Made by a program: the position numbers and the translations under genes
Notes under the pieces: model-generated
What the model was told of the DNA's origin: nothing
Databases searched by the model: none
The model's input: the letters and a program-made list of their open reading frames with translations, nothing else
Assembly (NCBI GenBank): GCA_965203805.1
Contig: OZ241917.1
Span: 384,001-448,000, forward strand
Length of the DNA stretch: 64,000 nucleotides
Reading direction: 5' to 3'
From: Candidatus Latescibacterota bacterium
Lineage (GTDB): Bacteria; Latescibacterota; UBA2968; GCA-2709665
Shown here: one piece after another, positions 1 through 64,000 of the stretch
Layout of the letters: each line of letters opens with the position of its first letter
Position numbering within the stretch: the first letter of the stretch is position 1

Positions 1-297
1 GGAAACCGCGTCTTGCATGGTCTGGAAGCGGTGGGTGAATCCCGCGCCTAACTCGTCAATGGCATCTTCCTTGAGCAACTCGCCTCCCTCCTCGGCGAGA
101 CTGACGACGTACTCCCGATGTCCGGGCTGAAGCGCGTCGAGTCGTTCGCGGACCCGCGCCGGGTTGGAAAGGTGGCGACAAAGCTGGTCTATCAGCACCG
201 CCTTGTTGGCGCCGCGGTGAATCGGGAGGTGTGTCGAAGCAGCGATGCGGTGGAGCCTGTCAGTGGACTGGTGGCTGAGGACGGCTCGCAATTTCAT
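1..297 (-). CDS. N-terminal part of a hypothetical protein running off the window (possibly XPB/helicase-associated type)
   Basis: Manual translation from ATG at 297: MKLRAVLSHQSTDRLHRIAASTHLPIHRGANKAVLIDQLCRHLSNPARVRERLDAL..., open to base 1; not in the ORF track. Confidence 0.55.
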   Translation of the reverse strand, partial: MKLRAVLSHQSTDRLHRIAASTHLPIHRGANKAVLIDQLCRHLSNPARVRERLDALQPGHREYVVSLAEEGGELLKEDAIDELGAGFTHRFQTMQDAVS

Positions 298-600
298 AAG
301 GCACCGTTGGACGTTTCGTTGTCGAATCCGGAGCTGTGGGCAATAAATGAAAAAAACCGACTTTCACACGCCGGTCGTTCATCCCGACGCCCTGTACGGA
401 CATCGACGGCCAGAAGGGCGACCATCTTTCCGGAACAGGACGCTAAAGCAGTATATATTAATCAGTAAGCCTTGTCAAGCTGCAATGCCCGGGTCCGGCC
501 TGAAGAGAAAAGAGACGGAATTAAGGCAGTCAGTTCGTATATTGTCGCGCCATTTTTACCGTTGTTGCGCGCGCAATAACGGAAATCACGCAGAGGACCG

Positions 601-1200
601 ATGCGACGACTTCATGCCCGGCAGGTTGTGGCAAGGACGCTTTCGGCGGTATTCAGTCCCCCGCTGGCAGCGGCCGGCCTGTTGACGATGCTGATCTGGC
701 GGCTCCCGGCGCCAACGATGCAACGCGCCGGCTGGCTGGGCGCCGGTTTGCTGTTTGCGACCTGTCTGCCCACGCTGTACGTGGGTCTTCTTGTCGCGCG
801 CAGGGAGGTGGATGGATTCTATATTGCGGTGCGATCCCGCCGGCGGAAGCCGCTGCTGGTGAGTTCCGCGAGTTGCCTCGCGGGATTTGTCGTATTGTGG
901 GCGACGGATGCGCCGCCGCTGATAAGCGGTTTTCTGCTCGGCTGTTTTTTCCTGGGGTTGGTTGCCGCCTGGACGACCGTGCGATGGAAGATCAGCCTGC
1001 ACGCTGCGGGTGTGTGCGGCCCCCTGGCGATGCTGCATCTCTTGCTCGGACCTTCGTCCGTCTACTGGCTGCCGCTGCCGCTGGCGGTCTGTTGGGCGCG
1101 CGTTGTTATTGGCGCGCACTCGATGAGGCAGGTTGCAGCGGGGTGCGGGGTGGGCTTTGTCGTTGTTTGGGTTGTGGCCGCCATATATCTGGCCGCCTGA
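601..1200 (+). CDS. Membrane protein, PAP2-like
   Basis: Several hydrophobic segments; WKISLH and WARVVIGAH motifs. Confidence 0.7.
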   Translation: MRRLHARQVVARTLSAVFSPPLAAAGLLTMLIWRLPAPTMQRAGWLGAGLLFATCLPTLYVGLLVARREVDGFYIAVRSRRRKPLLVSSASCLAGFVVLWATDAPPLISGFLLGCFFLGLVAAWTTVRWKISLHAAGVCGPLAMLHLLLGPSSVYWLPLPLAVCWARVVIGAHSMRQVAAGCGVGFVVVWVVAAIYLAA

Positions 1201-1429
1201 ACCCTCGCAATTGCCTTCCGCCCGGATTCACCGGCATAAGCCCCGGACTGATAACCTCAACTCAACAAAGCAGCATCGCTGTTCCCGCGACAAGACCCTC
1301 CGAATCGGGCCGAAGAGGTCGTCGAAATGGACATTTTTCCGTTTACGTCCTGTGACCTGAAGGTTCCTGAAAATCCGACGTTTAATCGCCTGAAAAATGA
1401 CGAATCAAGGTGAGGCGTTGAAGGATGAG

Positions 1430-2662
1430 CTATTCTGCATACACTTCCGTGTCCTGCCAGAACGTGATCCAGGCAAACCAGAACGCACCGTGCCCGGGTA
1501 TCTGCTCCAGGACACTGTCTTTCAGGGGACCCGCGATGGCCCGGCCCTTCAAGTCCCATGTGGTCCCGGTTTCCCGGTCCCGCAACATGAAGGGATAGGT
1601 CTGCGACGTAGACGGGATCCTGTCGAAGTTCAGGGTCTGCCGTGCGTAGTTCCGGCTGAAGGCGGCGGCCATCCGTTCAGCGCCATACCATACCACCAGG
1701 AGGTCTCTCTCCGCCAGCGTGTCATTGATCACCGCCGCGTCGCCGAGGGCCGATGCGGGATATGCCTTCGCCTTTTCGATAAACCGAACCCCGAACGTGT
1801 GCTCCTTCGGCGAAAAGAGACTGGCGAGCGGATTGTCTTCAAGACGCGGAAACACCCGGAACCGCGGTGCGGACTCGGGATCGCGGTATAGTCCGTAGGG
1901 ATATATATTATAATCACTTGCGTCAAAAGCGCCCGGTGTGTTTATACTGATGACGAATGTGTCGGGATAGAGCTGTTTCCAGTATCTCCAGGTGGTTTCG
2001 ACGAATGGCGGCGTATTCAGGACCCATCCGGCCCGGACGCCCGAGATACCGGTATGGGTCATCTGGGGATAGCGAATCTGGTCGTCGTTCAGATCGTACA
2101 TGATCAGGTTGTTGTTGAAGAGTTCACCGGATGCGCCGAATTTAAGCCGGTTGATCGCGCCCCCGCTCCAAGCCGCGAATACGATGCCGCTACCGGTGAG
2201 CGGCGAGAATGTGACCGCGATGGGCTGGCCTCCGATGCGGTCGTTGACGATCTGGTGGTACCACGCCATCTTGTGAGGATAGGCTTTGGAAATGCCGTTC
2301 AGGCGCACGCCGATAACCAGGTCTTCGTCGGACAGATACCGGGCCTCGGCCGAAGCGGCGGGAACAAACCGTGGGTCGATCAGTGCCCGCGTGGCGTCCG
2401 TGCGGTAAACCTGTTCGATTCTGTGGTGGGGAAACGTCAGCGGGTTGAGAAAATTTCGCCCTGTGAAGTCGACAGGCCTTGCGCTGCTCGTATCCGAATT
2501 TCCGCCGCCGTCGTCCTGCAGTACGGTCTTGAATGTCCGGCCGCCCGAGTTTTCGGATTCGTCGGTTGAATCGACGGGTGTTTCTCCGCCGCACCTGAAG
2601 ACGCCAATGAGAATCAGGGTGAGGCAGAGGCCGAATGGAAATCGCGAAAATAAAGCAATCAT
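1430..2662 (-). CDS. DUF3179 domain protein, probable lipoprotein (Ser variant)
   Basis: KAYPH, HQIVND, TFSPLTGSG, NNLIMYD, FWFAW motifs; signal peptide ending in Cys. Confidence 0.85.
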   Translation of the reverse strand: MIALFSRFPFGLCLTLILIGVFRCGGETPVDSTDESENSGGRTFKTVLQDDGGGNSDTSSARPVDFTGRNFLNPLTFPHHRIEQVYRTDATRALIDPRFVPAASAEARYLSDEDLVIGVRLNGISKAYPHKMAWYHQIVNDRIGGQPIAVTFSPLTGSGIVFAAWSGGAINRLKFGASGELFNNNLIMYDLNDDQIRYPQMTHTGISGVRAGWVLNTPPFVETTWRYWKQLYPDTFVISINTPGAFDASDYNIYPYGLYRDPESAPRFRVFPRLEDNPLASLFSPKEHTFGVRFIEKAKAYPASALGDAAVINDTLAERDLLVVWYGAERMAAAFSRNYARQTLNFDRIPSTSQTYPFMLRDRETGTTWDLKGRAIAGPLKDSVLEQIPGHGAFWFAWITFWQDTEVYAE

Positions 2663-2786
2663 GTCGATTTTCCATCGTCGCGGGTGCGAAATCGCCGGTC
2701 GCAGCAGGCCCTTTCACGGCCCCAACCTGCCCGGCAGTGCAAATGCCGGGCCGAACCTGGGGCAATTCGTCCTGCCGGGGCCTGCC

Positions 2787-3410
2787 TTACCGGAAGAACA
2801 TCGATACGCCGACCGTCGCAACATGACGGTTGAAGCGATTGCCCTCTGTAAATAGCGCAACGTATGCGTAACGGGTGGTGAGTGCCGTCCGGTTGGAGAG
2901 TGCGCGCCGGAACCCGACGCCACCGCCGACTTCGCTTACGCCGGACCACCCCCAGTAGTCTCTGGCGGCGAATGCCTCCAGGAACGGCCAGGTGCGCCTG
3001 TCCACTCTCAGCGGAATGTTGAGCCGATAGAAGCCGGACAGCGAGGAGCCGAATCCGTCTTCGGCGGACGCGGGATATCCGGCTCTGGTCCGCAAGGGCG
3101 GCTGCGGTGTCTGGATGATTTCGGTTCGGTCGTCCCAGCGATTGTCAGCCCGGTTGCCGACCACAAAGGCGCCGCCGACCTGGTGCAGCCGGCTCAATGC
3201 AACCCCGATCGACACGCCGCCGTGGTAGACCACCGAACCGTCGGACAGACCGACCGACAGAATGGGGATGACCTCCAGACGGCCGGCGCGAATGGGATTC
3301 AGGGTCACGCCCGCTTCACTTTCGGGTTCTTCTCCCGGAAATATGTCGGCGTACGCGGGGCCCGCCCAGGCCAGCAAGCCGGCTGTCAGAAACACAACTG
3401 AGATTCTCAT
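2787..3410 (-). CDS. Secreted hypothetical protein, probable outer-membrane beta-barrel
   Basis: Signal peptide (AYA|D), alternating beta-strand pattern, C-terminus VGVSMFFR. Confidence 0.6.
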   Translation of the reverse strand: MRISVVFLTAGLLAWAGPAYADIFPGEEPESEAGVTLNPIRAGRLEVIPILSVGLSDGSVVYHGGVSIGVALSRLHQVGGAFVVGNRADNRWDDRTEIIQTPQPPLRTRAGYPASAEDGFGSSLSGFYRLNIPLRVDRRTWPFLEAFAARDYWGWSGVSEVGGGVGFRRALSNRTALTTRYAYVALFTEGNRFNRHVATVGVSMFFR

Positions 3411-3449
3411 GGTAGGACTCCTTTCGTCTGGAGGAATTCGAACCGCTTC

Positions 3450-4214
3450 TCAGATACAACCCGGTATGGAGGCCCCCCTGACCAGCATGGCGTCGTTTTG
3501 TTCGTCCGGGCCCGTAAAACGGCACCTCGCGCTGACGTAGTGCGTGGCATATCCGCGCCGGCGCAGGTTGGTCTGATTCGGCCTGCTGCAGTGAAGAATC
3601 AGGCCATGATGAAAACTGCAACTACCCGCTTTCAACTCGATGGCCCGTTCTTCCGGCAGTCTGCCGTCGAGTGACATCTGTTCATAGTTCGCCCATTTCT
3701 CATTGGGGATGATTCCGAACCGGTGGGTGCCCGGCAGCATCCAGAGGCAACCGTTTTCCACGGTCGCGTCGTTCAGCGCGGCCCAGCAGGTGACCATATC
3801 GGGTGGATCGATTTGAAATCCGAGCGGCATGTCCTGATGGTAGGGCTGCCGGGAGCCGATCCTTGGGGGTTTCATGAACCACTGGTCCTGGTAGAGCTTC
3901 AGGTCCGGGCCGAGCAGGGACTCGATTACGTCCAGAACCTTCGGGTTGCGCGCATGGGCCTCGAATACGCTGTCGCAGAAAGCGAGATGGCTCATCTTTC
4001 GCAGAGAGTCCGCATAGGTGTCCGCCGCCGCTCTTCCCGCGTTAACCTCGGGTTCCAGCTGCAGACGCTGCTTTGAAACGTGCGGCGCACCGCCGCTGGC
4101 CACCCATTCGGCCCTTGCAAGCAGAACAGAGACTTCATCGGCGTCAAGCAGGTCCTCGACCACCAGCACCCCTTCATTCCGGAACCTGTTCACCTGGGTT
4201 TCCGAGAGTTTCAT
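3450..4214 (-). CDS. Phytanoyl-CoA dioxygenase (PhyH) family protein
   Basis: HQD and distal H iron ligands; NGCL..LPGTH; start MKLSETQ after an AG-rich SD. Confidence 0.9.
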   Translation of the reverse strand: MKLSETQVNRFRNEGVLVVEDLLDADEVSVLLARAEWVASGGAPHVSKQRLQLEPEVNAGRAAADTYADSLRKMSHLAFCDSVFEAHARNPKVLDVIESLLGPDLKLYQDQWFMKPPRIGSRQPYHQDMPLGFQIDPPDMVTCWAALNDATVENGCLWMLPGTHRFGIIPNEKWANYEQMSLDGRLPEERAIELKAGSCSFHHGLILHCSRPNQTNLRRRGYATHYVSARCRFTGPDEQNDAMLVRGASIPGCI

Positions 4215-4366
4215 GCCATCCCCTTCTTTCTCCCTGATCCGGGTGCGATTTACCGGAAGCCCGGTCCCGTGCCGGTCTTGCACGGTCCGCCCGCGCGTTA
4301 CCGTGCGCTGTCGATAACGCCGGGGTGCGAATTCCCGATATCCCGGACGTACCGGATCGGGACCGT

Positions 4367-5314
4367 CTATCTCGCGCCGGCACTGTTGTTCCGCGGAAAT
4401 GGTCTTCCCGAATAAGAGAGACCGAGAACCGCCATCCATCCGGCCGGATAGTTCCGGCCGCCGACGGAGATGTTAACGGCCGTCTCCACCGTAAACCCGC
4501 GCAAAGGTCCCAGGTTGATTAGCGGAGAAACATAAGTAATACGCTTGACGTCGGAGTGGATCCTGGTACCGAAGACGGTAGCAGCCTTGCCCCGGATGCC
4601 ATGGATCCTGATTCCGAACAGCGCGAACCGGCGCACCTTGAAGCCGCCTTCCGCGATGAAGAACCATTCGTCGCCGGGGTCGCGGTCGATTTCATCGTTT
4701 CTGAGGCGTATCCGGTAACCGACGTCCGAACCGACGTATGCCGGGACCGGCCAGAAGGACCGGCCCAATTGAACGACAGCGTCGAAATCCCACTGTCCTT
4801 CACCGACGGGAATCAGCCCGTCTTCGTTCACGAATTCGCCGGTCGGCGCCTTGAAACCTACTCTGATCGCGCCCACGGTGCGCCGGTTCAACAGCTTGAC
4901 TTTCAGGAACCCGCGGATATCTCCGAACCCGGTTGCTCTCCGAGGTTCGCCGAAGCCGGTAAGGAGGGCGGCGTCCTGATATTCCTGTCGGAAGAAGGGT
5001 ACCTGTATTCCGACATCCACTCTGTCCGTCGTACCGTAGAAGAGATCGAAAAACAGGGCGCGGGAACGATACCTGCCGTCAAATCGATACCTGGCGCGGT
5101 TTCCTTCGTGGTACACCCTTCCGAGGTCCGGCCCTCGTCCCGATCCGGCGGCGCCGACGTATTCTTCGTGGGTGGTCTGACCCAGAAAGGCGACCTTGCA
5201 CCAGACGTGATTCCTGGGCAGCGTCCAGGCCCCCGCGATCACACTGTTGGGAACATGGCAGACGAAGACCGAGAAAAGGGCGGCCGCAAGCCGCCTGTGG
5301 CGCAATGGGGTCAT
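4367..5314 (-). CDS. Secreted hypothetical protein, transporter/MetA-pathway-like beta-barrel
   Basis: Signal peptide, GAWT, GFGD, K.PTG, G.GQWD motifs. Confidence 0.6.
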   Translation of the reverse strand: MTPLRHRRLAAALFSVFVCHVPNSVIAGAWTLPRNHVWCKVAFLGQTTHEEYVGAAGSGRGPDLGRVYHEGNRARYRFDGRYRSRALFFDLFYGTTDRVDVGIQVPFFRQEYQDAALLTGFGEPRRATGFGDIRGFLKVKLLNRRTVGAIRVGFKAPTGEFVNEDGLIPVGEGQWDFDAVVQLGRSFWPVPAYVGSDVGYRIRLRNDEIDRDPGDEWFFIAEGGFKVRRFALFGIRIHGIRGKAATVFGTRIHSDVKRITYVSPLINLGPLRGFTVETAVNISVGGRNYPAGWMAVLGLSYSGRPFPRNNSAGAR

Positions 5315-5433
5315 GGTACGGACCGCGGGTCGGGACCGGGACGCGTGAATGTCCTCATCGATGCCGGTTTTGCGGAAATGGCCAATTGTACATCCGTCCG
5401 GACATGGCGCACCGGGTATTCTGTATACGACGG

Positions 5434-6609
5434 TCAGGGCGAGTAGACGCCGGTGTCCTGCCAGAAGGTCGCCCAGGCGAACCAGAATGCGTTGTGTGCG
5501 GGAATCTGATAAAGCTGGCTGCCTCTGAGCTCACCCGCCAGTGCCTGCCCCAGGAGGTTCCAGGTCGTGCCGGTCTCCCGGTCTTTCAGCATAAAGGTGA
5601 ACCGCCGGTCCGAAGATGGCACATTTTCGAAGGTCAGTGTCCGATTGCCCACGTCCCGACGGAAGGGCAGCGCCATCCGTGCCCCGGCGTCGTAGACCAC
5701 GAGGACGTTTTCGTCTGAGATCCGATCGTTGATTACGGCCAGATCGTCGCCCATTCGGGAAAAGGGGTAGGCCTTTGCGACGTTCCCCAATCGAACGCCC
5801 AGTACGATTTCCTTCGGGGGAAAATCGAAGATGATGGGATTGTCGTCCGGTTCCGGAAACAGGGGGAACAGCGGCGCCGATGCCGGGTTTCGGTAGCCGG
5901 TGTAAGGATACGTTGTATAACGTTCCGTGCGGAAGGTTCCCCTCGACGCGGAACTGACGACCAGTGTGCCGGGGTACAGGCGTTTCCAGTTGCCCCACGT
6001 GGTTTCGACCACGGGAATCAGCTTGAGTTCGTTTTCGGTACCGAATCCTTTAATGCCGATATGCGTCATCTGCGGGTAGAGAGTGTCGTCATGCCGGCGG
6101 TCGTACATGACCAGGTTGTTATTGAACAGCAGCCCGGATACGCCGAACTCCAGACGCTCGTCGTCCTCTCCCTGGCCGTCGAACACCATTCCTGTGCCCG
6201 TGAGCGGGCACAGCGTGACGACCACGTGCCGGTCGCCGGTAGCGTCGTTGACGATTTCATGGTGCCAGCCGATATTGTGCGGGTAGGCCTTGGCGATGCC
6301 GTTGATGTAGAGGCCAAGTACGAGATCCTCGTCGTTCAGGTACGAGGCATCGGCGGACCGCTCCCGGACAAAGTCCGGATCCGTAAGCGCGGGAATGCCG
6401 TCTTTGGCCACGCCGCCGCTGACCACGTGATTCATGGGAAAACGCGAGACGTCCAGGAAGTTCTTCGACGGCGGCGCCGTGATCCTGTCGGCCTGGCCGT
6501 TGCCTTCCGTTCCCGTTGGAGGCGCCGGAGGGGAGGGATTCTTCCCGCCGCAAGCCGCGAATGCGCCGGCGATCAGGAACGGACACGCGAAATGGCGGAG
6601 ACGGATCAT
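5434..6609 (-). CDS. DUF3179 domain lipoprotein (Cys variant)
   Basis: SGGVAKDGIPAL, HEIVND, TLCPLTGTG, FWFAW; lipobox FAAC. Confidence 0.88.
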   Translation of the reverse strand: MIRLRHFACPFLIAGAFAACGGKNPSPPAPPTGTEGNGQADRITAPPSKNFLDVSRFPMNHVVSGGVAKDGIPALTDPDFVRERSADASYLNDEDLVLGLYINGIAKAYPHNIGWHHEIVNDATGDRHVVVTLCPLTGTGMVFDGQGEDDERLEFGVSGLLFNNNLVMYDRRHDDTLYPQMTHIGIKGFGTENELKLIPVVETTWGNWKRLYPGTLVVSSASRGTFRTERYTTYPYTGYRNPASAPLFPLFPEPDDNPIIFDFPPKEIVLGVRLGNVAKAYPFSRMGDDLAVINDRISDENVLVVYDAGARMALPFRRDVGNRTLTFENVPSSDRRFTFMLKDRETGTTWNLLGQALAGELRGSQLYQIPAHNAFWFAWATFWQDTGVYSP

Positions 6610-6938
6610 ATCGTGCCGGTTCGACGTTGGGATGGTGTCAATGAATGGCCGTGAGTCGCGCGGGTTCAACGGACGTCGTCGCGCCTCTCTGCATGAAATC
6701 TAAGCAGATTGCACCGGAAAAAAAAGTACATTAAGCGGCAGGATCCCGTTTTTTCGTGGCCGGTGCCGGCGATGAACATCCGCCGCGGGTCAGACGGCCT
6801 CGTACCGGCGGACAATCCTCTGTCGCGTCGACGGGCCGGGAAACTTCGCATAGTTCTTGCTTTTGCATCGATCCATGTCTAAATTATCTATACATTTGGT
6901 CACTGTTTTTCGGCTGTGTAACGTTCACGAGGTCGACG

Positions 6939-8954
6939 ATGACGAGATTCCGGGTTCAGGCGCCGTTTGAACCGGCGGGCGACCAGCCGGAAGCCATCGA
7001 CGAATTGCGCGAGGGTGTCCGGAGAGGCGACCGTTTTCAGACGCTCATGGGGGCGACCGGCACCGGCAAGACGTTTACGATTTCGAAGGTTATCGAGGCG
7101 GTACAGATGCCGACCCTGGTGATCTCGCACAACAAAACGCTGGCAGCTCAGCTATTCGGCGAATTCAAGACGTTCTTTCCGGACAACGCCGTGGAATATT
7201 TCATTTCCTATTACGACTATTATCAGCCTGAGGCGTATAAGCCGGTCACCGATACGTTTATCGAAAAGGAAGCGGATATCAACGATGAGATCAACCGGCT
7301 TCGCCTGCGTGCGACAAGCGCGTTGATGGAACGACAGGACGTGATTATCGTGGCCAGCGTATCCTGCATTTACGGCATCGGCAATCCCGAGGAGTACGAG
7401 GCTATGCACGTCATGATCGACCGGGGGGACATGCTGGACCGGGACGAACTGCTTCGCCGACTGGTGGATATTCACTATACGCGGAACGACGTGGACTTCG
7501 GTCCGGGTACCTTCAGGGTACGCGGGGACGTCGTGGAGATCTATCGCCCGGATCGGGACGAACCGGTGCGCGTGGAGTTTTTCGGAGACGAGGTGGACGC
7601 GATCAGTGTGGTGCAGCCGGTGACCGGCGAGGTGCTGGATACGCAGGAACGGGCGGCGATTTACCCGGCGCGGCACTTCGTGACCAGCGGCGAGCGGATC
7701 GAACGGGCGATCGTGCAGATCGAGGTTGACATGGCCGCGCAGCTGGAAGCATTCAAGAACCAGGGAAAACTCCTGGAAGCCCAGCGGCTGGAGACACGCA
7801 CGCGGTACGACATCGAGATGATGCGAGAGATCGGCTACTGCGCGGGAATCGAGAATTATTCGAGATATATCGACGGGCGGGAACCCGGTCAGCCGCCTCA
7901 CGTGCTGCTTGATTATTTTCCGGAGGAATTCCTGATTGTGATTGACGAGTCGCATGTGACGCTGCCGCAGGTCCGGGGGATGTGGAACGCCGATCGATCG
8001 CGAAAGACGACGCTGGTCGAACACGGATTCAGGCTGCCCGCCGCGCTGGACAACCGCCCGCTCTATTTCGAGGAATTCGAAGGCAAGATGCAAACGGCGG
8101 TCTTTATGTCCGCCACGCCCGCGGACTACGAACTGGAAAAGTCAGAGGGCATTGTCGTCGAGCAGATTATAAGGCCTACCGGCGTTCTGGACCCCGAGAT
8201 GCTGGTGCGTCCGGTCCGCGGGCAGGTGGACGATCTGATCGACGAGGTCCGCGATCGGGTCGGCCGGAAGGAACGGGTGCTGGTGACCACGCTGACCAAG
8301 AGAATGTCGGAGGACCTGGCCGAATACATGCGCGACCTGGGGATCCGTGCCCGCTATATGCATTCGGAAATCGACTCACTGGAGCGCGTTGAGATCGTGA
8401 GGGGATTGCGGCTGGGTGAATTCGACGTTCTGGTGGGGGTGAATCTGCTGCGGGAGGGACTGGATCTGCCGGAGGTATCCCTGGTCGCGATTCTGGATGC
8501 GGATAAAGAAGGCTTCCTGCGCTCGACGCGTTCCCTGATTCAGACGGCGGGCCGGGCGGCCAGAAACCTGGCCGGCAAGGTCGTCCTATACGCGGACGAA
8601 GTCACGGATTCCATGAGGCGGGCGATCGAGGAAACCAGTCGCAGGCGTCAGGTACAGCAGGCGTACAACGAGCGGCACGGTGTCGCGCCGCAGACGGTCT
8701 ACAAGAGCAGGGACGAGATCCTGCAGGCCACGACGGTCGCCGACACCAGGCAGGAGGAGGTACCGCTTGCCGCGGAAGAGACGTCCGGGTACGAGGCCGG
8801 CGCGAATCTGGTCGACGTCATCGCGGATCTCGAAGATAAAATGGCCAGGGCCGCTGCGGAACTGGCATTCGAACGGGCGGCCGAATACCGGGACGAAATC
8901 ACCAGGCTGAAAGCCGGATTGAAGAGGGTCTCGGACGGCGCCGCACAGGCGTGA
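6939..8954 (+). CDS. uvrB: Excinuclease ABC subunit B
   Basis: [23 protein letters not shown]-terminal UVR domain. Confidence 0.98.
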
Positions 8955-8958
8955 TGGC

Positions 8959-9822
8959 ATGGCGAACCTGACGGAATGGGACGGCATCGACCGTGTCGTG
9001 GACGCGGCGATCCAGGAAGACGTCGGCGCAGGCGACATTTCGACCGCATGGACGGTGCGCGAGGCGGTTCAGGCGCGGGCATTGCTGATTGCGAGGTCGG
9101 CGGGTGTGGTCGCGGGCCTGGCTGTGGCGGAGCGGGTATTTCGGCGGGTCGATTCACGAATCCGGTTCGCGCCGCGGATCGATGACGGCGCGCGCGTTGA
9201 AGGCGAGGATGTCCTGGCGGACGTCGCGGGTCCCGCCCGGGGCATTCTCACGGCCGAGCGGACGGCGCTGAATTTTCTCCAGCGGATGTCCGGGATTGCA
9301 ACGACGACGGCAGCCTACGTGTCCGCCGTCGGCGGGACCGGCGTGCGGATTCTGGATACCCGGAAGACGGCCCCCGGGCTCCGGATGCTGGACAAGTATG
9401 CGGTTGCCGCGGGGGGTGGATCGAACCACCGGCTGGGACTCCACGATATGGTGCTCCTCAAGGAAAACCATATTGAAGCGGCGGACGGCATCGGTCCGGC
9501 GGTGGCCGCGGTGAAGTCGGCGATGGCCCGGTCCGGAAGGACGGTAATGATCGAAGTGGAGGTGAAAACACTGCGCGAACTGGACGACGCGCTGGCTTCG
9601 GGCGTGGACCGGGTGTTGCTGGACAATATGGATCTGGACACCACGCGGCTCGCGGTGGCGACGGCGAAGGCCTTCGGGTCGGAGAGCCCCGCTCTTGAAG
9701 CATCCGGCAACGTCACACTCGAAACCGTTCGAGCCCTGGCTGAGACCGGCGTCGACCTGATCTCTGTGGGCGCGTTGACGCATTCGACGACTTCAATGGA
9801 TTTGAGCCTGCTGTTCCAATGA
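8959..9822 (+). CDS. nadC: Nicotinate-nucleotide pyrophosphorylase (carboxylating)
   Basis: DTRKTAPG, NHRLGL, KENH, LLDN, EASGN, GALTHS. Confidence 0.97.
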   Translation: MANLTEWDGIDRVVDAAIQEDVGAGDISTAWTVREAVQARALLIARSAGVVAGLAVAERVFRRVDSRIRFAPRIDDGARVEGEDVLADVAGPARGILTAERTALNFLQRMSGIATTTAAYVSAVGGTGVRILDTRKTAPGLRMLDKYAVAAGGGSNHRLGLHDMVLLKENHIEAADGIGPAVAAVKSAMARSGRTVMIEVEVKTLRELDDALASGVDRVLLDNMDLDTTRLAVATAKAFGSESPALEASGNVTLETVRALAETGVDLISVGALTHSTTSMDLSLLFQ

Positions 9823-10853
9823 GCGGAAAATGTCCTGATTCTTCCGCGGGAGCATCCCCGTGCAACGGGGGTGTCGCGACCCCCATTTCATATCGCGTAC
9901 TCGAAGCGCTTGGCGGACAACGGGCCCGGCGCGCACCGGTCGAAAGTCTGGCCGAAAGGCTGTCTTGCAAGCCGGACGATATCCGCGTCGCCATAGACGC
10001 GATCCGGCGCCTCGGGTATTCGGTTTCGGATCGACCGGGCGCAGGGTTCCGCCTGGACACCCGCGCGGACGTCATCGTCCGGTCCGACCTTCTCCGACGC
10101 CTGAGGACCCGTGCGCTGGGTCGTTCTCCCGTTTGCTTCCTGGAGTTGGAGTCTACAAATGCGCTCGGCATGCGAGCCGCGCTCGCCGGCGCACGGCACG
10201 GAACGGCGGTTGTTGCGGAACATCAGACGGCCGGGCGCGGGCGACTCGGCAGAGCGTGGTTTTCGCCGCCCGGGGTGGGACTCTGGTTTTCACTCATTCT
10301 CCGTTACGAACTGGAAATTTCACGCGCCTGGATGCTTACGCTTGGCGCCGCCGCCGGCGTCGCAGAAGCCGTCGAGGCTTCCACCGGCGCATGCCCCGAG
10401 GTCCGCTGGCCGAACGACCTCTACCTGAACGGCCGCAAGCTGGCGGGCATCCTTACGGAGGCGAGGGTCGGCGTTGGAGGACTGCGTTTCGCCGTTCTCG
10501 GGGTCGGCATCAATGTCAACCACGAAGCGGTGGATTTTCCCGGCGGTCTGCAGGATACCGCGACGTCACTTCGGTGCGGCACGGGCCGGGAACACGGTCG
10601 GACGAGACTCCTGGCGGAGATCTTTCTGTCGCTCGAGCGGACCTATAACGGCCTCGACGCCGAGAGGATCAGGGCCGCGTGGAAGTGCAGAGCCCGGATG
10701 CTTGGCGGGCCGGTTCGCGTGAAGACGGCCGAGGGGCCGGTCAGCGGCGTGGCGGAGGACGTGGACACCGACGGCGCCCTCCTGGTACGGGATGTCGATG
10801 GCGGGACCACGAGGGTTACGATGGGCGACGTGGGAGGCGAAGCAACGCGTTAG
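9819..10853 (+). CDS. birA: Bifunctional biotin ligase / repressor
   Basis: N-terminal HTH, STN, QTAGRGRLGR.W, WPND, KLAGIL. Confidence 0.93.
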   Translation: MSGKCPDSSAGASPCNGGVATPISYRVLEALGGQRARRAPVESLAERLSCKPDDIRVAIDAIRRLGYSVSDRPGAGFRLDTRADVIVRSDLLRRLRTRALGRSPVCFLELESTNALGMRAALAGARHGTAVVAEHQTAGRGRLGRAWFSPPGVGLWFSLILRYELEISRAWMLTLGAAAGVAEAVEASTGACPEVRWPNDLYLNGRKLAGILTEARVGVGGLRFAVLGVGINVNHEAVDFPGGLQDTATSLRCGTGREHGRTRLLAEIFLSLERTYNGLDAERIRAAWKCRARMLGGPVRVKTAEGPVSGVAEDVDTDGALLVRDVDGGTTRVTMGDVGGEATR

Positions 10854-10926
10854 CCAGGCGCCGCAGGTGAATTCCCGCCTGTAAGCGCAGGGTTTCCCGG
10901 CCGTTTGCCTAAAACCGGGGTATCGA

Positions 10927-11700
10927 GTGTTTCTCGCGATAGACATCGGGAATTCCAGTATCGGCTGCGCCGTATTCGACGGCAGCGGCATGCGGACTCG
11001 CTGGTTCATGGATACGGATACCGGGCTGAGCAGCGCGGACTACACGTCGCGCCTCGACACGGGGTTCGAACAGGCGGGCATTGAAATCCGGGCGCTGGAC
11101 GGGGCGATCGCGTCGTCGGTGGTTCGTGGCATGACACCCGTGATGAGCCGGGCGGTCCGGGCGCTGTCCGGGCGCCGGCTGATCGAGGCCGATCCCGGAA
11201 CCGATCCCGGAATCGACATCGCGGCGCCCCGGCCCGAGGCCGTGGGCGTCGACCGGCTTCTGGCGGCAGGGGCGGCTTTCCGGCGGGTCCGCGGCGCCGC
11301 CATTGTGGTCGATGCCGGAACCGCTCTCACGGTCGATCTGGTCTCAGCCGGAGGGTGCTTCCTGGGCGGCACGATCGCGCCGGGCCTGAGGGCCATGGCG
11401 AATGTGCTCTCGTCGGGGACCAGTTTGCTGCCGGAGGTGAAACTCGAAGCGCCGCCATCTGCGTTGGGGCGGGATACACGGGAGTGCATTCGGGCGGGGG
11501 TGGTTTTCGGGGCAGCCGGAGCCGTAGACCGTTTGGTGGAAGAACTGATTGCCGCCGTGGACGCGGCGCCGCGTGTCCTCCTCACCGGCGGAGACGCGCC
11601 GTTCCTCTCGCCTTATCTGAGATCGCCGCACGATTCCGAGCCGGACCTCGTGCTGCATGGATTGGCATACGCGTTCAGGAGACGGAATCACGCCAGGTAG
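10927..11700 (+). CDS. coaX: Type III pantothenate kinase
   Basis: DIGNS, GVDR, VDAGTALT, GG.IAPG, LTGGD; follows birA. Confidence 0.95.
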   Translation: MFLAIDIGNSSIGCAVFDGSGMRTRWFMDTDTGLSSADYTSRLDTGFEQAGIEIRALDGAIASSVVRGMTPVMSRAVRALSGRRLIEADPGTDPGIDIAAPRPEAVGVDRLLAAGAAFRRVRGAAIVVDAGTALTVDLVSAGGCFLGGTIAPGLRAMANVLSSGTSLLPEVKLEAPPSALGRDTRECIRAGVVFGAAGAVDRLVEELIAAVDAAPRVLLTGGDAPFLSPYLRSPHDSEPDLVLHGLAYAFRRRNHAR

Positions 11701-11805
11701 GATCGAGCCAGGACCGAAAAATCATACAAATCCCGCGAACGGCGACGCCTGTAGCGGGATTTTTGCGTACGCATACGTTGGAACGCACCGTTTTTCCGCG
11801 CCCGT

Positions 11806-12645
11806 CTATGAATTCGCGCTCCAATCGGATTCCGAGCCAGCCGACTCGACCAGGGATTTCAGGGTTCTCAGGTTGCGTTCCGCGGTCGATACCGCGTCTT
11901 CCAACGGAGGCGTCTCAAAGACGAGCGGGCCGCTGTATTCCACGTCGACCAACGCTTTCAGGCAGGCCTTGAGGTCGATGTCGCCTTCGCCGACGTAACA
12001 CGGCGTCCTGTCTTTTCGCGGGTCTTTGATGTGGACCTGTACGATCCGGTCGCCCAGGCAGTGGATATCGGTGACCGAGTTGCTGCCGAGCATCTGCGCG
12101 TTGCCGACGTCGAAGTAAGCCCCCACGTACGGATTGTCCACCGCTTCGATCAGTTCCCGCATCTGTTCACCGGTAACGACGTGGCTGCGCCCCACGTTTT
12201 CCAGGCCGATGTAGATGCCCATGCCGGCCGCCTGCGCGGCGACGGCCCTGCTCTCGTACGCCCAACGATGGGCGGCTTCTTCGGCGGGCAACGCCAGCGG
12301 ATTGGTGACGGGGATGAGTATGGTGCCGATGCCCAAAGCCTTGCAGGCGTGTATGGCGTGAAACGCGATCTGTTTGGCCATGAAGCGGTTCGCGACGTCC
12401 GGGTCTGCAAAGGAATACTGCCAGAACGTGTGCAGGCAGAGGGAGAAGATGGGTATGCCCGCGGATTCGGCGCGCTGCCCCAGGGCTTCGATCCCTCCCT
12501 CAATCCAGAGGTCTGAGGCGCGATAGGTGTTGCCCCGGATGCCCAGTTCGACGCCGTCGTAGCCGAGCGCTTTCGCTTTCGGGAACACATCCACCCAGTC
12601 CGAACGAAGAACGTCTTCCAGAATACCGAATTTGAACCGGTTCAT
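11806..12645 (-). CDS. Sugar phosphate isomerase/epimerase (xylose isomerase-like TIM barrel)
   Basis: GYDGVEL, LENV, DVGN, VHIKD, FET. Confidence 0.88.
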   Translation of the reverse strand: MNRFKFGILEDVLRSDWVDVFPKAKALGYDGVELGIRGNTYRASDLWIEGGIEALGQRAESAGIPIFSLCLHTFWQYSFADPDVANRFMAKQIAFHAIHACKALGIGTILIPVTNPLALPAEEAAHRWAYESRAVAAQAAGMGIYIGLENVGRSHVVTGEQMRELIEAVDNPYVGAYFDVGNAQMLGSNSVTDIHCLGDRIVQVHIKDPRKDRTPCYVGEGDIDLKACLKALVDVEYSGPLVFETPPLEDAVSTAERNLRTLKSLVESAGSESDWSANS

Positions 12646-13003
12646 TGCTTCCTTTCAGTTATCGATCGATCCATTTTCCGAAGAGATCCAACGTCCGTTA
12701 TACGAGGTGACGTGGTCCGCGGATCGCGCGCGGGGACCGCGGTTCGCCAAACCTCGACTCGTAGCAGACGGAACGGACCACGGAGTGGTCCGGACCGTGC
12801 GACGCCACTGTGTTTCGCTAAAGTACAAAAGGTCCGGAGTCCTGTCAACAGGATCGTGAATTTGCATAAGTCCGGTGTCTCGCGGCCTCTTCCACCGTCC
12901 TTTGTTGCCCGTTTGGCGTGAAGGCGGGTTCGCGTACGCGCCGGACGGATTTCCGGTGGCGCCGCCGGGACCGGCTACCGGCATCGGGAGACGTTCATTC
13001 GGT

Positions 13004-13032
13004 TTGACATCGGGTGGCGGCCGGGGTATTAT
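13004..13032 (+). promoter_or_regulatory. Sigma70-type promoter
   Basis: TTGACA-17 bp-TATTAT, 26 nt before the CDS at 13059. Confidence 0.6.
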
Positions 13033-13058
13033 AGTTCGATTTCTGCGGAGGCCCGACA

Positions 13059-13841
13059 ATGAAGACTGCACTGTGTACCATTGCCTTTAAAGACCGGCCG
13101 TTCAAGGACGTCCTGGATCTCGCGGTCCGGGCCGGTTTCGACGGCGTCGAACCATGGGGCAAACCGGACCACATGCCCGGCAGCTATAGCGCGTCCGACA
13201 ACCGGCGCATTGCCGCGGCGATTCGGGCGAGAGGGCTGGAGGTGTCGCAATACGGGTCCTACATCAATCCGGTCGCCGGCGATTTTGCGCGTGAGGTGTC
13301 GGAAGGGTTGGACACCGCATCGGATCTGGGGACGGAGACGATCCGCGTGTGGGCCGGGTCCTGCGGCTCGGCGGAAGCGACGGATGAGGACTGGCGGACC
13401 GCGATCCGGGGATTCCGCCGTTTCGCAGACATGGCGGCGGACCGGGGGATGCGTCTGGCCGTGGAGATGCATCTGGGGTACCTGTCCGATACCGCGTGGG
13501 GCAGCCTGCGCCTGGTCGAAGGCGTGGACCGGCCCAATTTTCTGCTGAATTTCCAGCCGATGTATACGGACGGCGCCGACCGGGTGATTTCGGTGGCGCG
13601 GCAGGTTGCGCCTCGGGTGGTTACGGTGCACGCGCAAAACTATACCGCTCCCGGGCGGAACGAACGCAGCCTGATTTCCGCGGGTTACGTGGACTATCCC
13701 GCGGTCGTCGGGGAACTCTCGGCGGCGGGTTTCGACGGATTTCTGGAGGTCGAGTTTGTCAGGGACGACGACCCCGAGGCCGCGCTGATGGCGGATGCCG
13801 CGTTTCTGCGCGTGTTGTGTGGGAAAACGGATGCAAAGTGA
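13059..13841 (+). CDS. Sugar phosphate isomerase/epimerase
   Basis: GFDGVE, IRVWAG, VEMH, LEVEF. Confidence 0.85.
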   Translation: MKTALCTIAFKDRPFKDVLDLAVRAGFDGVEPWGKPDHMPGSYSASDNRRIAAAIRARGLEVSQYGSYINPVAGDFAREVSEGLDTASDLGTETIRVWAGSCGSAEATDEDWRTAIRGFRRFADMAADRGMRLAVEMHLGYLSDTAWGSLRLVEGVDRPNFLLNFQPMYTDGADRVISVARQVAPRVVTVHAQNYTAPGRNERSLISAGYVDYPAVVGELSAAGFDGFLEVEFVRDDDPEAALMADAAFLRVLCGKTDAK

Positions 13842-13865
13842 GCTTCCATAACAGGAGGTCGGTCA

Positions 13866-14621
13866 ATGGAATATCTGCTGGCGGGTCTTGCGTTTGTCTT
13901 GGTTTTGTTGACGGTGGATGCTGCATTTGCCGGAGGTCGACCGAGCTATACCATCTACCGGGCCGGGACCCCGATTGCGGTCGACGGTCGGCTGGACGAG
14001 CCCGCGTGGGTGGCTGCGCCCGACGTAGGCGCATTCGTGTTCCCGTGGTACAGCGACGGCAGGCAGGAACAGACGGTGGCAAAGATGCTCTGGGACGAGA
14101 CGCATCTCTACGTGGCATATATCTGCGAAGACTCCCACATCTGGGCGGACCACACCGAGCGCAACAGCGACGTGTACGACGACGACTGCGTGGAGGTGTT
14201 TACGGCGCCGGATCCGGATCTGCCGCACGTCTACTTCAATATCGAAATGAATGTGCTGAGTATTTTTCTGGACCGGTTCAATCCCAGGGGTGCGGGCGAA
14301 GTCGTCGATACGGGATGGCGGGTGCAGGGACTTCAGGTTTCGACGTTTATCTCGGGCACGTTGAACGACGACACGGATACCGATTCGTACTGGGTCCTCG
14401 AGGCGGCCATTCCGTTCGAGAATTTCGCCGGCGTCGCGAAGAACACGCCCCCCACGCCGGGCGACGTCTGGCACCTGAACCTGAACCGGCTTGGCGGCAG
14501 AACCAACGCGCAGTTCAGCCAGTGGTCCGCCAGCCGGACGCCCGAGCCGCAGTTCCACGCGCCGGATGATTTCGGCCGGGTCACGTTCTCCGATGCGGCG
14601 AGTCCGTTCTGGAAACGATAG
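13866..14621 (+). CDS. Carbohydrate-binding family 9 (CBM9/DOMON-like) secreted protein
   Basis: IAVDGRLDEPAW, LWDETHLYV, DCVEVF, EAAIPF. Confidence 0.82.
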   Translation: MEYLLAGLAFVLVLLTVDAAFAGGRPSYTIYRAGTPIAVDGRLDEPAWVAAPDVGAFVFPWYSDGRQEQTVAKMLWDETHLYVAYICEDSHIWADHTERNSDVYDDDCVEVFTAPDPDLPHVYFNIEMNVLSIFLDRFNPRGAGEVVDTGWRVQGLQVSTFISGTLNDDTDTDSYWVLEAAIPFENFAGVAKNTPPTPGDVWHLNLNRLGGRTNAQFSQWSASRTPEPQFHAPDDFGRVTFSDAASPFWKR

Positions 14622-14687
14622 CGAATGAATGGCGCGGTCAGGCTACCGGCAGGAAGCCGAATCCGGAGTTAAAGAGGAGAACGCTCG

Positions 14688-15731
14688 ATGGCTGACGGGA
14701 GCGATGCAGTAGGCTTTCATCGGGACGCACTGGTGATCGATTCACACAACGACGCGATTGTCAATCATATTCGCCGGGGGAATCTGGGGTTTTCAGGCAA
14801 TCCGCCAACGGACGGGGATCGACGGAACGGAACGGTCGCGTATTTCAGAGGGCGTCTGGACCGGCAGGCCCTGGAAGCACCGGTACAGATCGATTTTGTC
14901 AAGATGCGCGAGGGGGGCCTGGACGCCGCGTTCTTCGCCGTGGACGTAACCCTCGCCCTGAAGAACCATCTGACCTATGCGCTCGACGCCGCAGGGTTCT
15001 TCGACTCTGAACTGGCAGCACACGGAGCCGAAGTGGTCCTGGCGAAGTCCGCCGGAGACATTGTGCGCGCAAAACAGGAAGGCAAACTGGCGGTCGTGCT
15101 GGCGATCGAGAACAGCGACGGGGTGGAGGGAAGCGTGAACGTGCTGCGCATGCTGCACCGGATCGGCGTCCGTTCGATCGGCCTGACGCACGATGTCAGC
15201 AGTCTGGCCGCGGACGGCAATGCCGAGGCGCGAAGCCGCGGCGGACTGACGCGCTTCGGCGTTCGGCTCGTGGAGGAGATGAACGGCCTCGGCATGCTGG
15301 TGGACGTGTCCCACGTCAGCGAGGCCGGGTTCTGGGACGTGATGGACGTCGCACGAAAACCGGTGATCGCGTCGCACAGCAACTGCAAGGCGTTGTGCGA
15401 CCACCCGAGGAACCTGAGTAACGAACAGATCAGGGCGCTTGCGAAGAACGGAGGGACGATGGGCGTGACGTTCGTGCCGCGTTTCGTGGATTCGACAAGG
15501 CCCACGCTACCGCGTCTCCTCGACCACGTGGACCATGCCGTGCAGTTGGCGGGCGTGGAGCACGTAGGCATCGGTTCGGATTTCGACGGCGGCGGCACGC
15601 TGCTGGACGATGCGACGTCATTTCCCCGAATTACCGAGGGATTGCTGGCCAGGGGTTTTTCGGCGGTCGATGTTCGAAAGATCCTCGGCAAGAATCATCT
15701 GAGGGTGATGAGCGAAGCCATCGGTAGCTGA
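14688..15731 (+). CDS. Membrane dipeptidase family (M19)
   Basis: DSHND, DVSH, SHSN, HPRN, GSDFDG. Confidence 0.93.
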   Translation: MADGSDAVGFHRDALVIDSHNDAIVNHIRRGNLGFSGNPPTDGDRRNGTVAYFRGRLDRQALEAPVQIDFVKMREGGLDAAFFAVDVTLALKNHLTYALDAAGFFDSELAAHGAEVVLAKSAGDIVRAKQEGKLAVVLAIENSDGVEGSVNVLRMLHRIGVRSIGLTHDVSSLAADGNAEARSRGGLTRFGVRLVEEMNGLGMLVDVSHVSEAGFWDVMDVARKPVIASHSNCKALCDHPRNLSNEQIRALAKNGGTMGVTFVPRFVDSTRPTLPRLLDHVDHAVQLAGVEHVGIGSDFDGGGTLLDDATSFPRITEGLLARGFSAVDVRKILGKNHLRVMSEAIGS

Positions 15732-15810
15732 ATGCACCCCATGACCGTGGGACTGGGCCAGCGAGCAGATTGCGCTCGGGTGTTTCACGACGGGTCCCGT
15801 CGGCGTGCCG

Positions 15811-16680
15811 CTACCCGATGGACGGCACGTCGATTTTCTTTTTCCGGTCGATGGATTTCTCAAGCGCTTCCAGGACGGCAACCGGCATGAGCATCGACTC
15901 GCGCGTTTCGTCGGTAACCCCGGTCTTGAACATGTCGCAGAAGGCCTCTGCGCCGCCCAGGTATGGGTTTTCGTCGTACCCGATCGCGCGGTCGACCCGC
16001 CCCTTTTCGCAGATGACCGACACGTGAAAGGCGCTGTGCCCTTCGGTGAAGAGATTGAGCGTGGAGACGGCGCCGCTGGACGAATACAGAGTGCCGGTAT
16101 GGTTCTTCTCACCCAGGTTGACCTGCGCGTGGGTGACGTCGTTGTCGAGCAGGCGCACGGCCATATCCACCTGGTGGATGCCGTAGAAGAAAACACCGCC
16201 CCACTCGGATTCGATGTCGCACGGTCCGGTCGTGATGACGGAAACAACCCTACCCAGCCCGGCGATGTCCTGCTTGAGCTGGCTGAAGGACGCTTGTCTG
16301 GGCAGCACCGAAAAGGAGCAGACGGGGACATCCAGCTCCGCCGCGCGGTCGAGGAATCGTCTGCCCTCCGAGACGCGGTAGCAGAACGGTTTGTCGACGA
16401 AGACGGGAATACCGGCCTCGATGAGCGGCCAGACCGCGGGCAGATGGTATTTCGCGTCGCGATGATCCACGCACGCGGCGTCCACGTGACCGATCATATC
16501 TTCGGGGTTTTCGACGATATTCGGAATCTGTCCCCGATCCTGGGCGTCTTTGGCGTACCGGGCGGCTTCACCCCAGACGTGGGTGACGCGGCAGCCCGGT
16601 ACTTTTTTGTCGATGTTCAACGTTTTCGAGATGGCGACGGTGTGGCTGTTTTCCGCGCCGACGATTCCTATATTGAGCAT
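15811..16680 (-). CDS. Gfo/Idh/MocA oxidoreductase
   Basis: IGIVG, FVDKP, FYGIH; start MLNIGIV. Confidence 0.85.
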   Translation of the reverse strand: MLNIGIVGAENSHTVAISKTLNIDKKVPGCRVTHVWGEAARYAKDAQDRGQIPNIVENPEDMIGHVDAACVDHRDAKYHLPAVWPLIEAGIPVFVDKPFCYRVSEGRRFLDRAAELDVPVCSFSVLPRQASFSQLKQDIAGLGRVVSVITTGPCDIESEWGGVFFYGIHQVDMAVRLLDNDVTHAQVNLGEKNHTGTLYSSSGAVSTLNLFTEGHSAFHVSVICEKGRVDRAIGYDENPYLGGAEAFCDMFKTGVTDETRESMLMPVAVLEALEKSIDRKKKIDVPSIG

Positions 16681-16759
16681 TCGGGTCCTCCTGATTTGGG
16701 ACTGCGTTCGGGGCGTTCGTTCGTCGACTGACGAAACATCTGTGCTGACGGTCCGGACG

Positions 16760-17959
16760 TCAGGGCCTGGCGGGCGTGCCGTCGGGCAGGCGGGCCTGCG
16801 TCCAGCCGATGATCTCGTCCTGGCAGGGATATCTGGCGGCGAGTTCCTCGTCGACGTCGATTCCGAGGCCGGGTCCGTCGCCGGGAACCATGTAACCGTT
16901 CCTGACTTCCGGGGTTCCGGGGAAGATTTCGTACACGTGTTCGTCAAATCGGCACCACTCCTGGATGCCGAAGTTGGGCGCCCATAGATCCAGGTGCAGA
17001 TTCGCGGCGTGGCCGACGGGCGAAACGTCGCCCGGACCGTGCCACGCGGTGCGGATGCCGTACATGTCCGCAAGAATCGCGACGTTTCGGGCGGGCGTCA
17101 GGCCGCCCATCTGGCTGATGTGCATTCGGACGAAGTCGATCAGCCGGTCCTGCACGAGCGGGGTCCACTCCCGCGGGTGGTTGAAAAGCTCCCCCATGGC
17201 GATGGGCGTGGCGCATTGCCGGCGGATGTTGCGGAACCACTCGAGGTCTTCCGGCGCCAGCGGGTCCTCCAGGAAGAAAAGCTTGAAGGGTTCCGCGTCT
17301 TTCGCGAATTGAACCGCGTCGATCGGCACGAGGCGCTCGTGAACGTCGTGGAGGAGTTCGAGGTGCGCGGCGGTGTTCGCACGGACGTGTCCGATCATGT
17401 CGAGGACCCCGCGAGCGTATTCCCGAGGGTCATAATACGCGCCGTCCTGCGCGCCTTCCGGACCGCGGAGGCGGGACGTCCTGCCGCCGTAACCCCCCAT
17501 CTGAACGCGGATGTGCTGGTAGCCCTGTTCCTGGAATTTCAGGACGTTGGTCAGGACTTCCTCCTTGTCGAGGCCGTCGGCGTGCGCGTAACAGGCCGCG
17601 GCTTCGCGGCATTTGCCGCCCAGGAGCTGGTACACGGGCATGCCGGCGCGTTTGCCCTTGATGTCCCACAGGGCGATGTCGACGCCCGATATCGCGTTGT
17701 TGAGTACCGGTCCGTTGCGCCAGTAACCGTTGACCATATTCATCTGCCAGATGTCTTCGATACGGTCCACGTCCCGGCCGATGAGGAAGGGTTTCAGGTG
17801 TTTCTCGAGGGCGGTGTGGACGGCGCGGAAACGCTGGGTGAACGTGGCGCATCCGAGGCCGTACAGGCCCGGCTCGGACGTCAGGACTTTGACCACGATC
17901 AGGCGCGATCCCGCCGGCTGGGTGAGGACGGTCCTGACGTCGCGGATGGTTACGGGCAC
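16760..17959 (-). CDS. RspA/mannonate dehydratase-like enolase-superfamily enzyme
   Basis: YWRNGPV, LHDVHER, FLEDP, MGEL, WHGPGD. Confidence 0.9.
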   Translation of the reverse strand: MPVTIRDVRTVLTQPAGSRLIVVKVLTSEPGLYGLGCATFTQRFRAVHTALEKHLKPFLIGRDVDRIEDIWQMNMVNGYWRNGPVLNNAISGVDIALWDIKGKRAGMPVYQLLGGKCREAAACYAHADGLDKEEVLTNVLKFQEQGYQHIRVQMGGYGGRTSRLRGPEGAQDGAYYDPREYARGVLDMIGHVRANTAAHLELLHDVHERLVPIDAVQFAKDAEPFKLFFLEDPLAPEDLEWFRNIRRQCATPIAMGELFNHPREWTPLVQDRLIDFVRMHISQMGGLTPARNVAILADMYGIRTAWHGPGDVSPVGHAANLHLDLWAPNFGIQEWCRFDEHVYEIFPGTPEVRNGYMVPGDGPGLGIDVDEELAARYPCQDEIIGWTQARLPDGTPARP

Positions 17960-18119
17960 GAATGACTCCGGGGCAATGAAGATGGACAGGACGTCTAATC
18001 CGCTGTCCGGCCCTCTTTAATAAGGTTTGTACGGTGGAATGTCCACGGATATTTTCAGGCGTGGCCGGGGATCGGCGCCGGGCCGGTCCCGCCTTCGATC
18101 GGTCCGGTCCTGAAGCGGA

Positions 18120-19424
18120 CTACAGCCGTCCTTCTTTCTGCAGGATGTCTCCGGCGATCGCGTAGGTCGTGCCGTGCATACCGATCACCACGAGGCCCAG
18201 GCCCTCGGCCAGGTAACCGCCGGGGTATAAATCGGGTATCGTCGTGGACTCGTAGTTGTGGGGATGCGTGGGCAGTTGGTGCACCTGGAAGCGGTAATTG
18301 TCGTATTTGTCCACCGGACGAAGCGGTGGAAATCCTTCGAAAAGCGAGTAATCCGCGATGCCGCCGATTTCCAGGATGGCGTGGTCGATCTCCAGTGTTT
18401 CTCGGGAGCCATTGCGGCCAAGTGTGGCAATGCCGCTGGAATCCGCCTGCTCGAAACCGAGAACCCGGGTCTCGTAATGAGTATTCAGCCGGGGAGACCG
18501 GCTTTCCATGATATCGGCGATGCGCGCGTAGTAGGGCAGGCCGTCGCGGCTGTCCGATATGAGGCGCCAGTGTCGTTCGAAGGGCTGGCGCATCACGTAG
18601 TGGACCTGTTTGCCGGCGTCGTGCAGTTCGGTCGCGGCCCAATCCGCGGATCGGCCGCCTCCCACGACAAGAATGCGCTCTCCCGGATAGCGTTCGGGTT
18701 GATCGTAGCCCGAGGATACGAACGGGAGGTGTTCGCCCGGCGCTCCGAGTTCGCGCAGAATGCAGCGCTGTCCCGCCGCGTAGACCAGGTACTTGCAGGT
18801 GTAACGACGGGTGACATCCGTACCCGCGGCGCTGGATGTAAGCAGAAAACCGGCGTCGTGGGGCTCGATGCGGGTCACGCATTCGTTTGTGCGAATGCGG
18901 TCGGCGACTTCGAAACGGCCCGGCACGGCGTGGTAGTAGTCGAGGAGGTGACGTTTGGCGATCAGAGCGTTGACGTCGAGATCGACCCCTCGTTCGCGGC
19001 AGTGCCGGTCGAGAGGATGGAAGGCGAATTCCATCCATTGCCCGGGCGACAGCGTGAGCATGTTCTTTGGCACATTGTTCCACACGCCGCCGACCTCTTC
19101 CCGGGTGATGAGCAGGACGTCGACGGGTTCGCGGCGGCGGAACTGCAGGGCGATCTCCCGTTCGCCGCGAAACTTCAATCCGGGATGGTGCAGCAGGCGG
19201 AACAGGTCCACGGGCCGGATGCCTGCGTTCACCACAGCTCTGAAATCGAGGCCGAGCAGCGTGCCGCTTTCGCCGCGAAGGGCGCGGTCGACCTGCTCGT
19301 ACCGATTGCGGAAGAGGTCTCCGCCGCGATAATAAGGATGCCATCCGCCCAGTACAACGGCCAACGGCAGCCCGGCAGGGCCGCCGCCCACGATGATAAC
19401 GGTATGGTGTTCGGGTATGGCCAT
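18120..19424 (-). CDS. FAD/NAD(P)-dependent oxidoreductase, OSGIN-like
   Basis: GGGPAG and VVGGGRSA dinucleotide-binding motifs; GGVW...MLTLSPGQWM. Confidence 0.8.
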   Translation of the reverse strand: MAIPEHHTVIIVGGGPAGLPLAVVLGGWHPYYRGGDLFRNRYEQVDRALRGESGTLLGLDFRAVVNAGIRPVDLFRLLHHPGLKFRGEREIALQFRRREPVDVLLITREEVGGVWNNVPKNMLTLSPGQWMEFAFHPLDRHCRERGVDLDVNALIAKRHLLDYYHAVPGRFEVADRIRTNECVTRIEPHDAGFLLTSSAAGTDVTRRYTCKYLVYAAGQRCILRELGAPGEHLPFVSSGYDQPERYPGERILVVGGGRSADWAATELHDAGKQVHYVMRQPFERHWRLISDSRDGLPYYARIADIMESRSPRLNTHYETRVLGFEQADSSGIATLGRNGSRETLEIDHAILEIGGIADYSLFEGFPPLRPVDKYDNYRFQVHQLPTHPHNYESTTIPDLYPGGYLAEGLGLVVIGMHGTTYAIAGDILQKEGRL

Positions 19425-19504
19425 GGGTTCTCCGGGACTGCGGTCGGTCGGCAGGCCGGTCGCCGCCGGACGTCGTCCGTGGGACGCACACGAAGGTCCG
19501 GACG

Positions 19505-19525
19505 CCTGTCTGCCGGCCAGGCAGG
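19505..19525. repeat. 21-bp palindromic CCTG...CAGG element
   Basis: CCTGTCTGCCGGCCAGGCAGG, exact reverse complement of 49727-49747. Confidence 0.8.
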
Positions 19526-19587
19526 CAGCCCGGATGGACTTTATCAGCAGGCTGTTAAGGTACGGCCCTTTACGAGCGGTGTTGACC

Positions 19588-19616
19588 TTGACTTCAGCCG
19601 TTGAATACCGTATGAT
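19588..19616 (+). promoter_or_regulatory. Sigma70-type promoter
   Basis: TTGACT-17 bp-TATGAT upstream of the aminotransferase operon. Confidence 0.6.
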
Positions 19617-19701
19617 GGGTCACCTGAAAGCGCGGCTGAAAAGTAGATCTGATGCCGTGTGGAGTCAAGCCGAATATCGTCAATGAGACCGGGAGAAGCC
19701 G

Positions 19702-21069
19702 ATGCCGGACGAACGTCAACTGGATGTAGGAGAGATTCGGGCGCAGGACCGCGCGCACGTGTGGCATCCGATGGTACAGCACCGGACTCTGGAACACCGG
19801 GACCTGATGGTGGTCCACAAGGGTAAGGGAACCACGGTCGTGGACGCGGAGGGCCGGGAGTTCCTGGATGCTTACTCGGGCCTCTGGAACGTCAACGTCG
19901 GATACGGCCGCCGGGAGATTGCGGAAGCCGTATATGAACAGATGCTGCAGCTTTCGTATTATCCGCATCTGCACGTCAATCTGCCCGCCGCGAAGCTGGC
20001 ATCCAGGCTGGCTGATCTGCTGCCCGGTGATCTGAACCATCTCTTCTTTTCCAACAGCGGCTCCGAAGCGAACGAGACCGCGCTGAAGATCGCCAGGCAG
20101 TACGGCCGGCAGAAATTTCCGGGCGAGAACCGCTTCAAGGTGATTGCGAGATACCAGGGTTACCACGGTTTCACTTTTGGCGCGATGTCTGCGACGGGAC
20201 AGGTTGCCAGGCGGGCCAGTTTCGAGCCGCTGATGCCTGGCTTTTTGCACGTGAATCCGCCCTGGTCTTTTCGCTTCGGGAATAAACTGACCTATCCCGA
20301 CGGCGGTGTGGCCTGTGCGAACGAGGTCGAAGAGGTCATTGTCCGTGAGGACCCCACAACGGTTGCGGCGGTCATTGCCGAGCCGATCATCGGCGGCGGC
20401 GGTGTGATCGTCCCGCCGGACCGGTACCTGCCGCGCCTTCGTGAAATCTGTGACCGATACGGCGTGCTGCTGATCCTCGACGAAGTGATTACGGGATTCG
20501 GCCGTACCGGCAGACTGTTCGCATCGGAGCACTGGGGTGTGGTCCCGGACATGATGACCATGGCGAAAGGCGTGTCCAGCGGATACCTGCCCCTCGGTGC
20601 ATGCGCGGTGACGCCGGAGGTGTTTGAAACCTTCATGGGCGAACCCGGTGAGCATCGGGAATTCTCCTCGGTATCCACCTACGGCGGTCATCCGGTCTGC
20701 TGTACGGCGGCCCTGGCGAATCTGGACATTCTGACGGCCGAACGACTCTGGGAGAATTCGGCGGAAGTTGGCGCTTACCTTCTGGATGCGCTGGAACGAC
20801 TGGATTCTCCGTTCATCGGCGAAGTGCGGGGCAAGGGACTGATGATCGCCGTCGAACTGGCGGCGGAAAATGGAGACATGCTGGACTCGGACCGTGTCGC
20901 GGCGGTCCAGGCCGGCATCCTTGAACAGGGCGTGATCGTGGGACGCATGAGCCACGTGATGCAAGGCCCGGAGAGTATTTTCTTCCTGGCGCCGCCCCTG
21001 ATCCTGACCCGGCGTGAAGCGGACCGGATTGTGTCGGCGTTCGATACAGGTCTCAAACGCATCTCCTGA
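19702..21069 (+). CDS. Class III PLP-dependent aminotransferase
   Basis: NSGSEANE, GYHG, DEVITGFGRTG, AKGVSSGY. Confidence 0.95.
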   Translation: MPDERQLDVGEIRAQDRAHVWHPMVQHRTLEHRDLMVVHKGKGTTVVDAEGREFLDAYSGLWNVNVGYGRREIAEAVYEQMLQLSYYPHLHVNLPAAKLASRLADLLPGDLNHLFFSNSGSEANETALKIARQYGRQKFPGENRFKVIARYQGYHGFTFGAMSATGQVARRASFEPLMPGFLHVNPPWSFRFGNKLTYPDGGVACANEVEEVIVREDPTTVAAVIAEPIIGGGGVIVPPDRYLPRLREICDRYGVLLILDEVITGFGRTGRLFASEHWGVVPDMMTMAKGVSSGYLPLGACAVTPEVFETFMGEPGEHREFSSVSTYGGHPVCCTAALANLDILTAERLWENSAEVGAYLLDALERLDSPFIGEVRGKGLMIAVELAAENGDMLDSDRVAAVQAGILEQGVIVGRMSHVMQGPESIFFLAPPLILTRREADRIVSAFDTGLKRIS

Positions 21070-21125
21070 CCGAGGACGTTTCGACGAACCACCGCGGACC
21101 ATCCGATACGTCTAGCGGGAGGGCA

Positions 21126-22697
21126 GTGCTTCCTGTGAAGGCCTGTTTTCGACACTATGCCGCCCTTCGGAAGGAGATGGACGCCTGGCTGGCGCAGAGC
21201 CGGCGCATGGATCCGCCCGGGCGGAATCGCGGCGGCGAGGACGAAGCCAATTATGCGCTCGCCTGGTTTCCGCACTATCTGGCGACGGGCAGCCGGGCCT
21301 TGGCGGAACATTTCCAAACGCTCCTGGAACAGCTTGCGGGCTGGGTCCGGCGGGAATGCCTGCACGGATACGAGCCGGTGGCCGAGGCGCACCACGGCAC
21401 CGAACCGTTTCTGCTTTTTCTCCCGCGCTATCTGGGTCTGTTTCCCGGGGACCCGGTGGCGGCGGGACTGCTTTCCGACGCGGCTGAACACATCGGGAAC
21501 TGGGTGGAGGGGGTTCCGGCCTGGTTCGACTGGGACGGAAACCGGTTCTACGGGTACCACATCGGAACACGGACCGTGGGGCGGGACCCGGAGCATGCGG
21601 TGGAACTGGCGGAGCACTTCCGGTTCATTCACATCGCCCTGGCCGCGTATCGCGTATCGAATCAGGAGCGTTATCTGGATTGGGCGTTGCGGTACGGCCG
21701 GCGCCGGGCGGCGATGATCGTGGCCGCGCCCGAAGGCCCGCTGCCATTGATGTGGGGTCCGGACGGCAAACCGCTTGGCGTCGACGGGCACACCGGATCC
21801 CGGCGTCGGATGAGCGGCGCGAGCCACCATATGCCGGGCGATCCGGCCAGGGGCGTGGAGGTGCTGCTGGCTTCCGGCGCGGTAAACGCGCTGGGCGATC
21901 TGTTTCGACAATCCGGCGAGCAGGTCTTTCGCGAAGCGGCGTTTCGGGTCGTCGAGCCGCTCGTCGACATGCTTCACGACCCCTATTGCGATCCCGGCGC
22001 CGCCGCGATTTCCTTCTTCCGCGGCGCATTTGGCGACGACACCCTGGATGGCCGGATCCGGGAAATGGTCGAGCGGTTTCCGGACGTGGAACGCGGCGAA
22101 CTCGTGCTGATGGTGCCGGAGATTTCGAGGATGGTCCAGCCCGGCGTCGGCAAGCGGGCGGATATGCTGCACTGGGGCGTGCAGGCAGGGGGCATGGAGC
22201 GGATTGTTCCAACGCGCGAGCCCTGCACGGCCGCGTTGACGCTTGCCTACCAGATAACCGGCGACGTGTCATTTGCATCGCGGGCATTGAAGCAGGCGAC
22301 GCGGAAGTTGACGGTGGCGCGGCGGGTGTTGCGGGGCGGACGGGAGCACGCGGACATGGGCGGAGCGGTGTGCTCCGTGGCCGCCGGACATGGGCGGAAT
22401 TGGGGTACCGGAGCGGTTACCGGATGCTACGGTCCCCTCTTGCTGGGAGCCGCGGAACGCCTGGGCGCGTTGATGCCCGCGGTGGAGTTCCGCCGGTCTG
22501 ACGGGAAACCCGGATTGCCGGTGCAGGTGGTTTCCCTTGTCGTTCCAGCAGGCCCGTCGACGGGAAACGTCCGGATCTACAACGGCGGTGACGAGGATAT
22601 GGCAATGTCGTGGAGGCGGCCTGGAACGGCGTGGCAGGACGTCTCGATCCCGCCCGGCGGCGAAACAAAGGCGGCACTGGAGGTGTTTACCCGATGA
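21126..22697 (+). CDS. Hypothetical protein (523 aa)
   Basis: Long ORF with host-like codon use; its stop overlaps the next start (ATGA). Confidence 0.75.
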   Translation: MLPVKACFRHYAALRKEMDAWLAQSRRMDPPGRNRGGEDEANYALAWFPHYLATGSRALAEHFQTLLEQLAGWVRRECLHGYEPVAEAHHGTEPFLLFLPRYLGLFPGDPVAAGLLSDAAEHIGNWVEGVPAWFDWDGNRFYGYHIGTRTVGRDPEHAVELAEHFRFIHIALAAYRVSNQERYLDWALRYGRRRAAMIVAAPEGPLPLMWGPDGKPLGVDGHTGSRRRMSGASHHMPGDPARGVEVLLASGAVNALGDLFRQSGEQVFREAAFRVVEPLVDMLHDPYCDPGAAAISFFRGAFGDDTLDGRIREMVERFPDVERGELVLMVPEISRMVQPGVGKRADMLHWGVQAGGMERIVPTREPCTAALTLAYQITGDVSFASRALKQATRKLTVARRVLRGGREHADMGGAVCSVAAGHGRNWGTGAVTGCYGPLLLGAAERLGALMPAVEFRRSDGKPGLPVQVVSLVVPAGPSTGNVRIYNGGDEDMAMSWRRPGTAWQDVSIPPGGETKAALEVFTR

Positions 22698-23674
22698 GAT
22701 ACCGCATGTTGGGACAGACCGGACTGATGGTTTCGGAAATCGGACTCGGCGCCTTTCCGATTTCGGGCATGCAGGCCCGGGCCGATGGCACGACGTTCGG
22801 ATGGACGGGCACGAACGATAACGAATCCATGGCGCTGATCCATCGCTGCGAGGAACTCGGAATCAACCTGATCGATTCCGCGGAGAGCTATGGCGATGGT
22901 CACAGCGAGGTCATTACGGGCAAAGCGCTGCGTGGACGCAGAGACAAATGGATCGTGGCCACCAAAGTCGGGCCGAACGCGGGTATCGATCCAGAAGCGC
23001 GGGATGTGTCGGCGGTCCGGCGTCGGATTACCGAGGCATGCGAGCTCAGCCTCAAGAGGTTGGGGATGGACCACATCGACGTCTACCAGCTGCATGCCGT
23101 ACCGTACGAGTGGGCGATGCCGGCGGTCATGGACGCGCTGGCGAAGCTCCGTCAGGCCGGCAAGGTGCGGTGGTACGGTATTTCGACCAACGATCGGCAG
23201 GCGGTCGAAAGGCTAAGGACGCTGGGGCCCGTACACATGTTGCAGGTGGGCTATAATCTGCTCGAACGAACGGCCGACGGTCTATTGCACTGGGCGAAGG
23301 ACGAGAACATCGGCACGTTGATTCGCGTGCCGCTGGCAAAGGGGCAACTGACAGGCAAGTATTTCGGCCCGGAAGCGCGATCGATTCCGGAAAACGACGT
23401 ACGATACGAACGATTCAACAAACCCGAAACGGTCGACGGGCTGAAACGGTTGCCGCAGTTGCTGTTCCTGCAAAACCGGGCGCGATCCATGGCCCAGGCG
23501 GCACTGCGTTTCGTACTGGACCACCCGGGCGTGTCGTGCGTGATCGCCGGGGCCAGGAACCGCCGGCAGGTGGAGGAGAACGCCGGGACCGTGGAAATGC
23601 CGCCCTTGACCGATGCGGAGCTCGAACGGGCGATCCCGGTCGCGGATACCATCGGTACGCCGGGATGGATTTAG
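22694..23674 (+). CDS. Aldo/keto reductase
   Basis: LGQTGL.VSEIGLG, DSAESYG, ATK, SLKRL..DHIDVYQLH. Confidence 0.93.
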   Translation: MRYRMLGQTGLMVSEIGLGAFPISGMQARADGTTFGWTGTNDNESMALIHRCEELGINLIDSAESYGDGHSEVITGKALRGRRDKWIVATKVGPNAGIDPEARDVSAVRRRITEACELSLKRLGMDHIDVYQLHAVPYEWAMPAVMDALAKLRQAGKVRWYGISTNDRQAVERLRTLGPVHMLQVGYNLLERTADGLLHWAKDENIGTLIRVPLAKGQLTGKYFGPEARSIPENDVRYERFNKPETVDGLKRLPQLLFLQNRARSMAQAALRFVLDHPGVSCVIAGARNRRQVEENAGTVEMPPLTDAELERAIPVADTIGTPGWI

Positions 23675-23687
23675 CTGGAGATCGTAT

Positions 23688-24950
23688 ATGTCGTCTGCGG
23701 TTCGAATTGGCGTTGTGGGTTGCGGGCGGATTCTGAACGCGCATCTGCGCGGGTTCCGAATCCTGCAGGAAAAGGGATTCGGGGATCTCTTCAGGGTAAC
23801 GGCGCTTTGCGCGAGACGAACCGAAGATGCCCTCCGATTTCGAACGCGGGGCGAAGGACCGGGACCCAGGCCGGCGCCGGTGGAGGCCCCGGGCGATCCC
23901 TTGAACGCGCCCCACGCCTATATAAGCGATCTGCATCCCGGGGAGGAAGCGGCGATTTTCACGGATTATCGTGTAATGCTTGAACGCGGGGCGGTCGATG
24001 CGGTGTGCGTCCTGACGGGGCACGACAACCATCACACGATTGCCATCGATGCCATGCGCGCCGGAAAGCATGTCATTGTGGAAAAGCCGATGGCGATTTC
24101 GGTAAGGGCCGCGCAGCGCATGTGTGATGTGGCGTCCGAAACGGACAGGATATTGAGTGTTGCGGAGAACGTGAACTTCAATCCTGCGGTCCGGGCAAGC
24201 GCATGGGCGGTGAGGCATGGATTGATCGGCGAGGTGCAGATGGTCTACCGCGGAGCGATCGGGTTCCGGTCGCACCGGCCGGACCTCGTGGCCGCGCGAA
24301 CCCCCTGGAGGCAATCGAAACTGGGCGCGGGCGGCGGCGTGTCCATCGATCTGGGCGTGCATCTCTTCAACGGCGTTCGGACGACTTGCGGACCGGTGCA
24401 GTCGGTGCAGGCCGTGTGGCGGATTCTGGAGCCCGTAAGGGTGCTGATGTCGGACGACGACCGCAGGGTCTCTCACGAGGTGGAGAACCAGGTGGACGAC
24501 GTGTTCTTCACGAATTTCAGGTTTGCGAACGGCGCCATCGGGCATATGGCGGTGGCCAGAAGCGCGAGGGGAACGCAGATCGGGGTGCCGGGAGGAACGA
24601 ACGTATTCGGGAGCGAGGGGGCATTGTCCGACGGAAAGGTCTTCAGCGGGGATGGGGAGGCAGAAGACGTTCTGGATCGATTCAGGCGGGAAGCCCCGGA
24701 GAGGGACCGGGAAGAAGCGATGCCCGCGGGGATCACGGACGCGTTTGCGCTGGAAAACCTGGACTGGCTTCGGGCGATACGCGACGGATCGCCGGTGCGG
24801 ATGTCCGGGGAGGAGGGGACGATCGATCTGGCGCTGAGCTACGCCATCCTGGAGTCGGGGCTGCTGGGCCGCGAAGTGACGCTGGACGAGATGTTGACCG
24901 GAAAGGTGGACGGCTACCAGAAGCCGATCAACGCGCACTACGGGTTGTAG
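23688..24950 (+). CDS. Gfo/Idh/MocA oxidoreductase
   Basis: GVVGCG, EKP, DLGVH. Confidence 0.9.
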   Translation: MSSAVRIGVVGCGRILNAHLRGFRILQEKGFGDLFRVTALCARRTEDALRFRTRGEGPGPRPAPVEAPGDPLNAPHAYISDLHPGEEAAIFTDYRVMLERGAVDAVCVLTGHDNHHTIAIDAMRAGKHVIVEKPMAISVRAAQRMCDVASETDRILSVAENVNFNPAVRASAWAVRHGLIGEVQMVYRGAIGFRSHRPDLVAARTPWRQSKLGAGGGVSIDLGVHLFNGVRTTCGPVQSVQAVWRILEPVRVLMSDDDRRVSHEVENQVDDVFFTNFRFANGAIGHMAVARSARGTQIGVPGGTNVFGSEGALSDGKVFSGDGEAEDVLDRFRREAPERDREEAMPAGITDAFALENLDWLRAIRDGSPVRMSGEEGTIDLALSYAILESGLLGREVTLDEMLTGKVDGYQKPINAHYGL

Positions 24951-24970
24951 TGTGAACGTCTCAAATGGCG

Positions 24971-24992
24971 AGGCCTTCGCGAGGCCTTTTTG
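24971..24992 (+). terminator. Rho-independent terminator
   Basis: AGGCCTT-CGC-GAGGCCT stem followed by a T-run, between convergent genes. Confidence 0.6.
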
Positions 24993-25020
24993 TCTGCGTG
25001 TGCTGAAGGCAGAACGATGT

Positions 25021-25308
25021 TTATTGCCTCGACACGGCGATGACGACTGAAATTGCCGTGCCGACGTTGGCCAGTAGAACCGTAATCAGCAGACCGACAA
25101 TCCACCTGAAATTGCTGGCTTGTCGATTTTCCATACTGGTGAAGCGGTTGTCCATGTTGTTCAAGCGGCTGTCCACGTCGCTCAAGCGGCTGTCGAAGCG
25201 CGTCTCAAGGCTGGTCAAACGGCTTTCGATGCTGCCCAATCGCTCGTTGATTTGCGCCTGAACAGCCTCAAGAGAAGCAACGCGGGTTTCGAGGCTCGGA
25301 ATCTGCAT
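25021..25308 (-). CDS. Small coiled-coil protein with C-terminal TM helix (DUF1640/XhlA-like architecture)
   Basis: Heptad repeats, 21-bp DNA periodicity at 25142-25222, FRWIVGLL TM segment, GGAGA SD. Confidence 0.7.
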   Translation of the reverse strand: MQIPSLETRVASLEAVQAQINERLGSIESRLTSLETRFDSRLSDVDSRLNNMDNRFTSMENRQASNFRWIVGLLITVLLANVGTAISVVIAVSRQ

Positions 25309-25401
25309 GGTGTTTCTCCCTTCGCACGGTGGTAAGCGCGCCGCTTGCCATCCTTACTCCATACAGACGTAAATATACTGAATATCCGCTGATCTGCCAT
25401 A

Positions 25402-25488
25402 ATGAAAAATCAGACACCAGAGATTGCCACAATCCCTGTTATTGACCTATTTGCCGGGCCAGGTGTTCTTCCGATCCAACTTGCATAG
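25402..25488 (+). pseudogene. N-terminal stub of a C5 DNA cytosine methyltransferase
   Basis: MKNQTPEIATIPVIDLFAGPG followed by unrelated residues and a stop; DLFAG.G is motif I. Confidence 0.6.
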
Positions 25489-25872
25489 AGAGTCGTGGTC
25501 AGGGTCCTGATTCGTGTAATTTGGGCGCCTGTCATGCGTGTGCTCTTCTGCCTGAAACTTCCTGTGAGGAGGGAAACCGTCTGCTGGACAGGGCGATGGT
25601 AGTTGGGTTACCGGAACAACCTGAGTTGGGGTTCTTCTCAGACTATCTGCGTAGCCTTTCGTGAACAGATGAGGTCGATTTCCCGAGAGAGAGTCTTACT
25701 CCATGTGGTCCCGCACGCCGCACGGGCTCTGATAGGTTGACTACCTTGCGCACGACACCCGAGACAGCAATAGCGGGATTCAGTCGGCTGTATGAGAATG
25801 TGATTATTGTATAGGGTAAGATGAAGTAAGACGCAAACAAGAGCGCAAAATGATACGCAATTACCGCGACAG

Positions 25873-25900
25873 CCCACCTGCCACGGAGCGGGTGGGTTTT
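25873..25900. terminator. Terminator-like hairpin
   Basis: CCCACCTGC-loop-GCGGGTGGG-TTTT, just past the DUF1080 stop. Confidence 0.5.
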
Positions 25901-25913
25901 CTGTTGGGATGGG

Positions 25914-26492
25914 TCAGCGTTTTTCGATGACGATGTTGCGGAACCAGATCCGGCTGTTGTGGTCCTGCAGGCCGATGTACCCGGTTTCGGTCATTTCGCA
26001 ATACGCGCGGTTGAATTTGTTGGGCGTGCCGTCCGGGTTCCGTCCCGGTGTGGTCCACCCTGCGAGGTTCATTTCGGTGACTTGTTCGCCGTTCAAAGTG
26101 ACCCGGATGTCATTGTCCACGGCGTAAATCTCCATGTCATTCCACTCGCCCGCGGGTTTGCAGGCGTTGTGCGTGGGGGCCTGTACATCATACACCGCGC
26201 CGCAGCATTTCGTGGTTGCGGGTTCCCGTCCGTGCGTATCCAGGATCTGAATTTCAATGCCGGTCTGCACGGGGTCGTCCAGATCGGTCCATCGGAAGAA
26301 CACGCCGCTGTTGGCCCCGGATGGGTGCCTGAACTCCAGCGATAGCTCGAAATCCCTGAACAGGTCGTCCGTATAATACAGGTAGTCTCCCTTTTCCGCG
26401 GTGCAGAAGATACACCCTTGATCAATCGTCCAGCCATCGGGATTGCCTGTGGCTGCCCAGCCGTCGAGGGTTCTACCGTCGAATAGTTGCAT
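25914..26492 (-). CDS. DUF1080 / 3-keto-disaccharide hydrolase family
   Basis: LFDG.TLDGW, NSGVFF, EIQILD, GEWN, GYIGLQDH, FRNI. Confidence 0.9.
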   Translation of the reverse strand: MQLFDGRTLDGWAATGNPDGWTIDQGCIFCTAEKGDYLYYTDDLFRDFELSLEFRHPSGANSGVFFRWTDLDDPVQTGIEIQILDTHGREPATTKCCGAVYDVQAPTHNACKPAGEWNDMEIYAVDNDIRVTLNGEQVTEMNLAGWTTPGRNPDGTPNKFNRAYCEMTETGYIGLQDHNSRIWFRNIVIEKR

Positions 26493-26649
26493 GGATCGTC
26501 CTTTCTGAGAAACTGAATCGGAGATCTTGCACCGGAGTGAGCGCCGGTCCGGCAGCGACGGCTGCGCGAACGCGGAACCATTACGCGGCAATATCGGTTA
26601 AATTGGACAGAAAATAAAGTGAAAGTCACACACTTCGGGAGGGAACCTC

Positions 26650-27951
26650 ATGGTCAGGCAATTCACGTGCGTGATGTGTTTTCTGACGCTTTTCCCGCTC
26701 TGCATTTACGCAGATAACTGGCCCGAGTGGCGCGGGCCGCGGCAGAACGGGGTGAGTTCCGCCCGGAATCTCCCCACGTCATGGAGCCTTGAAGAGAATA
26801 TCGTCTGGAAGGCCGGATTGCCTTCGTGGAGCGGCAGCACACCCGTTATATGGGAAGACCGCATCTTCCTCACGTCGCCGTCGCCTGCTCAAAGGCCTGA
26901 GGAGCGGGAACCGGGCGGGCCCGAGATATACATCCTGTGTCTTTCGAGGAAAGACGGCAATGAGCAATGGCGGTACAAACTGGGCGATGGCAACGTATTG
27001 TGGCGCAAACACAACAGCACGTCCCCCTCTCCGGTCACCGATGGCGCGCACGTGTGGGTGGTCACCGGAAACGGGGTGGTGACGTGCCTCGATATGGACG
27101 GAAAGCCGATCTGGACGCGCGATATTCAAAAGGACTACGGAGATTTCGGTCTGAATTTCGGGTATGCGTCGTCACCGATCCTGCATGATGGCAAGCTCGT
27201 CCTGCAGGTGCTTCACGGATCGTACACGGATGATCCCTCGTATATCGTCGCGCTGGACGCCGCCAGCGGAAGGGAAGTCTGGCGCGAAGCGCGCGCGACC
27301 GATGCGGTGCGGGAGTCTCCCGATTCGTACACGACCCCCGCGCTGCTGGAGCACGACGGCGGGACCCAGATCGTCATTACAGGCGGGGATTGCGTGACGG
27401 GGCACGATCCGGCTACGGGGCGTGAAGCCTGGCGGGCATACGGGTTGAATCCCGAGCGCAGGGGCAATTATCGGATCGTGGCGTCGCCCGTGGTGGTCGA
27501 CGGGATGATTTACGCGCCGACCCGGCGGCGCCCCCTGCTGGCCCTGGCTGCCGGCGGGACCGGAGACGTTTCACGGAACGTGAAGTGGAAGTGGGAAGGC
27601 GCCGGCGCGCCGGATGTGCCCACGCCGGTCTGTGACGGGAAGTACTTTTACATGGTGGATGACCGAGGTCTGGCGACATGTCTCGACGCGAAGACCGGCG
27701 CCGTCGTCTGGGGACCGGAGAGGACGGCGCAGGGCATCGTGAGCGCGTCGCCTCATCTCGCCGACGGCAAGCTGTTTCTGCTGAACGAATACGCCGTGAC
27801 GACCGTGCTGGCCGCCGGTCCCGAGTTCAAGGTCCTGGCGACCAATGAACTGGACGATACCTACACGCTTTCATCGCCGGTGTCCGCGGGATCCCGGCTC
27901 TTTATACGGACGGCGACGCACTTGTATTGTATCGGGCATAAGACCGAGTAA
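26650..27951 (+). CDS. PQQ-like beta-propeller protein
   Basis: Signal peptide, NWPEWRGP, repeated SP/TP...G...W blades. Confidence 0.88.
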   Translation: MVRQFTCVMCFLTLFPLCIYADNWPEWRGPRQNGVSSARNLPTSWSLEENIVWKAGLPSWSGSTPVIWEDRIFLTSPSPAQRPEEREPGGPEIYILCLSRKDGNEQWRYKLGDGNVLWRKHNSTSPSPVTDGAHVWVVTGNGVVTCLDMDGKPIWTRDIQKDYGDFGLNFGYASSPILHDGKLVLQVLHGSYTDDPSYIVALDAASGREVWREARATDAVRESPDSYTTPALLEHDGGTQIVITGGDCVTGHDPATGREAWRAYGLNPERRGNYRIVASPVVVDGMIYAPTRRRPLLALAAGGTGDVSRNVKWKWEGAGAPDVPTPVCDGKYFYMVDDRGLATCLDAKTGAVVWGPERTAQGIVSASPHLADGKLFLLNEYAVTTVLAAGPEFKVLATNELDDTYTLSSPVSAGSRLFIRTATHLYCIGHKTE

Positions 27952-27983
27952 GAAAGGGGCATCGTTGCGAATTAGGATAGCCG

Positions 27984-28011
27984 TTGACACGTTGATGCAG
28001 AATCATATATT
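27984..28011 (+). promoter_or_regulatory. Sigma70-type promoter
   Basis: TTGACA-16 bp-TATATT upstream of 28134. Confidence 0.45.
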
Positions 28012-28133
28012 GATGCGGTTTGCGACGTGCCGTACGGATAACAGGTTGCCTGCATCGTCGGCAGATTGGCGGGGTATGTTCGGGACAGGGCGCCGATGCG
28101 GATTCGAACACGGAATTGTAAAAGGGGGAATCT

Positions 28134-29297
28134 ATGAAACTGAATATCGGCCTTCTGGGATATTCGTTCATGGGCAAGGCGCACAGTAACGCGTTCCGGA
28201 AGGTCCCGATGTTTTTCCCGGATACGGGCGTCGAGCCGGTGATGAAGGTGATTTGCGGTTCCAACCGGGAGAACGTAGCTGAAGCGGCGCGCACGTTCGA
28301 CTGGGAGGAGTACCATACGAACTGGGAGGACGTGGTCGCCCGCGACGACATCGACGTGATCGATATCTGCACGCCCGGAAACCTGCATATGCCGATGGCG
28401 ATCGCCGCCCTGGAGGCCGGGAAGCACGTCATCTGCGAAAAGCCGCTTGCGAATAATCTGGACGAGGCCAGGGCCATGCTGAGGGCCGCCGAGAACTCCC
28501 GCGGGAAGACCATGGTCGCGTACAACTACCGGCGCGTGCCGGCCGTGGCCCTCGCGAGACAGTTGATCGAGGAGGGGAGAATCGGGGAAATCTACCACTG
28601 GCGGGCGGTGTACCTGCAGGACTGGATCATCGATCCCGGCTTCCCGATGGTGTGGCGATTCGAGAAGGACAAGGCGGGTTCAGGGCCGCACGGAGATTTG
28701 AATGCGCATATCGTCGATCTGGCGCTGCATCTGGTGGGGGATATCGATTCCGTCGTCGGGGCCGACACCACGTTTATCAGGAAACGCCCGCTGGCGGAGT
28801 CCATCGATGCCTCACTGGGCGCCACGGGAAGCGCGTCCGAACGCATGGGAACCGTTACCGTGGACGATGCAACCCTGTTCCTGGCGCGATTCCGGAACGG
28901 TGCGCTGGGGTCGTTCGAAGCCACCCGGTTTGCGGCCGGCAGGCGCAACCACAACCGGTTTGAAATCAATGGAAGCAAGGGCAGCGTGGCGTTCAACCTG
29001 GAAAAGATGAACGAGTTGCAGTTCTATTCCCGGGAGGACGAGGGGCACATTCAGGGATTCCGTGAAATCATCGTGAACGAAGGCGAGCATCCGTACATAT
29101 CGGCCTGGTGGCCGCCGGGCCATATCATCGGGTGGGAGCATACGTTTGTACATGAGGTCAAGGACTTTTTCGAAGCGATCGCCAACGACCGGGAGGCGTC
29201 GCCGAATTTCAGGGAAGGCGCAAGGGTCCAGGCGGTGCTGGAAGCGACGAGCGATTCGGCGCGATCGGACCGGTGGCGGGACGTCCCGGAAGTGTAA
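28134..29297 (+). CDS. Gfo/Idh/MocA oxidoreductase
   Basis: [33 protein letters not shown]. Confidence 0.93.
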
Positions 29298-29365
29298 CCT
29301 GCTCCGCCCGCCCGGACGCATTGCATCGGAGGCGGGGCCGGGAGCATCTGGAAGGAGTTACGGTT

Positions 29366-30364
29366 ATGGCAAGGCCCTGTACATTGTTCACCGGTCAGTG
29401 GGCGGATCTCCCCCTGGAGGTGATGGCGGAGAAAGCGGCCGAATTCGGATACGACGGTCTGGAGCTGGCCTGCTGGGGAGACCATCTCGACGTTCGTGAG
29501 GCGGCCTCCAGCGATGGATATTGCCGGAGCCGGCACGAAATACTGGAAAAGCACGGGCTGAAGTTCTGGGCGATCAGCAATCATCTCAGCGGGCAGGCGG
29601 TATGCGACAATATCGACGAACGCCACCAGGCGATTCTGCCGCCGCACGTGTGGGGGAACGGGAATCCGGACGACGTGAAACGGCGGGCGGCCGAGGATAT
29701 GATGACGGCGGCCGAGGCAGCGAGGGCGCTCGGGGTGCGCGTGGTCAACGGCTTCACCGGGTCGTCCATCTGGCACTTGCTCTATTCGTTCCCTCCGGTG
29801 GGTCCCGATGCGATCGATGCGGGATTCAGGGATTTCGCGGATCGATGGAATCCCATTCTCGACGCATTCGAAAAGAACGACGTACGGTTTGCCCTGGAAG
29901 TGCATCCCACGGAAATCGCGTTCGATGTCTCATCCGCCGCGCGGGCGGTACAGGCGCTGGGAGGAAGAAGCGAGTTCGGATTCAACTACGATCCCAGCCA
30001 TCTGGTCTATCAGAACGTGGATTACGTGGCGTTCATCCGGGAATTCAGTGATCGCATCTACCATGTGCACATGAAAGACGCGTATCTTTCGCCTCTGCCC
30101 ACGCGAGCGGGAGTATTCGGCGGGCACACCGAGTTCGGCGACCCCGATCGTTCGTGGGATTTCCGGTCCCTGGGCCGCGGCAGCGTGGACTTTGAAGAAA
30201 TCATCCGCGCGTTGAACGACATTGGCTACGGCGGGCCCCTTTCCGTAGAGTGGGAAGATTCCGGAATGGACCGGGAACACGGGGCCGCCGAGGCTTGCGC
30301 CTTCGTAAACAGCGTGGATTTCGAACCGTCCGCCGTGGCATTCGACGCGGCTTTTGCCGAATAG
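29366..30364 (+). CDS. Sugar phosphate isomerase/epimerase
   Basis: [30 protein letters not shown]. Confidence 0.92.
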
Positions 30365-30393
30365 GTACCGGACGTTTACCACACGTGACGCTC

Positions 30394-30436
30394 GCGGTCG
30401 GCAGGGCGTGTCATAGGGCCTGCCGACCGCTCTTTC
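30394..30436 (+). terminator. Stem-loop / terminator
   Basis: GCGGTCGGCAGG...CCTGCCGACCGC perfect 12-bp stem followed by TCTTTC. Confidence 0.5.
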
Positions 30437-30452
30437 GTACGGAGACTTTATT

Positions 30453-32015
30453 ATGCGGATGTTTGTCGTTCTGCTGATTCTGTTATCGACCCTGATCGCC
30501 TGCGTTGAAGAGCGCCCCCGAACCCTGGTATTCGGAAGGGGCGGTGATACCGTGGGTCTGGATCCCGCGCTCGAGACAGACGGCGAGTCATTCAAGGTAT
30601 GCGACAATATATACGATAACCTTGTCACGTTTCAGCCGGGAACTACGGAACTGGCGCCGGGTCTCGCGGAAGCGTGGAAGGTTTCGGAAGACCTCAGGAC
30701 GTGGACGTTTCAACTCAGGAAGAACGTGAGGTTCCACGACGGTACCCCGTTCAACGCGGACGCGGTGGTCTTTTCGCTCGCCCGGCAGTTCAGACCCGAC
30801 CATCCGTTTCATCACGTCGAGGGCGCGTATCAGTATTGGAACAGCATGTCGATGAGCGACATTGTCAGCGACGTAAAGAGGGTGGACGACCACACGGTCG
30901 CCATTGAGCTGTCCCGTCCGAATGCGCCGTTTCTGTCGAATCTCGCCATGAATTTCTGTGGCATCGTCAGTCCCTCCGCCGTACGGAAACACGGCGCCGA
31001 CTTTCCCCGGCACCCCGTGGGCACCGGTCCGTTTCGGTTCGTTCAATGGATCAAGGACGACCGTGTGGTGCTGGAGCGATTTGCCGACTACTGGGGCGAT
31101 GCGCCGCAGATCGACCGGTTGATTTTCAGAAGCATTCCGGAAAATTCCGTGCGTCTGATTGCCCTCATCCAGGGTTCGATTGACGGAATGGATCACCTCG
31201 TGCCCGATTTCATCCCGAATATCGAAGGGCATCCGGAGCTTCGGCTTCTGACTCAGCCGGGGATGAACGTGGGGTACCTGGCAATGAACATGGACCGGGC
31301 CCCGTTCCATCTCTTAAAGGTGCGGCGTGCGGTGAACCACGCCATCAACAAACAGGCGCTGGTGGATAATCTGTACCAGGGTCTGGCGCTGCCCGCGGTG
31401 AATCCGATTCCGCCGTCGATGTGGAGCTATCACGAAGGCATCGACGGCTACGCCTACGATCCCGAACGCGCGCGCGAGCTGCTGGAAGACGCCGGATACG
31501 CGGAAGGATTCAAGACGACGCTGTGGGCCATGCCCGTGCCGCGCCCTTATATGCCGCAGCCCAGGAAAATAGCCCAGGCCATCCAGGCCGACCTGCAGGC
31601 GGTGGGTATAGAGGCGGAAATCGTGAGTTACGAATGGGGAACCTATCTGGACAAGGTTTCGCGAGGTCAGCATGATATGGCGCTTCTGGGCTGGACCGGA
31701 GACAACGGCGACCCGGACAACTTTCTTTACGTCCTTCTGGACAAGAGCGCCGCGCAACATCCCGCCAACAACATCGCGTTCTACCGCAGCGACGAACTGC
31801 ATGACGTGCTTGTGCAGGCGCAGAGGGAAGTCGACGTCGACGTCAGGACCGGGCTTTACCGCAAGGCGCAGGAGATCGTCTTCCACGATGCGCCCTGGGC
31901 ACCCCTCGTGCACGCGGCCCAGACCGCCGCTTTCAAGAAGACGGTGACCGGCTTCACCCTGCATCCCACCGGAAGCAAGTGGTTCCAGCACGTTCGTATT
32001 GAGCAGGCGGACTGA
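30453..32015 (+). CDS. dppA: Dipeptide ABC transporter substrate-binding lipoprotein
   Basis: Lipobox LIAC, PGLAE.W, FHDG.PFNA, PVGTGPF, MPVPRPY, GWTGDNGDPDNF. Confidence 0.92.
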   Translation: MRMFVVLLILLSTLIACVEERPRTLVFGRGGDTVGLDPALETDGESFKVCDNIYDNLVTFQPGTTELAPGLAEAWKVSEDLRTWTFQLRKNVRFHDGTPFNADAVVFSLARQFRPDHPFHHVEGAYQYWNSMSMSDIVSDVKRVDDHTVAIELSRPNAPFLSNLAMNFCGIVSPSAVRKHGADFPRHPVGTGPFRFVQWIKDDRVVLERFADYWGDAPQIDRLIFRSIPENSVRLIALIQGSIDGMDHLVPDFIPNIEGHPELRLLTQPGMNVGYLAMNMDRAPFHLLKVRRAVNHAINKQALVDNLYQGLALPAVNPIPPSMWSYHEGIDGYAYDPERARELLEDAGYAEGFKTTLWAMPVPRPYMPQPRKIAQAIQADLQAVGIEAEIVSYEWGTYLDKVSRGQHDMALLGWTGDNGDPDNFLYVLLDKSAAQHPANNIAFYRSDELHDVLVQAQREVDVDVRTGLYRKAQEIVFHDAPWAPLVHAAQTAAFKKTVTGFTLHPTGSKWFQHVRIEQAD

Positions 32016-32089
32016 AGGTGCCGCCGGAAGCCGCCGCCGGAAGCTGCGGAAAACGGCACGATCCTGAACATATCGAGGCCACGCGCGCC

Positions 32090-33103
32090 ATGGGCGTCTA
32101 CATCCTGAAACGGCTGCTTCTGCTGGTCCCCATGTTGCTGGGCATTGTGGTCCTGGTGTTTCTGATGATCCATTTCGTTCCCGGGGATCCGGCGCAGGTG
32201 ATGCTGGGAGAACGCGCGAACGCGGAACAGGTGGCGGAACTGCGAAAGCAGCTGGGGCTTGACAGGGACCTGCATGTCCAGCTGGGTCTGTACCTGGCGG
32301 GATTGCTGCAGGGCGATCTGGGCCGTTCGTTCAAGTCGCACGCGAAAGTCTCCTCCGAGTTGCTGGCCAGGTTTCCCGCGACGCTCGAACTTACGTTGAC
32401 GAGCATGCTGCTTGCCTGCGGCTTCGGGATACTCGCCGGCGTGGTCTCGGCGTCACGAAAGGGGTCCGTCATGGATTATCTCGGCATGACGGCTTCCCTG
32501 GCGGGGCTCTCCATGCCGATTTTCTGGCTGGGTCTGATGGTCATTCTGTTGATGTCGGTCTTTCTCGGGCTGTTTCCCGTTTCCGGACGGCTCAGCACCC
32601 ACCTGTTTATTCCGGAAGTGACCGGGCTCTACCTGATTGACAGTCTGCTGGCGTGGGATTGGCCGGCTTTCGGCGACGCGGCGTGGCATCTCGTGCTGCC
32701 CGGGCTTACGCTGGGCACCGTGCCGATGGCCGTCATTGCGCGCATGACGCGGTCCAGCCTCCTCGACGTGCTGAAAGAAGACTATGTGCGCACGGCGTGG
32801 GCGAAGGGCCTCCCGGAACGAATCGTCATTTTCCGGCACGCCCTCAAGAACGCGTTCATTCCCGTGCTGACCGTGATCAGCCTGCAGTTCGGATTCCTGC
32901 TCGGAGGAGCGGTCATCACGGAGACGATTTTCGCCTGGCCGGGCGTGGGGCGCTGGCTGCTGCTCGCGGTCTATTCGCGGGACTTCAGGGCCGTGCAGGG
33001 CGGGGTTCTGCTGGTTGCGCTGACATTTGCTCTGATCAACCTCGTTGCGGACGTGATGTACGCGTGGCTGGACCCGAGGATCCGACACCGGAGAGGAACG
33101 TGA
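32090..33103 (+). CDS. dppB: Dipeptide ABC transporter permease
   Basis: PGDPA, GDLG.S, DYVRTA.AKG, ETIFAWPG.G. Confidence 0.92.
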   Translation: MGVYILKRLLLLVPMLLGIVVLVFLMIHFVPGDPAQVMLGERANAEQVAELRKQLGLDRDLHVQLGLYLAGLLQGDLGRSFKSHAKVSSELLARFPATLELTLTSMLLACGFGILAGVVSASRKGSVMDYLGMTASLAGLSMPIFWLGLMVILLMSVFLGLFPVSGRLSTHLFIPEVTGLYLIDSLLAWDWPAFGDAAWHLVLPGLTLGTVPMAVIARMTRSSLLDVLKEDYVRTAWAKGLPERIVIFRHALKNAFIPVLTVISLQFGFLLGGAVITETIFAWPGVGRWLLLAVYSRDFRAVQGGVLLVALTFALINLVADVMYAWLDPRIRHRRGT

Positions 33104-34002
33104 ACCGGCCATGCCATACAGGCGCGGGACAGGTTGCGGACGCCGGCGGTCCGCCCGTTCTTTCGGTTTCCGGCTGGGGCGGGCTGTTCTGGAAGCGGCT
33201 CCTCAAGAACCGGCTCGCGGCCGGCGGCGCCGTCCTCCTGTTGGCATTCCTGTTGCTGGCCGTCGCCGCGCCGCTGGTGGCGCCACACGATCCCCTTGCC
33301 CAGAACCTGTACGACCGCCTTCAGCCGCCGTCGCTGTCGAATCCGTTCGGTACGGATGATTTCGGCAGAGACGTATTGAGCCGTGTTATCCACGGCGCCC
33401 GGATATCGCTTCGGGTGGGTGTTTCAGCAGTGCTGATCGCACTGGTCGTGGGCGTTCCGATCGGGCTGGCTTCGGGATACTGGGGCGGTGGCCTGGACCA
33501 GGCGCTGATGCGGGCAATGGACCTGATGTTGGCGTTTCCCAGCATCCTTCTGGCCATTGCCATTGTCGCGATATTGGGACCGGGACTGGAAAACGCGATG
33601 CTGGCCGTCGGAATCGTGGCGGTGCCGCAGTACGCCCGGCTCGTGCGGGCATCGGCGCTGGCCGTGCGCGGGCAGGATTACGTGCAGGCCGTGAGAGCGC
33701 TTGGCGGCGGCGATTTCCGAATCCTGTTTTCTTCGGTTCTCCCGAACTGCCTTACGCCGCTGATCGTTCAGTCCACGCTGGGCCTGGCGACGGCCATACT
33801 CGATGCGGCGGGCCTGAGCTTTCTGGGATTGGGCGCGCAGCCGCCGTTGCCGGAGTGGGGTGCGATGTTGACCGGCGGCCGGGAACTGGTACTGCGTGCG
33901 CCGTGGGTCCTGACCTTTCCCGGCCTCGCCATCTTCCTGACCGTATTGGCCTTTAACCTGGTCGGAGACGGATTGCGGGATGCACTGGATCCACGGTCCT
34001 GA
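33100..34002 (+). CDS. dppC: Dipeptide ABC transporter permease
   Basis: FGTD..GRD, SFLGLGAQPP.PEWG, GDGLRDALDPR. Confidence 0.92.
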   Translation: MNRPCHTGAGQVADAGGPPVLSVSGWGGLFWKRLLKNRLAAGGAVLLLAFLLLAVAAPLVAPHDPLAQNLYDRLQPPSLSNPFGTDDFGRDVLSRVIHGARISLRVGVSAVLIALVVGVPIGLASGYWGGGLDQALMRAMDLMLAFPSILLAIAIVAILGPGLENAMLAVGIVAVPQYARLVRASALAVRGQDYVQAVRALGGGDFRILFSSVLPNCLTPLIVQSTLGLATAILDAAGLSFLGLGAQPPLPEWGAMLTGGRELVLRAPWVLTFPGLAIFLTVLAFNLVGDGLRDALDPRS

Positions 34003-34020
34003 ACCTGCTGGAGAAAGGCT

Positions 34021-34049
34021 TTGACTTCCACGATTCCGTAGCCTATATT
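34021..34049 (+). promoter_or_regulatory. Sigma70-type promoter of the candidate ncRNA
   Basis: TTGACT-17 bp-TATATT. Confidence 0.65.
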
Positions 34050-34055
34050 TTCGCT

Positions 34056-34312
34056 TACACGGAAAGGAGGTGGTCAAATGATCGAATCGACCAGTGGAGG
34101 TGGCTGTAGTTAGGTGCGCTGCCGGGTGCGGGAGAACATCTCGTCTGGTAACGCGCCTGGCGAATCTAAGCAGCCATCGAAAGACAGGCGATCCGTCGTA
34201 CCGACGGGCCCCCGCGATGCGTTTGGGGGCGCCGTGAGATGGAAGCCGTCTCGAGCAATGCGCCGTGGTGAGATGTGGCCGGAGAGCCGGCTCCCGAATC
34301 GCGGCGCATTTT
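34056..34312 (+). ncRNA. Candidate structured RNA containing an 11-codon ORF (34078-34113)
   Basis: Own promoter, several G-U-containing helices, terminal hairpin plus T-run, extended SD GGAAAGGAGGTGGTC. Confidence 0.5.
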
Positions 34313-34333
34313 GCGTTAAATAAGGGTTTGTGC

Positions 34334-34362
34334 TTGACAGAGATAAATGTGTTTTATATCTT
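34334..34362 (+). promoter_or_regulatory. Promoter of the rplM operon
   Basis: TTGACA-17 bp-TATCTT in an AT-rich context. Confidence 0.55.
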
Positions 34363-34444
34363 TTGAGGCTTGACATTGTGCGCAAATGTCGTTGAGAGGA
34401 GGTGAATTCGAAATTGGCGTGCACGTGGACGCCATTCGGATTTT

Positions 34445-34879
34445 ATGAATACGCCGAGCGCGAAAAAGTCCGACGTCGAACGCAGATGGTTTCTGGCTGA
34501 TGCCGAAGGCAAGGTGCTGGGTCGCTTCGCGAGCGAGGTGGCACGGATTCTGATGGGCAAACACAAACCGTTTTATACGCCGCACGTGGATACCGGCGAT
34601 CATGTTATCGTGGTAAACACCGACAAGCTCGTTGTCAAAGGCGCCAACAAACCCGAACAGAAGGTCTATACGAGCTTCAGCGGTTATCCGGGCGGCCTTA
34701 AAACCAAGACACTCAAGCGGGCGCTCGAAACCCAGCCTGTGTTCGTGCTGGAGCATGCCATCCGGGGGATGTTGCCTCGCACAAAGCTGGGTCGCAGGAT
34801 GATTAAGAAGGTCCGGATCTACGCGGGGCCCGATCATCCGCATGAGAGTCAGGTGCCCGAAGCGATCGACCTGATTTGA
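34445..34879 (+). CDS. rplM: 50S ribosomal protein L13
   Basis: LGR.AS, GKHKP.YTPHVDTGD, SGYPGG, GMLP. Confidence 0.98.
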   Translation: MNTPSAKKSDVERRWFLADAEGKVLGRFASEVARILMGKHKPFYTPHVDTGDHVIVVNTDKLVVKGANKPEQKVYTSFSGYPGGLKTKTLKRALETQPVFVLEHAIRGMLPRTKLGRRMIKKVRIYAGPDHPHESQVPEAIDLI

Positions 34880-34934
34880 TTTCCGCCGAACCGAAGCATC
34901 GTTCGAAGTTCGTTGACCGAGAGGAGGTCGGGTC

Positions 34935-35327
34935 TTGGCAGAAATCCTTGCTTCTGCCAGAGGCCGGCGCAAGTCGGCCACGGCAAACGTAAAGCTGTTT
35001 TCCGGGTCCGGAGAGATTACCATCAACGGCGCGCCGATTCTGAATTATCTGAAGCGGGAGACGCTCGTGATGATCGTGGAACAGCCGCTGGCGGTTACGG
35101 AGACGATCGGGCAGTACAATATCGTCGCCAGCACCAAGGGGGGTGGTCTCAGCGGCCAGGCCGGCGCCGTAAGGCTTGGCATCGCCCGGGGCCTGCTCGC
35201 CCTGAACGAGGACCTCAAGGGGCCGCTGCGGGAGGCAGGGCTGCTGACCCGCGACGCGCGAGAGGTGGAGCGGAAAAAGCCGGGTCGCCCCGGGGCGCGC
35301 AAACGGTTCCAGTTTTCGAAACGCTAG
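34935..35327 (+). CDS. rpsI: 30S ribosomal protein S9
   Basis: GRRKSA, GGGLSGQAGA, ERKKPG, QFSKR. Confidence 0.98.
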   Translation: MAEILASARGRRKSATANVKLFSGSGEITINGAPILNYLKRETLVMIVEQPLAVTETIGQYNIVASTKGGGLSGQAGAVRLGIARGLLALNEDLKGPLREAGLLTRDAREVERKKPGRPGARKRFQFSKR

Positions 35328-35356
35328 TCGGCCCTTTTTTTTAAATGGCGTGTTGT

Positions 35357-35474
35357 GCAAACCCGACAGCGCGCCTATTTCACATGTGCCCCGACTTCAG
35401 GCCGGGTGTCGGTTTCCGGCGGGCCTGCGGAATGACGGTCACAGAGGTTCAACCCGGAGTCGCAGGAGGATTGT
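35357..35474 (+). promoter_or_regulatory. rpsB 5' leader (S2 autoregulatory, t44-like)
   Basis: Position directly before rpsB; CCGACTTC...GGGTG...GAGG...AACC pattern. Confidence 0.5.
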
Positions 35475-36239
35475 ATGGCTGTCGTTGAAATGAAAGCGTT
35501 GCTCGAGGCCGGAGTCCACTTCGGGCATCAGACCCGACGTTGGAATCCGAAGATGAGAAAGTTCATCTTTATCGAACGCAACGGCATCTACATTATCGAT
35601 CTGCAGAAGACGATGAAGCAGATCGAAGAAGCGTGCCAGATGATCAGCCAGGCCGTGGAACGGGGTGAATCCGTCCTCTTCGTGGGAACGAAGAAACAGG
35701 CGAAGGATGTCATCCTTCGGGAAGCGAAGCGTTGCGAGATGTTTCACGTCACCGAGCGCTGGCTTGGTGGGATGTTGACGAATTACCAGACCATCCGTCA
35801 GAGTATTCGGCGCCTCGAAACGCTCGACAAGATGGGCGCGGACGGGACCTACGAGAAGTTGACCAAGAAAGAGGTACTGCGGCTGGAACGTGAGCGGGAG
35901 AAACTGGAGAGATCCCTGAGCGGTATCCGGGATATGGGCCGTCTGCCCGGATTGGTATTCGTGATTGATATCAAGAAAGAAAGGATCGCCGTTCACGAAG
36001 CGAGGCGTCTCAATATTCCGGTGGTGGCCATCGTCGACACCAACTGCAATCCGGACGACGTCGACTATCCGATTCCCGGAAACGACGACGCCATCCGGTC
36101 TATCGGACTCCTCACCCGGCTCGTGTCCGATGCGGTGCTCGAGGGTCAGAAGATTCGGCGGGAGGGTCCCGACCGGGCGGACGACGAACCCCAGTTGCTC
36201 GGACCGGAAATTACCGAGATTACCGAAGCCAGCGAATAA
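35475..36239 (+). CDS. rpsB: 30S ribosomal protein S2
   Basis: [34 protein letters not shown]. Confidence 0.98.
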
Positions 36240-36284
36240 CGGACGAATCAGAAGGGAAAGGCGTTACGCCAGCGGGGAGAATCC

Positions 36285-36884
36285 ATGGCAATTTCTGCGA
36301 AGATGGTTCAGGAACTGCGCGGCAAGACCAATGTGGGCATGATGGACTGCAAGAAAGCGCTCGTCGAGAGTGACGGGGACATGGAAAAAGCCATCGAGCT
36401 TCTGCGCACCCGCGGGGTTGCCAAGGCGGAAGACCGTTCTCACAGGGCGGCAAAGGAAGGGCTGATCACCTCGTATATTCACACCGGCAGCAAGCTGGGC
36501 GTGATGCTGGAGGTCAACAGCGAGACCGATTTCGTCGCCCGAACCGATCAGTTCCAGACCTTTGTCCGTGACCTGGCAATGCACATCGCCGCCAGTGCGC
36601 CGGCCGCCGTGAGCCGCGACCAACTGGACGACGCAAACATCGAGCGCGAACGCAGAATCTTCAGACAGCAGGCGCTGGACGAGGGCAAACCCGAGCGGGT
36701 AATCGACCGGATCGTTGAGGGGCGGCTCGAAAAGTACTTCCAGGATGTTTGCCTTATGGAACAGCCCTTCGTGAAGGATCCGGACAAGACGGTCAAAGAC
36801 CTGCTGATGGACCTGATCGCCCAGTGCGGCGAGAATGTCACCGTCAGACGGTTCGTGCGGTTTGTTCTCGGGGAGGAAAGCTGA
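36285..36884 (+). CDS. tsf: Elongation factor Ts (short form)
   Basis: GMMDCKKAL, NSETDFVA, EQPFVKDP, GENV.VRRF.RF. Confidence 0.97.
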   Translation: MAISAKMVQELRGKTNVGMMDCKKALVESDGDMEKAIELLRTRGVAKAEDRSHRAAKEGLITSYIHTGSKLGVMLEVNSETDFVARTDQFQTFVRDLAMHIAASAPAAVSRDQLDDANIERERRIFRQQALDEGKPERVIDRIVEGRLEKYFQDVCLMEQPFVKDPDKTVKDLLMDLIAQCGENVTVRRFVRFVLGEES

Positions 36885-37063
36885 CGGCGCCCGGCGCCGG
36901 TCGTTGAACTGGTAGACGCCGGAGGAAAAGGGCCGTACCCGACCCCGGGTCTGCCGCGCCAGGGATTGTCTGTCGTCGCACGTCTTCCGCTGCCCGGTTT
37001 TGCTGACCGCTCACAGTATGCAATCTCTCCATTGGTTTGCTTTCTCAGCAGGGGATGCAAGAG

Positions 37064-37621
37064 ATGGTTGACGAGATTCTTTCAGAGACCAGGCAGTCGA
37101 TGGCGAAGGCCGTGGAAGCGTTTCAGTACGAAATCTCGACGGTGCGAACCGGACGCGCAAACACGTCACTGCTGGACAATATCCGCGCCGAGTATTACGG
37201 TACCCAGGTGCCGCTCAACCAGGTGGCCACCATTGGCGTTCCGGAGCCGCGGCTCATCGTTCTTCAGCCGTGGGACAAGAGCGCAATCCCGGCGATTGAA
37301 AAGGCCATACAGTCGTCGAATCTGGGCCTGACGCCGTCCAATGACGGGACCGTCATTCGTCTGCCGATCCCGCACCTGACAGAAGAGCGCCGCACTGAAC
37401 TCGTACGCGTGGTGCGCCAGATGGCGGAAGAGTGCAAGGTCTCCGTGCGCAATGCCAGACGGGACGCCAACGAGATGTTCAAAGACGGTCAGAAAGAGGG
37501 CGAGATCCCTGAAGACGATTCGAGAAAGGGGCACGACCAGGCGCAGAAGCTGACCGACGATTTCGTGGCGGAGATTGACAAGCTGCTGGCGCGGAAGGAA
37601 GAGGAAATCATGGAGGTCTGA
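37064..37621 (+). CDS. frr: Ribosome recycling factor
   Basis: RTGRAN, PLNQVA, LTEERR, KEEEIMEV. Confidence 0.97.
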   Translation: MVDEILSETRQSMAKAVEAFQYEISTVRTGRANTSLLDNIRAEYYGTQVPLNQVATIGVPEPRLIVLQPWDKSAIPAIEKAIQSSNLGLTPSNDGTVIRLPIPHLTEERRTELVRVVRQMAEECKVSVRNARRDANEMFKDGQKEGEIPEDDSRKGHDQAQKLTDDFVAEIDKLLARKEEEIMEV

Positions 37622-37721
37622 ATCCCCTTGAATGGTCCCCTCCAATCGCTGCTTTCAGGTCGCTCGAAGGTGGCGGTTCTTTTTTGCCGTGTCGATCGCG
37701 GTTTCCCGGACGTGCTTTGAT

Positions 37722-38456
37722 ATGCTCTTGTTGACGGTGGTCGCGATCGTGTTTGTGGCTGCGCTGGTCCATTCGACGCTCGGGTTCGGGACTGCCCTGG
37801 TGGCGATGCCGATGCTCGTGACGGTTCTTGACGTCGAGGTTGCGACGCCGCTGGTCGGCCTGACGATGCTGACGACGATCGCCCTGCTTCTGGTTCGAAC
37901 CTGGCGGGACCTGGACGTCAGGGCCGCATTGCATCTGCTCGTCGCTTCGATTCCGGGAATTCCACTGGGTCTGCTGGTCCTCCGGTACGCACCCCAGGAT
38001 GCCTTCAGGGCGGGGCTTGGGATTCTGCTCATCGCTATCGGTCTGTATAACTTGCGGACGTCGGTGCTTCCCAGGCTGGAGCACATCCGGTGGGCGCACC
38101 TGTTCGGCTTCCTGTCCGGTGTACTCGGCAGCGCATACAACGTGAACGCGGCGCCGGTTGCCGTTTACGGGATCCTGAGGCGTTGGCCGCCCGAAGGCTT
38201 CAGGGCGACGCTGCAAGGGTACTTCTTTCCCTCGACCCTGCTCATTGTCGGCAGCCACGCGATGGCCGGACTGTGGACGGAGGACGTTTTCGGGTTTTAT
38301 CTGCCGGCGGTGCCAGCCATCATTCTAGCCGTCGTTTGTGGCCGGATCATCGGCGCGCGCATCCCCGTCGACCGATTTCAGCGCGTTCTTTACGCGGCGC
38401 TGACTGCATTTGGAACTCTGCTTCTGGTGCAGCCGCTGATTTCGGCACTGGATTGA
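37722..38456 (+). CDS. TauE/SafE family membrane transporter
   Basis: GFGTAL, GIPLG, FRATLQGYF; multiple TM segments. Confidence 0.82.
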   Translation: MLLLTVVAIVFVAALVHSTLGFGTALVAMPMLVTVLDVEVATPLVGLTMLTTIALLLVRTWRDLDVRAALHLLVASIPGIPLGLLVLRYAPQDAFRAGLGILLIAIGLYNLRTSVLPRLEHIRWAHLFGFLSGVLGSAYNVNAAPVAVYGILRRWPPEGFRATLQGYFFPSTLLIVGSHAMAGLWTEDVFGFYLPAVPAIILAVVCGRIIGARIPVDRFQRVLYAALTAFGTLLLVQPLISALD

Positions 38457-38531
38457 CGGAACGAGACGCTAATGTAGTGGGGACATTCATTTGAAGCGCG
38501 GTTCAGCAACCGTTTCGGAAAGGGGAGAAGC

Positions 38532-38894
38532 GTGAACGCTACACAACCTATGGTCGTGCACTACGTCAAGGATATGGCCAGGGCGTTGCCCTTTTACCGC
38601 GACGTCATCGGTCTCGAGGTGGAGTTCGAATCGTCCGGATGGACAACGTTTCGATGCGGCGGATGCATCGTGGCGCTCCACATCCTGTCTCCAGGGATGA
38701 CCGAGGGCGCCGTCGCCCACGCGGGGCTGAATCTCCACGTGGACGATCTCGACGCCGCGGTCAGGGAGGTCACGGCCGGCGGCGGGGAGGTCAGAAACAT
38801 CCGGGAAGCCGGCGGCGGCATTCCGGTGCGGATCGCGGTCATCAGCGATACGGAAGGCAACGTCTTCGAACTGCGCCAGTACGTGGGCGAGTGA
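38532..38894 (+). CDS. VOC/glyoxalase family protein
   Basis: V.DMARA..FYRDVIG, VDDLDAA, D.EGNVFEL. Confidence 0.88.
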   Translation: MNATQPMVVHYVKDMARALPFYRDVIGLEVEFESSGWTTFRCGGCIVALHILSPGMTEGAVAHAGLNLHVDDLDAAVREVTAGGGEVRNIREAGGGIPVRIAVISDTEGNVFELRQYVGE

Positions 38895-39066
38895 TATCGA
38901 ATGTCGGCAGGATGATTACGGCGGGACTTACGCGGTACGACGCCCTCGATCGCGGAGGGTCGGCGACGCCGTTCCCGATATTGAATTCGCGTGGCACCCT
39001 GAATGGGCGGTTCGATGCGTCCGCCGGTGCCGATTCCCTGTCTGAACACCGGAAGGAGGTCCTTTC

Positions 39067-39597
39067 GTGAAGAACTGCGTACTCGCCGTTGTCTTGTCTG
39101 CTGTTGTTCTGTTCGCCTGGGGCTTTTTGTCGTGGGCGATATTGCCGTGGCACAATGCGGTTGCAAACAAATTCGCAGACGAATCGGCTGTTTCTGCGGT
39201 CCTCAAGGAAAACGCGCCGGCCGCGGGAATGTACTATCTCCCGTTTGCCCAGGAAGACCTCAAACCGGGGGTGTTGTTCGCCCTTGCGAACGTATTGCCC
39301 GATGGCGTCGATGCGAACATGGGCGAAATGATGGGGCTTGGCCTGCTCGGTCAGGCGGTGTCCGCCGCGCTCGTTATGCTTCTGCTGTGCAGAACCTCGA
39401 TTCCGGACTACTGGGGGCGGGTCCGTTTCGTCGCGCTTTCGGGATTGGCCATCGGTTTTGTCAGCCACTTCCCCTACTGGAACTGGTTCGGCTTCTCAAC
39501 GTCGTATACGCTCGTCATCATCGTGGACTCCCTGATTGCGTGGTTCCTGGCCGGGCTCGTCCTGGCGAAATTCGTGGAAGGGAAATCGGCGACGTAA
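39067..39597 (+). CDS. Hypothetical membrane protein
   Basis: GGAGG SD; WGFLSW..LPWH, PYWNWFGF; four TM segments. Confidence 0.75.
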   Translation: MKNCVLAVVLSAVVLFAWGFLSWAILPWHNAVANKFADESAVSAVLKENAPAAGMYYLPFAQEDLKPGVLFALANVLPDGVDANMGEMMGLGLLGQAVSAALVMLLLCRTSIPDYWGRVRFVALSGLAIGFVSHFPYWNWFGFSTSYTLVIIVDSLIAWFLAGLVLAKFVEGKSAT

Positions 39598-39909
39598 TTG
39601 TCCGGAGGGCCCGGCCGATACGGCCCAATGCCTGCGATGTGCGGGAAACTACAAGACGACCGCGAGACGCGTCAACTCGCGGTCGTTCGTGTGTGGGCGA
39701 TGAACGGACGGTCCCTGCATCCGAACGAGGCTCCGGGATTTCACGTCCGGCGGTGAATTATCGGATGGGTCCTCGTGTTCAGCGCCTTGATTTATCGCGG
39801 AGGAGGTCTTATTTTCCGGTACGCGAACTTGCCTTCCGTGTGAAGGAGAGATGCCCGCGCACAGGCGAGTTTCAACAGGCAGGAAGGTTGATTGAGACTG
39901 AGACTTCGA

Positions 39910-40827
39910 ATGGCTTCGCAACAATCGGGGTTGTCTTCACAGGTGCACAGGACGAGCAGAACGGCGAATCTGGCGGCTTGCGTACGTGCGTATCATTCCC
40001 GTTGGCACGAGTCGCCGATTTTCGACGACGTCTACGCATACGATTTGATATCGGATTTCTGGCGCGCGATTGCCAGGTACAGATTGCTCAGCCATATTGT
40101 CGTCCACACCGTGTTCCGATCGTTTCGCCCCATACACACCGAAATTATCCTGCGCGCGAGGTACGCCGAAGACCGACTGATGGACGCCGTGTCTGCAGGC
40201 ATCGGGCAGTACGTCATACTCGGGGCCGGTCTCGATTCCTTCTCCATGCGTCAGGATGGACTCCTGGATACGTTGAGGATATTCGAGCTGGACCATCCCG
40301 CGACCCAGGCCATGAAGCGCGACAAGGTCTCGAGTGTCTTTGGCGGAATCCCGGCGAATCTGGTATTCGTACCCATCGACTTTGAAACCGATCATCTCGA
40401 CGATGCGCTTGTCCGGGCGGAATTCGACCCTCAGACGCCGTCCTTCTTCTCCTGGCTGGGGACGACCTACTATCTCACCAAAGACGCGATACGCGAAACA
40501 CTTGCCCGCATTGCGGGCGTGGCGGCCCCGGGAAGCCGCATGGTTCTCGACTACAAGATTGACAGGGGCCTCATTCCGGTGGAGAGCCTGCCGTTCGCGG
40601 ACAAGCTGGATCGATTCGTGGCACGACGTGGAGAGCCCATGATCTCCACGTTCACGCCCGGGGAGTTGCGGGACGACATGTCAGGATTCGGCTTTGAGGA
40701 AGTGGAAGCCGTCACGGCCGGCGATCAGAAACGCCGATACCTGAACGAGAGATCCGACCTGGTGGATCCGGCGCCCAATTTTTCCTTCGCGCGTTTTCGA
40801 GTGAGGCGCAGGGGAGAAGAGACGTGA
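39910..40827 (+). CDS. SAM-dependent methyltransferase (LCM/TIGR00027-like)
   Basis: QYVILGAGLDS, FELDHPATQ, SWLG.TYYL. Confidence 0.88.
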   Translation: MASQQSGLSSQVHRTSRTANLAACVRAYHSRWHESPIFDDVYAYDLISDFWRAIARYRLLSHIVVHTVFRSFRPIHTEIILRARYAEDRLMDAVSAGIGQYVILGAGLDSFSMRQDGLLDTLRIFELDHPATQAMKRDKVSSVFGGIPANLVFVPIDFETDHLDDALVRAEFDPQTPSFFSWLGTTYYLTKDAIRETLARIAGVAAPGSRMVLDYKIDRGLIPVESLPFADKLDRFVARRGEPMISTFTPGELRDDMSGFGFEEVEAVTAGDQKRRYLNERSDLVDPAPNFSFARFRVRRRGEET

Positions 40828-40880
40828 AGAAAACGCGGTGTTCAGAACGTCCGAACGCCCGAAACCGAAGGGTTGAGCCG

Positions 40881-41339
40881 ATGTCAGATAAAGGCGAAAA
40901 GCCGCGCACGATCTCTCTCCGCCAGGGCCTTCTGTTGATCTTCGTCCTTGGGAGCGTCGGATTGGGCGCCGAGTTGCTGCTCCTCGGCCATTTCCAGGAG
41001 TGGAGGCAGCAGGCGCCTCTCGCGCTGCTTGCTTTGGGCCTCGTCGTGGTGGCGATGCTTGTTCACTTTAAGGGGCGGGTCGTCCTCCGGCTCTTTCGGC
41101 TGGCGATGCTGGCGTTCGTACTGGGGGGAATCGCAGGATTCTGGTTTCATATCAACGGGAATATGGAATTCGAACTGGAGATGAATTCGAGGTTGACCGG
41201 CTGGGCGCTTGTGTCCAGGACCGCTAGCGGCGCCCTCCCGGTCCTCGCGCCCGGCGCTCTCATCCAGCTTGGTTTAATCGGCCTGCTGTACACGTACCGG
41301 CATCCGGGTCTGGGCGCTGGGCAACCTGAGAGAGATTAG
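40881..41339 (+). CDS. Hypothetical membrane protein
   Basis: Four TM segments; ELLLLGH, N.EFELEM, P.LAPGA. Confidence 0.7.
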   Translation: MSDKGEKPRTISLRQGLLLIFVLGSVGLGAELLLLGHFQEWRQQAPLALLALGLVVVAMLVHFKGRVVLRLFRLAMLAFVLGGIAGFWFHINGNMEFELEMNSRLTGWALVSRTASGALPVLAPGALIQLGLIGLLYTYRHPGLGAGQPERD

Positions 41340-41375
41340 CGTATTCATACTGGCAGAATAGATCGCAAGACAGCC

Positions 41376-42698
41376 ATGCATTACGCAACAGATACCCCGC
41401 TGCCCCGTGTGCGAAACGTTGAAGTGGTTCCGATCGACCAGGATGGCAGCCGCGTGTTCTACGTGCGCGATCCGCTGGAGGTCGCGCCGCAGCCCCTGTT
41501 GGTCGGACCGGCAGGGGTCTTCATTTTATCGCAACTGGATGGCCGTCGCACCATCGATGAGATTCTCGAATCCGTGCGAAAGGCGCTGCCGGGCGGAGAG
41601 GTGGGGGTTGGTGAGGTGCGTCAGGTGCTTGGCAAATTGAGTGAGTGCTGCTTTCTGGACGATCATGTAGCTTCGGCGCGGATTGCACAGGTACGCGAGG
41701 CATTCGAGGATTCGGACGTGCGGCCGGCGTGGCACGCGGGCACTGCATACCCGTCCGATCCCGGGGAACTGGCGGGAATGCTCGACGGCTTCTTCGCCGC
41801 GGCGTCTTCCGAAAAGGCGCAGGACGGAATCGGGAACGGAGACGCCACCACGGGGCTTGCCGCCATCATGTGCCCGCACATCGACCTGCGTGCCGGCGGA
41901 AAGACCTACCCGCCGGCTTTCACGGCGCTGGCCGATGCCGCCGATGCGTCCCGGCCATTCGATCTCTTTGTCATTCTCGGCGTGGCCCACAACGGGGGCA
42001 CGGAACCGGGAAAGAGCTTCGCCATCGCGACCGGCAAACACTATGAGACGCCGTTCGGACGGGTGGCTTCGAACGGCCGGATCATCGACGATTGGTCGCG
42101 TCGTGCCGGGCGCGACGTCACGCAGCAGCAGTGGATGCATCGCACCGAACACTCGGTGGAGTTTGCACTGCTGTTTCTCCAGTATATCCAGGCGCGGGCG
42201 AACCTGCCGCCGTACGAAATCGTACCCGTTCTGCTTGGCAGCGTCGATCACTATCTTCACGAAGGACAGGATCCCCTGCGGGGCCCGGAAGTCGCTACCG
42301 AACTCGACGCGCTGAGGGCGGCGGTTTCTGCCGGCGGCAAGCGCGCCCTCTACGTACTCAGCGTGGACCTGGCGCATATCGGACCCAAATTCGGCCACCC
42401 CGACCGAGTCGATGATGCGGCGGCCGCCGCCTGCGAGTCCGCCGACCGTGACCTGCTCGGAACCGCGCAACGGTTCGATGCGGCCGGACTCCGTCGCTCG
42501 TTGCAGACCGACGGAAACGGCCGTAACGTGGACGCCGCTGCCGGTCTGTTTGCGCTCCCGGCGCTTCTGTCCGGCGCCGAATGCCGCGGCGACCTGCTCA
42601 GCTACGGGCAGAATCGGCAGGAGGAGTCCGGTTCCCTGGTCAGCTATGCCAGCATGGCCTTCTACCGGGCGCCGACAACATCCGCGGACCGCGCCTGA
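41376..42698 (+). CDS. AmmeMemoRadiSam protein B (MEMO1 family) with N-terminal winged-helix extension
   Basis: HAG.AYP, PHID, GVAH, TP.G, EHS.E, S.DLAH.GPKFG, VSYAS. Confidence 0.88.
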   Translation: MHYATDTPLPRVRNVEVVPIDQDGSRVFYVRDPLEVAPQPLLVGPAGVFILSQLDGRRTIDEILESVRKALPGGEVGVGEVRQVLGKLSECCFLDDHVASARIAQVREAFEDSDVRPAWHAGTAYPSDPGELAGMLDGFFAAASSEKAQDGIGNGDATTGLAAIMCPHIDLRAGGKTYPPAFTALADAADASRPFDLFVILGVAHNGGTEPGKSFAIATGKHYETPFGRVASNGRIIDDWSRRAGRDVTQQQWMHRTEHSVEFALLFLQYIQARANLPPYEIVPVLLGSVDHYLHEGQDPLRGPEVATELDALRAAVSAGGKRALYVLSVDLAHIGPKFGHPDRVDDAAAAACESADRDLLGTAQRFDAAGLRRSLQTDGNGRNVDAAAGLFALPALLSGAECRGDLLSYGQNRQEESGSLVSYASMAFYRAPTTSADRA

Positions 42699-42803
42699 GC
42701 CATCGGGCACTCCCGGCCCTCATTTCTTGTTTCTCGCATCGTTCATTCTCGCGCGTTATATTGCGAATGCCGCGTGATATACTATCGTCCAGGAGGCCGA
42801 AAT

Positions 42804-43649
42804 ATGTCCCGGAAGTGGCTGCGCGTCGCCGCGGTCCAGATGCACGCCGGCGAAGACATCGAGAAAAACGCGGACGGCATCGTCGACCGGCTGGCTGCCT
42901 GCGCCCGTGAAAACGTGGAGGTCGCCGCATTCCACGAAGGCGTCCTGTTCGGCTATTGCGACCGACCGGATTTCTGGACGCAGCGCAATCAGACCCGCAT
43001 CGAAATCGCCGAACGGCGGATCGTCCAGGCCTGCCGCAAAGGAACCATCGGGGCGGTCGTCGGCTCAACCCATCTCGAAGGCGGAAAACGCTTCAACAGC
43101 CTGCTCGTCGTCGACCGGGACGGCAAGGTCAAGGGACGCTACGGCAAGATCCACCTTGCGGGCGAGCGCTGGTTTGAGCCCTCCCAGCACCTCCCCGTTT
43201 ACAGGTTGTGCGGCGTTCCGTGCTGTTTCCTGATCTGTCACGATATTCGCTATCCCGAACTCGTGCGGCTGCCCGCTGCGGCCGGCGCCGAGGTCTGCTT
43301 CTTCTGCAGCTGTGAGAGTTCCGTCACTTTGGAGCATAAGTTGTCCGCGTACCGGGCCATGCCGATCAGCCGCGCGACCGAGAACGGCATCTACGTCGTG
43401 ATGGCCAATGCGCCGGCCGATCCGTCGGATATCGACCGCGCGGGTTCTTCGCATGGCGAGTCGAAGATTATCCATCCGGACGGCAACGTCATGGCGGAAG
43501 CCGGGATGTTTAGCGATGAGATCGTCATCCGAAGGCTGGATCTGCGCCAGGCGTCGCGAAATATCGCCATGCGCGCCGTACACGATGTCACCTGCATCAG
43601 TGGTTGGATGAAGGACGGCGTGAGGCTTGTTGAGGGAGGAAACGCATGA
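42804..43649 (+). CDS. Carbon-nitrogen hydrolase (nitrilase family)
   Basis: E-K-C triad: FHEG, YGKIHL, ICHDIRYPE. Confidence 0.9.
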   Translation: MSRKWLRVAAVQMHAGEDIEKNADGIVDRLAACARENVEVAAFHEGVLFGYCDRPDFWTQRNQTRIEIAERRIVQACRKGTIGAVVGSTHLEGGKRFNSLLVVDRDGKVKGRYGKIHLAGERWFEPSQHLPVYRLCGVPCCFLICHDIRYPELVRLPAAAGAEVCFFCSCESSVTLEHKLSAYRAMPISRATENGIYVVMANAPADPSDIDRAGSSHGESKIIHPDGNVMAEAGMFSDEIVIRRLDLRQASRNIAMRAVHDVTCISGWMKDGVRLVEGGNA

Positions 43650-43680
43650 TGAAGCGCTTCAATTTGCCGGCGGGGCGTGT

Positions 43681-45138
43681 ATGAAAGATACCCGACCGAA
43701 CATCCTGTGGATCTGTACGGACCAACAGCGGTACGATACCGTACGCGCACTGGGGAACCCCCACGTCGACACGCCCAATATGGACCGGCTTGTCGCGGAC
43801 GGATTCGCCTTTACGCACGCGTACTGCCAGAGCCCGATCTGCACGCCCAGCCGCGCGAGTTTCCTGACCGGCCAATATGCGAGCGCCGTCCACGTGAACG
43901 GAAACGGCAACTCGCACTTTCCGGACGCGCCGCCGCCGGTCACGAAATTGCTCGCGGACAGCGGCTACGACTGCGGTCTGATTGGTAAATTGCACCTGTC
44001 CAGCGCGTTCGGGCGCGTGGAAAAGCGCGTCGATGACGGGTACCGGTACTGGCAATACAGCCACGCGCCGCGGGACGACTGGGAGACCGGGCACGACTAC
44101 GCCGACTGGGTACGGTCGAAGGGAGAGGTGCTGGGTGAGTTGACGAAAAGCCTCGACGGTGTGCCCGCGGCATTGCACCAGACGACCTGGTGTGCGGAGA
44201 AAACCATCGACTTCCTGAGCGAAGCGCGTGACGGTCCCTGGTTGGCCTCCGTCAATATCTACGACCCGCATCCCCCGTTCAATCCGCCGAAGGCGTACCG
44301 CGATCTGTTCGATCCGGAACAGGTGAACGGTCCCCTGTTCAGAGAGAGCGATCTGGCGCAGCAGAAAAAGCTGGAAGCCGTCGATTTTCAGTCCAGAGGA
44401 CGGCATCCGAGTGAGCTGGACATCAAGAGCCCGGTGATCCCCTGGACGCAGACCCGCGGACTGGTCGAGCCGGAGACAACCGGAAAAAGGGACGCCAAAA
44501 CGCTGATCGCCGCGTACTACGCGATGATCAAGCTGATCGACGATCAACTCGGGCGAATTATCGCCGCGCTGGAAGACACCGGCCAGCGCGAGAACACACT
44601 GGTCATCTTAACCAGCGATCACGGGGAGATGCTGGGTGACCACGGGCTGATTCAGAAGGGATGCCGGTTCTACGAAGGGCTGGTGCGGGTGCCGCTGATT
44701 TTCTCGTGGCCGAATCAGGTGAAATCGGGGCAGAGGAGCAACGCGCTCGTCGAATTGCGCGACATCGCTCCACTCCTGTTGGAGACAGCGGGGTTGCCGG
44801 TGCCCGAGCGGATGCAGGCGCGTTCCCTGTTACCCTTGCTGGGCGGCGAAAAATCACCCGGCGAACACCGCGAATTCGTACGGTGCGAGTTTTACGACGC
44901 GCTGGACCAGGCCGACGGGACTTTCGCCACGATGTACCGCGACCGCCGGTACAAACTGGTGGTCTACCACGGGCACGGCCTGGGCGAACTGTATGACCTC
45001 GAGGAGGACCCCGGAGAGTTTGACAATCTGTGGGACAACCCCGATCACGCCGCCGTGAAACTCGACCTGATGCAACGCAGCTTCGACGCCTCAATGCTCG
45101 CCATGGACAGAGGTCCCGAACGCATCGGGCCGATGTGA
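43681..45138 (+). CDS. Sulfatase
   Basis: DQQR, CTPSRASFLTG (CxPxR), GKLH, PHPP, SDHG. Confidence 0.95.
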   Translation: MKDTRPNILWICTDQQRYDTVRALGNPHVDTPNMDRLVADGFAFTHAYCQSPICTPSRASFLTGQYASAVHVNGNGNSHFPDAPPPVTKLLADSGYDCGLIGKLHLSSAFGRVEKRVDDGYRYWQYSHAPRDDWETGHDYADWVRSKGEVLGELTKSLDGVPAALHQTTWCAEKTIDFLSEARDGPWLASVNIYDPHPPFNPPKAYRDLFDPEQVNGPLFRESDLAQQKKLEAVDFQSRGRHPSELDIKSPVIPWTQTRGLVEPETTGKRDAKTLIAAYYAMIKLIDDQLGRIIAALEDTGQRENTLVILTSDHGEMLGDHGLIQKGCRFYEGLVRVPLIFSWPNQVKSGQRSNALVELRDIAPLLLETAGLPVPERMQARSLLPLLGGEKSPGEHREFVRCEFYDALDQADGTFATMYRDRRYKLVVYHGHGLGELYDLEEDPGEFDNLWDNPDHAAVKLDLMQRSFDASMLAMDRGPERIGPM

Positions 45139-45238
45139 GGGAGGGGATGGAGTTTCTCCAACTCTTGCCTTAACGCGCTGATCCTTGAGAGAATCCGACT
45201 GACGCAGCCTATCCTGGTGAAATGTAAGGGAAACCCAA

Positions 45239-46261
45239 ATGGAAATTGATCTGAACAAGATCGTAGACGAACTGAACTTCCTGTCTGCAGGTTATCGGGT
45301 TGGAAACCTTCAACAGCTTCGCCGGAAGATTCAATGCAAGTCGGGAAACTACCGCGGAATGCGCTTGCAAGTTCCGAAGAATAAACACGATTATGCATTT
45401 CATTGGGGCGGCCGCAAAGAGCTGCAGTTCAATTTGGGTATTGAGCATTCCCATATTCGATATGGGCTTGCGTTTTCGTTTGAATCCAGCCGCACCTATC
45501 CGCTTGCCGAACTACGCCGACTCCTTTTTCCAAAAGTGGGACGCTACAACCAATATATCGAGCGGAATGCAGATCGTTTCGCAAATATGAAAATGTGGGA
45601 TTGGGTCGATGATCAGCGGTCGAACGACTATCAACCCGGACCGATCAGGACAGACCTATATCACGGAAAAGTGTTCATATTCTTGGGGCGAAGCAGCACT
45701 CGAGACTCCTGGAATCCACATGAAGTGCTGAAAACCTTTGATGATCTCTTGCCGATCTACGAATACGTTGAAAGCGATGGATCGTCTTCTCTCAAGCCTC
45801 ACCGACACGGAGCAGCCGGATTCTCTTTTCAGCCCGGCTGTACAAACAAGCCGAGCCGAACTATCGCCAAACTGCATCCGGGCATCTCTAACATCCGTCT
45901 ACGCCACAACGATATGCAGTTCACGCTTCACGCCAAACTGGCATCGAAACACGGCAAGGGCAACGTGGGCACGGAAAATCCCAGTGGCAATGGTCTACCC
46001 ATCGACGTCGTCGTTGAACACGAAGACAACACCTATAGTTTCTACGAAATCAAGACCTCACACGATCCGCGCATTTGCATCCGCGAAGCCATGGGCCAAT
46101 TGCTAGAATACGCCTATTGGAACGGTTGTGGCCCAGGGATTCGCAACTTGGTAATCGTCGGACCAAATCCGATTGACTACGACGCCCAAAAGTACCTGCT
46201 GGAGCTAAGGGCAAAATTCAGCCTGCCGATAAAATACGTTCACCTGCGGATTCCAGGTTGA
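45239..46261 (+). CDS. Hypothetical protein with C-terminal PD-(D/E)XK-type nuclease motif
   Basis: IDVVV...FYEIKT...IREAMGQLLEY; first gene of the lower-GC region. Confidence 0.65.
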   Translation: MEIDLNKIVDELNFLSAGYRVGNLQQLRRKIQCKSGNYRGMRLQVPKNKHDYAFHWGGRKELQFNLGIEHSHIRYGLAFSFESSRTYPLAELRRLLFPKVGRYNQYIERNADRFANMKMWDWVDDQRSNDYQPGPIRTDLYHGKVFIFLGRSSTRDSWNPHEVLKTFDDLLPIYEYVESDGSSSLKPHRHGAAGFSFQPGCTNKPSRTIAKLHPGISNIRLRHNDMQFTLHAKLASKHGKGNVGTENPSGNGLPIDVVVEHEDNTYSFYEIKTSHDPRICIREAMGQLLEYAYWNGCGPGIRNLVIVGPNPIDYDAQKYLLELRAKFSLPIKYVHLRIPG

Positions 46262-46301
46262 CTTAATCATCCTGTGCCCGCTTTTCACTTGGAGGGGTTA
46301 G

Positions 46302-49112
46302 ATGGATGGAGGCGCACACTTTTATCGTTGTGATCTTCAGGTACATTCCCCCCGAGATACAAATTGGACTGGCCGTGAACGCGTAACAGAGCCGGATCGA
46401 TATGCCTACGCGACTAATCTTGTACATGCTTGCCGCGAACGTGGGCTACAAGCAATTGCTATAACAGATCATCATGACATGTTGTTTCTCAGATTCGTTC
46501 GCTCAGCCGCTGCCGAAGAGAAAGACCAGGAGGGCAACGAGTTGTTGCCAGAGAAACGCTTGGTGGTATTTCCTGGAATGGAGTTGACTCTGGGAGTTCC
46601 TTGCCAGGCATTGGTTATATTTGACGCCAAATTTCCAGACGATTTATTCTCGTTGGCCATGAACGCTCTAGCCATTACACCAAGTGCCGAAAATGACGCG
46701 AAGATAGCCGACGTGCAACGACTAAATGGTATACAGTCGCTAGGTGATTTAAAACAGAAACTCGACGAGCACGATTTCATTCGCGGTCGCTACATCGTAT
46801 TTCCGAATGTCGGTAAGGACGGTCAGTTCTCCCTGATTCGGAAAGGGCTTGCAGGAAAGTACGTCGAAATGCCGTGTGTTGGTGGATACGTAGACGGAAA
46901 AATCGCCGACTTAGGGAAGGGTACGCGAAACATCATTGACGGAAAGGCTAGGGAGTGGGGACATAAGCGGATTGCGTGTTTTCAAACTTCAGACAGTCGT
47001 AGTGAAGATCACACGACGCTCGGAGAATCTAGCACGTGGATCAAGTGGGCCGTCCCCACCGCTGAGGCGCTACGCCAAGCGTGTCTAGGCCAGGAGTCTA
47101 GGATTTCCCAAGAATTGCCCCCAATGCCAGCAGTTGTGATAAAGAGTATCTCGGCGAGTAACAGTTCATTCCTTGGTCCGTTTGACCTAGAACTGAATCC
47201 GCAGTACAACTGTCTAATTGGCGGTCGAGGGACTGGGAAGTCCACGATCCTTGAATACTTACGCTGGGGGTTGTGCGATCAACCGCCATCAGATTTAGAG
47301 GAGAGCGATACGCCGAATTATGAGGCACGGAGGCGGCGTCTAATCGAACACACGCTAAAACCTATGGACGCAACGGTGGATGTGCAGTTTGAGGTTAATG
47401 GCGTACAGCACATCGTCCGACGAACGAGTGAAAACGGTCACCTTCTGATCAAGATCGGCACTGAAGAAATGAAACCTTGCACTGAAGAGGAAGTTCGCAG
47501 GCTACTACCCATACAGGCCTATAGTCAAAAGCAACTGAGTGACGTAAGTGTCAGGGTCGATGAGTTGTCACGTTTTGTCAGAGCCCCGATTCGCGCAGAA
47601 CTTGATAAGATTGAACAGCGTCTAGAGGAGGGCGCCGACAGGGTAAAGGAAATCTACGCGTTGGTGCGACGATATCGTGCGCTTTCCCGAACGATCCAGG
47701 AACGTCAAATTGCTGAAAGTTCGTTGTCGGAGCAAGCAGATGCGCTACGAGCGGGACTATCAGGCCTGTCGGAAGAGGATCGTGCGCTGCTCGATATGGG
47801 TGGTTCATATTCGAATGCGGAACACACCGTCGAGTCTTGGAAGAGTGGTGTTATCCAGTTGGCCGAAGGTGCCGACGCGTTGCGATCGAGGTTAGATGTC
47901 CATTTGGTTGAGCATGAAGCGGTGCCAGCAAGTCCGGAAGGCGACATTCTGAGGGACGCCCACGGGGAATATAGAACGCTGCTCACTGATGCAAAGTTAG
48001 CTCTTGATGGCATCGTCGAGAAGGCACGATCAATTATCGATGCTCCACAATCGGACGGTGAAGGTCCTTGGCGGAAATGGGTTGAGAAATTGGCCGCTTT
48101 TCGTGAGGCATACCAATTGGCTGTTAGTCGATCGACGACTCATCGTGACAAAATGGAGCAACTGACAGAGATCGAGGAACGACTGCGGGCGCATCAACAA
48201 GAGACGTTGCGCTTAGAAAAAGAAAAAAAGGCGATTGCGAGGGTGGAGGAGGACTATAATAACGCGCGCGATGAATGGAAGGAGCTGATTGGCAAGCGCG
48301 ATGATTTACTTGATGTGCAATGTTCGAATCTAACAACGAACTCTGGAGGCACCATTCGTGCCCACGTTAGCCGTTACGCCGATCCCGAGGATTTCGTAAC
48401 GCGACTAAAGCAGGCAGTCAGTGGATCGCGTGTACAAGGTAGCAAAATCGAGCAACTCGGAGCGGCTATCTCAGAAGTAGAATCAGCAAGTGACGCACCC
48501 AAAATCCACCAGGCGATCTTGGCGGACCTTGAGAAACTGGCGGAATTCGATGCAGAGCGAGAGGGAATTGAGAATCGGCCAGATGCCTCAGCTCTGACAC
48601 GTATCGGATTGACTAAATCAAACTTGGACGGGATCTGTAGAGGTCTTGGGCTAGACGATTGGTTGACTCTGTCACTTACGCCAATCACTAGTGAGCCAGT
48701 TTTCGAATATCGGGCGCGCGAGAAGGATTACATTCCGTTCCGAAACGCTTCGGCTGGTCAGCAGGCTACGGCACTACTCACAACGCTACTTAATCAGTCA
48801 GGTCCTCCATTGATTATTGATCAGCCGGAGGAGGATCTGGACAACCCAATTATCCTGGAGATCGTTGAACACGTTTGGGTTGCAAAAAAGAAACGTCAGC
48901 TAATTTTCGCGAGCCACAATGCTAATTTAGTGGTGAATGGTGACGCCGAGCTTGTTGCTTGGTGTGGCCACAGAACGTCTGGCGACCAGTCACGGGGGAC
49001 GGTTGCTGGCGAGGGTGCGATCGATGTAGACGACACCAGAAATGCTATCAAGGAAATAATGGAAGGGGGGGAGGCAGCATTTAACCTCAGAAGGGCCAAA
49101 TATGGGTTCTGA
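46302..49112 (+). CDS. PHP domain + coiled-coil ABC ATPase (TrlF/Ppl-like)
   Basis: DLQVHS, TDHH, GMEL; Walker A GGRGTGKS, SAGQQ, IIDQPEEDLDN, SHN. Confidence 0.85.
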   Translation: MDGGAHFYRCDLQVHSPRDTNWTGRERVTEPDRYAYATNLVHACRERGLQAIAITDHHDMLFLRFVRSAAAEEKDQEGNELLPEKRLVVFPGMELTLGVPCQALVIFDAKFPDDLFSLAMNALAITPSAENDAKIADVQRLNGIQSLGDLKQKLDEHDFIRGRYIVFPNVGKDGQFSLIRKGLAGKYVEMPCVGGYVDGKIADLGKGTRNIIDGKAREWGHKRIACFQTSDSRSEDHTTLGESSTWIKWAVPTAEALRQACLGQESRISQELPPMPAVVIKSISASNSSFLGPFDLELNPQYNCLIGGRGTGKSTILEYLRWGLCDQPPSDLEESDTPNYEARRRRLIEHTLKPMDATVDVQFEVNGVQHIVRRTSENGHLLIKIGTEEMKPCTEEEVRRLLPIQAYSQKQLSDVSVRVDELSRFVRAPIRAELDKIEQRLEEGADRVKEIYALVRRYRALSRTIQERQIAESSLSEQADALRAGLSGLSEEDRALLDMGGSYSNAEHTVESWKSGVIQLAEGADALRSRLDVHLVEHEAVPASPEGDILRDAHGEYRTLLTDAKLALDGIVEKARSIIDAPQSDGEGPWRKWVEKLAAFREAYQLAVSRSTTHRDKMEQLTEIEERLRAHQQETLRLEKEKKAIARVEEDYNNARDEWKELIGKRDDLLDVQCSNLTTNSGGTIRAHVSRYADPEDFVTRLKQAVSGSRVQGSKIEQLGAAISEVESASDAPKIHQAILADLEKLAEFDAEREGIENRPDASALTRIGLTKSNLDGICRGLGLDDWLTLSLTPITSEPVFEYRAREKDYIPFRNASAGQQATALLTTLLNQSGPPLIIDQPEEDLDNPIILEIVEHVWVAKKKRQLIFASHNANLVVNGDAELVAWCGHRTSGDQSRGTVAGEGAIDVDDTRNAIKEIMEGGEAAFNLRRAKYGF

Positions 49113-49499
49113 GTTCGCACCTATGACCCAGCGCGCCCGTGAGTCACTTAGCCTGACTAATTCATGAAACTGAACGGAACAGTGTTTTTGGAAGCAAAAA
49201 GTGATCTATAGAAGGGGAAATAGTCAAATGACGTGTTGGTGACGGGATAATGCGTAATTTTGGGTGGTCTGTCAGCATCGAGGGGTGTCGAGTTCTTTGA
49301 TTTGTGGATGGAAAGGACAGACGGATGCCTTGGTCTTACTTTTGGCGATGAGAAAGGGACGGCGGGGCCTGCGTGAAGCGTCTGCGTTATGGAACTGCCT
49401 TTGCCAAATTGCATAGGATGGTGCCATAGAGGTGTTTCAAGGGAAATGAGGTTGGCAAATGGAGTTTGATTTTGGTTTTGAGTTCGGACACTCTCCCGG

Positions 49500-49520
49500 C
49501 CTGTCTGCCGGACAGGCAGG
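49500..49520. repeat. 21-bp palindromic insert, in frame
   Basis: CCTGTCTGCCGGACAGGCAGG; removal gives LKVAGRV. Confidence 0.85.
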
Positions 49521-49726
49521 CGACTTTGAGGATGCGATTCTGAATGGTATTAAACTGCGCGTGCGTCCATTGGGTGGTCCGGAGTCCTTTTTCGGTAAGG
49601 GTGTGCATCAGGACATAAGCGGCACTATGCAGTAAGAGACGGAAGTGATTGGCTTCGAAGGTGTGGCAGGAGGTACGATCGGAATGGAGGAAGGTTTTGT
49701 GATTCTTGATGAAGTTTTCCATCCTG

Positions 49727-49747
49727 CCTGCCTGGCCGGCAGACAGG
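49727..49747. repeat. 21-bp palindromic insert, in frame
   Basis: CCTGCCTGGCCGGCAGACAGG; removal gives YCARGRMENFIK. Confidence 0.88.
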
Positions 49748-50583
49748 CCGCGCGCACAATAGACGGTTTTGTAGAGGAATGAGGGCTGGCTACTCTTCAG
49801 GTTGGTGACGACAAAGCGTGTATTGGCTTGTCCGGAAGCGGTGATTTCAGCTTTGTAGATGATGCGTCTTGGCAGGGCCCAGGAATCTGCCTGGTAAGCG
49901 AAACTGGTAAATCGCTGCACAGGCTGTCCGGTCTCCCGATACTGTGCCTTTGCCTGCTCGATCAGCGCGTGTCCCCGTTGTGCAAGCCTGGCATTGCCCG
50001 TCTGTCCCAGCACGAAATACACCTCTTGCACGTCGCAGAAGTCGTGGACCTCGGGACAGGAAAAATGGCCGTCGCCACGCAAAAAGAGTCGCACGTGCGG
50101 CCACGCCTCGCGAAGGCGTTTCACCAGTCGCTTGAGAACGGTGACAATCTGTTTGCCGGTAGGACGGGCGCCCGGACGCAAAAGCGTCGTGATCAGTCTT
50201 CCTGTCTGCCCTTCATAGATATGCAAGGGACAGTAACAGCGTTCACCATAATAGCCATTGAACATCGCCAACTGTTGACAGCCGTAAACCTCGTCGTCGG
50301 TGTCATCGATATCCAGAACGACCGCGTTGGGAGGCCGCTTGTAGGACGCGATAAACCCGTCCACAAGGGCCTCGGCAATACGATATAAGTCCCGGCGACG
50401 AATGCCGTTTTCCAAACGACTCATCGTGGGTTGGCTGGCCAACGGCGTCCCTGATATCGGCAACCGACCACAGGCCGCCTTGAACGCGGGGTCAAAGCGC
50501 AGCAAATCGCAATCGTTCGCATCTTCATACGCGCACGCGATCTGAAACACACGCTGGCTGATCAGATCCGACATCGTGTGATC

Positions 50584-50616
50584 CCTGCCTGCGCCAAGTG
50601 CAGCGCGGCAGGCAGG
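50584..50616. repeat. 33-bp palindromic insert, in frame
   Basis: CCTGCCTGCGCCAAGTGCAGCGCGGCAGGCAGG; removal gives RHPSYVDHT. Confidence 0.88.
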
Positions 50617-50716
50617 CACATAACTGGGATGCCGACGGTCCGGTAACGCCTCGACGATCCGAGACAGAATGCCGATCTTGGACTCTACCTCTCGAAGCAA
50701 CATCGACCCGATATCG

Positions 50717-50735
50717 CCTGCCTGCAGCAGGCAGG
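50717..50735. repeat. 19-bp palindromic insert, frameshifting
   Basis: CCTGCCTGCAGCAGGCAGG; removal fuses the two frames into FDGGVLTSDIG. Confidence 0.88.
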
Positions 50736-50976
50736 CTGGTGAGCACACCGCCGTCGAAGACGGCTTCCACCTGCTTGCCAGAAACACTTGCGAACGGAAC
50801 TGTGAGTTGACTATCTTGACCTTTCACGGTAGTTTCCTCCTGTTTCATTGCGTTATGGTTATTCGCCTAACCATAATATAATACAATGACTTGGGTAAGG
50901 AAACTACCTTTTTTGTGAATAATTGGGGTCAGACTGACGATACCTATCCATATTCAAAATAGCCGGAGAAAAAAAG

Positions 50977-53900
50977 ATGCATTCCACAGAATCTTTGCAA
51001 TCGACAGTCAAACCTGGTGTAACCGTCGATGGCCCTTTTGTTCCCGAACCTATTGAAGTACTGGCAGTCGTTCCCTTTGGAACATCCTTGAAAGTGATCG
51101 GTAAGGGAACCAAGACTGGCTTGACCCACGATCCTGTTTTGAGTCGAGAGCAGCTATCCAAACTGAACATCTCTGGCGAGAACGAGCCTCTTGACGGGAA
51201 TGCAGCGTTATTCAGGATCGGCATTGAGGCCCATCGGCTTGGTTTGGCCTATGAATATGATCCTTTTTTTTCGCTTTCCATTGCAAGGATAGATCCACTG
51301 CCGCATCAGCTTGAAGCCGTATACGATTATTTTCTAAGACTACCCCGCATTCGGTTCTTGCTTGCTGATGATCCCGGAGCAGGTAAGACCATTATGGCCG
51401 GACTGCTAATCAAGGAGCTGAGAGCAAGGGGCTTGGTAAAGCGCGTTCTGATCGTGGCGCCCGCTAACCTGACGTTTCAGTGGCAGCGAGAACTCAGAGA
51501 TAAATTTCGGGAGTCTTTCGATATTATCAACAGTATGGTACTCCGTACGAACTACGGCCAGAATCCCTGGCAAGAGCGAGACCAGGCTATTACGTCCGTT
51601 TCCTGGGTGTCGCGTATCGAAGATGCTCGTGAGAGTCTACAGCGATCCCGATGGGACCTGATTATTGTAGATGAAGCCCACAAGATGAGTGCCTATGCAC
51701 ACGATCGTAAGACGCTCGCATATCAGCTAGGTGAATCCCTTTCGGAGATGACCGATCATTTTCTATTAATGACAGCAACTCCTCATAAAGGTGACCCCGA
51801 AAACTTCTGTTTGTTTCTCTCGCTTTTAGATCGGGATGTGTATGGTAATGTCGAGAGCCTGAACCACGCAATGTCTCAGAACGAGGCCCCTTTCTATCTT
51901 CGACGCACCAAAGAGGCCTTGGTGTCTTTTCCAGATCCAGATACTGGCGTTGTACATAAGCTGTTTACTAACCGCGAAGTGCATACTGCAGCGTTTGATC
52001 TGGATGGTGAGGAACTCGATTTCTATGATGATTTAACACGGTATGTCGAAGATCAGTCTATTCTGGCTTCAGCCGATAATTCTGCAAGGGGTAGAGCCCT
52101 TGGTTTTACAATGGCAATGCTCCAGCGCCGGATGGCGTCGACGATCTATGCGGTTCGCCGAAGTTTAGAGCGTATGCGGGCTCGGCGTGAAAAGATTCTG
52201 GCCGATCCTGAAGGGTATCGACAGGAACAGATCGAACGAAGGTTTCCGGACGATTATGATGACCTGACCGAAGAAGAACAGCATCAGATTCTGACCGATT
52301 TAGAGGAAGTGGTTGCGTCAGTTGATCCGAGTGCGCTTCGGGAAGAGATTACCCATTTGACGCGATTGATCGGTTCAGCAAGGAAGTTGGAGCACCGTGA
52401 GATCGAATCCAAGTTGGCCAATTTGAAAGACCTGTTGAATAAACGTGGCTTTTTGCGTGATCCGAATAAAAAGCTCCTGGTATTTACTGAACATAAGGAT
52501 TCTCTGGACTATCTGGCTGGAGATGGGAAGGACGGGCGACCATTTGGTAAGCTACGCGCGTGGGGGTTGACGATTACTCAGATTCATGGCGGTATGAAGA
52601 TCGGGGATCGAGATACGCGAGGGACCCGCATCTATGCAGAACGGGAATTTCGAGAATCTGCCCAAATACTAGTGGCAACAGAAGCAGCAGGAGAAGGCAT
52701 CAATCTTCAGTTTTGTAATCAGATGGTCAATTACGACATCCCGTGGAATCCTGTACGATTGGAGCAACGCGTTGGGCGTATTCATCGATATGGTCAGCAA
52801 CACGACTGTTTCATTTTTAACTTTGTTGCCAGAAATACCCGGGAAGGTCGCGTTCTTCAGAAGCTGATGGACCGGCTGCGTGAGATTCGGAGTGAGTTGG
52901 GGACAGATCAGGTATTTGATGTGATTGGCGAAGTATTACCTTCCAATTTGCTAGATCGGCTATTTCGAGATATGTATGCCCGAAGAACAGATGAGCACGC
53001 AGTAGCGCACCGCATTGTTCAGGAAGTGGACTTGAATCGGTTTAAATCCATTACCGAGTCCGCTCTTGAAGGTCTAGCCAAGAAGGAACTAAATCTGTCT
53101 GCCGTTCTTGGCAAATCCGCCGAGGCCAAGGAAAGACGACTGGTGCCTGAGGTGATCGAGCAATTTTTCGTGGAAGCAGGTCCAGTAGCTGGTATTCATC
53201 CAAAGGCCACGTCTCACTGCGGCCAAATATATCGCGTAGGAAAAATACCCAGAACGCTACTTCAAAAAGGGCAGGAAATAGAGGGGCGATTTGGAAGGTT
53301 GGGGAGAGATTATGCGCGTATCGGATTTGACAAGGAGTTGCTAAAAGATCACCCCACATTAGAATGGGTAACCCCTGGCCATCCCCTTTTTGAAGTTGTC
53401 CGAGAGGATGTACTTGAACGCGTGCAAGATCATCTAAACCGGGGGGCAGTGTTTTGGGATCTAAACATACAGGCTGCTGGGATTCTGGACGTTTTTGCTG
53501 CATCGATTAAGGATGGTCTTGGTAACACGCTGCATAGACGTATTTTCGTGGTTGAAACAGATCCCGATGGAGAGATGCAACTCCGACAACCTACCTATTT
53601 CTTGGATATCACGCCAAAGCCTGCCGATGAAACTTCGGCACAGGATCCGAATTTCAAACCACCGGATCGGGTGCTGGCTGAGCGGTTTCTGTTTGAAACG
53701 GCATTACAACCCTGGCTAAATGAATCTGCCGAGCAGAGAGAGAAGGAAGTTGGCATAATTGCCCACCATGTAGGCATCAGCTTGAATGCTTTGATAGATC
53801 GGCAGCAAATCCAGCTTGCAGACTATCTTAATCGTCAGATTGACGGCCAAACTGTTACCGGATTGGATGGTTTGATTGCCCAAGCCGAACAGCATCTGGA

Positions 53901-54438
53901 CGATCTCAACAACCGATTGGAGAACAGAAATAAGGAATTGGAAATGGAGCGCCACTGTACCATCGGAGACATTGCACATCTCGGTCGTGCGATAGTAGTT
54001 CCACATCCCGAACGTCAGACTACAAAATTAGCGCCTATGGTACGGGATGAAAAAATCGAGAAAATAGCGGTACATATGGCCAGGAATTACGAAGAAGCGC
54101 GCGGATGTGTGGTCGAAAGTGTTGAAGCTGACAACCGGGGATTTGATTTGATTTCTCGACGCCCACATCCGGAAGATTCCGACACATTTACAGAAGTAAG
54201 ATTTATTGAAGTAAAGGGGAGGGCCGGAGTTGGGGAGATTTTCTTGAGTACGAATGAATACAGAACCGCAGAACGACTCAAAGACGATTATTGGCTCTAT
54301 ACTGTGTTTAACTGCATAACCGAACCTGACTTACATATTTTTAGAGATCCTGGATCCTTGGATTGGAAACCCATCACGAAAATAGAACATTATCGGATCA
54401 ACCCCAACGCAGTGTTTAGAAACCAGAGCCATGTCTGA
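50977..54438 (+). CDS. SNF2-family helicase with C-terminal DUF3883-like nuclease domain
   Basis: LADDPGAGKT, DEAH, TATPH, GEGINLQ, QRVGRIHRYGQ; C-terminal GFDLIS...FIEVKGR. Confidence 0.92.
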   Translation: MHSTESLQSTVKPGVTVDGPFVPEPIEVLAVVPFGTSLKVIGKGTKTGLTHDPVLSREQLSKLNISGENEPLDGNAALFRIGIEAHRLGLAYEYDPFFSLSIARIDPLPHQLEAVYDYFLRLPRIRFLLADDPGAGKTIMAGLLIKELRARGLVKRVLIVAPANLTFQWQRELRDKFRESFDIINSMVLRTNYGQNPWQERDQAITSVSWVSRIEDARESLQRSRWDLIIVDEAHKMSAYAHDRKTLAYQLGESLSEMTDHFLLMTATPHKGDPENFCLFLSLLDRDVYGNVESLNHAMSQNEAPFYLRRTKEALVSFPDPDTGVVHKLFTNREVHTAAFDLDGEELDFYDDLTRYVEDQSILASADNSARGRALGFTMAMLQRRMASTIYAVRRSLERMRARREKILADPEGYRQEQIERRFPDDYDDLTEEEQHQILTDLEEVVASVDPSALREEITHLTRLIGSARKLEHREIESKLANLKDLLNKRGFLRDPNKKLLVFTEHKDSLDYLAGDGKDGRPFGKLRAWGLTITQIHGGMKIGDRDTRGTRIYAEREFRESAQILVATEAAGEGINLQFCNQMVNYDIPWNPVRLEQRVGRIHRYGQQHDCFIFNFVARNTREGRVLQKLMDRLREIRSELGTDQVFDVIGEVLPSNLLDRLFRDMYARRTDEHAVAHRIVQEVDLNRFKSITESALEGLAKKELNLSAVLGKSAEAKERRLVPEVIEQFFVEAGPVAGIHPKATSHCGQIYRVGKIPRTLLQKGQEIEGRFGRLGRDYARIGFDKELLKDHPTLEWVTPGHPLFEVVREDVLERVQDHLNRGAVFWDLNIQAAGILDVFAASIKDGLGNTLHRRIFVVETDPDGEMQLRQPTYFLDITPKPADETSAQDPNFKPPDRVLAERFLFETALQPWLNESAEQREKEVGIIAHHVGISLNALIDRQQIQLADYLNRQIDGQTVTGLDGLIAQAEQHLDDLNNRLENRNKELEMERHCTIGDIAHLGRAIVVPHPERQTTKLAPMVRDEKIEKIAVHMARNYEEARGCVVESVEADNRGFDLISRRPHPEDSDTFTEVRFIEVKGRAGVGEIFLSTNEYRTAERLKDDYWLYTVFNCITEPDLHIFRDPGSLDWKPITKIEHYRINPNAVFRNQSHV

Positions 54439-55912
54439 TCCGCGCAACGTACTTCAGCGCAAATTTGATTTGCGCCATCGGTCCAGCAACTTTGGAAATG
54501 TAATATCAAAAATGGTGGTAAGAGGGTTTCGCTGTCATCCTCACACGATTATAGATATTCAGAGTCCAATTACTGCTTTTTGTGGTTTGAACGGTGTAGG
54601 AAAATCCACTCTTATCGAACTCGCAGCCTGCGCCTATAAGAACCCTAATGGGCAAAGATTCAATATCAGTAGATTCTTTGCCGTTGGACAACTCGATCCG
54701 GCACCATTTAGCGCCAACGCCTCTGTACAGTATCACTTCGACATACCGGAACAAGGTGAACAAGTCGTAACGATATCTAGAAACCGCCAGCAAAGTCGTT
54801 GGAATGGCTATTCAAGGCGCCCAGCAAGAAATGTTGTTTTTACTGGGCAAGGATTGTATGTATCCCGCTGTGAGAGAAATGATTTCGTGGTTCGGGAGTC
54901 TGCCCGTCTCGATATAACAGAGTCTAAACCAATTGGAGAAGAAGAAATAACAAGATGTTGCGAAATCCTCGGATTGCAATATGAAGAGATCGAAGAGAAA
55001 ACCGTTCGCAGAAAAAAGCAGGAAACTAGTGTCTTAAGCTCTTCAATTGGAGGGAACACATACTCGGAAACCCATATGGGCTTAGGCGAAGGGCGTGTGC
55101 AAACCTTCATAAAAGTTTTTGAATCAGTTGAACGACAAAGCTTAATCCTGATTGAAGAACCAGAACATGCACTTCACCAAAGTGCGCAATATCGACTTGG
55201 TCGCTACCTCGTGGACCTATGTATCCGCAAGGGCCACCAGATGTTCCTTACCACCCATAGTGAGCATCTTCTGAGAGCTTTACCTCAGTTATCTTCTATA
55301 TATTTACACAAAATTCCACAAGGTATTGAAACGATTCCCGGAATGCCTCCTGCTCAGGCTGTGAGCTTGATGGCTGAGGGCTTCGATAAGGCAATTACTC
55401 TGCTTGTGGAAGACGAATGTGCCAAGATTGTCTTGTCTGAAATTCTCAGGCATTTCGATCCAACTTTTCTGGCGTCAGTAAAAATCGAAATTGCTGGATA
55501 TAAAGACGACAGTGGTGAATATGTGGGAGGGGGAAAGGATGCAATTACCAAAACAATGAGAGCTCTAACCAATGTGGGACTGAGCGTAGCTGCAGTTCTA
55601 GATCCTGATGCCTTTTCTGATCCCAAAAATTATGTTTTCAAATTACCTGGTCGAAACGCGCCGGAGTTGGAATTAATTAAATCAACTAAATTTCGAGAGG
55701 TTTTGCTGACCACCTATCAGATTGAGGTAGATAATTTCATTGCAAGCATTAGAACATATGATTGTCATCGATGTTTCTCCCTTCTGGCTAAACAGCTCAA
55801 TGTACACGAATCTTATTTGCTCACTGAAGCGGCACGTGGTTATGCTCCTGAATGCAACAGGTATGAAGCAGAGGTTCTCATTGAACAATTGAAAGAAGCC
55901 GGGAGCCGCTGA
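54431..55912 (+). CDS. ABC-type ATPase fused to TOPRIM-like domain (OLD-like)
   Basis: GLNGVGKST, MGLGE, LIEEPE, TTHS; LLVED and VLDPD. Confidence 0.8.
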   Translation: MSDPRNVLQRKFDLRHRSSNFGNVISKMVVRGFRCHPHTIIDIQSPITAFCGLNGVGKSTLIELAACAYKNPNGQRFNISRFFAVGQLDPAPFSANASVQYHFDIPEQGEQVVTISRNRQQSRWNGYSRRPARNVVFTGQGLYVSRCERNDFVVRESARLDITESKPIGEEEITRCCEILGLQYEEIEEKTVRRKKQETSVLSSSIGGNTYSETHMGLGEGRVQTFIKVFESVERQSLILIEEPEHALHQSAQYRLGRYLVDLCIRKGHQMFLTTHSEHLLRALPQLSSIYLHKIPQGIETIPGMPPAQAVSLMAEGFDKAITLLVEDECAKIVLSEILRHFDPTFLASVKIEIAGYKDDSGEYVGGGKDAITKTMRALTNVGLSVAAVLDPDAFSDPKNYVFKLPGRNAPELELIKSTKFREVLLTTYQIEVDNFIASIRTYDCHRCFSLLAKQLNVHESYLLTEAARGYAPECNRYEAEVLIEQLKEAGSR

Positions 55913-58900
55913 TGGTAGACACCTCCTTTAATTTCCAAGCGGAAGAAAGGAAATTTATGCAGAGCAGATATCCAAAAAGGCTTATAGAAGTTGATCTTCC
56001 GATCTCTCGAATTTCTGCTCAGGCGAGAAGAGAAAAGTCCATTAGAAAAGGACATATCTCCAGTTTACACATTTGGTGGGCGAGGAGGCCATTAGCTGCC
56101 TGTAGAGCTGTATTGTGTGCTTCTCTCTGGCCGGACCCTGTTGATCTGTATGAAAACTGTGCGAAATATAAGGGTTTTGTCCAAGAAAACGGAATTGGAG
56201 TAGCACGCCCAGAACATTTCCTGTACGAAGCTGAAAGACTAATGTCTAAGTGGGCCAAAAAAAACCTCAATCTGGCCAGCCAAAGTTCTTACCGCCGACT
56301 GTTACAGATTCAAAGGGGACGCGAATTTCTTCAAGATCCGGTTAACTTGCGAAACGTGCTACTCGATTTTATCGCAGATTTCAGCATTTGGGAAAACTCC
56401 CAGAAGCACGAATATCTTGAAATTTCACGTGCACTAACATCAGCCGCTCAGGAGACGTTGTATGGGATAAGGGGTACCAATCCTGTCGTTCTAGATCCTT
56501 TTGCTGGTGGCGGTTCTATACCGTTGGAATCCCTGAGATTGGGAGCTGATACATTTGCAATAGATCTCAATCCTGTAGCAGTCTTACTAAATAAGGCCAT
56601 TTTGGAGTATTTACCTAGGTATGGACGAACTCTAGTGAAAGAGATTAACAAATGGGGTGAATGGATACAACGCAAAGCAGAAGAAGAATTGAGCGCATTA
56701 TTTCCGTCATCAAGAGATGGTTCTACTCCCAAAGCGTATTTATGGGCAAGAACCCTTAATTGCGAGGGACCGTCCTGCGGTAAAACTATTCCTGCGATTC
56801 GGACTACAACTCTTCTAACGCGCTCTAAGAACAAACAATATATCAGCATTAAAGGAAATCCAAATCATCCAAAGATTGAAATTGAATTAGTACAGGATAA
56901 ACCAAGCAGAGCCACGATTTCATCAGGCAAACTTACTTGCCCTGTTTGTGGATACACTACCTCTGATAAGAACACAATGAGGCAGATGACGAAGAGAAGA
57001 GGAGGGACAGAAGACGCTTCTCTCATCTGTGTTATAAGCGAGGGTACTGACGGAGCGCGGCAGTTTGATCTCCCTTCGGCCGATGATCTAGTCGCTGCCC
57101 AAGTGTATTCATCTGAGGTTTTATCTGAGCTTTCAAATCAAGGATATAATGCGCCAAAAGATCCTATAAATCCACTTAGACCTTCTCCTAATGCAAGAGG
57201 ACTATCCGCTGTCACTCGTTACGGGATGAGTGCTTTTTCAGATCTTTATACAATACGTCAAAAGGCGACATTACTGACATTTCAGAGAATCATAAATGAA
57301 GCCTCGGAGAAAATGGACGCATCTATTCGCATTCCACTGACGACATTTCTCGCTTTGTCGCTTGGCCGACTACTTGACCGAGATACATCTCTTTGTCGTT
57401 GGATTCCCCAAACAGGCGCAGTCGGCTTTACTTTTGGTCGGCAAGCTTTATCGATGATTTGGGATTTTGTGGAAATTAACCCCTTAACACATTCCGGCGG
57501 ATGGACAGGTGCCTATAAGACAGTGTCCTCTGTCATTGAGGCACAACTATGTATAGAGAAATCCGGTGAGGTTTTCAGTAGTTCTGCAACGTCTCTTGTC
57601 CTGCCGGATGATTCAATAACGATGTTGGCTACTGATCCACCATATTACGACTCGATCCCATATGCAGATCTATCTGATTTTTTTTATGTATGGTTAAAAC
57701 AGCTATTAAGGCCGATTCATAGCTCCCTGTTTTCAAACGAGCTAACTCCGAAAGATGATGAAGTAATTTGGAACCCAAGTAGGTCTTTACCGTGTGGGCA
57801 AAGTAAAGACAAAGAGTTTTATGAATCCATGATGACACGTGCTTTCGAGGAGGGGAGACGCGTTACCGCACCATCTGGTTTAGGCATTGTTGTCTTTGCC
57901 CATAAGTCAACTGATGGATGGGAAGCAATGCTACAATCTTTACTCTCTGCAGGATGGATAATTACTGCATCTTGGCCAATTGATACTGAACGATCTGCTC
58001 GAACAAATGCAATTGGAACAGCCTCATTAGCTTCATCGGTGCATTTAGTGTGTAGACCGCGCGAGATGAGAGATGGAGATATCGGAGAAGATGAGATTGG
58101 TGAATGGCGAGATGTAATATCAGAACTTCCAATACGGATACAAGAATGGATGCAACGGTTAACAGAAGAAGGAATTGTTGGGGCAGATGCTATATTTGCT
58201 TGTTTAGGACCAGCATTAGAAATATTCAGTCGCTATAGCCGAGTTGAAAGGGCAAGTGGTGAAACGGTAGCACTGCGAGAATATCTTGAGCAAGTATGGG
58301 CAGCTGTATCTAATGAGGCTTTGTCCGTAATATTTGAGAGTGCTGATGCACAGGTTTCGGAGCCTGAAGCGCGTTTAACTGCAATGTGGCTATGGACATT
58401 AGGTGCAGGTAGCAAAACTGAAATTGGCGATGGCTTCGGAAATGACCAGTACGACGCACGTGAAGGGAAAGAAACAATACATTCGTCGGGGTTTAATCTT
58501 GAATATGATACAGCACGTAAGATTGCTCAAGGTTTAGGTGTGCACCTTGAGAAAGCAAATTCAGTGGTGGAAGTCAGGGGAGAAAAGGCGAGATTGTTAC
58601 CAGTTATAGAACGGACTCGCTACCTCTTTGGCATAGACAGTGAGTTAGAGACTGGGCGTCGCCGGAGAACCAAGAATGTGAAGCAGCTTTCTCTCTTCAA
58701 TGAGTTAGAAGAAGCGGAAGGTGTTGATGCTGAAGAATTGGAGGCAAATGGTCCGCTTCCAGGCTCGACAATATTAGATCGTGTGCATCAAGCAATGATT
58801 CTCTTTGGGGCGGGACGAGGAGAGGCATTGAGGAGATTCTTGGTACAAGAAGGTATTGGAAAAGATGATGGATTCTGGAAATTGGCTCAAGCTCTCTCAG

Positions 58901-58977
58901 CCCTTTATCCATCAGAAATTGTAGAGAAGAGGTGGGTAGATGGGGTTCTTGCCCGTAAAGGAAGTCTGGGATTCTGA
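55912..58977 (+). CDS. DUF1156 adenine-specific DNA methyltransferase
   Basis: KRLIEVDLP, LHIWWARRPLAACRA, DPFAGGGSIP, TDPPYYD; Cys-pair Zn finger. Confidence 0.92.
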   Translation: MVDTSFNFQAEERKFMQSRYPKRLIEVDLPISRISAQARREKSIRKGHISSLHIWWARRPLAACRAVLCASLWPDPVDLYENCAKYKGFVQENGIGVARPEHFLYEAERLMSKWAKKNLNLASQSSYRRLLQIQRGREFLQDPVNLRNVLLDFIADFSIWENSQKHEYLEISRALTSAAQETLYGIRGTNPVVLDPFAGGGSIPLESLRLGADTFAIDLNPVAVLLNKAILEYLPRYGRTLVKEINKWGEWIQRKAEEELSALFPSSRDGSTPKAYLWARTLNCEGPSCGKTIPAIRTTTLLTRSKNKQYISIKGNPNHPKIEIELVQDKPSRATISSGKLTCPVCGYTTSDKNTMRQMTKRRGGTEDASLICVISEGTDGARQFDLPSADDLVAAQVYSSEVLSELSNQGYNAPKDPINPLRPSPNARGLSAVTRYGMSAFSDLYTIRQKATLLTFQRIINEASEKMDASIRIPLTTFLALSLGRLLDRDTSLCRWIPQTGAVGFTFGRQALSMIWDFVEINPLTHSGGWTGAYKTVSSVIEAQLCIEKSGEVFSSSATSLVLPDDSITMLATDPPYYDSIPYADLSDFFYVWLKQLLRPIHSSLFSNELTPKDDEVIWNPSRSLPCGQSKDKEFYESMMTRAFEEGRRVTAPSGLGIVVFAHKSTDGWEAMLQSLLSAGWIITASWPIDTERSARTNAIGTASLASSVHLVCRPREMRDGDIGEDEIGEWRDVISELPIRIQEWMQRLTEEGIVGADAIFACLGPALEIFSRYSRVERASGETVALREYLEQVWAAVSNEALSVIFESADAQVSEPEARLTAMWLWTLGAGSKTEIGDGFGNDQYDAREGKETIHSSGFNLEYDTARKIAQGLGVHLEKANSVVEVRGEKARLLPVIERTRYLFGIDSELETGRRRRTKNVKQLSLFNELEEAEGVDAEELEANGPLPGSTILDRVHQAMILFGAGRGEALRRFLVQEGIGKDDGFWKLAQALSALYPSEIVEKRWVDGVLARKGSLGF

Positions 58978-58985
58978 GGCATACG

Positions 58986-59585
58986 ATGGATACTCCCCTG
59001 TCTGAGAAATGGACAAGAGCGTTTCGTGATGTTGTCGTGCAGCCTCGAATTTCCGATCCATTGAAGACAACTTCACTTAACGAAGATTTGAGACATTGGA
59101 CAACGCTGTTGACAGATGTTGTTATTGAGAGTTGTAAACAGTTGGATTGGCAGGCTGCAGCCAAGGGTCATACGCTTGATTTGCTTCCTCAGATGGGACA
59201 AGAATACCTCGGCCTTGATGCTGTCGCGTTCGAAGTTTCTCTTAGCCAAATGCAATCCTCTCGTTGGACTTTTCCTGTTGCCGTTTTTGAATTGGAGAAT
59301 AGTCTCTCTGATAATCGTGTGGCTTATTCTCTTTGGAAAGTGATGTGTATAAACGCTGCATTGAGAGTTGTATTTGCCTACCGACGAGATGATCTGAAAG
59401 GAGCAGACCTTGTGAAGTCCTTGAAAACAAACGTCGTTTCAGGGATTCCTTCAATACAACGTACTCGAATATTTGGAGAAACCCTCCTTGTGATAGGGAG
59501 TCGGTCTGATGGACCAACCTTCCCGTGGGGATTCTTCAAATTCTGGCACCTTGATTTGAATACGGGAAGTTTTGTAAAATCTTAA
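58986..59585 (+). CDS. Hypothetical protein, possible restriction-endonuclease-like fold
   Basis: Operonic spacing; EYLGLDAV...AVFELENS pattern. Confidence 0.65.
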   Translation: MDTPLSEKWTRAFRDVVVQPRISDPLKTTSLNEDLRHWTTLLTDVVIESCKQLDWQAAAKGHTLDLLPQMGQEYLGLDAVAFEVSLSQMQSSRWTFPVAVFELENSLSDNRVAYSLWKVMCINAALRVVFAYRRDDLKGADLVKSLKTNVVSGIPSIQRTRIFGETLLVIGSRSDGPTFPWGFFKFWHLDLNTGSFVKS

Positions 59586-59610
59586 CCCAAGGAAAGAGTG
59601 GGAGACAGTT

Positions 59611-62547
59611 ATGGCATCACTGAAGCCGTGGTATCAAGTTGTAACACCAAGAGAGGATTTAAGGGAGAATCGACCGCTTGATGCATCTGAATTTGCCGTT
59701 CATTTGGATCATATCCGTGACAGGCGATCTCATGTGGATTATTGTGAACCAGACCGGTTTTTTGATCGCACATACTTGACCAGGAACTTACTGGATCTGA
59801 CATCACAGGTTGTGCGGAGACTTTCCGGTATCAAGGTTGGGACTTCTGCTGTATTCAATATGGCAACACAATTTGGGGGCGGGAAGACACACGCTTTAAC
59901 TGCCCTTTATCATATAGCTCGCGGCGGAAATAAAGCCAAGGATTGGAAGGGTATCAGTTCAATATTGACTAAAGCACAAGTTCGGGAAGTGCCGAAAGCT
60001 GATGTCGCTGTATTTGTGGGTACTGAGTTCGATGTGCTGGATGGACGGGGTGGAAAAGGAGAACCACATCGCAGAACACCCTGGGGTGAAATTGCCTGGC
60101 AACTTGGAAAGAAGAGAGCATTCGATGTGGTTGCCAGCCATGATGATAAAGGCATTGCCCCTGCAGGTGATGTGATCAGAAAAATGTTGCCAGATGGCCC
60201 TGTGCTGATTCTGATTGATGAATTGTTAAATTATGTCAGTCGTAGTCGCAAATCAGGGCTTTCAGATCAGTTTTATGATTTCGTGCAGAGCTTGTCGGAA
60301 GAATCCCGTGCTCGAGAAAATATCGTGCTTTGTGTTTCGATTCCGGCATCTGAACTTGAGATGAACCCGGAAGATCAGCGGGATTACGATTCTTACAAAA
60401 AGATGTTGGATCGTCTTGGAAAAGTCATCAGTATGGCATCGGATACAGAAGTGACTGAGATTATTCGCCGACGCCTTTTTGAGTGGCACGGCATCCCTAA
60501 CGAAGGGAATCAGGTAGTTGCCGCCTATGCAGAATGGGCACAGCAACATGCTGATGAACTATCAAATTTGGGAGATCGAGATACTGCAGAAGTGTTCCGT
60601 GCCTGTTATCCGTTTCACCCTTCTATGATTTCTGTTTTTGAGCGCAAATGGCAGAGTTTGCCCAGATTCCAGCGCACGCGCGGAATACTGCGTCTTTTCG
60701 CCCTCTGGATTGCACGGCAATATCAAGAGGAACACAAAAAGGCGTCGAGAGAGCCGCTGATCACTCTTGGATCTGCTCCTTTGGAGGATCAGGTTTTCAG
60801 GGATGCAGTATTTGAACAGCTTGGGTCTGATCAGCTTTCTACACCTGTCACGACAGATATTGCGGGCAAAAAGGATGCCCACTCTATCAAGTTGGACCGA
60901 GAGGCAACGGATTCGATCAAGAAGAGCAGGTTACATCAAAAGGTGAGCACTGTCATATTCTTTGAGTGTAATGGGGGGCAAAGCCAGAGTAAAGCTGATG
61001 CTTCGGTTCCTGAGATCCGAACTGCGTTGGGTAGTCCGGATTTAAATCTCGCAGAAATAGAGGCCGTCTTAGAGGGATTGAGTTCTACCTGCTACTATCT
61101 TACGTGGGACCGCAACCGATATCGGTTCGGTTTAAGGCCTAATCTCAACCAGATGCTGGTGACTCGCCGTGGAGCAATATCTGTCAGAGATATTGATGAT
61201 CAGGTACGTAAGACAATTATCGACGTCTTCAAGGATGGGCAACAAGCTCTTGAACGGCGTTATTTTCCTGCACGAAGTAATGACATTCCGGACCGTCCTC
61301 AGTTGACACTGGCAATATTAAGCCCCGATTATCTGGCCAAAGACGCAGAATCCAAAGCACTGATGGAGAAAATGGTTCGGGAATCTGGATTATCGGGACG
61401 CACGTACAAATCAGGCCTGGTCTTTGTAGCTTCAGATTCTGCGACACTAATGACCGAGGCCGCCCGGACACTTCTGGCCTGGGACGACATTCAGGACGAT
61501 GTGGACTCCGTCGCACAATTGGAAGAATCGCAGAAACGGAATTTAACCAGGAGCCTTGGACGTGCCCGATCTGATCTTAAAGAAGCGATCTGGCGTTCCT
61601 ACAGGCATGTCTTCCTATTGGCCGAAAACAATAGACTTAAAGAGGTTGATCTAGGGCAGGTGACATCCAGCATGGCCTCCAATTATGTTGATTTGCTCGT
61701 AAATCAACTTACCCGGGACGATGAAATTACTTCATCTGTAGGCGTCAATCGTCTAATCCGTGTTTGGCCACCTGCCTTGACAGAATGGTCAACAAAAGAT
61801 GTGCGCGATGCGTTTTTTGCTTCTCCAGCTCTTCCCCGATTATTGGAACCAGATTCTATCAAACGGACCATTGCCGACGGTGTCAGCGCTAAGTCGCTTG
61901 GATATGCCCGTAGAGAATCGGATGGGCTAGTTCTCGAAAAATTCGGCGATAGTATGTCTGACCTGGAAGTCGAGATTGACAAAGACGTTTTCATACTCAA
62001 AGCGGATGATGCACAAAAACTGGTTGAACCCCCCAGGCTGGATCGATTGCTCATTCAGCCCGATCAAGCAGAGGCGAATCCTGGAAAGCGTGTGACATTT
62101 TCTGCTACGGGTTTGGATCAATATGGTCACAAATACGATGTTAAGGATGTAAAATGGTTTACGTCAGATGGTGGAATTGATGAAAACGGCCTCCTAATAG
62201 CTGCCGATAACACTGGGATTTATACGATTACTGCTCAGGTTGAAGGTATACAGAATAGTACTCAACTCAGAGTAACAGATAAGGTTCCTGGTGGCGGTGG
62301 TGGAGACGAAAGTGATGACGTTGGCATAGAAGGTGTGACTATACGGTGGCAGGGCGATGTCCCTCCGCAAAAGTGGATGAACTTCTATACCAAAGTCTTG
62401 ACCCGCTTTGTTACAGAGCCCGGATTGAAACTACAGGTCAGTTTTGAGGCGCCCACAGAAGAAGCCGCCGCACAGAACACGCTGGACCAAATTAAGAGCG
62501 CATTGCGCGATCTTGGGCTAGGCGAGGACGCATCGGCTGGACAATAG
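59611..62547 (+). CDS. DUF499 family AAA+ ATPase with late Ig-like domain
   Basis: LKPW..VVTPREDL, EFAVHL, TQFGGGKTH, ILIDE, YPFHP, FQRTRG.LR. Confidence 0.92.
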   Translation: MASLKPWYQVVTPREDLRENRPLDASEFAVHLDHIRDRRSHVDYCEPDRFFDRTYLTRNLLDLTSQVVRRLSGIKVGTSAVFNMATQFGGGKTHALTALYHIARGGNKAKDWKGISSILTKAQVREVPKADVAVFVGTEFDVLDGRGGKGEPHRRTPWGEIAWQLGKKRAFDVVASHDDKGIAPAGDVIRKMLPDGPVLILIDELLNYVSRSRKSGLSDQFYDFVQSLSEESRARENIVLCVSIPASELEMNPEDQRDYDSYKKMLDRLGKVISMASDTEVTEIIRRRLFEWHGIPNEGNQVVAAYAEWAQQHADELSNLGDRDTAEVFRACYPFHPSMISVFERKWQSLPRFQRTRGILRLFALWIARQYQEEHKKASREPLITLGSAPLEDQVFRDAVFEQLGSDQLSTPVTTDIAGKKDAHSIKLDREATDSIKKSRLHQKVSTVIFFECNGGQSQSKADASVPEIRTALGSPDLNLAEIEAVLEGLSSTCYYLTWDRNRYRFGLRPNLNQMLVTRRGAISVRDIDDQVRKTIIDVFKDGQQALERRYFPARSNDIPDRPQLTLAILSPDYLAKDAESKALMEKMVRESGLSGRTYKSGLVFVASDSATLMTEAARTLLAWDDIQDDVDSVAQLEESQKRNLTRSLGRARSDLKEAIWRSYRHVFLLAENNRLKEVDLGQVTSSMASNYVDLLVNQLTRDDEITSSVGVNRLIRVWPPALTEWSTKDVRDAFFASPALPRLLEPDSIKRTIADGVSAKSLGYARRESDGLVLEKFGDSMSDLEVEIDKDVFILKADDAQKLVEPPRLDRLLIQPDQAEANPGKRVTFSATGLDQYGHKYDVKDVKWFTSDGGIDENGLLIAADNTGIYTITAQVEGIQNSTQLRVTDKVPGGGGGDESDDVGIEGVTIRWQGDVPPQKWMNFYTKVLTRFVTEPGLKLQVSFEAPTEEAAAQNTLDQIKSALRDLGLGEDASAGQ

Positions 62548-62595
62548 CGTTAGGACCTGACAAGATTTACATCTCTCCAGTAAGGACCGCTTCCG

Positions 62596-63363
62596 ATGGG
62601 ACACGAAAGAACAGGAACACTTCCCCGTTCGCAGCAATGGCGAAGTGTTGTCGCCCACATTGCCCAATTTCCGGAAGAAGGCAACGTTTCGGATGTTGCT
62701 AAAGCAATCATTTCTAATGTTCGGAAGCAGTTCCTTCAGATTCATAGAGACGATGGCGTTAAAGCCGCGTTTGGGTTCCTTATAGCGCTTTCGCGCGCTT
62801 CCGTCTCAGATGAATCTGAACCTCTTTATGTAGATCTCTCCTCAAATCCCTCACCTCTCCGAATCTCCTTAGACCTGTCCAAATGGGTCAAAGCACACAC
62901 TAATTCTCTTGAATATGCGGAAATTGCACAGAAAGCCGCCATAGACGCTGTGGGAATATGGACCCGGCAACAACAGCAGCAACAGACCATCTTCAACGAT
63001 TACAGCGACGCTGTTGAAGTGTGGCGAAAAGCGGGTGACGGCAGCGGATTTTGTGTGGTGGCACGACTGTTCTTTGCCAAATTTACAGAGAAATATCTCA
63101 ACTACTTTCTTGAGAGAGAAGCATCGGCCGTCCTGCCAAATGTGAAGACACGTGATGAATTCTCCTCCCTTTTGGAAGAACATATCGACGCTGTTTCTGA
63201 TCATGCGTTTGAAACCGCCAGAATTGCGCGATCGTTTGCTGCTGGATGGTACAATAATCACGCACTTAAGGGAATGCCATCAAATGAGGAAACAGAGCGA
63301 TTTTTGGCAGTAGCGTTTGGCAAAATCCGCGAGGAATTAATGCGGGAAAGTGTCCAGATATGA
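62596..63363 (+). CDS. Helical hypothetical protein, putative QueC partner (QatB-like position)
   Basis: Starts MGHERTG.LPR; its stop overlaps the QueC-like start (ATGA). Confidence 0.7.
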   Translation: MGHERTGTLPRSQQWRSVVAHIAQFPEEGNVSDVAKAIISNVRKQFLQIHRDDGVKAAFGFLIALSRASVSDESEPLYVDLSSNPSPLRISLDLSKWVKAHTNSLEYAEIAQKAAIDAVGIWTRQQQQQQTIFNDYSDAVEVWRKAGDGSGFCVVARLFFAKFTEKYLNYFLEREASAVLPNVKTRDEFSSLLEEHIDAVSDHAFETARIARSFAAGWYNNHALKGMPSNEETERFLAVAFGKIREELMRESVQI

Positions 63364-64000
63364 CGAGAGACGCCTCCCACATTATTCTGTGCAATAATGC
63401 TGAAATGGATGGCAGCAAGCTTGGGAAATCCGTGAAGCGGCTTAACTATCTGGAGGAAGCCACCAGGAATGTCAATCTCCTGCTTCCCGATTTTGTCAGA
63501 GGCGTATATTATCTGCCCGACCGACTGTTAGATCTTCTTGAGATAGCATCATTTGTTTACAACGGCGATCGAATGACTACCCGAGGTTCTCGAGATGCAG
63601 TAGAATATCACAGTTGGTCTCGGACGCTTGAATTCGTTATCCGGGTTCGCGATGAACAATTTTGGAATAAACCCGAGGTTAAACAGGCTTTGGCGGCAGC
63701 GTTGAGATTTGTAACCGGTGATCGAGAGTATCGGTTTCATTTCCACCCGGGTCATTCAACTTCACCCACCAGTCTCTTTGACCGGCAGGAGTTCAGTGTT
63801 GCCGTCAAAAAGGACGTTTCTGTCATACTCTTCTCAGGTGGGCTTGATTCACTAGCCGGAGTGCTGGAACGGTTGTTAAATACTGACGACCAATTGTGTT
63901 TGGTTAGCCACCAGTCACTTCAGCCGAGCATAATCAGAACTCAGGAACGCCTCGTAGATACTCTGAAATCACGCTTTCCAAATCGAATTTACCACTATCG
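63360..64000 (+). CDS. QatC/QueC-like (7-cyano-7-deazaguanine synthase fold) protein, truncated by the window end
   Basis: Manual translation: MTRDASH...DLLEIASFVYNGDR..RG...WSR...RVRD..FW...LRFVTGD...VILFSGGLDSLAG...LVSH; PP-loop preceded by a QatC-type N-terminal extension. Confidence 0.85.
   Translation, partial: MTRDASHIILCNNAEMDGSKLGKSVKRLNYLEEATRNVNLLLPDFVRGVYYLPDRLLDLLEIASFVYNGDRMTTRGSRDAVEYHSWSRTLEFVIRVRDEQFWNKPEVKQALAAALRFVTGDREYRFHFHPGHSTSPTSLFDRQEFSVAVKKDVSVILFSGGLDSLAGVLERLLNTDDQLCLVSHQSLQPSIIRTQERLVDTLKSRFPNRIYHY

Follow-up and report, generated by a model that had tools for sequence, protein, structure and literature searches.

What is encoded between an oligopeptide-permease gene and the ribosomal-protein gene rplM in a genome of Candidatus Latescibacterota bacterium? 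We analyzed one strand of 64,000 nucleotides (GCA_965203805.1 OZ241917.1:384001-448000), called here the window, and all positions are counted from its first letter. An earlier note had proposed for this place an unannotated structured RNA, with an extended complementarity to the 3' end of the 16S rRNA and an 11-codon ORF. It offered several readings: a stand-alone sRNA or micropeptide transcript that might bind or sequester 30S subunits, or a ribosomal-operon attenuator.

We found that positions 34057-34312 (+ strand) are most likely a stand-alone gene for a structured sRNA of about 255 nt. Judged by its sequence and structure, this sRNA is a distant, non-actinobacterial relative of Ms_IGR-5 (RF02471), and represents the Latescibacterota branch of that family. 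The question is then what such an RNA might do with a ribosome-binding box and a very short reading frame.

A gene with its own promoter and terminator

The sRNA (34057..34312, +) extends from a conserved 5' ACAC to a T-run. Fold and homology support these about 255 nt, and a contig from an RNA library covers most of them. A sigma-70-type promoter, TTGACT-17-TATATT, is present at 34021..34049 (+), as the earlier note had read it. More precisely, TTGACT occupies 34021-26 and TATATT 34044-49, and the latter ends 7 nt before the ACAC at 34057. Promoter-like sites number 2 in the 1-kb region, compared with 0.4 expected from shuffles. Furthermore, 49 of the 50 Latescibacterota loci have TTGACT-17-TATA[TC]T at the same place, 6-7 nt before ACAC; the 50th is truncated by a contig end.

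The gene closes with an intrinsic terminator (34257..34312, +). It consists of a long stem with an inner hairpin, with arms at 34257-69 and 34298-310, followed by TTTT. A simple scan overlooked it because its loop is longer than 8 nt. The terminator arms ending in a T-run, proposed before, are supported by the relatives: over 50 Latescibacterota sequences this stem (helix 8) has standard pairs in 94.2% of cells, with changes on both sides in 11 of 18 pairs. The T-run lies at 34309-34312 in the window, and relatives have 5-8 T.

The sRNA sits between the oligopeptide-permease gene, which ends at 34002, and rplM, which starts at 34445. In Latescibacterota it adjoins rplM-rpsI-rpsB-tsf-frr. The pair rplM-rpsI is downstream in 45 of 50 loci (29/31 and 16/19), within about 0.15-0.25 kb, and oppC is upstream in family f1 and in some genera of f2. 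The separate promoter that had been seen for rplM corresponds to a conserved promoter-like site at 34334-34362 (+), distinct from that of the sRNA. In other phyla the surroundings change. Among at least 120 loci from a pattern scan (described below), rplM is in the fetched stretch for 2 of the matches listed, both Latescibacterota. Likewise, a Pfam scan of the ORFs beside 20 loci returned unrelated, sometimes convergent, genes. Pairing between the sRNA and the rplM leader found no support in 12 species (RNAduplex compared with shuffled leaders, z between -1.9 and +1.8). Since the linkage is confined to Latescibacterota, the neighbours elsewhere are unrelated and there is no specific leader pairing, the adjacency to rplM is a lineage feature.

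The gene is therefore most likely a stand-alone one, a reading offered at the start, because it has its own promoter, its own covarying terminator and neighbours that differ between phyla. RNA-library contigs also cover it. Genome searches of relatives show that the sRNA is mostly single-copy. ARAGORN detected no tRNA or tmRNA in the window.

Two further reading frames were considered and rejected. A 69-aa ORF (34114-34323), with a start after the second box described below, is not conserved; by eye, it meets stops within a few codons in relatives. An apparent 28-codon upstream ORF in the rplM leader is not conserved either, and is better described as a distal SD box plus a hairpin.

Relationship with Ms_IGR-5

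At the gathering scores of Rfam, nothing matches in the whole window (4227 families). This agrees, together with the ARAGORN result for tmRNA, with the earlier statement that no RNase P, SRP or tmRNA is present; the SRP RNA is found elsewhere in the genome. 6S RNA (RF00013) has no match in the window or the genome. Ribosomal-protein leader families, of L13 or any other, have no Rfam match at the gathering score or at E values up to 10. At a relaxed threshold, the sole meaningful match is RF02471. It spans 34057-34222 and the full model (1-184), with 31.5 bits against a gathering score of 45 and E = 2.1e-5. Because of this sub-threshold match, the description "unannotated" was wrong in part. 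It fails for the kind of RNA, and it holds in that the match stays below the 45-bit cut-off.

The same model gives one match each in 51 of 61 related genomes (20/21 in family f1 and 30/31 in f2), and in 0 of 8 genomes from two other families of the class. Its cut-off is reached by one of the 61 relatives (G050, 46.6 bits), and 50 more remain below it. A second match in one genome (G013, locus L156) lacks the boxes, and was discarded as a false positive.

We also used a covariance model, R1, built from 26 actinobacterial sequences only. R1 matches the window with 43.6 bits (E = 1.3e-10, model positions 1-138). A two-box exact-pattern scan, with one genome per species, yielded at least 120 loci. 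Most of those listed belong to Actinomycetota. The others listed come from Pyrinomonadaceae and Blastocatellia (Acidobacteriota), a Heliobacteriaceae MAG, a Syntrophobacter MAG, two Latescibacterota and three Planctomycetota. One of the two Latescibacterota records encodes an L13 that is 97.9% identical to that of the window, which assigns the window to this phylum. We ran R1 on 94 loci, of which 16 came from the set of 50 Latescibacterota loci and 78 from the 120 pattern loci. It matches 91 of them and fails on the three from Planctomycetota (L081, L094 and L147), which were left out of the family counts.

In an even sample of Latescibacterota, R1 matches 51 of 151 genomes: 17/18 in f1, 29/30 in f2 and 4/102 in all other families. 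The total includes the genome of the window (G000), which is absent from the family tallies. For Actinomycetota, likewise sampled evenly, the count is 52 of 121 genomes, or 47 of 116 without five unpublished ones. These counts are lower bounds because the filters were strict. The model matches thus place the family well past Actinobacteria, in Latescibacterota, Acidobacteriota, the Heliobacteriaceae MAG and the Syntrophobacter MAG. The spread across phyla, a helix called here P0 and the independence of the ORF from a fixed frame are not in the Rfam model, nor were they found in the literature searched.

Conserved fold of the RNA

The whole RNA has a predicted folding energy of -126.5 kcal/mol (z = -4.6), a value that none of 200 shuffled sequences equals. 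From an alignment of 50 distinct Latescibacterota sequences of full length, RNAalifold gave a consensus structure, on which the pairs were counted. Standard pairs fill 96.1% of 3332 cells. Changes on both sides occur in 25 of 67 pairs, compared with 5-9 when the partners are slid by 1-3 columns, and no shuffle reached the observed values. So, the covariation check that had been proposed came out in favor of the fold. Within Latescibacterota, the 5' half (P1, P2 and P3) is nearly invariant; the compensatory changes are mostly in the 3' domain and the terminator.

For the comparison across phyla, 91 sequences were counted on an R1-guided alignment. P1-P3, which this alignment fits to the model, are 87.2% paired, compared with 22-52% when slid; P0 lies outside the model. 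An alignment by MAFFT alone was too poor in P1 and P3 (12 pairs recovered), and was replaced by the model-guided one. A heuristic for the partner of P2 mis-assigned 14 of 150 sequences and was dropped.

The outermost helix of the 5' part, P0 (34058..34096, +), pairs CAC (34058-60) with GTG (34094-96). It encloses the first box, SD1, and the hairpin P1. P0 is 96.5% paired over the 91 sequences of several phyla, with 53 cells changed on both sides. Its three pairs exchange between types: AU 65/GC 16/CG 7, CG 80/AU 5/GC 4 and GC 40/AU 9/UA 8/CG 4. P1 (34071..34093, +) is the TGGTC/GACCA hairpin of the earlier note, formed by 34071-75 and 34089-93, with an ATG in its loop. All of its cells are paired in the 50 relatives (100%). 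Across phyla this value is 78.8%, and 3 of the 5 pairs have changed on both sides.

The helix P2 (34099..34178, +) joins 34099-34107 with 34170-34178. Already noticed in the sequence, it is 98.4% paired in the 50 relatives and 96.5% across phyla, with GC/GU/AU exchange. P2 encloses the inner hairpin P3 and a conserved unpaired joiner, GAATCTAA (34162-34169, +). P3 (about 34109-34161, +) agrees with the long inner hairpin seen before. At its base, 6 of 7 pairs have changed on both sides across phyla.

The 3' domain (34182..34251, +) had been drawn differently. Instead of a GGCG/CGCC multibranch, covariation favors one long irregular hairpin, with TCCGTC/GATGGA and AGAC/GTCT among its paired segments. 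Its helix 6 is 96.3% paired, with 9 of 12 pairs changed on both sides, and its helix 7 is 96.5% paired, with 3 of 4 pairs so changed. The local hairpin GAGATGG/CCGTCTC is not conserved: it is 76.9% paired, with 2 of 7 pairs changed on both sides, versus 96.3% for the long-range alternative. It is possible that this local hairpin forms within the genus of the window. The 3' domain is specific to the Latescibacterota branch. No counterpart was seen in the actinobacterial sequences inspected, where P2 is followed by a terminal GC-rich hairpin (by eye, on partial output).

Two boxes complementary to the 16S rRNA

The first box, SD1, is GGAAAGGAGGTGGTC (34061..34075, +). The single 16S gene of the genome ends in ...GGATCACCTCCTTTCT, so all 15 positions of SD1 can pair with the 3' tail of its own 16S rRNA (13 Watson-Crick and 2 G-U). 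The complementarity claimed at the outset is thus present, 15 out of 15. The genome (5.87 Mb) contains the 12-mer AAGGAGGTGGTC a single time. SD1 lies 5-9 nt from the predicted 5' end. Its GGTC part is also under the pairing constraint of P1 (GC 72/AU 4 in the cross-phylum alignment), and this pairing may be what accounts for the complementarity past about 11 nt.

The second box, SD2, is GGAGGTGG (34096..34103, +). It is held in P2, 10 nt before the stop codon of the ORF. In the window, SD1 and SD2 are separated by exactly 30 nt, or 10 codons. Consequently, the 7-nt spacer from SD1 to the ATG is repeated from SD2 to the last sense codon. The 30-nt distance is found in 24 of 31 loci; the remaining 7 have the variant GGAGGTGA of the second box, to which the exact-word search is blind (7/31 loci).

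Partition-function folding predicts a different exposure of the two boxes. The unpaired probability is 0.82 for AAAGGAGG in SD1 and 0.35 for SD2 in the window. The same order, with SD1 the more open of the two, is predicted for 45 of 50 Latescibacterota sequences and for 88 of 91 sequences of several phyla. The invariance of the boxes must be read with care in the 120 pattern-derived sequences, where it holds by construction because the pattern required both boxes. The set free of this selection bias comprises the 50 Latescibacterota sequences and the Rfam consensus.

A reading frame that is always present

The mini-ORF MIESTSGGGCS* (34078..34113, +) has 11 codons and a TAG. Its ATG (34078-80) lies in the loop of P1, with a 7-nt spacer from SD1; the earlier note had placed it inside this hairpin. 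We surveyed 170 family sequences, namely the 50 from Latescibacterota and 120 from the pattern scan (matches listed). In 162 of them an ORF runs from the P1 loop through SD2, starting with ATG (106), TTG (38) or GTG (18). The other 8, all of the Acidimicrobiia type, have an in-frame CTG start. The ORFs have 11-13 codons, or as many as 15 when they start with CTG. The stop is TAG in 141, TGA in 14 and TAA in 7 of the 162 ORFs. It falls 14-15 nt past the G of the conserved GAGGTG in 158 of these 162, at the base of P3.

With duplicates removed, the ORF occurs in 146 of 154 sequences, compared with 30% after shuffling the stretch between the boxes, a contrast that is inflated by the relatedness of the sequences. 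In general, shuffle controls overstate significance here because relatives are not independent.

The frame of the ORF relative to GAGGTG is not uniform. It is frame 0 in 107 sequences, frame 1 in 52 (Latescibacterota) and frame 2 in 3. The peptides of the phyla are therefore unrelated (...REVA[AV][RSG] versus ...TSGG[GD]C[RS]). Within Latescibacterota, codons 2-4 vary freely. Conversely, codons 5-11 are almost invariant in the 50-sequence alignment, including their third positions. Those of codons 6-10 are invariant over 50 genomes, in which the L13 proteins are 65-100% identical. The two amino-acid changes observed in codons 5-11 follow RNA pairing or position. One of them, Gly/Asp, covaries with the P2 partner (GC 35/GU 10/AU 5). 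The ORF is always present, its frame varies and its synonymous sites are invariant, so selection would act on the RNA and on ribosome transit rather than on the peptide. It seems, then, that what is maintained is the docking and the passage of a ribosome.

Signs of expression of the RNA and its relatives

Metatranscriptome contigs of three studies cover the RNA of the window. In one study (X2), contigs with more than 99% identity span 34020-34159, 34130-34255 and 34242-34416; the first begins upstream of the predicted start. A contig of a second study (X3) spans 34073-34267, and a 232-nt contig of a third (X7) covers 34057-34282. These contigs indicate presence in RNA libraries, and cannot prove transcription, strand, ends or level. 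The word depth in X3 is 28.9 over the RNA versus 2.9 and 4.9 in flanking contigs, a poor measure that we take as a hint only.

Members of the family have been recorded in Actinobacteria. The RF02471 RNA of S. lividans is reported as validated by RNA-seq (PMC8079986), and that of S. avermitilis as an sRNA transcription unit (PMC8780764). Likewise, PMC4974804 mentions ribosome-protected reads on MS_IGR-5 homologues of M. abscessus and M. smegmatis. In M. smegmatis, Ms_IGR-5 overlaps ncMSMEG15794c, according to PMC10454040. No functional study of the family was found in the literature, where the mentions concern expression and annotation; supplementary tables were outside the search.

Proposed mechanism and alternative explanations

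We consider the chances to be even that the sRNA is a ribosome-engaging RNA gated by translation. From the conserved arrangement of boxes, ORF and helices we infer that 30S binds, that this organism translates the frame, that the RNA switches and that some output may follow. The binding or sequestering of 30S suggested by the earlier note would suit this anatomy, as the 15-nt box is predicted to be unpaired. P0 and P1 would frame an unpaired box that pairs with the whole single-stranded 3' tail of the 16S rRNA. A 30S subunit would dock on SD1 and initiate the 11-codon frame at the ATG in the P1 loop. On its way, the ribosome would have to open P0 and the base of P3, together with one strand each of P1 (the 3' arm) and P2 (the 5' strand), and it would halt at the stop codon, placed at the P2/P3 junction. 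Because SD2 is exactly 10 codons past SD1, the terminating ribosome would have the same geometry with SD2 as the initiating ribosome with SD1 (7-nt spacer). The anti-SD could re-pair with SD2 during termination. In this way, the RNA would toggle with ribosome engagement and behave as a sensor, in whose open form the joiner and the 3' strand of P2 would become accessible.

A broader interpretation is tentative, and we hold it with low confidence. It sees a riboregulator of the ribosome that spans phyla. The RNA would mimic an mRNA start, capture 30S on the full anti-SD tail, impose one short round of translation and hand the anti-SD to the second box at the stop. Its conformation, lifetime or occupancy might report or set the capacity of free subunits, termination or recycling. 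It could be called a "6S RNA for the ribosome".

Other explanations take the same features in a different sense. The SD and the mini-ORF could merely load a protective ribosome, with a base-pairing or protein-binding effector in the joiner, in the 3' strand of P2 or in the 3' domain. Such a role is known from STAB-SD elements. PMC4113751 and PMC5737220 describe these as 5' SD-like sequences that pair with the 16S 3' end, bind 30S or the ribosome and block 5'-3' decay by RNase J1. This explanation is consistent with SD1 being close to the predicted 5' end (5-9 nt) and with the presence of a conserved unpaired joiner (GAATCTAA and relatives). However, STAB-SD elements do not direct initiation according to PMC4113751, while all 170 family sequences have a start codon and an open frame, CTG counted. 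The genome also has no RNase J match above cut-off (TIGR00649, 42.7 bits versus 400). These two points weaken the stabilizer. Moreover, the 3' domain varies by covariation, as a scaffold would and a seed would not, and the rplM leaders of the 12 species gave no significant pairing. We regard it as unlikely. A decoy of ribosomes or 30S subunits would be a translational analogue of 6S RNA or Ms1. It would either take up subunits by titration or retain a ribosome that shuttles between SD1 and SD2. Here the 15-nt complementarity to the 16S tail, the two identical boxes 10 codons apart with equal 7-nt spacing to the P-site codon, and the strong consensus promoter fit well, and the X3 word depth (28.9 versus 2.9 and 4.9, with its reserve as a measure) points in the same direction. 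Nevertheless, a stoichiometric titration of ribosomes requires very high levels of an RNA that is mostly single-copy, and SD2 is predicted to be paired in the ground state. This makes a decoy quite unlikely in our opinion.

The two readings that tie the locus to a protein product fare worse. As a cis-acting leader of the rplM-rpsI operon, the RNA would sense ribosome availability through its leader ORF. The proximity of rplM-rpsI in 45 of 50 Latescibacterota loci suggests it, and one RNA-library contig (34242-34416) spans the terminator and the rplM promoter. But a separate, conserved promoter lies between the sRNA and rplM, and 5 of the 50 Latescibacterota loci have no rplM nearby. Among the at least 120 pattern loci, the 2 listed with rplM nearby are both from this phylum, and the Mycobacterium locus has a convergent downstream gene. 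Between the stop codon and the terminator there are about 145 nt of structured RNA, and no ribosomal-leader family of Rfam matches. Since rplM has its own promoter and the linkage is limited to Latescibacterota, the attenuator of the earlier note is very improbable. As the gene of an 11-residue micropeptide, the locus would have an excellent SD, a 7-nt spacing, an ATG and an ORF in all relatives, with C-terminal residues conserved within each phylum (TSGG[GD]C[RS] in Latescibacterota, (T)REVA.. in Actinomycetota). Yet the conserved nucleotides are read in different frames by phylum (107 in frame 0 versus 52 in frame 1), and give unrelated peptides. Codons 5-11 are conserved as nucleotides, with the third positions of codons 6-10 invariant among genomes whose L13 proteins diverge to 65% identity. 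The G-to-D change covaries with its P2 partner, and codons 2-4 vary freely. We therefore give hardly any credit to the micropeptide.

Scope of the findings

Ms_IGR-5 stands in Rfam as "Actinobacteria sRNA". Its distribution is now much wider, and includes an order of Latescibacterota (46 of 48 genomes, in two families), Acidobacteriota and other phyla. The core of the family gains the 5' helix P0, which had not been modelled. What is conserved appears as a design directed at the ribosome: an SD of maximal length, a mini-ORF that is obligatory in whichever frame, and a second SD at an initiation-like distance from the stop. An anonymous sRNA thus becomes a concrete hypothesis, that of an RNA acting on the translation machinery or sensing it. 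The family has cultivable hosts, such as M. smegmatis, Streptomyces and Corynebacterium. If the design served only to stabilize the RNA, it would still be a clean example of translation-dependent stabilization of an sRNA.

Comparison with known systems

6S RNA and Ms1 are mimics that hold RNA polymerase. The ribosome-engaging sRNA proposed here would resemble them in principle, as a stable and structured RNA standing in for the natural nucleic-acid substrate of a core machine. The likeness is one of principle only. The proposed target is the ribosome, and there is no similarity of sequence or fold.

Dual-function sRNAs and leader-peptide attenuators have a short translated frame in a structured RNA, and the position of the ribosome alters the pairing. 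The RNA of the window resembles them in the short frame inside a structured RNA. Unlike them, it has no family-wide conservation of a peptide, no regulatory codons and no conserved downstream gene. Its second SD is inside the ORF, before the stop, and not before a second cistron.

With the STAB-SD elements (cry3A; the hbs mRNA of B. subtilis), it shares an SD near the 5' end that is complementary to the 16S 3' end. Those elements are, however, part of an mRNA leader. The RNA of the window has a conserved start codon and a mini-ORF, and no other gene.

The closest relative is Ms_IGR-5 itself. Compared with the actinobacterial members, the RNA of the window scores below the cut-off (31.5 versus 45 bits) and its host belongs to Latescibacterota. 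Its mini-ORF is one base out of register and encodes an unrelated peptide. The distance from SD1 to the start codon is 7 nt instead of 10-12 nt. It also carries an extra 3' hairpin domain of 70 nt and is placed between oppC and rplM. On the other hand, both have the 5' ACAC, the extended SD box and the start-codon hairpin. Both pair a GAGGTGRCTG box with CAGYCAYC, and place the stop codon at the base of an inner hairpin. Finally, the conserved AAT-rich joiner, the own promoter and terminator and, usually, the single copy per genome are common to the two.

Copy number and specificity of the family matches

Of the genomes that match R1, the covariance model built from 26 actinobacterial sequences, almost all carry one match. 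Two matches each are present in G159, a Syntrophobacter MAG, and in G181, a member of the Actinomycetota. G013 presents a second match to the Rfam family RF02471 (Ms_IGR-5). This match lacks the two boxes and looks spurious. At E <= 0.01, RF02471 shows no matches in the control genomes (0 of 14). At E <= 1 and below the cut-off, it also matches the controls Caulobacter vibrioides and Thermus thermophilus.

Among the matches listed in the two-box pattern scan, three loci belong to the Planctomycetota (L081, L094, and L147). Their unit is shorter than the RNA. It has the same first anti-16S box (SD1) and an 11-codon ORF, and it also contains a terminator and a hairpin in which GAGGTGGCTG pairs with CAGCCAC. 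The DAHP synthase gene lies directly downstream of the short unit in 3 of 3 loci, and none of them matches R1. These units may represent a separate leader or, alternatively, a very divergent branch.

Possible alternative fold of the 3' domain

In the genus of the window, the segment GAGATGG has two possible partners within 34193-34252. They are TCCGTC upstream and CCGTCTC downstream. The upstream one forms the conserved pairing. An alternative fold of the 3' domain through GAGATGG/CCGTCTC is possible in this genus.

Genomic context

Peptide-uptake genes repeatedly adjoin the RNA in the Latescibacterota and in two loci of the Acidobacteriota. In the former, an Opp-type ABC permease operon (30453-34002 in the window) ends just upstream of the RNA. 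In the latter (L102 and L123), a gene for an OPT-family oligopeptide transporter lies downstream. This recurrence may be due to chance.

We also considered other RNAs and RNase J in the whole genome that contains the window. The SRP RNA is located at C1:1215405-1215505. No match to 6S RNA (RF00013) was obtained at E <= 0.01 across this genome. The RNase J family TIGR00649 reached only 42.7 bits, where its cut-off is 400.

The rplM leader

The rplM leader presents a strong SD-like box, GAGAGGAGGTGA, at 34394-34405, about 40 nt upstream of the rplM ATG (34445). A hairpin GGCGT...ACGCC (34416-34433) lies between them, and no good SD is found close to the ATG in the leader region 34394-34447. The same order of box, hairpin, and ATG is also seen in six relatives (L003, L026, L027, L028, L159, and L169). 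Unlike this layout, the genus g6 has the SD-like box immediately upstream of the rplM ATG. The box and hairpin of the window could form an SD bridged by the hairpin, or a site of autoregulation by L13.

Follow-up and report, generated by a model that had tools for sequence, protein, structure and literature searches.

Four very small CCTG hairpin inserts in an IS1380 transposase gene: probable copies of a REP-like, non-autonomous insertion family in a Latescibacterota genome

The REP and REPIN sequences of bacteria are described (PMC3116915, PMC3733652; see also PMC2817692) as imperfect palindromes of 20-40 bp that are present in tens to hundreds of copies, mostly extragenic and clustered and sometimes within open reading frames (ORFs), with G.T pairs in their stems and several families per genome; they are presumed to be mobilised in trans by RAYT proteins, with no target duplication. 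In PMC3116915, REP mobility was shown by a few excision reads. Rickettsia palindromic elements (RPEs), as PMC3733652 presents them, are in-frame palindromic repeats within ORFs that add peptide segments to the encoded proteins. Here we describe a family of hairpins with the ends CCTG...CAGG, starting from four copies within one transposase gene in a window, i.e., the whole stretch of 64,000 nt of contig OZ241917.1 that was analysed. The family resembles REPs and REPINs in that its members are short imperfect palindromes of high copy number (about 221) and are mainly extragenic. It differs from them in the conserved tag, which is CCTG...CAGG and not a GTAG or CGTC head (the GTAG-headed repeat of this genome is another family), and in a terminal stem that different phyla have in common, one of the genomes concerned having no Y1 match. 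Unlike a REPIN, the CCTG unit is a single hairpin and not a doublet, and many direct filled/empty pairs are available for it. Unlike the repeats of a REPtron, the CCTG elements are not inverted flankers of RAYT genes, the first of which, like its orthologues in five other genomes, is flanked by GAGGGCA..TGCCCTC, and there is no consistent co-occurrence with RAYT genes, the first type being found in 6 of 9 copy-rich relatives, with no PF01797 match in a genome that has 680 copies.

Other short elements show partial likeness. CCTG palindromes that lie in frame within ORFs add peptide segments as RPEs do; however the CCTG copies are mostly intergenic, and where they do lie within genes these are mostly transposase genes. 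RPEs measure about 100-150 bp and are not known from outside Rickettsia. SDR1-8 of heterocyst-forming cyanobacteria (Elhai et al. 2008, Genome Res 18:1484) are reportedly 21-27 nt long, part of them being hairpins that have their flanking stems in common, and reportedly insert into one another and into other mobile DNA. We know of no mobiliser for the cyanobacterial SDRs, and to our knowledge neither a G^C target nor a spread across phyla has been reported for them. The CCTG family, in which hairpins and nesting are seen, may in this resemble the SDRs by their general description; it is unlike them in host group and apparently in sequence, in sizes of up to 37 bp, and in the 286 HIP1 sites (GCGATCGC) of the genome, which represent no cyanobacteria-like excess. 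The PATEs derived from IS200/IS605 elements and the attC sites of integrons undergo recombination in the form of a folded single strand, which is marked by bases that are bulged or extrahelical; they use a short target motif, and there is no target duplication. They need two end hairpins, or a site of 57-141 bp, and a known Y1 transposase or integrase. Set against this general description, the whole CCTG element is one hairpin of 19-37 bases with no such enzyme linked to it. Nor does it correspond to a MITE, which has terminal inverted repeats and a target-site duplication and derives from an IS with the same ends: there is no target-site duplication, the length is 19-37 bp where that of MITEs is typically 50-500 bp, and the ends of IS1380 are different.

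The features of the window that bear on the family are the following.

49149..50928, minus strand: inactivated copy of an IS1380-family insertion sequence, host of the four inserts; ends set by homology to seven other copies in the genome
49387..50848, minus strand: broken transposase frames, an N-terminal fragment (50525-50848) and the main frame (49387-50787), from the ORF list and alignment to homologues
49500..49520, no strand assigned: insert 1, 21-bp hairpin CCTGTCTG...CAGGCAGG, in frame, adds CLSGRQA; in the window copy only, the seven other IS copies being empty
49727..49747, no strand assigned: insert 2, 21 bp, in frame, adds LSAGQAG; in four IS copies at four different loci
50584..50616, no strand assigned: insert 3, 33-bp two-tier hairpin, in frame, adds PACRAALGAGR; in the window copy and in copy c1368
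50717..50735, no strand assigned: insert 4, 19-bp minimal element, frameshift; in the window copy and in c4186
19505..19525, no strand assigned: fifth window copy, 21 bp, within a composite repeat; G^C junction

The host belongs to the IS1380 family by its transposase: the read-through ORF of the window copy scores 335 bits and the intact paralogue 385 bits with NF033539 (IS1380 family transposase), the cut-off of which is 180, and the window copy scores 449 bits with PF13701. The original prediction described inserts of 21, 21, 33 and 19 bp with the ends CCTGYCTG...CAGRCAGG, three of them in frame and one frameshifting, the removal of which would restore IS1380 motifs. These lengths and ends are found in the sequence, and the 19-bp insert 4 breaks the frame and splits the transposase into the two ORFs listed. 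An intact IS copy encodes FDGGVLTSDMG, HPSYVDHP, YCARGRMEN and LKVAGSV, close to the motifs that had been read from the window copy.

A MAFFT alignment of the eight IS copies of the genome, window copy included, supplied the exact empty sites for which a comparison with intact IS1380 copies had been proposed, and four near-identical copies are without any of the four inserts. The empty site of insert 1 is ...CCCGG^CGAC... in the two nearest IS copies. That of insert 2 is ...TCCTG^CCGC...; one carrier of this insert is only 88% identical to the window copy, four near-identical copies lack it, and it is the oldest of the four inserts. Inserts 3 and 4 have the empty sites ...GATC^CACA..., seen in six IS copies, and ...TATCG^CTGG..., seen in five, and a third IS copy has a deletion that begins where insert 3 ends and stops where insert 4 ends. 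Had close homologues contained the peptides CLSGRQA, LSAGQAG and PACRAALGAGR, these could have been ancestral sequence; neither the intact paralogue nor any of nine external homologues has them.

Single inserts are present in some contigs of other public runs and missing from others. Insert 1 is absent from a contig of run X3 and present in a contig of run X6; contigs of X3 and X6 skip exactly the 33 bases of insert 3, and other contigs of X6 and X14 have them; the 19 bases of insert 4 are missing from a contig of X3. Thus the inserts are not assembly artefacts, a point on which the prediction had asked for reads. Inserts 3 and 4 are present ungapped in a contig from an RNA library, in which DNA carry-over is possible. 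No match to Rfam was found within the window.

The pattern CCTGYCTG-N3-20-CAGRCAGG was used to scan the window and the genome. In the window there are six matches at five places (19505, 49500, 49727, 50584 and 50717, the third of them overlapped by a further match at 49723), and none of 100 shuffles has any match. As had been noted at the outset, the junction is G^C for four of the five copies in the window; for the remaining one it is C^C. The fifth copy (19505..19525) is located at residue 31, in the 5′ extension of a stop-to-stop frame for a pyridine nucleotide-disulphide oxidoreductase whose Pfam domain starts from 157; the sequence around it, over about 70 bases, has matches at numerous points of related genomes, and the region is a fast-evolving composite repeat. 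The genome has 216 pattern matches, versus one for the reversed control, and about 221 elements of 19-37 bp that fall into discrete hairpin families with conserved bulges. All share a conserved 8-bp terminal stem, CCTG(C/T)CTG paired with CAGGCAGG, and vary in their cores; in longer forms there are also a bulge of 2-3 nt, a variable loop and a second stem that is likewise variable. At position 5 of the ends, 159 elements have a C-G pair, 62 have T.G and none has T-A, an asymmetry that favours a single folded strand. The strand bias is only about 2:1 (31 versus 15, with uncertain placement of origin and terminus), although a bias is expected for single-strand transposition, and this counts against the explanation that we prefer below. 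The 221 copies collapse to 142 flank-distinct contexts, many copies riding passively in larger repeats. Orphan half-sites, searched for an autonomous element, number about 100 above chance and revealed nothing clear.

Insertion is precise. A paralogous empty site, with a gap of 3 or less, was found for 81 of the 221 elements, and in nearly all of these pairs the gap is exactly 0; thus there is no target duplication, in agreement with what the window alone had indicated. At G^C sites, a 2-bp ‘GC’ overlap may take the place of the zero gap. The 81 filled/empty pairs represent 45 flank-distinct events and 34 distinct empty sites. G^C is the preferred target: the insertion is at G^C in 25 of the 34 distinct empty sites, and G is at position -1 in 58 of their 68 half-sites. 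Nested insertions, element within element, are also found at G^C. Mobility is read here from the comparison of copies, and no de novo events were observed.

ORFs constitute 83% of the genome by a gene model that is a crude codon-usage ORF filter, and 60 of the 221 elements lie within predicted ORFs and 161 outside of them. Unique DNA has 0.68 flank-distinct events per 100 kb where it is coding and 9.6 where it is non-coding; the density is 16.2 in the (repeated) ORFs of insertion sequences and 37 in repeated non-coding DNA. The majority of events are intergenic, and the share that each intergenic class receives matches its length. The elements are not biased in orientation with respect to transcription, and convergent spacers are not preferred, so nothing indicates a role at the RNA level, as a terminator or by splicing out. 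A Pfam scan of 11 further ORFs that contain elements identified six as transposases of several IS families. The density in IS ORFs is nevertheless about that of non-coding DNA, and thus IS genes resemble neutral DNA and are not a preferred target. The original prediction had left a choice between accumulation in dispensable DNA and the targeting of mobile elements. The first is favoured and the second is not: the distribution fits an accumulation where insertions are tolerated, rather than a targeted silencing of mobile DNA.

Outside of this genome the occurrence is patchy and crosses phyla. Copy number in 40 relatives ranges from 0 to 265-279, and related or identical elements are found in a gammaproteobacterial genome, CPR bacteria, Bacteroidota, other phyla and viral contigs. 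The pattern has 680 matches in the gammaproteobacterial genome, eight in a Flagellimonas genome and three in a CPR genome of 0.9 Mb; the controls gave 0. An exact 20-mer is present at no fewer than 67 loci in species genomes, among the 122 matches listed, where fewer than one would be expected by chance (596 billion bases, 4^20). Viral contigs have elements at 130 loci at least; when the genes beside the elements were clustered over the 130 viral-contig loci listed, the largest family was found at seven loci and none was recurrent. An IS1380 transposase of another genome (P0034, 477 aa) displays three extra peptides, at other positions, that are encodable by DNA with the ends CCTGYCTG and CAGRCAGG. 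Literature searches, which included the 20-mer, a 9-mer together with palindromes, and GCAGGCAGG as repetitive extragenic, returned no description of the CCTG family, and the supplementary REP lists of PMC3733652 and PMC6006769 could hold a family of the CCTG type. In the text of PMC3733652, the strings ‘CCTG’ and ‘CAGG’ occur 0 times.

No mobiliser was identified, and none of the three candidate families tested is common to all copy-rich genomes. A HUH/RAYT or a GIY-YIG partner had been proposed; flanks, phyletic pattern and copy number support neither for the CCTG family in the genome. The only two long GIY-YIG frames of the genome (G000) encode 629 and 678 aa, and the 678-aa one reads as UvrC. 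No small GIY-YIG gene was found in G000, there is no correlation of such genes with copy number in the 40 relatives, and in the Flagellimonas genome none of the 20-mers lies next to one. A small GIY-YIG ORF is found at one of the 130 viral loci listed, and a single locus of a CPR genome (L154) has a tRNA fragment, the 20-mer, a 79-aa GIY-YIG ORF and a tRNA-Lys. A small GIY-YIG nuclease is thus unsupported as the mobiliser, none having been found in G000 and copy number not being tracked. The Uma2 nuclease shows no correlation with copy number either. Nineteen genes of G000 have elements on both sides; the 17 that were scanned include one Uma2, one DUF559 and one transposase fragment, and the rest encode ordinary enzymes.

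In our view the inserts are probably copies of a very small (19-37 bp), non-autonomous family of hairpin insertions, similar to REPs and SDRs and moved in trans. The elements across the genome and their empty sites support the family of very short non-autonomous insertion elements, with an unnamed mobiliser, that was originally predicted. The element consists of the stem-loop alone and encodes nothing, so that an enzyme must be supplied in trans. We infer this mobilisation, as well as recognition of the element in the form of a single strand that has folded. A copy would be placed precisely at a new site, usually between G and C, and the target would not be duplicated. Selection would remove insertions from ordinary genes, and the survivors would be those in non-coding DNA, in repeats, where they nest, and in IS genes. 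In the latter, in-frame copies would add 7-11 residues and out-of-frame copies would break the gene, and the ends of the elements may promote deletions between neighbouring copies.

It is extremely improbable that the inserts are ancestral IS sequence, precisely deleted in the other copies, or artefacts of assembly. Palindromes are deletion-prone, and one IS copy has the deletion between two elements described above; however nine external homologues and the intact paralogue are without all three peptides, insert 1 is in one of eight copies and its nearest relatives are empty, and the same elements occur in 142 unrelated contexts and in contigs of independent runs. A defence-like inactivation of IS, by elements aimed at mobile DNA, could be read from the four copies in one IS, from the six transposases among the 11 scanned ORFs with elements, and from the second IS1380 transposase elsewhere with three such inserts. 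We consider it very unlikely, in view of events that are mainly intergenic and of a density in IS ORFs (16.2 per 100 kb) that is close to the 9.6 of unique non-coding DNA and lower than the 37 of non-coding DNA that is repeated. In addition, insert 2 is in frame and common to four IS copies at four loci, and thus the IS kept moving after it had gained this insert.

Three further readings concern the means of movement. A small DUF559 (Vsr-like PD-(D/E)XK) nuclease, which might drive insertion by, for example, nicking G^C or a stem that contains T.G, is an unlikely one, although of the candidates tested DUF559 is the best tracker of copy number among relatives. Strong matches to DUF559 (PF04480) are found in 13 of 14 relatives with at least 10 copies versus 7 of 27 with fewer, and within the genus in 9 of 9 genomes with at least 15 copies versus 0 of 6 with seven or fewer, where the thresholds were chosen after the data had been seen and the related genomes are non-independent; one conserved protein gave no sign that copy-rich genomes form a clade. 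There is some proximity to elements as well: two of the five DUF559 genes of G000 are within 700 bases of an element (random-point chance 4.5%), and in other genomes an element is within 300 bases of 3 of 22 genes, versus 0.43 expected. However, 17 of those 22 have no element within 1 kb, no DUF559 was found either in G024, which has 117 copies, or in the gammaproteobacterial genome with 680, seven copy-poor genomes have the gene, and the correlation may merely mark mobilome-rich genomes. The elements could also be REPs in the strict sense, moved as folded single strands by one of two RAYT (HUH Y1) transposases. Two RAYT genes of the genome score higher than the NF047646 cut-off, with 104 and 91 bits, and a CCTG element is at most about 20 bases from each RAYT gene or domain; the first type is confined to copy-rich relatives (6 of the 9 with 60 copies or more), HUH transposition leaves no duplication, and the T.G asymmetry and the bulges suit the recognition of a single-strand hairpin. 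Against this, orthologues of the first RAYT in five other genomes have the GTAG-headed repeat GAGGGCA-N3-4-TGCCCTC on both flanks and no CCTG element, so that among these loci only the G000 copy has one nearby, and the second RAYT is always followed by GCGGACG..CGTCCGC. Three copy-rich relatives are without the first type, and the 680-copy genome has no PF01797 (Y1 HUH) match at E 0.001 or better. On the flank test and the phyletic pattern we reject RAYT as the cognate mobiliser, and the strict-sense REP reading is improbable. Finally, there may be no dedicated enzyme, and polymerase template switching (microhomology-mediated copying) into and out of an existing hairpin in replication or repair would allow one imported copy to seed more in any host. 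This would agree with the lack of a candidate gene common to all copy-rich genomes and of a recurrent neighbour family at the 130 viral-contig loci listed (largest cluster 7), with hosts as different as CPR bacteria and Bacteroidota, and with a bounding G and C that could serve as 1-base microhomologies. Yet the stem-base boundaries are exact in nearly all 81 pairs, tighter than template switching usually gives, close relatives that share their replication machinery have from 0 to 279 copies, and a conserved terminal 8 bp with variable cores is the signature of protein recognition; we therefore hold template switching to be quite unlikely.

If the inserts are indeed copies of a small hairpin family moved in trans, then a stem-loop of 19 bases suffices as a whole transposable unit, and the CCTG hairpin unit lives in hosts from CPR lineages through to sponge symbionts, and in viral contigs. 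A REP-like element would then have many clean filled/empty pairs and a defined target, G^C. More tentatively, and with considerable doubt, the family could be pan-bacterial and the smallest known mobile DNA (19-37 bp), spread between phyla by phages or other vectors and multiplied outside of the known transposase classes, either by an unrecognised family of structure-specific enzymes or by a route of replication or repair that is universal among hosts and open to hijacking by any folded copy. The elements lengthen proteins by segments of 7-11 residues, disrupt genes, cause deletions between their copies and act as markers of IS lineages, and they will confuse gene callers and repeat maskers. 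Their mobiliser, once found, could reveal a new way of precise, duplication-free insertion of short DNA.

An IS1380-family insertion sequence (IS) was recognised in the window by its homology to other copies in the genome and by transposase profile matches; the read-through frame of its transposase reaches 335 bits against NCBIfam NF033539, where the cut-off is 180, and 449 bits against PF13701. Four palindromes with CCTGYCTG...CAGRCAGG ends interrupt it, as the original prediction had described, and a fifth copy lies elsewhere in the window:

49149-50928, minus strand, IS1380-family insertion sequence copy
49500-49520, insert 1, 21 bp, CCTGYCTG...CAGRCAGG ends
49727-49747, insert 2, 21 bp, same ends
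50584-50616, insert 3, 33 bp, same ends
50717-50735, insert 4, 19 bp, same ends
19505-19525, fifth element copy, match to the CCTGYCTG...CAGRCAGG pattern

The pattern is matched six times in the window, at five places, and in none of 100 dinucleotide-preserving shuffles. The predicted shift of the transposase frame is caused by the 19-bp insert 4. The IS lies between two large ORFs. One, 46302-49112 (+), encodes a protein of 936 aa that has an HxH motif near its N-terminus as well as a Walker A (GxGKS/T) motif; the other, 50977-54438 (+), encodes a helicase-like protein of 1153 aa. Judged by eye, both may belong to a defence or restriction-type locus.

The source genome, a single 5.87-Mb contig of 59% G+C, has seven more copies of this IS. 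When the eight copies are aligned with MAFFT, every palindrome is an exact indel, and the empty sites anticipated in intact copies are thus present. Insert 1 is found in the window copy only, insert 2 in four copies, each at a different locus (one just 88% identical to the window copy), and inserts 3 and 4 in two copies each. Since insert 2 is common to copies at four loci, the IS kept transposing after gaining it; by parsimony the order of insertion is 2, then 4, then 3, then 1. Four near-identical copies (85.6% identity to the window copy) have no inserts and display an uninterrupted 455-aa transposase. The peptides PACRAALGAGR, LSAGQAG and CLSGRQA might have been ancestral sequence shared by close homologues; however, they are found in the window protein alone when it is aligned with the 455-aa paralogue and nine external homologues (59-86% identity). 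In another IS copy (G000:C1:1368430-1370069) everything between the end of insert 3 and the end of insert 4 (window 50617-50735) has been lost by deletion between CAGGCAGG repeats at the element ends. Recombination between identical ends of neighbouring elements thus leads to deletions. A similar skip, of 119 bases, is seen in one contig of another public sequencing run.

Among contigs of other public runs, some are without insert 1, 3 or 4, each singly, and others carry inserts 3 and 4, or insert 1, ungapped, so an assembly artefact is excluded. One such contig is from an RNA library, which is no proof of transcription because such libraries can contain DNA. An IS1380 transposase from another genome (P0034, 477 aa) has three extra in-frame peptides, TCLPSRARRRQ, LSACDAQAG and CLRATHRQA, at positions that differ from those of the window protein. 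DNA bearing CCTGYCTG and CAGRCAGG at its ends could encode all three: lengths of 33 and 27 nt suit the first two, and for the third, a 9-residue (27-nt) insert in the alignment, the fits listed had 31 nt. The P0034 record comprises 11 member sequences on 7 contigs, and this multi-copy record suggests that the decorated IS is still spreading.

The pattern has 216 matches in the source genome, against one for a reversed control; the element set, after dropping matches that enclose another match, is 221. The elements fall into discrete length families of 19-21, 27, 30-31, 33 and 36-37 bp. With DNA energy parameters, the fold of most combines a terminal stem of 8 bp with a bulge of 2-3 nt, another stem and a small loop; the 19- and 20-mers consist of the terminal stem and nothing more. 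Stem pair 5 is C-G in 159 elements, T.G in 62 and T-A in none; thus folding is possible for one strand and less favourable for its complement. The stretch at 3.24-3.47 Mb is very element-rich (56 in 250 kb). Elements there sit within longer mosaic intergenic repeats, e.g., CTCTCCCCCC..GGGGGGAGAG units and a roughly 70-base unit containing the 31-mer; two DUF559 genes begin directly after units of this kind.

To find empty sites, the two 70-base flanks of each element were queried separately against the genome. A paralogous site was found for 144 of the 221 elements, and for 81 the flanks abut in at least one paralogue, and the gap is then almost always exactly 0 (a few show -1 or 3). The inserted piece is therefore exactly CCTG...CAGG with nothing duplicated, which upholds the predicted lack of a target duplication. 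Once redundancy is removed, the 81 filled/empty cases represent 45 flank-distinct events at 34 distinct empty sites, 25 of which show G^C (CG^CC, TG^CG, CG^CG, GG^CG); in 58 of 68 half-sites the base before the cut is G. Across all 221 copies the flanking base is G in 146 and C in 141. Where the site is G^C, and only there, the sequence would look the same after a 2-bp 'GC' crossover or duplication, which may have occurred. In several events an element has entered another element, at G^C near the bulge of the host element, and others lie mid-way in an unrelated repeat.

By a crude home-made gene model (4195 ORFs over 83% of the genome), 60 of the 221 copies lie within ORFs. There are 142 flank-distinct contexts; stop-to-stop ORFs contain 43 of them, and in many such cases the element lies in a 5′ extension ahead of the real start. 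Intergenic contexts (65 tandem, 18 convergent, 16 divergent) are proportional to spacer-class lengths, and the flank-distinct contexts of this genome show no bias of the T.G strand relative to transcription. A Pfam scan of 11 element-bearing ORFs gave six transposases (IS1380-like, IS5/DUF772, IS4/5, two IS630-type and Mu-like), three ordinary genes (heparinase-like, membrane-fusion protein and a DnaE frame, where the element is upstream of the first domain) and two without a Pfam family. Per 100 kb, unique DNA shows 0.68 flank-distinct events where it is coding and 9.6 where it is non-coding; the corresponding densities for repeated DNA are 16.2 (ORFs) and 37 (non-coding). By these densities IS genes behave as neutral DNA; thus of the two explanations first offered, accumulation in dispensable DNA is favoured and targeting of mobile elements is an unneeded assumption.

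Counts across 40 relatives range from 0 to 265 and are patchy within the genus (0, 2, 2, 2, 4, 6, 15, 22, 22, 63, 84, 104, 134, 265); a looser pattern in 168 genomes of the phylum gave similar numbers. Identity of one conserved protein (H+-pyrophosphatase) gave no sign of a clade of copy-rich genomes. A one-genome-per-species scan gave at least 122 loci, at least 67 with the exact 20-mer CCTGCCTGCCGGCAGGCAGG, for which the chance expectation is below 1 (596 billion bases, 4^20, by our arithmetic). Per-phylum counts are minimal values, and longer pattern matches in some taxa may be due to chance. Among the matches listed, the 20-mer by itself spans CPR/Patescibacteria, Bacteroidota, Omnitrophota, Planctomycetota, Gammaproteobacteria, Bdellovibrionales and Thermodesulfovibrionales. 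Counted over whole genomes, a gammaproteobacterial one has 680 elements (mostly 19-mers), a Flagellimonas one 8 and a 0.9-Mb CPR one 3, with 0 for the controls; G044 is the same genome as the relative G015 (identical match coordinates) and so is not independent. Many gammaproteobacterial 19-mers lie between the arms of another hairpin repeat. At one locus of genome G042 (L202, 2056-2090) one arm of a 19-mer has grown to five CCTG units, and the opposite arm has two CAGG units; therefore the tetranucleotide ends can slip like a microsatellite. Viral contigs hold at least 130 element loci, with the 20-mer at least 48 times.

RAYT (REP-associated tyrosine, HUH Y1, PF01797) transposases had been suggested as partners, and the source genome has two such genes, each with a CCTG element within about 20 bases. 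The first (G000:C1:4532312-4535533, L005; L129-L133), a 201-aa gene, has inverted GTAG-headed GAGGGCA(N3-4)TGCCCTC repeats on both sides; its orthologues in five other genomes display GTAG-headed repeat flanks and no CCTG element. This locus is a classic REPtron, and the GTAG-headed repeat is a second, separate hairpin family of the lineage. The second (G000:C1:4546926-4550681, L006; L136, L137) is a complete domain in frame inside a 1252-aa ORF, the N-terminus of which we take, by eye, to resemble a DUF1156-type DNA methylase. The same arrangement (open frames of 1200-1441 aa) is found in G008, G011 (twice) and G016, and this RAYT is always followed by a GCGGACG..CGTCCGC hairpin. A cognate role for RAYT was rejected because other repeats flank the RAYT genes, the first type is missing from three copy-rich relatives, and the 680-copy genome gave no Y1 (PF01797) match at E of 0.001 or better.

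The suggested GIY-YIG partner fared no better: the source genome has just two long frames (629 and 678 aa; the one inspected reads as UvrC), and small GIY-YIG genes do not track copy number among relatives. In the CPR genome (L152-L154) all three 20-mers have a tRNA gene no more than about 260 bases away, and one locus (L154) has, once, a 5′ tRNA fragment, the 20-mer, a 79-aa GIY-YIG ORF and an abutting tRNA-Lys. One Flagellimonas copy (L159) is 80 bases from tRNA-Asn.

Of the candidates, DUF559 (Vsr-like nuclease) tracks copy number best. Strong matches are found in 13 of 14 relatives with at least 10 copies versus 7 of 27 with fewer, and within the genus in 9 of 9 genomes with at least 15 copies versus 0 of 6 with at most 7 (post hoc thresholds and non-independent, related genomes in both). 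Its physical linkage to elements is weak, and it was not found in a 117-copy genome (G024) nor in the gammaproteobacterial genome. Uma2 shows no correlation with copy number, and no recurring gene family was found beside elements in viral contigs among the matches listed (at least 130 loci). The copy-rich genomes thus have no candidate gene in common, and for this reason enzyme-free template switching stays a live rival.

The elements are similar to REPs in size, shape, copy number and location, but they have no GTAG/CGTC head, do not flank a RAYT gene as cognate repeats and do not co-occur with RAYT across genomes, and are therefore not filed as RAYT-REPs. Cyanobacterial small dispersed repeats are also small and nested, and the elements resemble them in both respects. 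No paper with the 20-mer or a CCTG-tagged family was found in searches of the main texts of the literature.

Mobility is here read from comparison of copies, no insertion event having been observed directly; on that footing insertion, target, nesting and distribution can be regarded as demonstrated, and a single-strand intermediate and a trans-acting enzyme are what we infer. That the element acts as a folded single strand is suggested by its conserved bulges and its T.G asymmetry, and the T.G strand orientation (31 to 15, on provisional replichores) is a weak hint of strand-specific insertion. Most likely, this is a non-autonomous hairpin element whose terminal stem would be recognised by a putative enzyme acting in trans, which would place the folded single strand at G^C without target duplication. 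Selection would then restrict the surviving copies to tolerant DNA.

Follow-up and report, generated by a model that had tools for sequence, protein, structure and literature searches.

Seven co-oriented genes lie at the right-hand end of the window (the whole stretch of 64,000 nucleotides analysed here, from a Candidatus Latescibacterota bacterium), and they raise the question of whether they work together as one system. An open reading frame check confirms all seven, from 50977 to 63360 onward (Table 1); products of 1153, 493, 1021, 199, 978 and 255 residues are followed by the enzyme that starts at 63360, and the junctions are, from 5' to 3', overlaps of 8 bp and 1 bp, gaps of 8, 25 and 48 bp, and an overlap of 4 bp. 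The domain calls of the initial annotation (SNF2 with Helicase_C and NOV_C, an ABC-type ATPase, DUF1156 and DUF499) are borne out by Pfam. The window contains two independent defence units, which share one island by chance. The fuller reading favoured here, with a probability of about 0.62, is that an ordinary Hma system with HEC-04 stands beside a self-contained, two-gene, QatBC-like defence switch, in which tagging of a Gly2 residue gates a fused effector.

The island genes have a GC content of 0.43-0.49, compared with roughly 0.6 in the host DNA on either side, and a pair of 337-bp direct repeats probably bounds the island. Its interpretation as a defence island is correct.

Table 1. Features of the island (window coordinates unless marked as contig)
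Feature	Position	Strand	Basis or remark
Left copy, 337-bp direct repeat	44810..45146	+	3' end of sulfatase gene; GC falls just after
hmaA, SNF2 helicase with C-terminal DUF3883/NOV_C nuclease	50977..54438	+	PADLOC HmaA E 7.5e-196, residues 12-1111
HEC-04, ABC ATPase-TOPRIM fusion inserted in Hma	54431..55912	+	PADLOC HEC-04 best match E 3.1e-43
hmaB, DUF1156 N6-adenine methyltransferase	55912..58977	+	PADLOC HmaB E 4.6e-117
199-aa conserved gene of the Hma subfamily	58986..59585	+	no family assigned
hmaC, DUF499 AAA+ ATPase	59611..62547	+	PADLOC HmaC E 2.9e-118; PF04465
MGH protein, 255 aa, all-alpha QatB-fold partner	62596..63363	+	Gly2-His3 N-terminus, putative tag acceptor
QatC-like PP-loop enzyme with REase_DpnII-MboI nuclease	63360..64000, on to contig 449219 (window-equivalent 65219)	+	619 aa
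Right copy, 337-bp direct repeat	contig 458872-459208		97.9% identity to left copy (blastn)

The Hma unit and its inserted genes

The interval from 50977 to 62547 is the named Hma system, a DUF499-centred, BREX-related system (Payne et al.; PMC11232893; PMC12839542), together with an inserted HEC-04 and the 199-aa gene of its subfamily. The initial annotation did not recognise this architecture as a named system; when PADLOC is run, the core of the first five genes matches systems already described, the SNF2-DUF1156-DUF499 genes being Hma and the ATPase-TOPRIM gene being HEC-04, a validated defence gene published as embedded in Hma (bioRxiv 10.1101/2024.01.29.577857). As in Hma, a helicase-nuclease, an N6-methyltransferase and a DUF499 ATPase follow one another in A-B-C order with inserted genes, and all three PADLOC models match over most of their length. 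Walker A and DEAH motifs are both found in the hmaA product, in which Pfam recognises the NOV_C domain, and the hmaB product carries DPFxGxG and DPPY motifs. The match to HEC-04 spans positions 16-404 of the 494 in the PADLOC profile, and the gene encodes Walker A and acidic TOPRIM-type motifs (located by pattern, not by alignment to experimentally tested residues). Like the published HEC-04, this fusion sits between hma genes, with no substantial difference found; it occurs in 6 of the 31 related Hma loci that reach hmaA.

Unlike described Hma, the window's locus has the additional 199-aa gene, which is regular in its subfamily and falls in no library family. The protein has 860 homologues, and among 80 loci of its gene hmaB is present in 66 and hmaC in 60. 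It finds no match in Pfam, PADLOC, PHROG, NCBIfam or the PDB, and a single-protein scan found no viral relatives. Residues D78 and E102-x-E104, which are invariant in the alignment columns, may form a PD-(D/E)XK-like site, as judged by motif.

A QatB-like partner and a QatC-like enzyme

The last two genes form a separate unit, related to the Qat protein-tagging pair and apparently not described before; their QatBC-like nature, already suspected, is upheld by the QatB fold of the partner and by the motifs and PADLOC match of the enzyme. For the enzyme, the initial annotation was right about identity (the QueC-like gene is QatC-like), but the end of the window cuts the open reading frame, and so the fused nuclease in the full-length protein went unseen. 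This nuclease is the more interesting feature of the locus.

The enzyme matches the PADLOC QatC model (E 9e-45), QatC sequences in the PDB (9vlk, E 8.7e-23; 9zee, E 2e-20) and, in structure, QatC 9y01_B (Foldseek E 1.9e-19, TM 0.75 by target length); its score of 178.1 bits against the QatC equivalog NF041925 lies below the cut-off of 280. In a motif table compared against 7 canonical QatC, its SGGxDS, QRxRxF, ENG, S/T-R-T-T-H-P and TK motifs and four Zn cysteines are those of canonical QatC, not of QueC/Cap9, and the QatC-type N-terminal extension is present. (Two canonical-like QueC genes are found elsewhere in the host genome.) At the C-terminus lies the REase_DpnII-MboI domain (PF18742, E 7.7e-11), a PD-(D/E)XK nuclease with a D..ExK site, whose residues E532, D546, E556 and K558 are invariant in 52 sequences. 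Among 80 GTDB loci the fused domain is a nuclease in 65 and a TIR domain in 7, the latter matching TIR_2 with a catalytic-type Glu in all. In a quick tree, the TIR forms, a single lineage, branch from within the nuclease clade (SH-aLRT 97), and the window's clade is set apart by a long, fully supported branch; as this tree is midpoint-rooted and carries no bootstrap values, the position of the TIR forms is the only statement on the order of events taken from it.

The MGH partner is recognised through its fold. Its model aligns with QatB 9y02_A over 198 of 211 residues (Z 11.4, rmsd 4.2); chance Z scores for helical bundles can reach up to about 13, but the QatB match covers the whole domain and exceeds by 4 the best-scoring unrelated chain (Z 7.2). 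In Foldseek, QatB takes ranks 1-2, but with E 0.18 and 11-15% identity, and HH comparison with one canonical QatB gives a probability of 0.84. In a wide VIA structure search of 48,161 representative chains, QatB is not among the matches listed, the best of which are dynamin stalks (Z 7.1 or less). The ESM Atlas returns unnamed clusters, and one that contains QatB (15% of its members) appears at rank 15 with a score of 0.88, which serves as a lead only. The MGH sequence has no match in Pfam (one at E 0.088), PADLOC, PHROGs, NCBIfam or PDB sequences, and the NCBIfam QatB model NF041924 does not detect it, while a canonical QatB control reaches 178.9 bits against a cut-off of 100. Within the family Gly2 is invariant, and 80 of 81 loci have the Gly2-His3 start.

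A predicted 1:1 complex of MGH with the enzyme scores 0.82 (the best of 3 controls, 0.00), a mark to which 116 of 157 solved pairs and 2 of 215 mismatched pairs came up. At least 81% of the contacts are shared between runs, and the partner pLDDT is 82 or higher. In the model, the N-terminal residues of MGH are placed at the active-site loops of the enzyme, the contacts including MGH residues 3-11 and enzyme residues 227-228, 267-276 and 349-350; the score may stem from similarity to the QatBC complex, whose structure is solved. No listed modelled contact touches the nuclease domain, and gating is thus absent from the model.

In its partner fold, its essential-type Gly2, its gene order and overlap, its QatC-specific motifs and its modelled tail-in-active-site complex, the pair resembles QatBC (PDB 9y01/9y02, 9vlk, 9zee; PMC13279940, PMC13376578, PMC13639016). 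Unlike QatABCD, which accounts for 98.1% of qat operons in a survey (PMC13434339), it has neither QatA nor QatD. MGH starts MGHER and has a short tail, whereas QatB starts MGTS and has a tail of 30-90 residues, and MGH goes unrecognised by the QatB model; the enzyme is about 170 aa longer than QatC, carries an exchangeable nuclease, TIR or winged-helix domain, and falls in a separate clade of the quick tree. Type IV CBASS (Cap9-CdnD; bioRxiv 10.1101/2025.04.06.647259) likewise combines a QueC-fold enzyme with a Gly2-initial protein substrate, which is putative here. However, no CD-NTase, Cap10 or Cap11 is present among the neighbours of the window pair, the enzyme belongs to the long type represented by QatC and has Ser-Arg-Thr in place of the Tyr/Asp base-binding pair of Cap9, and its effector is fused rather than activated by a second messenger. 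No published description of a two-gene MGH and fused QatC-like enzyme system was found.

A tagging switch and its proviral relatives

QatBC alone provides defence, for which Gly2 is required (PMC13279940); the literature reports no in vitro reconstitution of QatC activity and does not settle its substrate. By analogy with the chemistry of QatBC and Cap9, removal of Met would expose Gly2 of MGH, and the enzyme would adenylate a carboxylate (7-carboxy-7-deazaguanine or a related compound) and link it to Gly2 as an amide. Upon infection, the tagging state would alter the complex, most likely its dimeric or oligomeric state, and the altered complex would turn the fused domain on, resulting in DNA cutting, or in NAD+ depletion or signalling. 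In this way, the fused domain would stand in for QatA and QatD. A dimerisation step is included in the proposal on the ground that dimers or oligomers are the working form of DpnII-type nucleases, of TIR domains and of OmpR-type winged helices alike.

The enzyme lies directly behind MGH in 78 of 80 GTDB loci, and this strict two-gene coupling, with a stop/start overlap, the partner gene first and the toxin-bearing gene second, would also suit a guard or toxin-antitoxin arrangement, in which MGH, tagged or not, holds the fused nuclease or TIR off constitutively, and the effector is freed once the complex is disturbed, either by a phage protein or by depletion of the tag's precursor (as might be caused by phages making 7-deazaguanine DNA); the module may in addition be an addiction cassette. 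Toxin-antitoxin and IS neighbours are frequent, and two loci (L072 and L074) retain MGH without the enzyme, the search design being one that could not show the reverse. Such an arrangement is nevertheless rather unlikely, given that in canonical Qat the loss of Gly2 abolishes defence and is not reported as lethal, and that the complex model has no partner-nuclease contact.

A sister clade of the pair occurs in 108 IMG/VR contigs, its contexts having been sampled from these viral contigs. Here the enzyme is behind MGH in 80 of 80 proviral loci, 59 of the 73 loci with room have a serine integrase no more than about 3 kb upstream, and the neighbours are phage early or replication genes. The enzyme carries an OmpR/PhoB-like winged helix in 24 of 80 (17 of these built the profile); 51 proviral enzymes have instead a helical C-terminal domain, which cannot be aligned to the winged-helix group and finds nothing convincing in PDB sequences or Pfam. 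(It should be added that 4 of 5 records tested are classed as provirus by IMG/VR and that a GpA-type terminase is present in only 1 of the 5, so that some may be satellites or ICE-like.) These DNA-binding domains, together with the proviral position, suggest that the role of the core may lie in regulation and not in sensing phage. It is tentatively proposed that the QatB/QatC tagging pair is more than a defence core, namely a general-purpose switch with plug-in outputs: a nuclease or TIR where it sits in the defence islands of hosts, and an OmpR-like DNA-binding or helical domain beside a proviral integrase, where tagging would regulate element expression or lysis-lysogeny.

The same proviral contexts could be taken to mean that the pair serves integrative elements first and foremost as a regulatory switch, the host nuclease and TIR forms being captured derivatives that act against mobile elements generally, or partly decayed. 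This appears improbable, since the window's clade is separated by its long branch, keeps its nuclease residues invariant and has an integrase match in 1 of 81 loci, and since prophages often carry defence genes beside their integrases.

Published work names two questions as open, the way in which QatBC stops phage and the nature of what QatC attaches to QatB (PMC13279940, PMC13639016). With a natural two-gene version that has a nuclease or TIR output, trigger, substrate and gating can be read out directly, as DNA cleavage or loss of NAD+. The fused-effector pair may also be a reason why no more than about a third of the sequences in the QatC cluster adjoin qatA and qatD (PMC13329287); the proviral winged-helix form suggests a second, regulatory use of the tagging chemistry.

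Independence of the pair from Hma

The initial annotation had seen no QatA-type ATPase and had proposed reading beyond the window for TatD or other partners. The first point holds for the genome (99.8% complete), which has no PF07693 match; in the DNA read past the window, neither a TatD nor a KAP-ATPase gene follows the enzyme, the next long co-oriented open reading frame being dprA-like. Around the GTDB loci, neither QatA nor QatD (TatD) is among the 98 flanking proteins.

The proposal that Hma and the pair form one composite system, coupling DNA methylation to deazaguanine chemistry, drew on the co-orientation and 48-bp gap of hmaC and MGH, and several observations accord with it: there is no plus-strand terminator-like site between the two genes (a weak point, the promoter/terminator scan being at chance level), an unrelated Chloroflexota locus (L025) has the same gene order, the MGH locus L002 retains the last 57 hmaC codons before MGH, and close-strain contigs span the junction (run X7, record 24; run X4, record 6). 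It is nonetheless very improbable, because only 1 of 80 GTDB loci has MGH behind a complete hmaC (a further locus shows a 57-residue remnant of hmaC, and another a neighbour on the opposite strand), 77 of the 80 have no hmaC match within up to 10 kb on each side, none of 80 metagenome loci of the window's Hma subfamily has MGH (30 had at least 1 kb after hmaC), a second MGH copy in run X7 has different upstream DNA (record 25), and Hma is already known as an insertion hotspot. Among 61 related genomes, DUF499 is found in 27 and MGH in 4, the two being adjacent only in the window's genome, where the pair stands at 1 of 5 DUF499 loci. The adjacency on which the composite was built is therefore rare, and since that system is unsupported, the locus as a whole is ordinary.

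Homologues of MGH are absent from GenBank phages, 1 is present among 72,556 plasmids, and in a sample of 401 genomes from one phylum there are 2 matches, including the seed genome itself. The next co-oriented neighbour is an RM, toxin-antitoxin or other defence gene in 28 of 80 loci, as read by eye from Pfam names and without a background control, and several copies of the pair are broken or interrupted (e.g. L004, L007 and L036).

The terminal pair and its exchangeable output

The 255-aa MGH protein, named for its N-terminus, and the QatC-like enzyme encoded behind it are a real and apparently undescribed version of the QatBC core, in which the fused output domain can be swapped. The QueC-like ORF of the initial annotation is 619 aa long rather than 213 and extends beyond the window. 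It matches QatC by both sequence and structure and terminates in a REase_DpnII-MboI domain; it shares the QatC-cluster motifs defined in the available text of PMC13329287 and PMC13279940 (tabulated against seven canonical QatC) and scores below the QatC model cut-off (178 versus 280). Homologues of MGH number 672 in a 90% collection, and clustering at 50% identity gives 958 representatives, fragments included. Its Gly2-His3 is invariant across the 70 rows of an alignment and occurs in 80 of 81 loci. The MGH model (pLDDT 82.9) retrieves QatB at Foldseek ranks 1-2 (E 0.18, probability 0.98) and aligns with it at Z 11.4 and rmsd 4.2 (198/211 residues), against 7.2 for the next unrelated chain; sequence models do not detect this link, and QatB is not among the listed matches of a wide structural search with the MGH model.

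The predicted MGH-enzyme complex scores 0.82, against 0.00 for the best control, a mark reached by 116 of 157 solved pairs and 2 of 215 mismatched pairs; contact agreement is at least 81% and partner pLDDT at least 82. Its modelled interface includes partner residues 3-11 and enzyme residues 227-228, 267-276 and 349-350, with no nuclease-domain residue among the listed contacts. Because a QatBC structure has been solved, this pass may reflect likeness rather than binding.

QatA, which the initial annotation did not see, is not found in the whole host genome. Neither QatA nor QatD is among the 98 flanking proteins scanned at MGH loci (98 of 100 candidates, the nearest co-oriented ORFs of at least 150 aa within 1.2 kb; 2 left out), and no additional gene family is shared by more than 12 of the 81 loci. 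In 28 of 80 loci the nearest co-oriented neighbour is a defence gene (RM, toxin-antitoxin or other), a raw count that follows our own reading of Pfam names. The available text of PMC13434339 reports 98.1% of qat operons to be canonical. No paper in the literature searched (mostly non-subscription papers, supplements aside) was found to describe a QatBC pair fused to a nuclease, TIR or winged-helix domain, and the word 'fused' is absent from the available text of three Qat papers, PMC13434339 among them; supplementary tables of partly accessible sources (PMC13329287 neighbourhood, PMC13069673 candidates, bioRxiv supplements) could contain unnamed family members.

The output domain of the pair is exchangeable. 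Among the 78 host-clade enzymes (best 80 of 156 GTDB loci), 65 have a nuclease C-terminus; 7, all from Poribacteria, carry TIR_2, with the catalytic-type Glu in 7/7; 2 (L056, L039) have other C-termini without Pfam match, that of L056 looking nuclease-like by eye and that of L039 being unassigned; and 4 are truncated or cut at contig ends. Nuclease residues E532, D546, E556 and K558 are invariant across 52 nuclease forms. A quick tree of 72 enzyme cores (no bootstrap, midpoint root) splits the extended enzymes from canonical QatC (SH-aLRT 100), and the nuclease/TIR group lies on one side of a branch (100) with TIR nested inside (97).

A divergent, proviral MGH clade is represented by 108 IMG/VR contigs, of which 80 were kept for analysis (their enzymes group into 43 clusters at 90% identity and into 28 at 70%); a QatC-like gene lies directly behind MGH in 80/80. 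Of these enzymes, 24 match a winged-helix profile built from 17 of those 24, which picks up OmpR/PhoB DNA-binding domains in the PDB (best E 7.6e-4); the Pfam Trans_reg_C cut-off is passed by 2 of 21 scanned. Another 51 (loci in L089-L148, alignment A6) share a conserved, largely helical C-terminal domain, about 200 aa long, for which neither the PDB nor Pfam gives a match, and 5 fit neither type. Of the 73 proviral loci with room upstream, 59 have a large serine integrase within about 3 kb, compared with an integrase hit at a single one of the 81 host-clade loci. The proviral pair often neighbours phage early and replication genes.

Also found was a pair of MGH and enzyme-nuclease on a Leptospira noguchii plasmid (L082), both annotated hypothetical and adjoining an IS982 transposase, the sole MGH match among the plasmids searched. 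Another QatC-like variant (L266, L210), which likewise lacks QatA and QatD, consists, in order, of a small upstream protein (without MGH likeness in L266), a 460-480-aa enzyme, an XRE-HTH/IrrE-type metallopeptidase and a small gene, annotated PIN in L210.

Proposed mechanism

For the pair, these data show the anatomy, coupling, folds, conserved sites and domain exchange. In the reading we favour (probability about 0.6), the enzyme would tag Gly2 of its MGH partner and the tagging state would gate the fused effector, probably via its dimer or oligomer state, since the three identified output folds (nuclease, TIR, winged helix) all function as dimers or oligomers. That the pair is instead a constitutive guard or toxin-antitoxin form seems unlikely, and a mainly regulatory role somewhat unlikelier.

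The Hma genes and HEC-04

The block does consist, as first described, of seven co-oriented ORFs with tight junctions. The Hma core with its ATPase-TOPRIM gene is named by PADLOC as HmaA (7.5e-196), HmaB (4.6e-117), HmaC (2.9e-118) and HEC-04 (3.1e-43); the first five genes are already known, Hma plus HEC-04, and the locus as proposed is ordinary. According to the available portions of earlier papers, 62.7% of 1,485 Hma systems contain embedded genes and HEC-04 is validated (Payne et al., bioRxiv 10.1101/2024.01.29.577857), and HmaA confers defence and the Hma locus is an insertion hotspot (PMC11232893). PMC12839542 renames Hma-type systems DUF499-centred BREX-related systems, with no occurrence of 'QueC' in the main text available. 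The 199-aa gene, with 860 homologues and zero matches in the family libraries searched, is a regular fourth gene of its Hma subfamily. Of 267 metagenome loci, the best 80 show it accompanied by hmaB in 66, hmaC in 60, hmaA in 31 and HEC-04 in 6; it comes directly after hmaB in 52 of 68 loci with upstream room, and hmaC comes after it in 43 of the 59 that have room downstream. A close-strain contig (sequencing run X7, record 23) has unlike sequence in the middle of hmaB, a replacement such as methyltransferase target-recognition swapping would be expected to leave.

The terminal two genes are outside the Hma system. In the best 80 of 156 MGH relatives from a GTDB scan, a QatC-like gene lies directly behind MGH in 78 and hmaC is matched in 3; MGH occurs in 0 of 80 Hma-subfamily loci, 30 of which retain at least 1 kb after hmaC. 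Across 61 related genomes DUF499 is matched in 27 and MGH in 4, adjacent only in the host genome, with its 5 DUF499 loci and single MGH copy. The single composite Hma-Qat system first proposed is highly improbable. Speaking against this separation, close-strain contigs bridge the hmaC-MGH junction, which is therefore inherited locally; one of the runs concerned, X7, also contains an MGH copy with different upstream DNA.

Island setting

In host-genome coordinates the window corresponds to G000:C1:384001-448000. The gene block has a GC of 0.43-0.49, against about 0.6 around it, and is flanked by two 337-bp copies of a sulfatase 3' end, 97.9% identical and about 30 kb apart. The 340-aa gene has no family match and a paralogue (36%) at G000:C1:2575275 in the host genome; to the eye, the end of its product resembles a PD-(D/E)XK domain. 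A relative of the TrlF-like gene sits after hmaC in locus L246.

Coordinates of the features discussed (window positions unless a locus is named)
Feature	Position	Strand	Remark
340-aa gene, low GC	45239-46261		left edge of island
TrlF-like PHP-ABC ATPase fusion	46302-49112		NCBIfam TrlF over cut-off (534.9 vs 350); PADLOC: Ppl-like
IS, DDE_Tnp_1_4 type, multi-copy	49387-50787	-	between TrlF-like gene and hmaA
hmaB middle	56015-58487	+	
MGH	62596-63363	+	
hmaC at MGH locus	L025		full, upstream of MGH
hmaC at MGH locus	L002		57-residue remnant
hmaC at MGH locus	L045	opposite to MGH	downstream of MGH
Plasmid pair	L082:8001-10645		
QatC-like variant	L266:14663-18638		
QatC-like variant	L210:3412-7149		
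Thoeris operon	L171:3046-6887 (G000:C1:4097045-4100886)		
recQ-like and dprA-like genes	L001:3569-4474, 12048-12671, 13633-16825		

Elsewhere in the host genome, a Thoeris operon carries accessory genes of type IV CBASS; it encodes a SLATT 2TM effector, TGT-like Cap10, OGG-like Cap11, Cap9-like QueC and a Gly2-initial ThsB TIR, and adjoins a type I RM specificity gene; this arrangement has already been described (bioRxiv 10.64898/2025.12.03.692087). Locus L001 has a recQ-like gene with a dprA-like partner and two more dprA-like copies or fragments, 89-99% alike, which suggests tandem growth of the island via local duplication.
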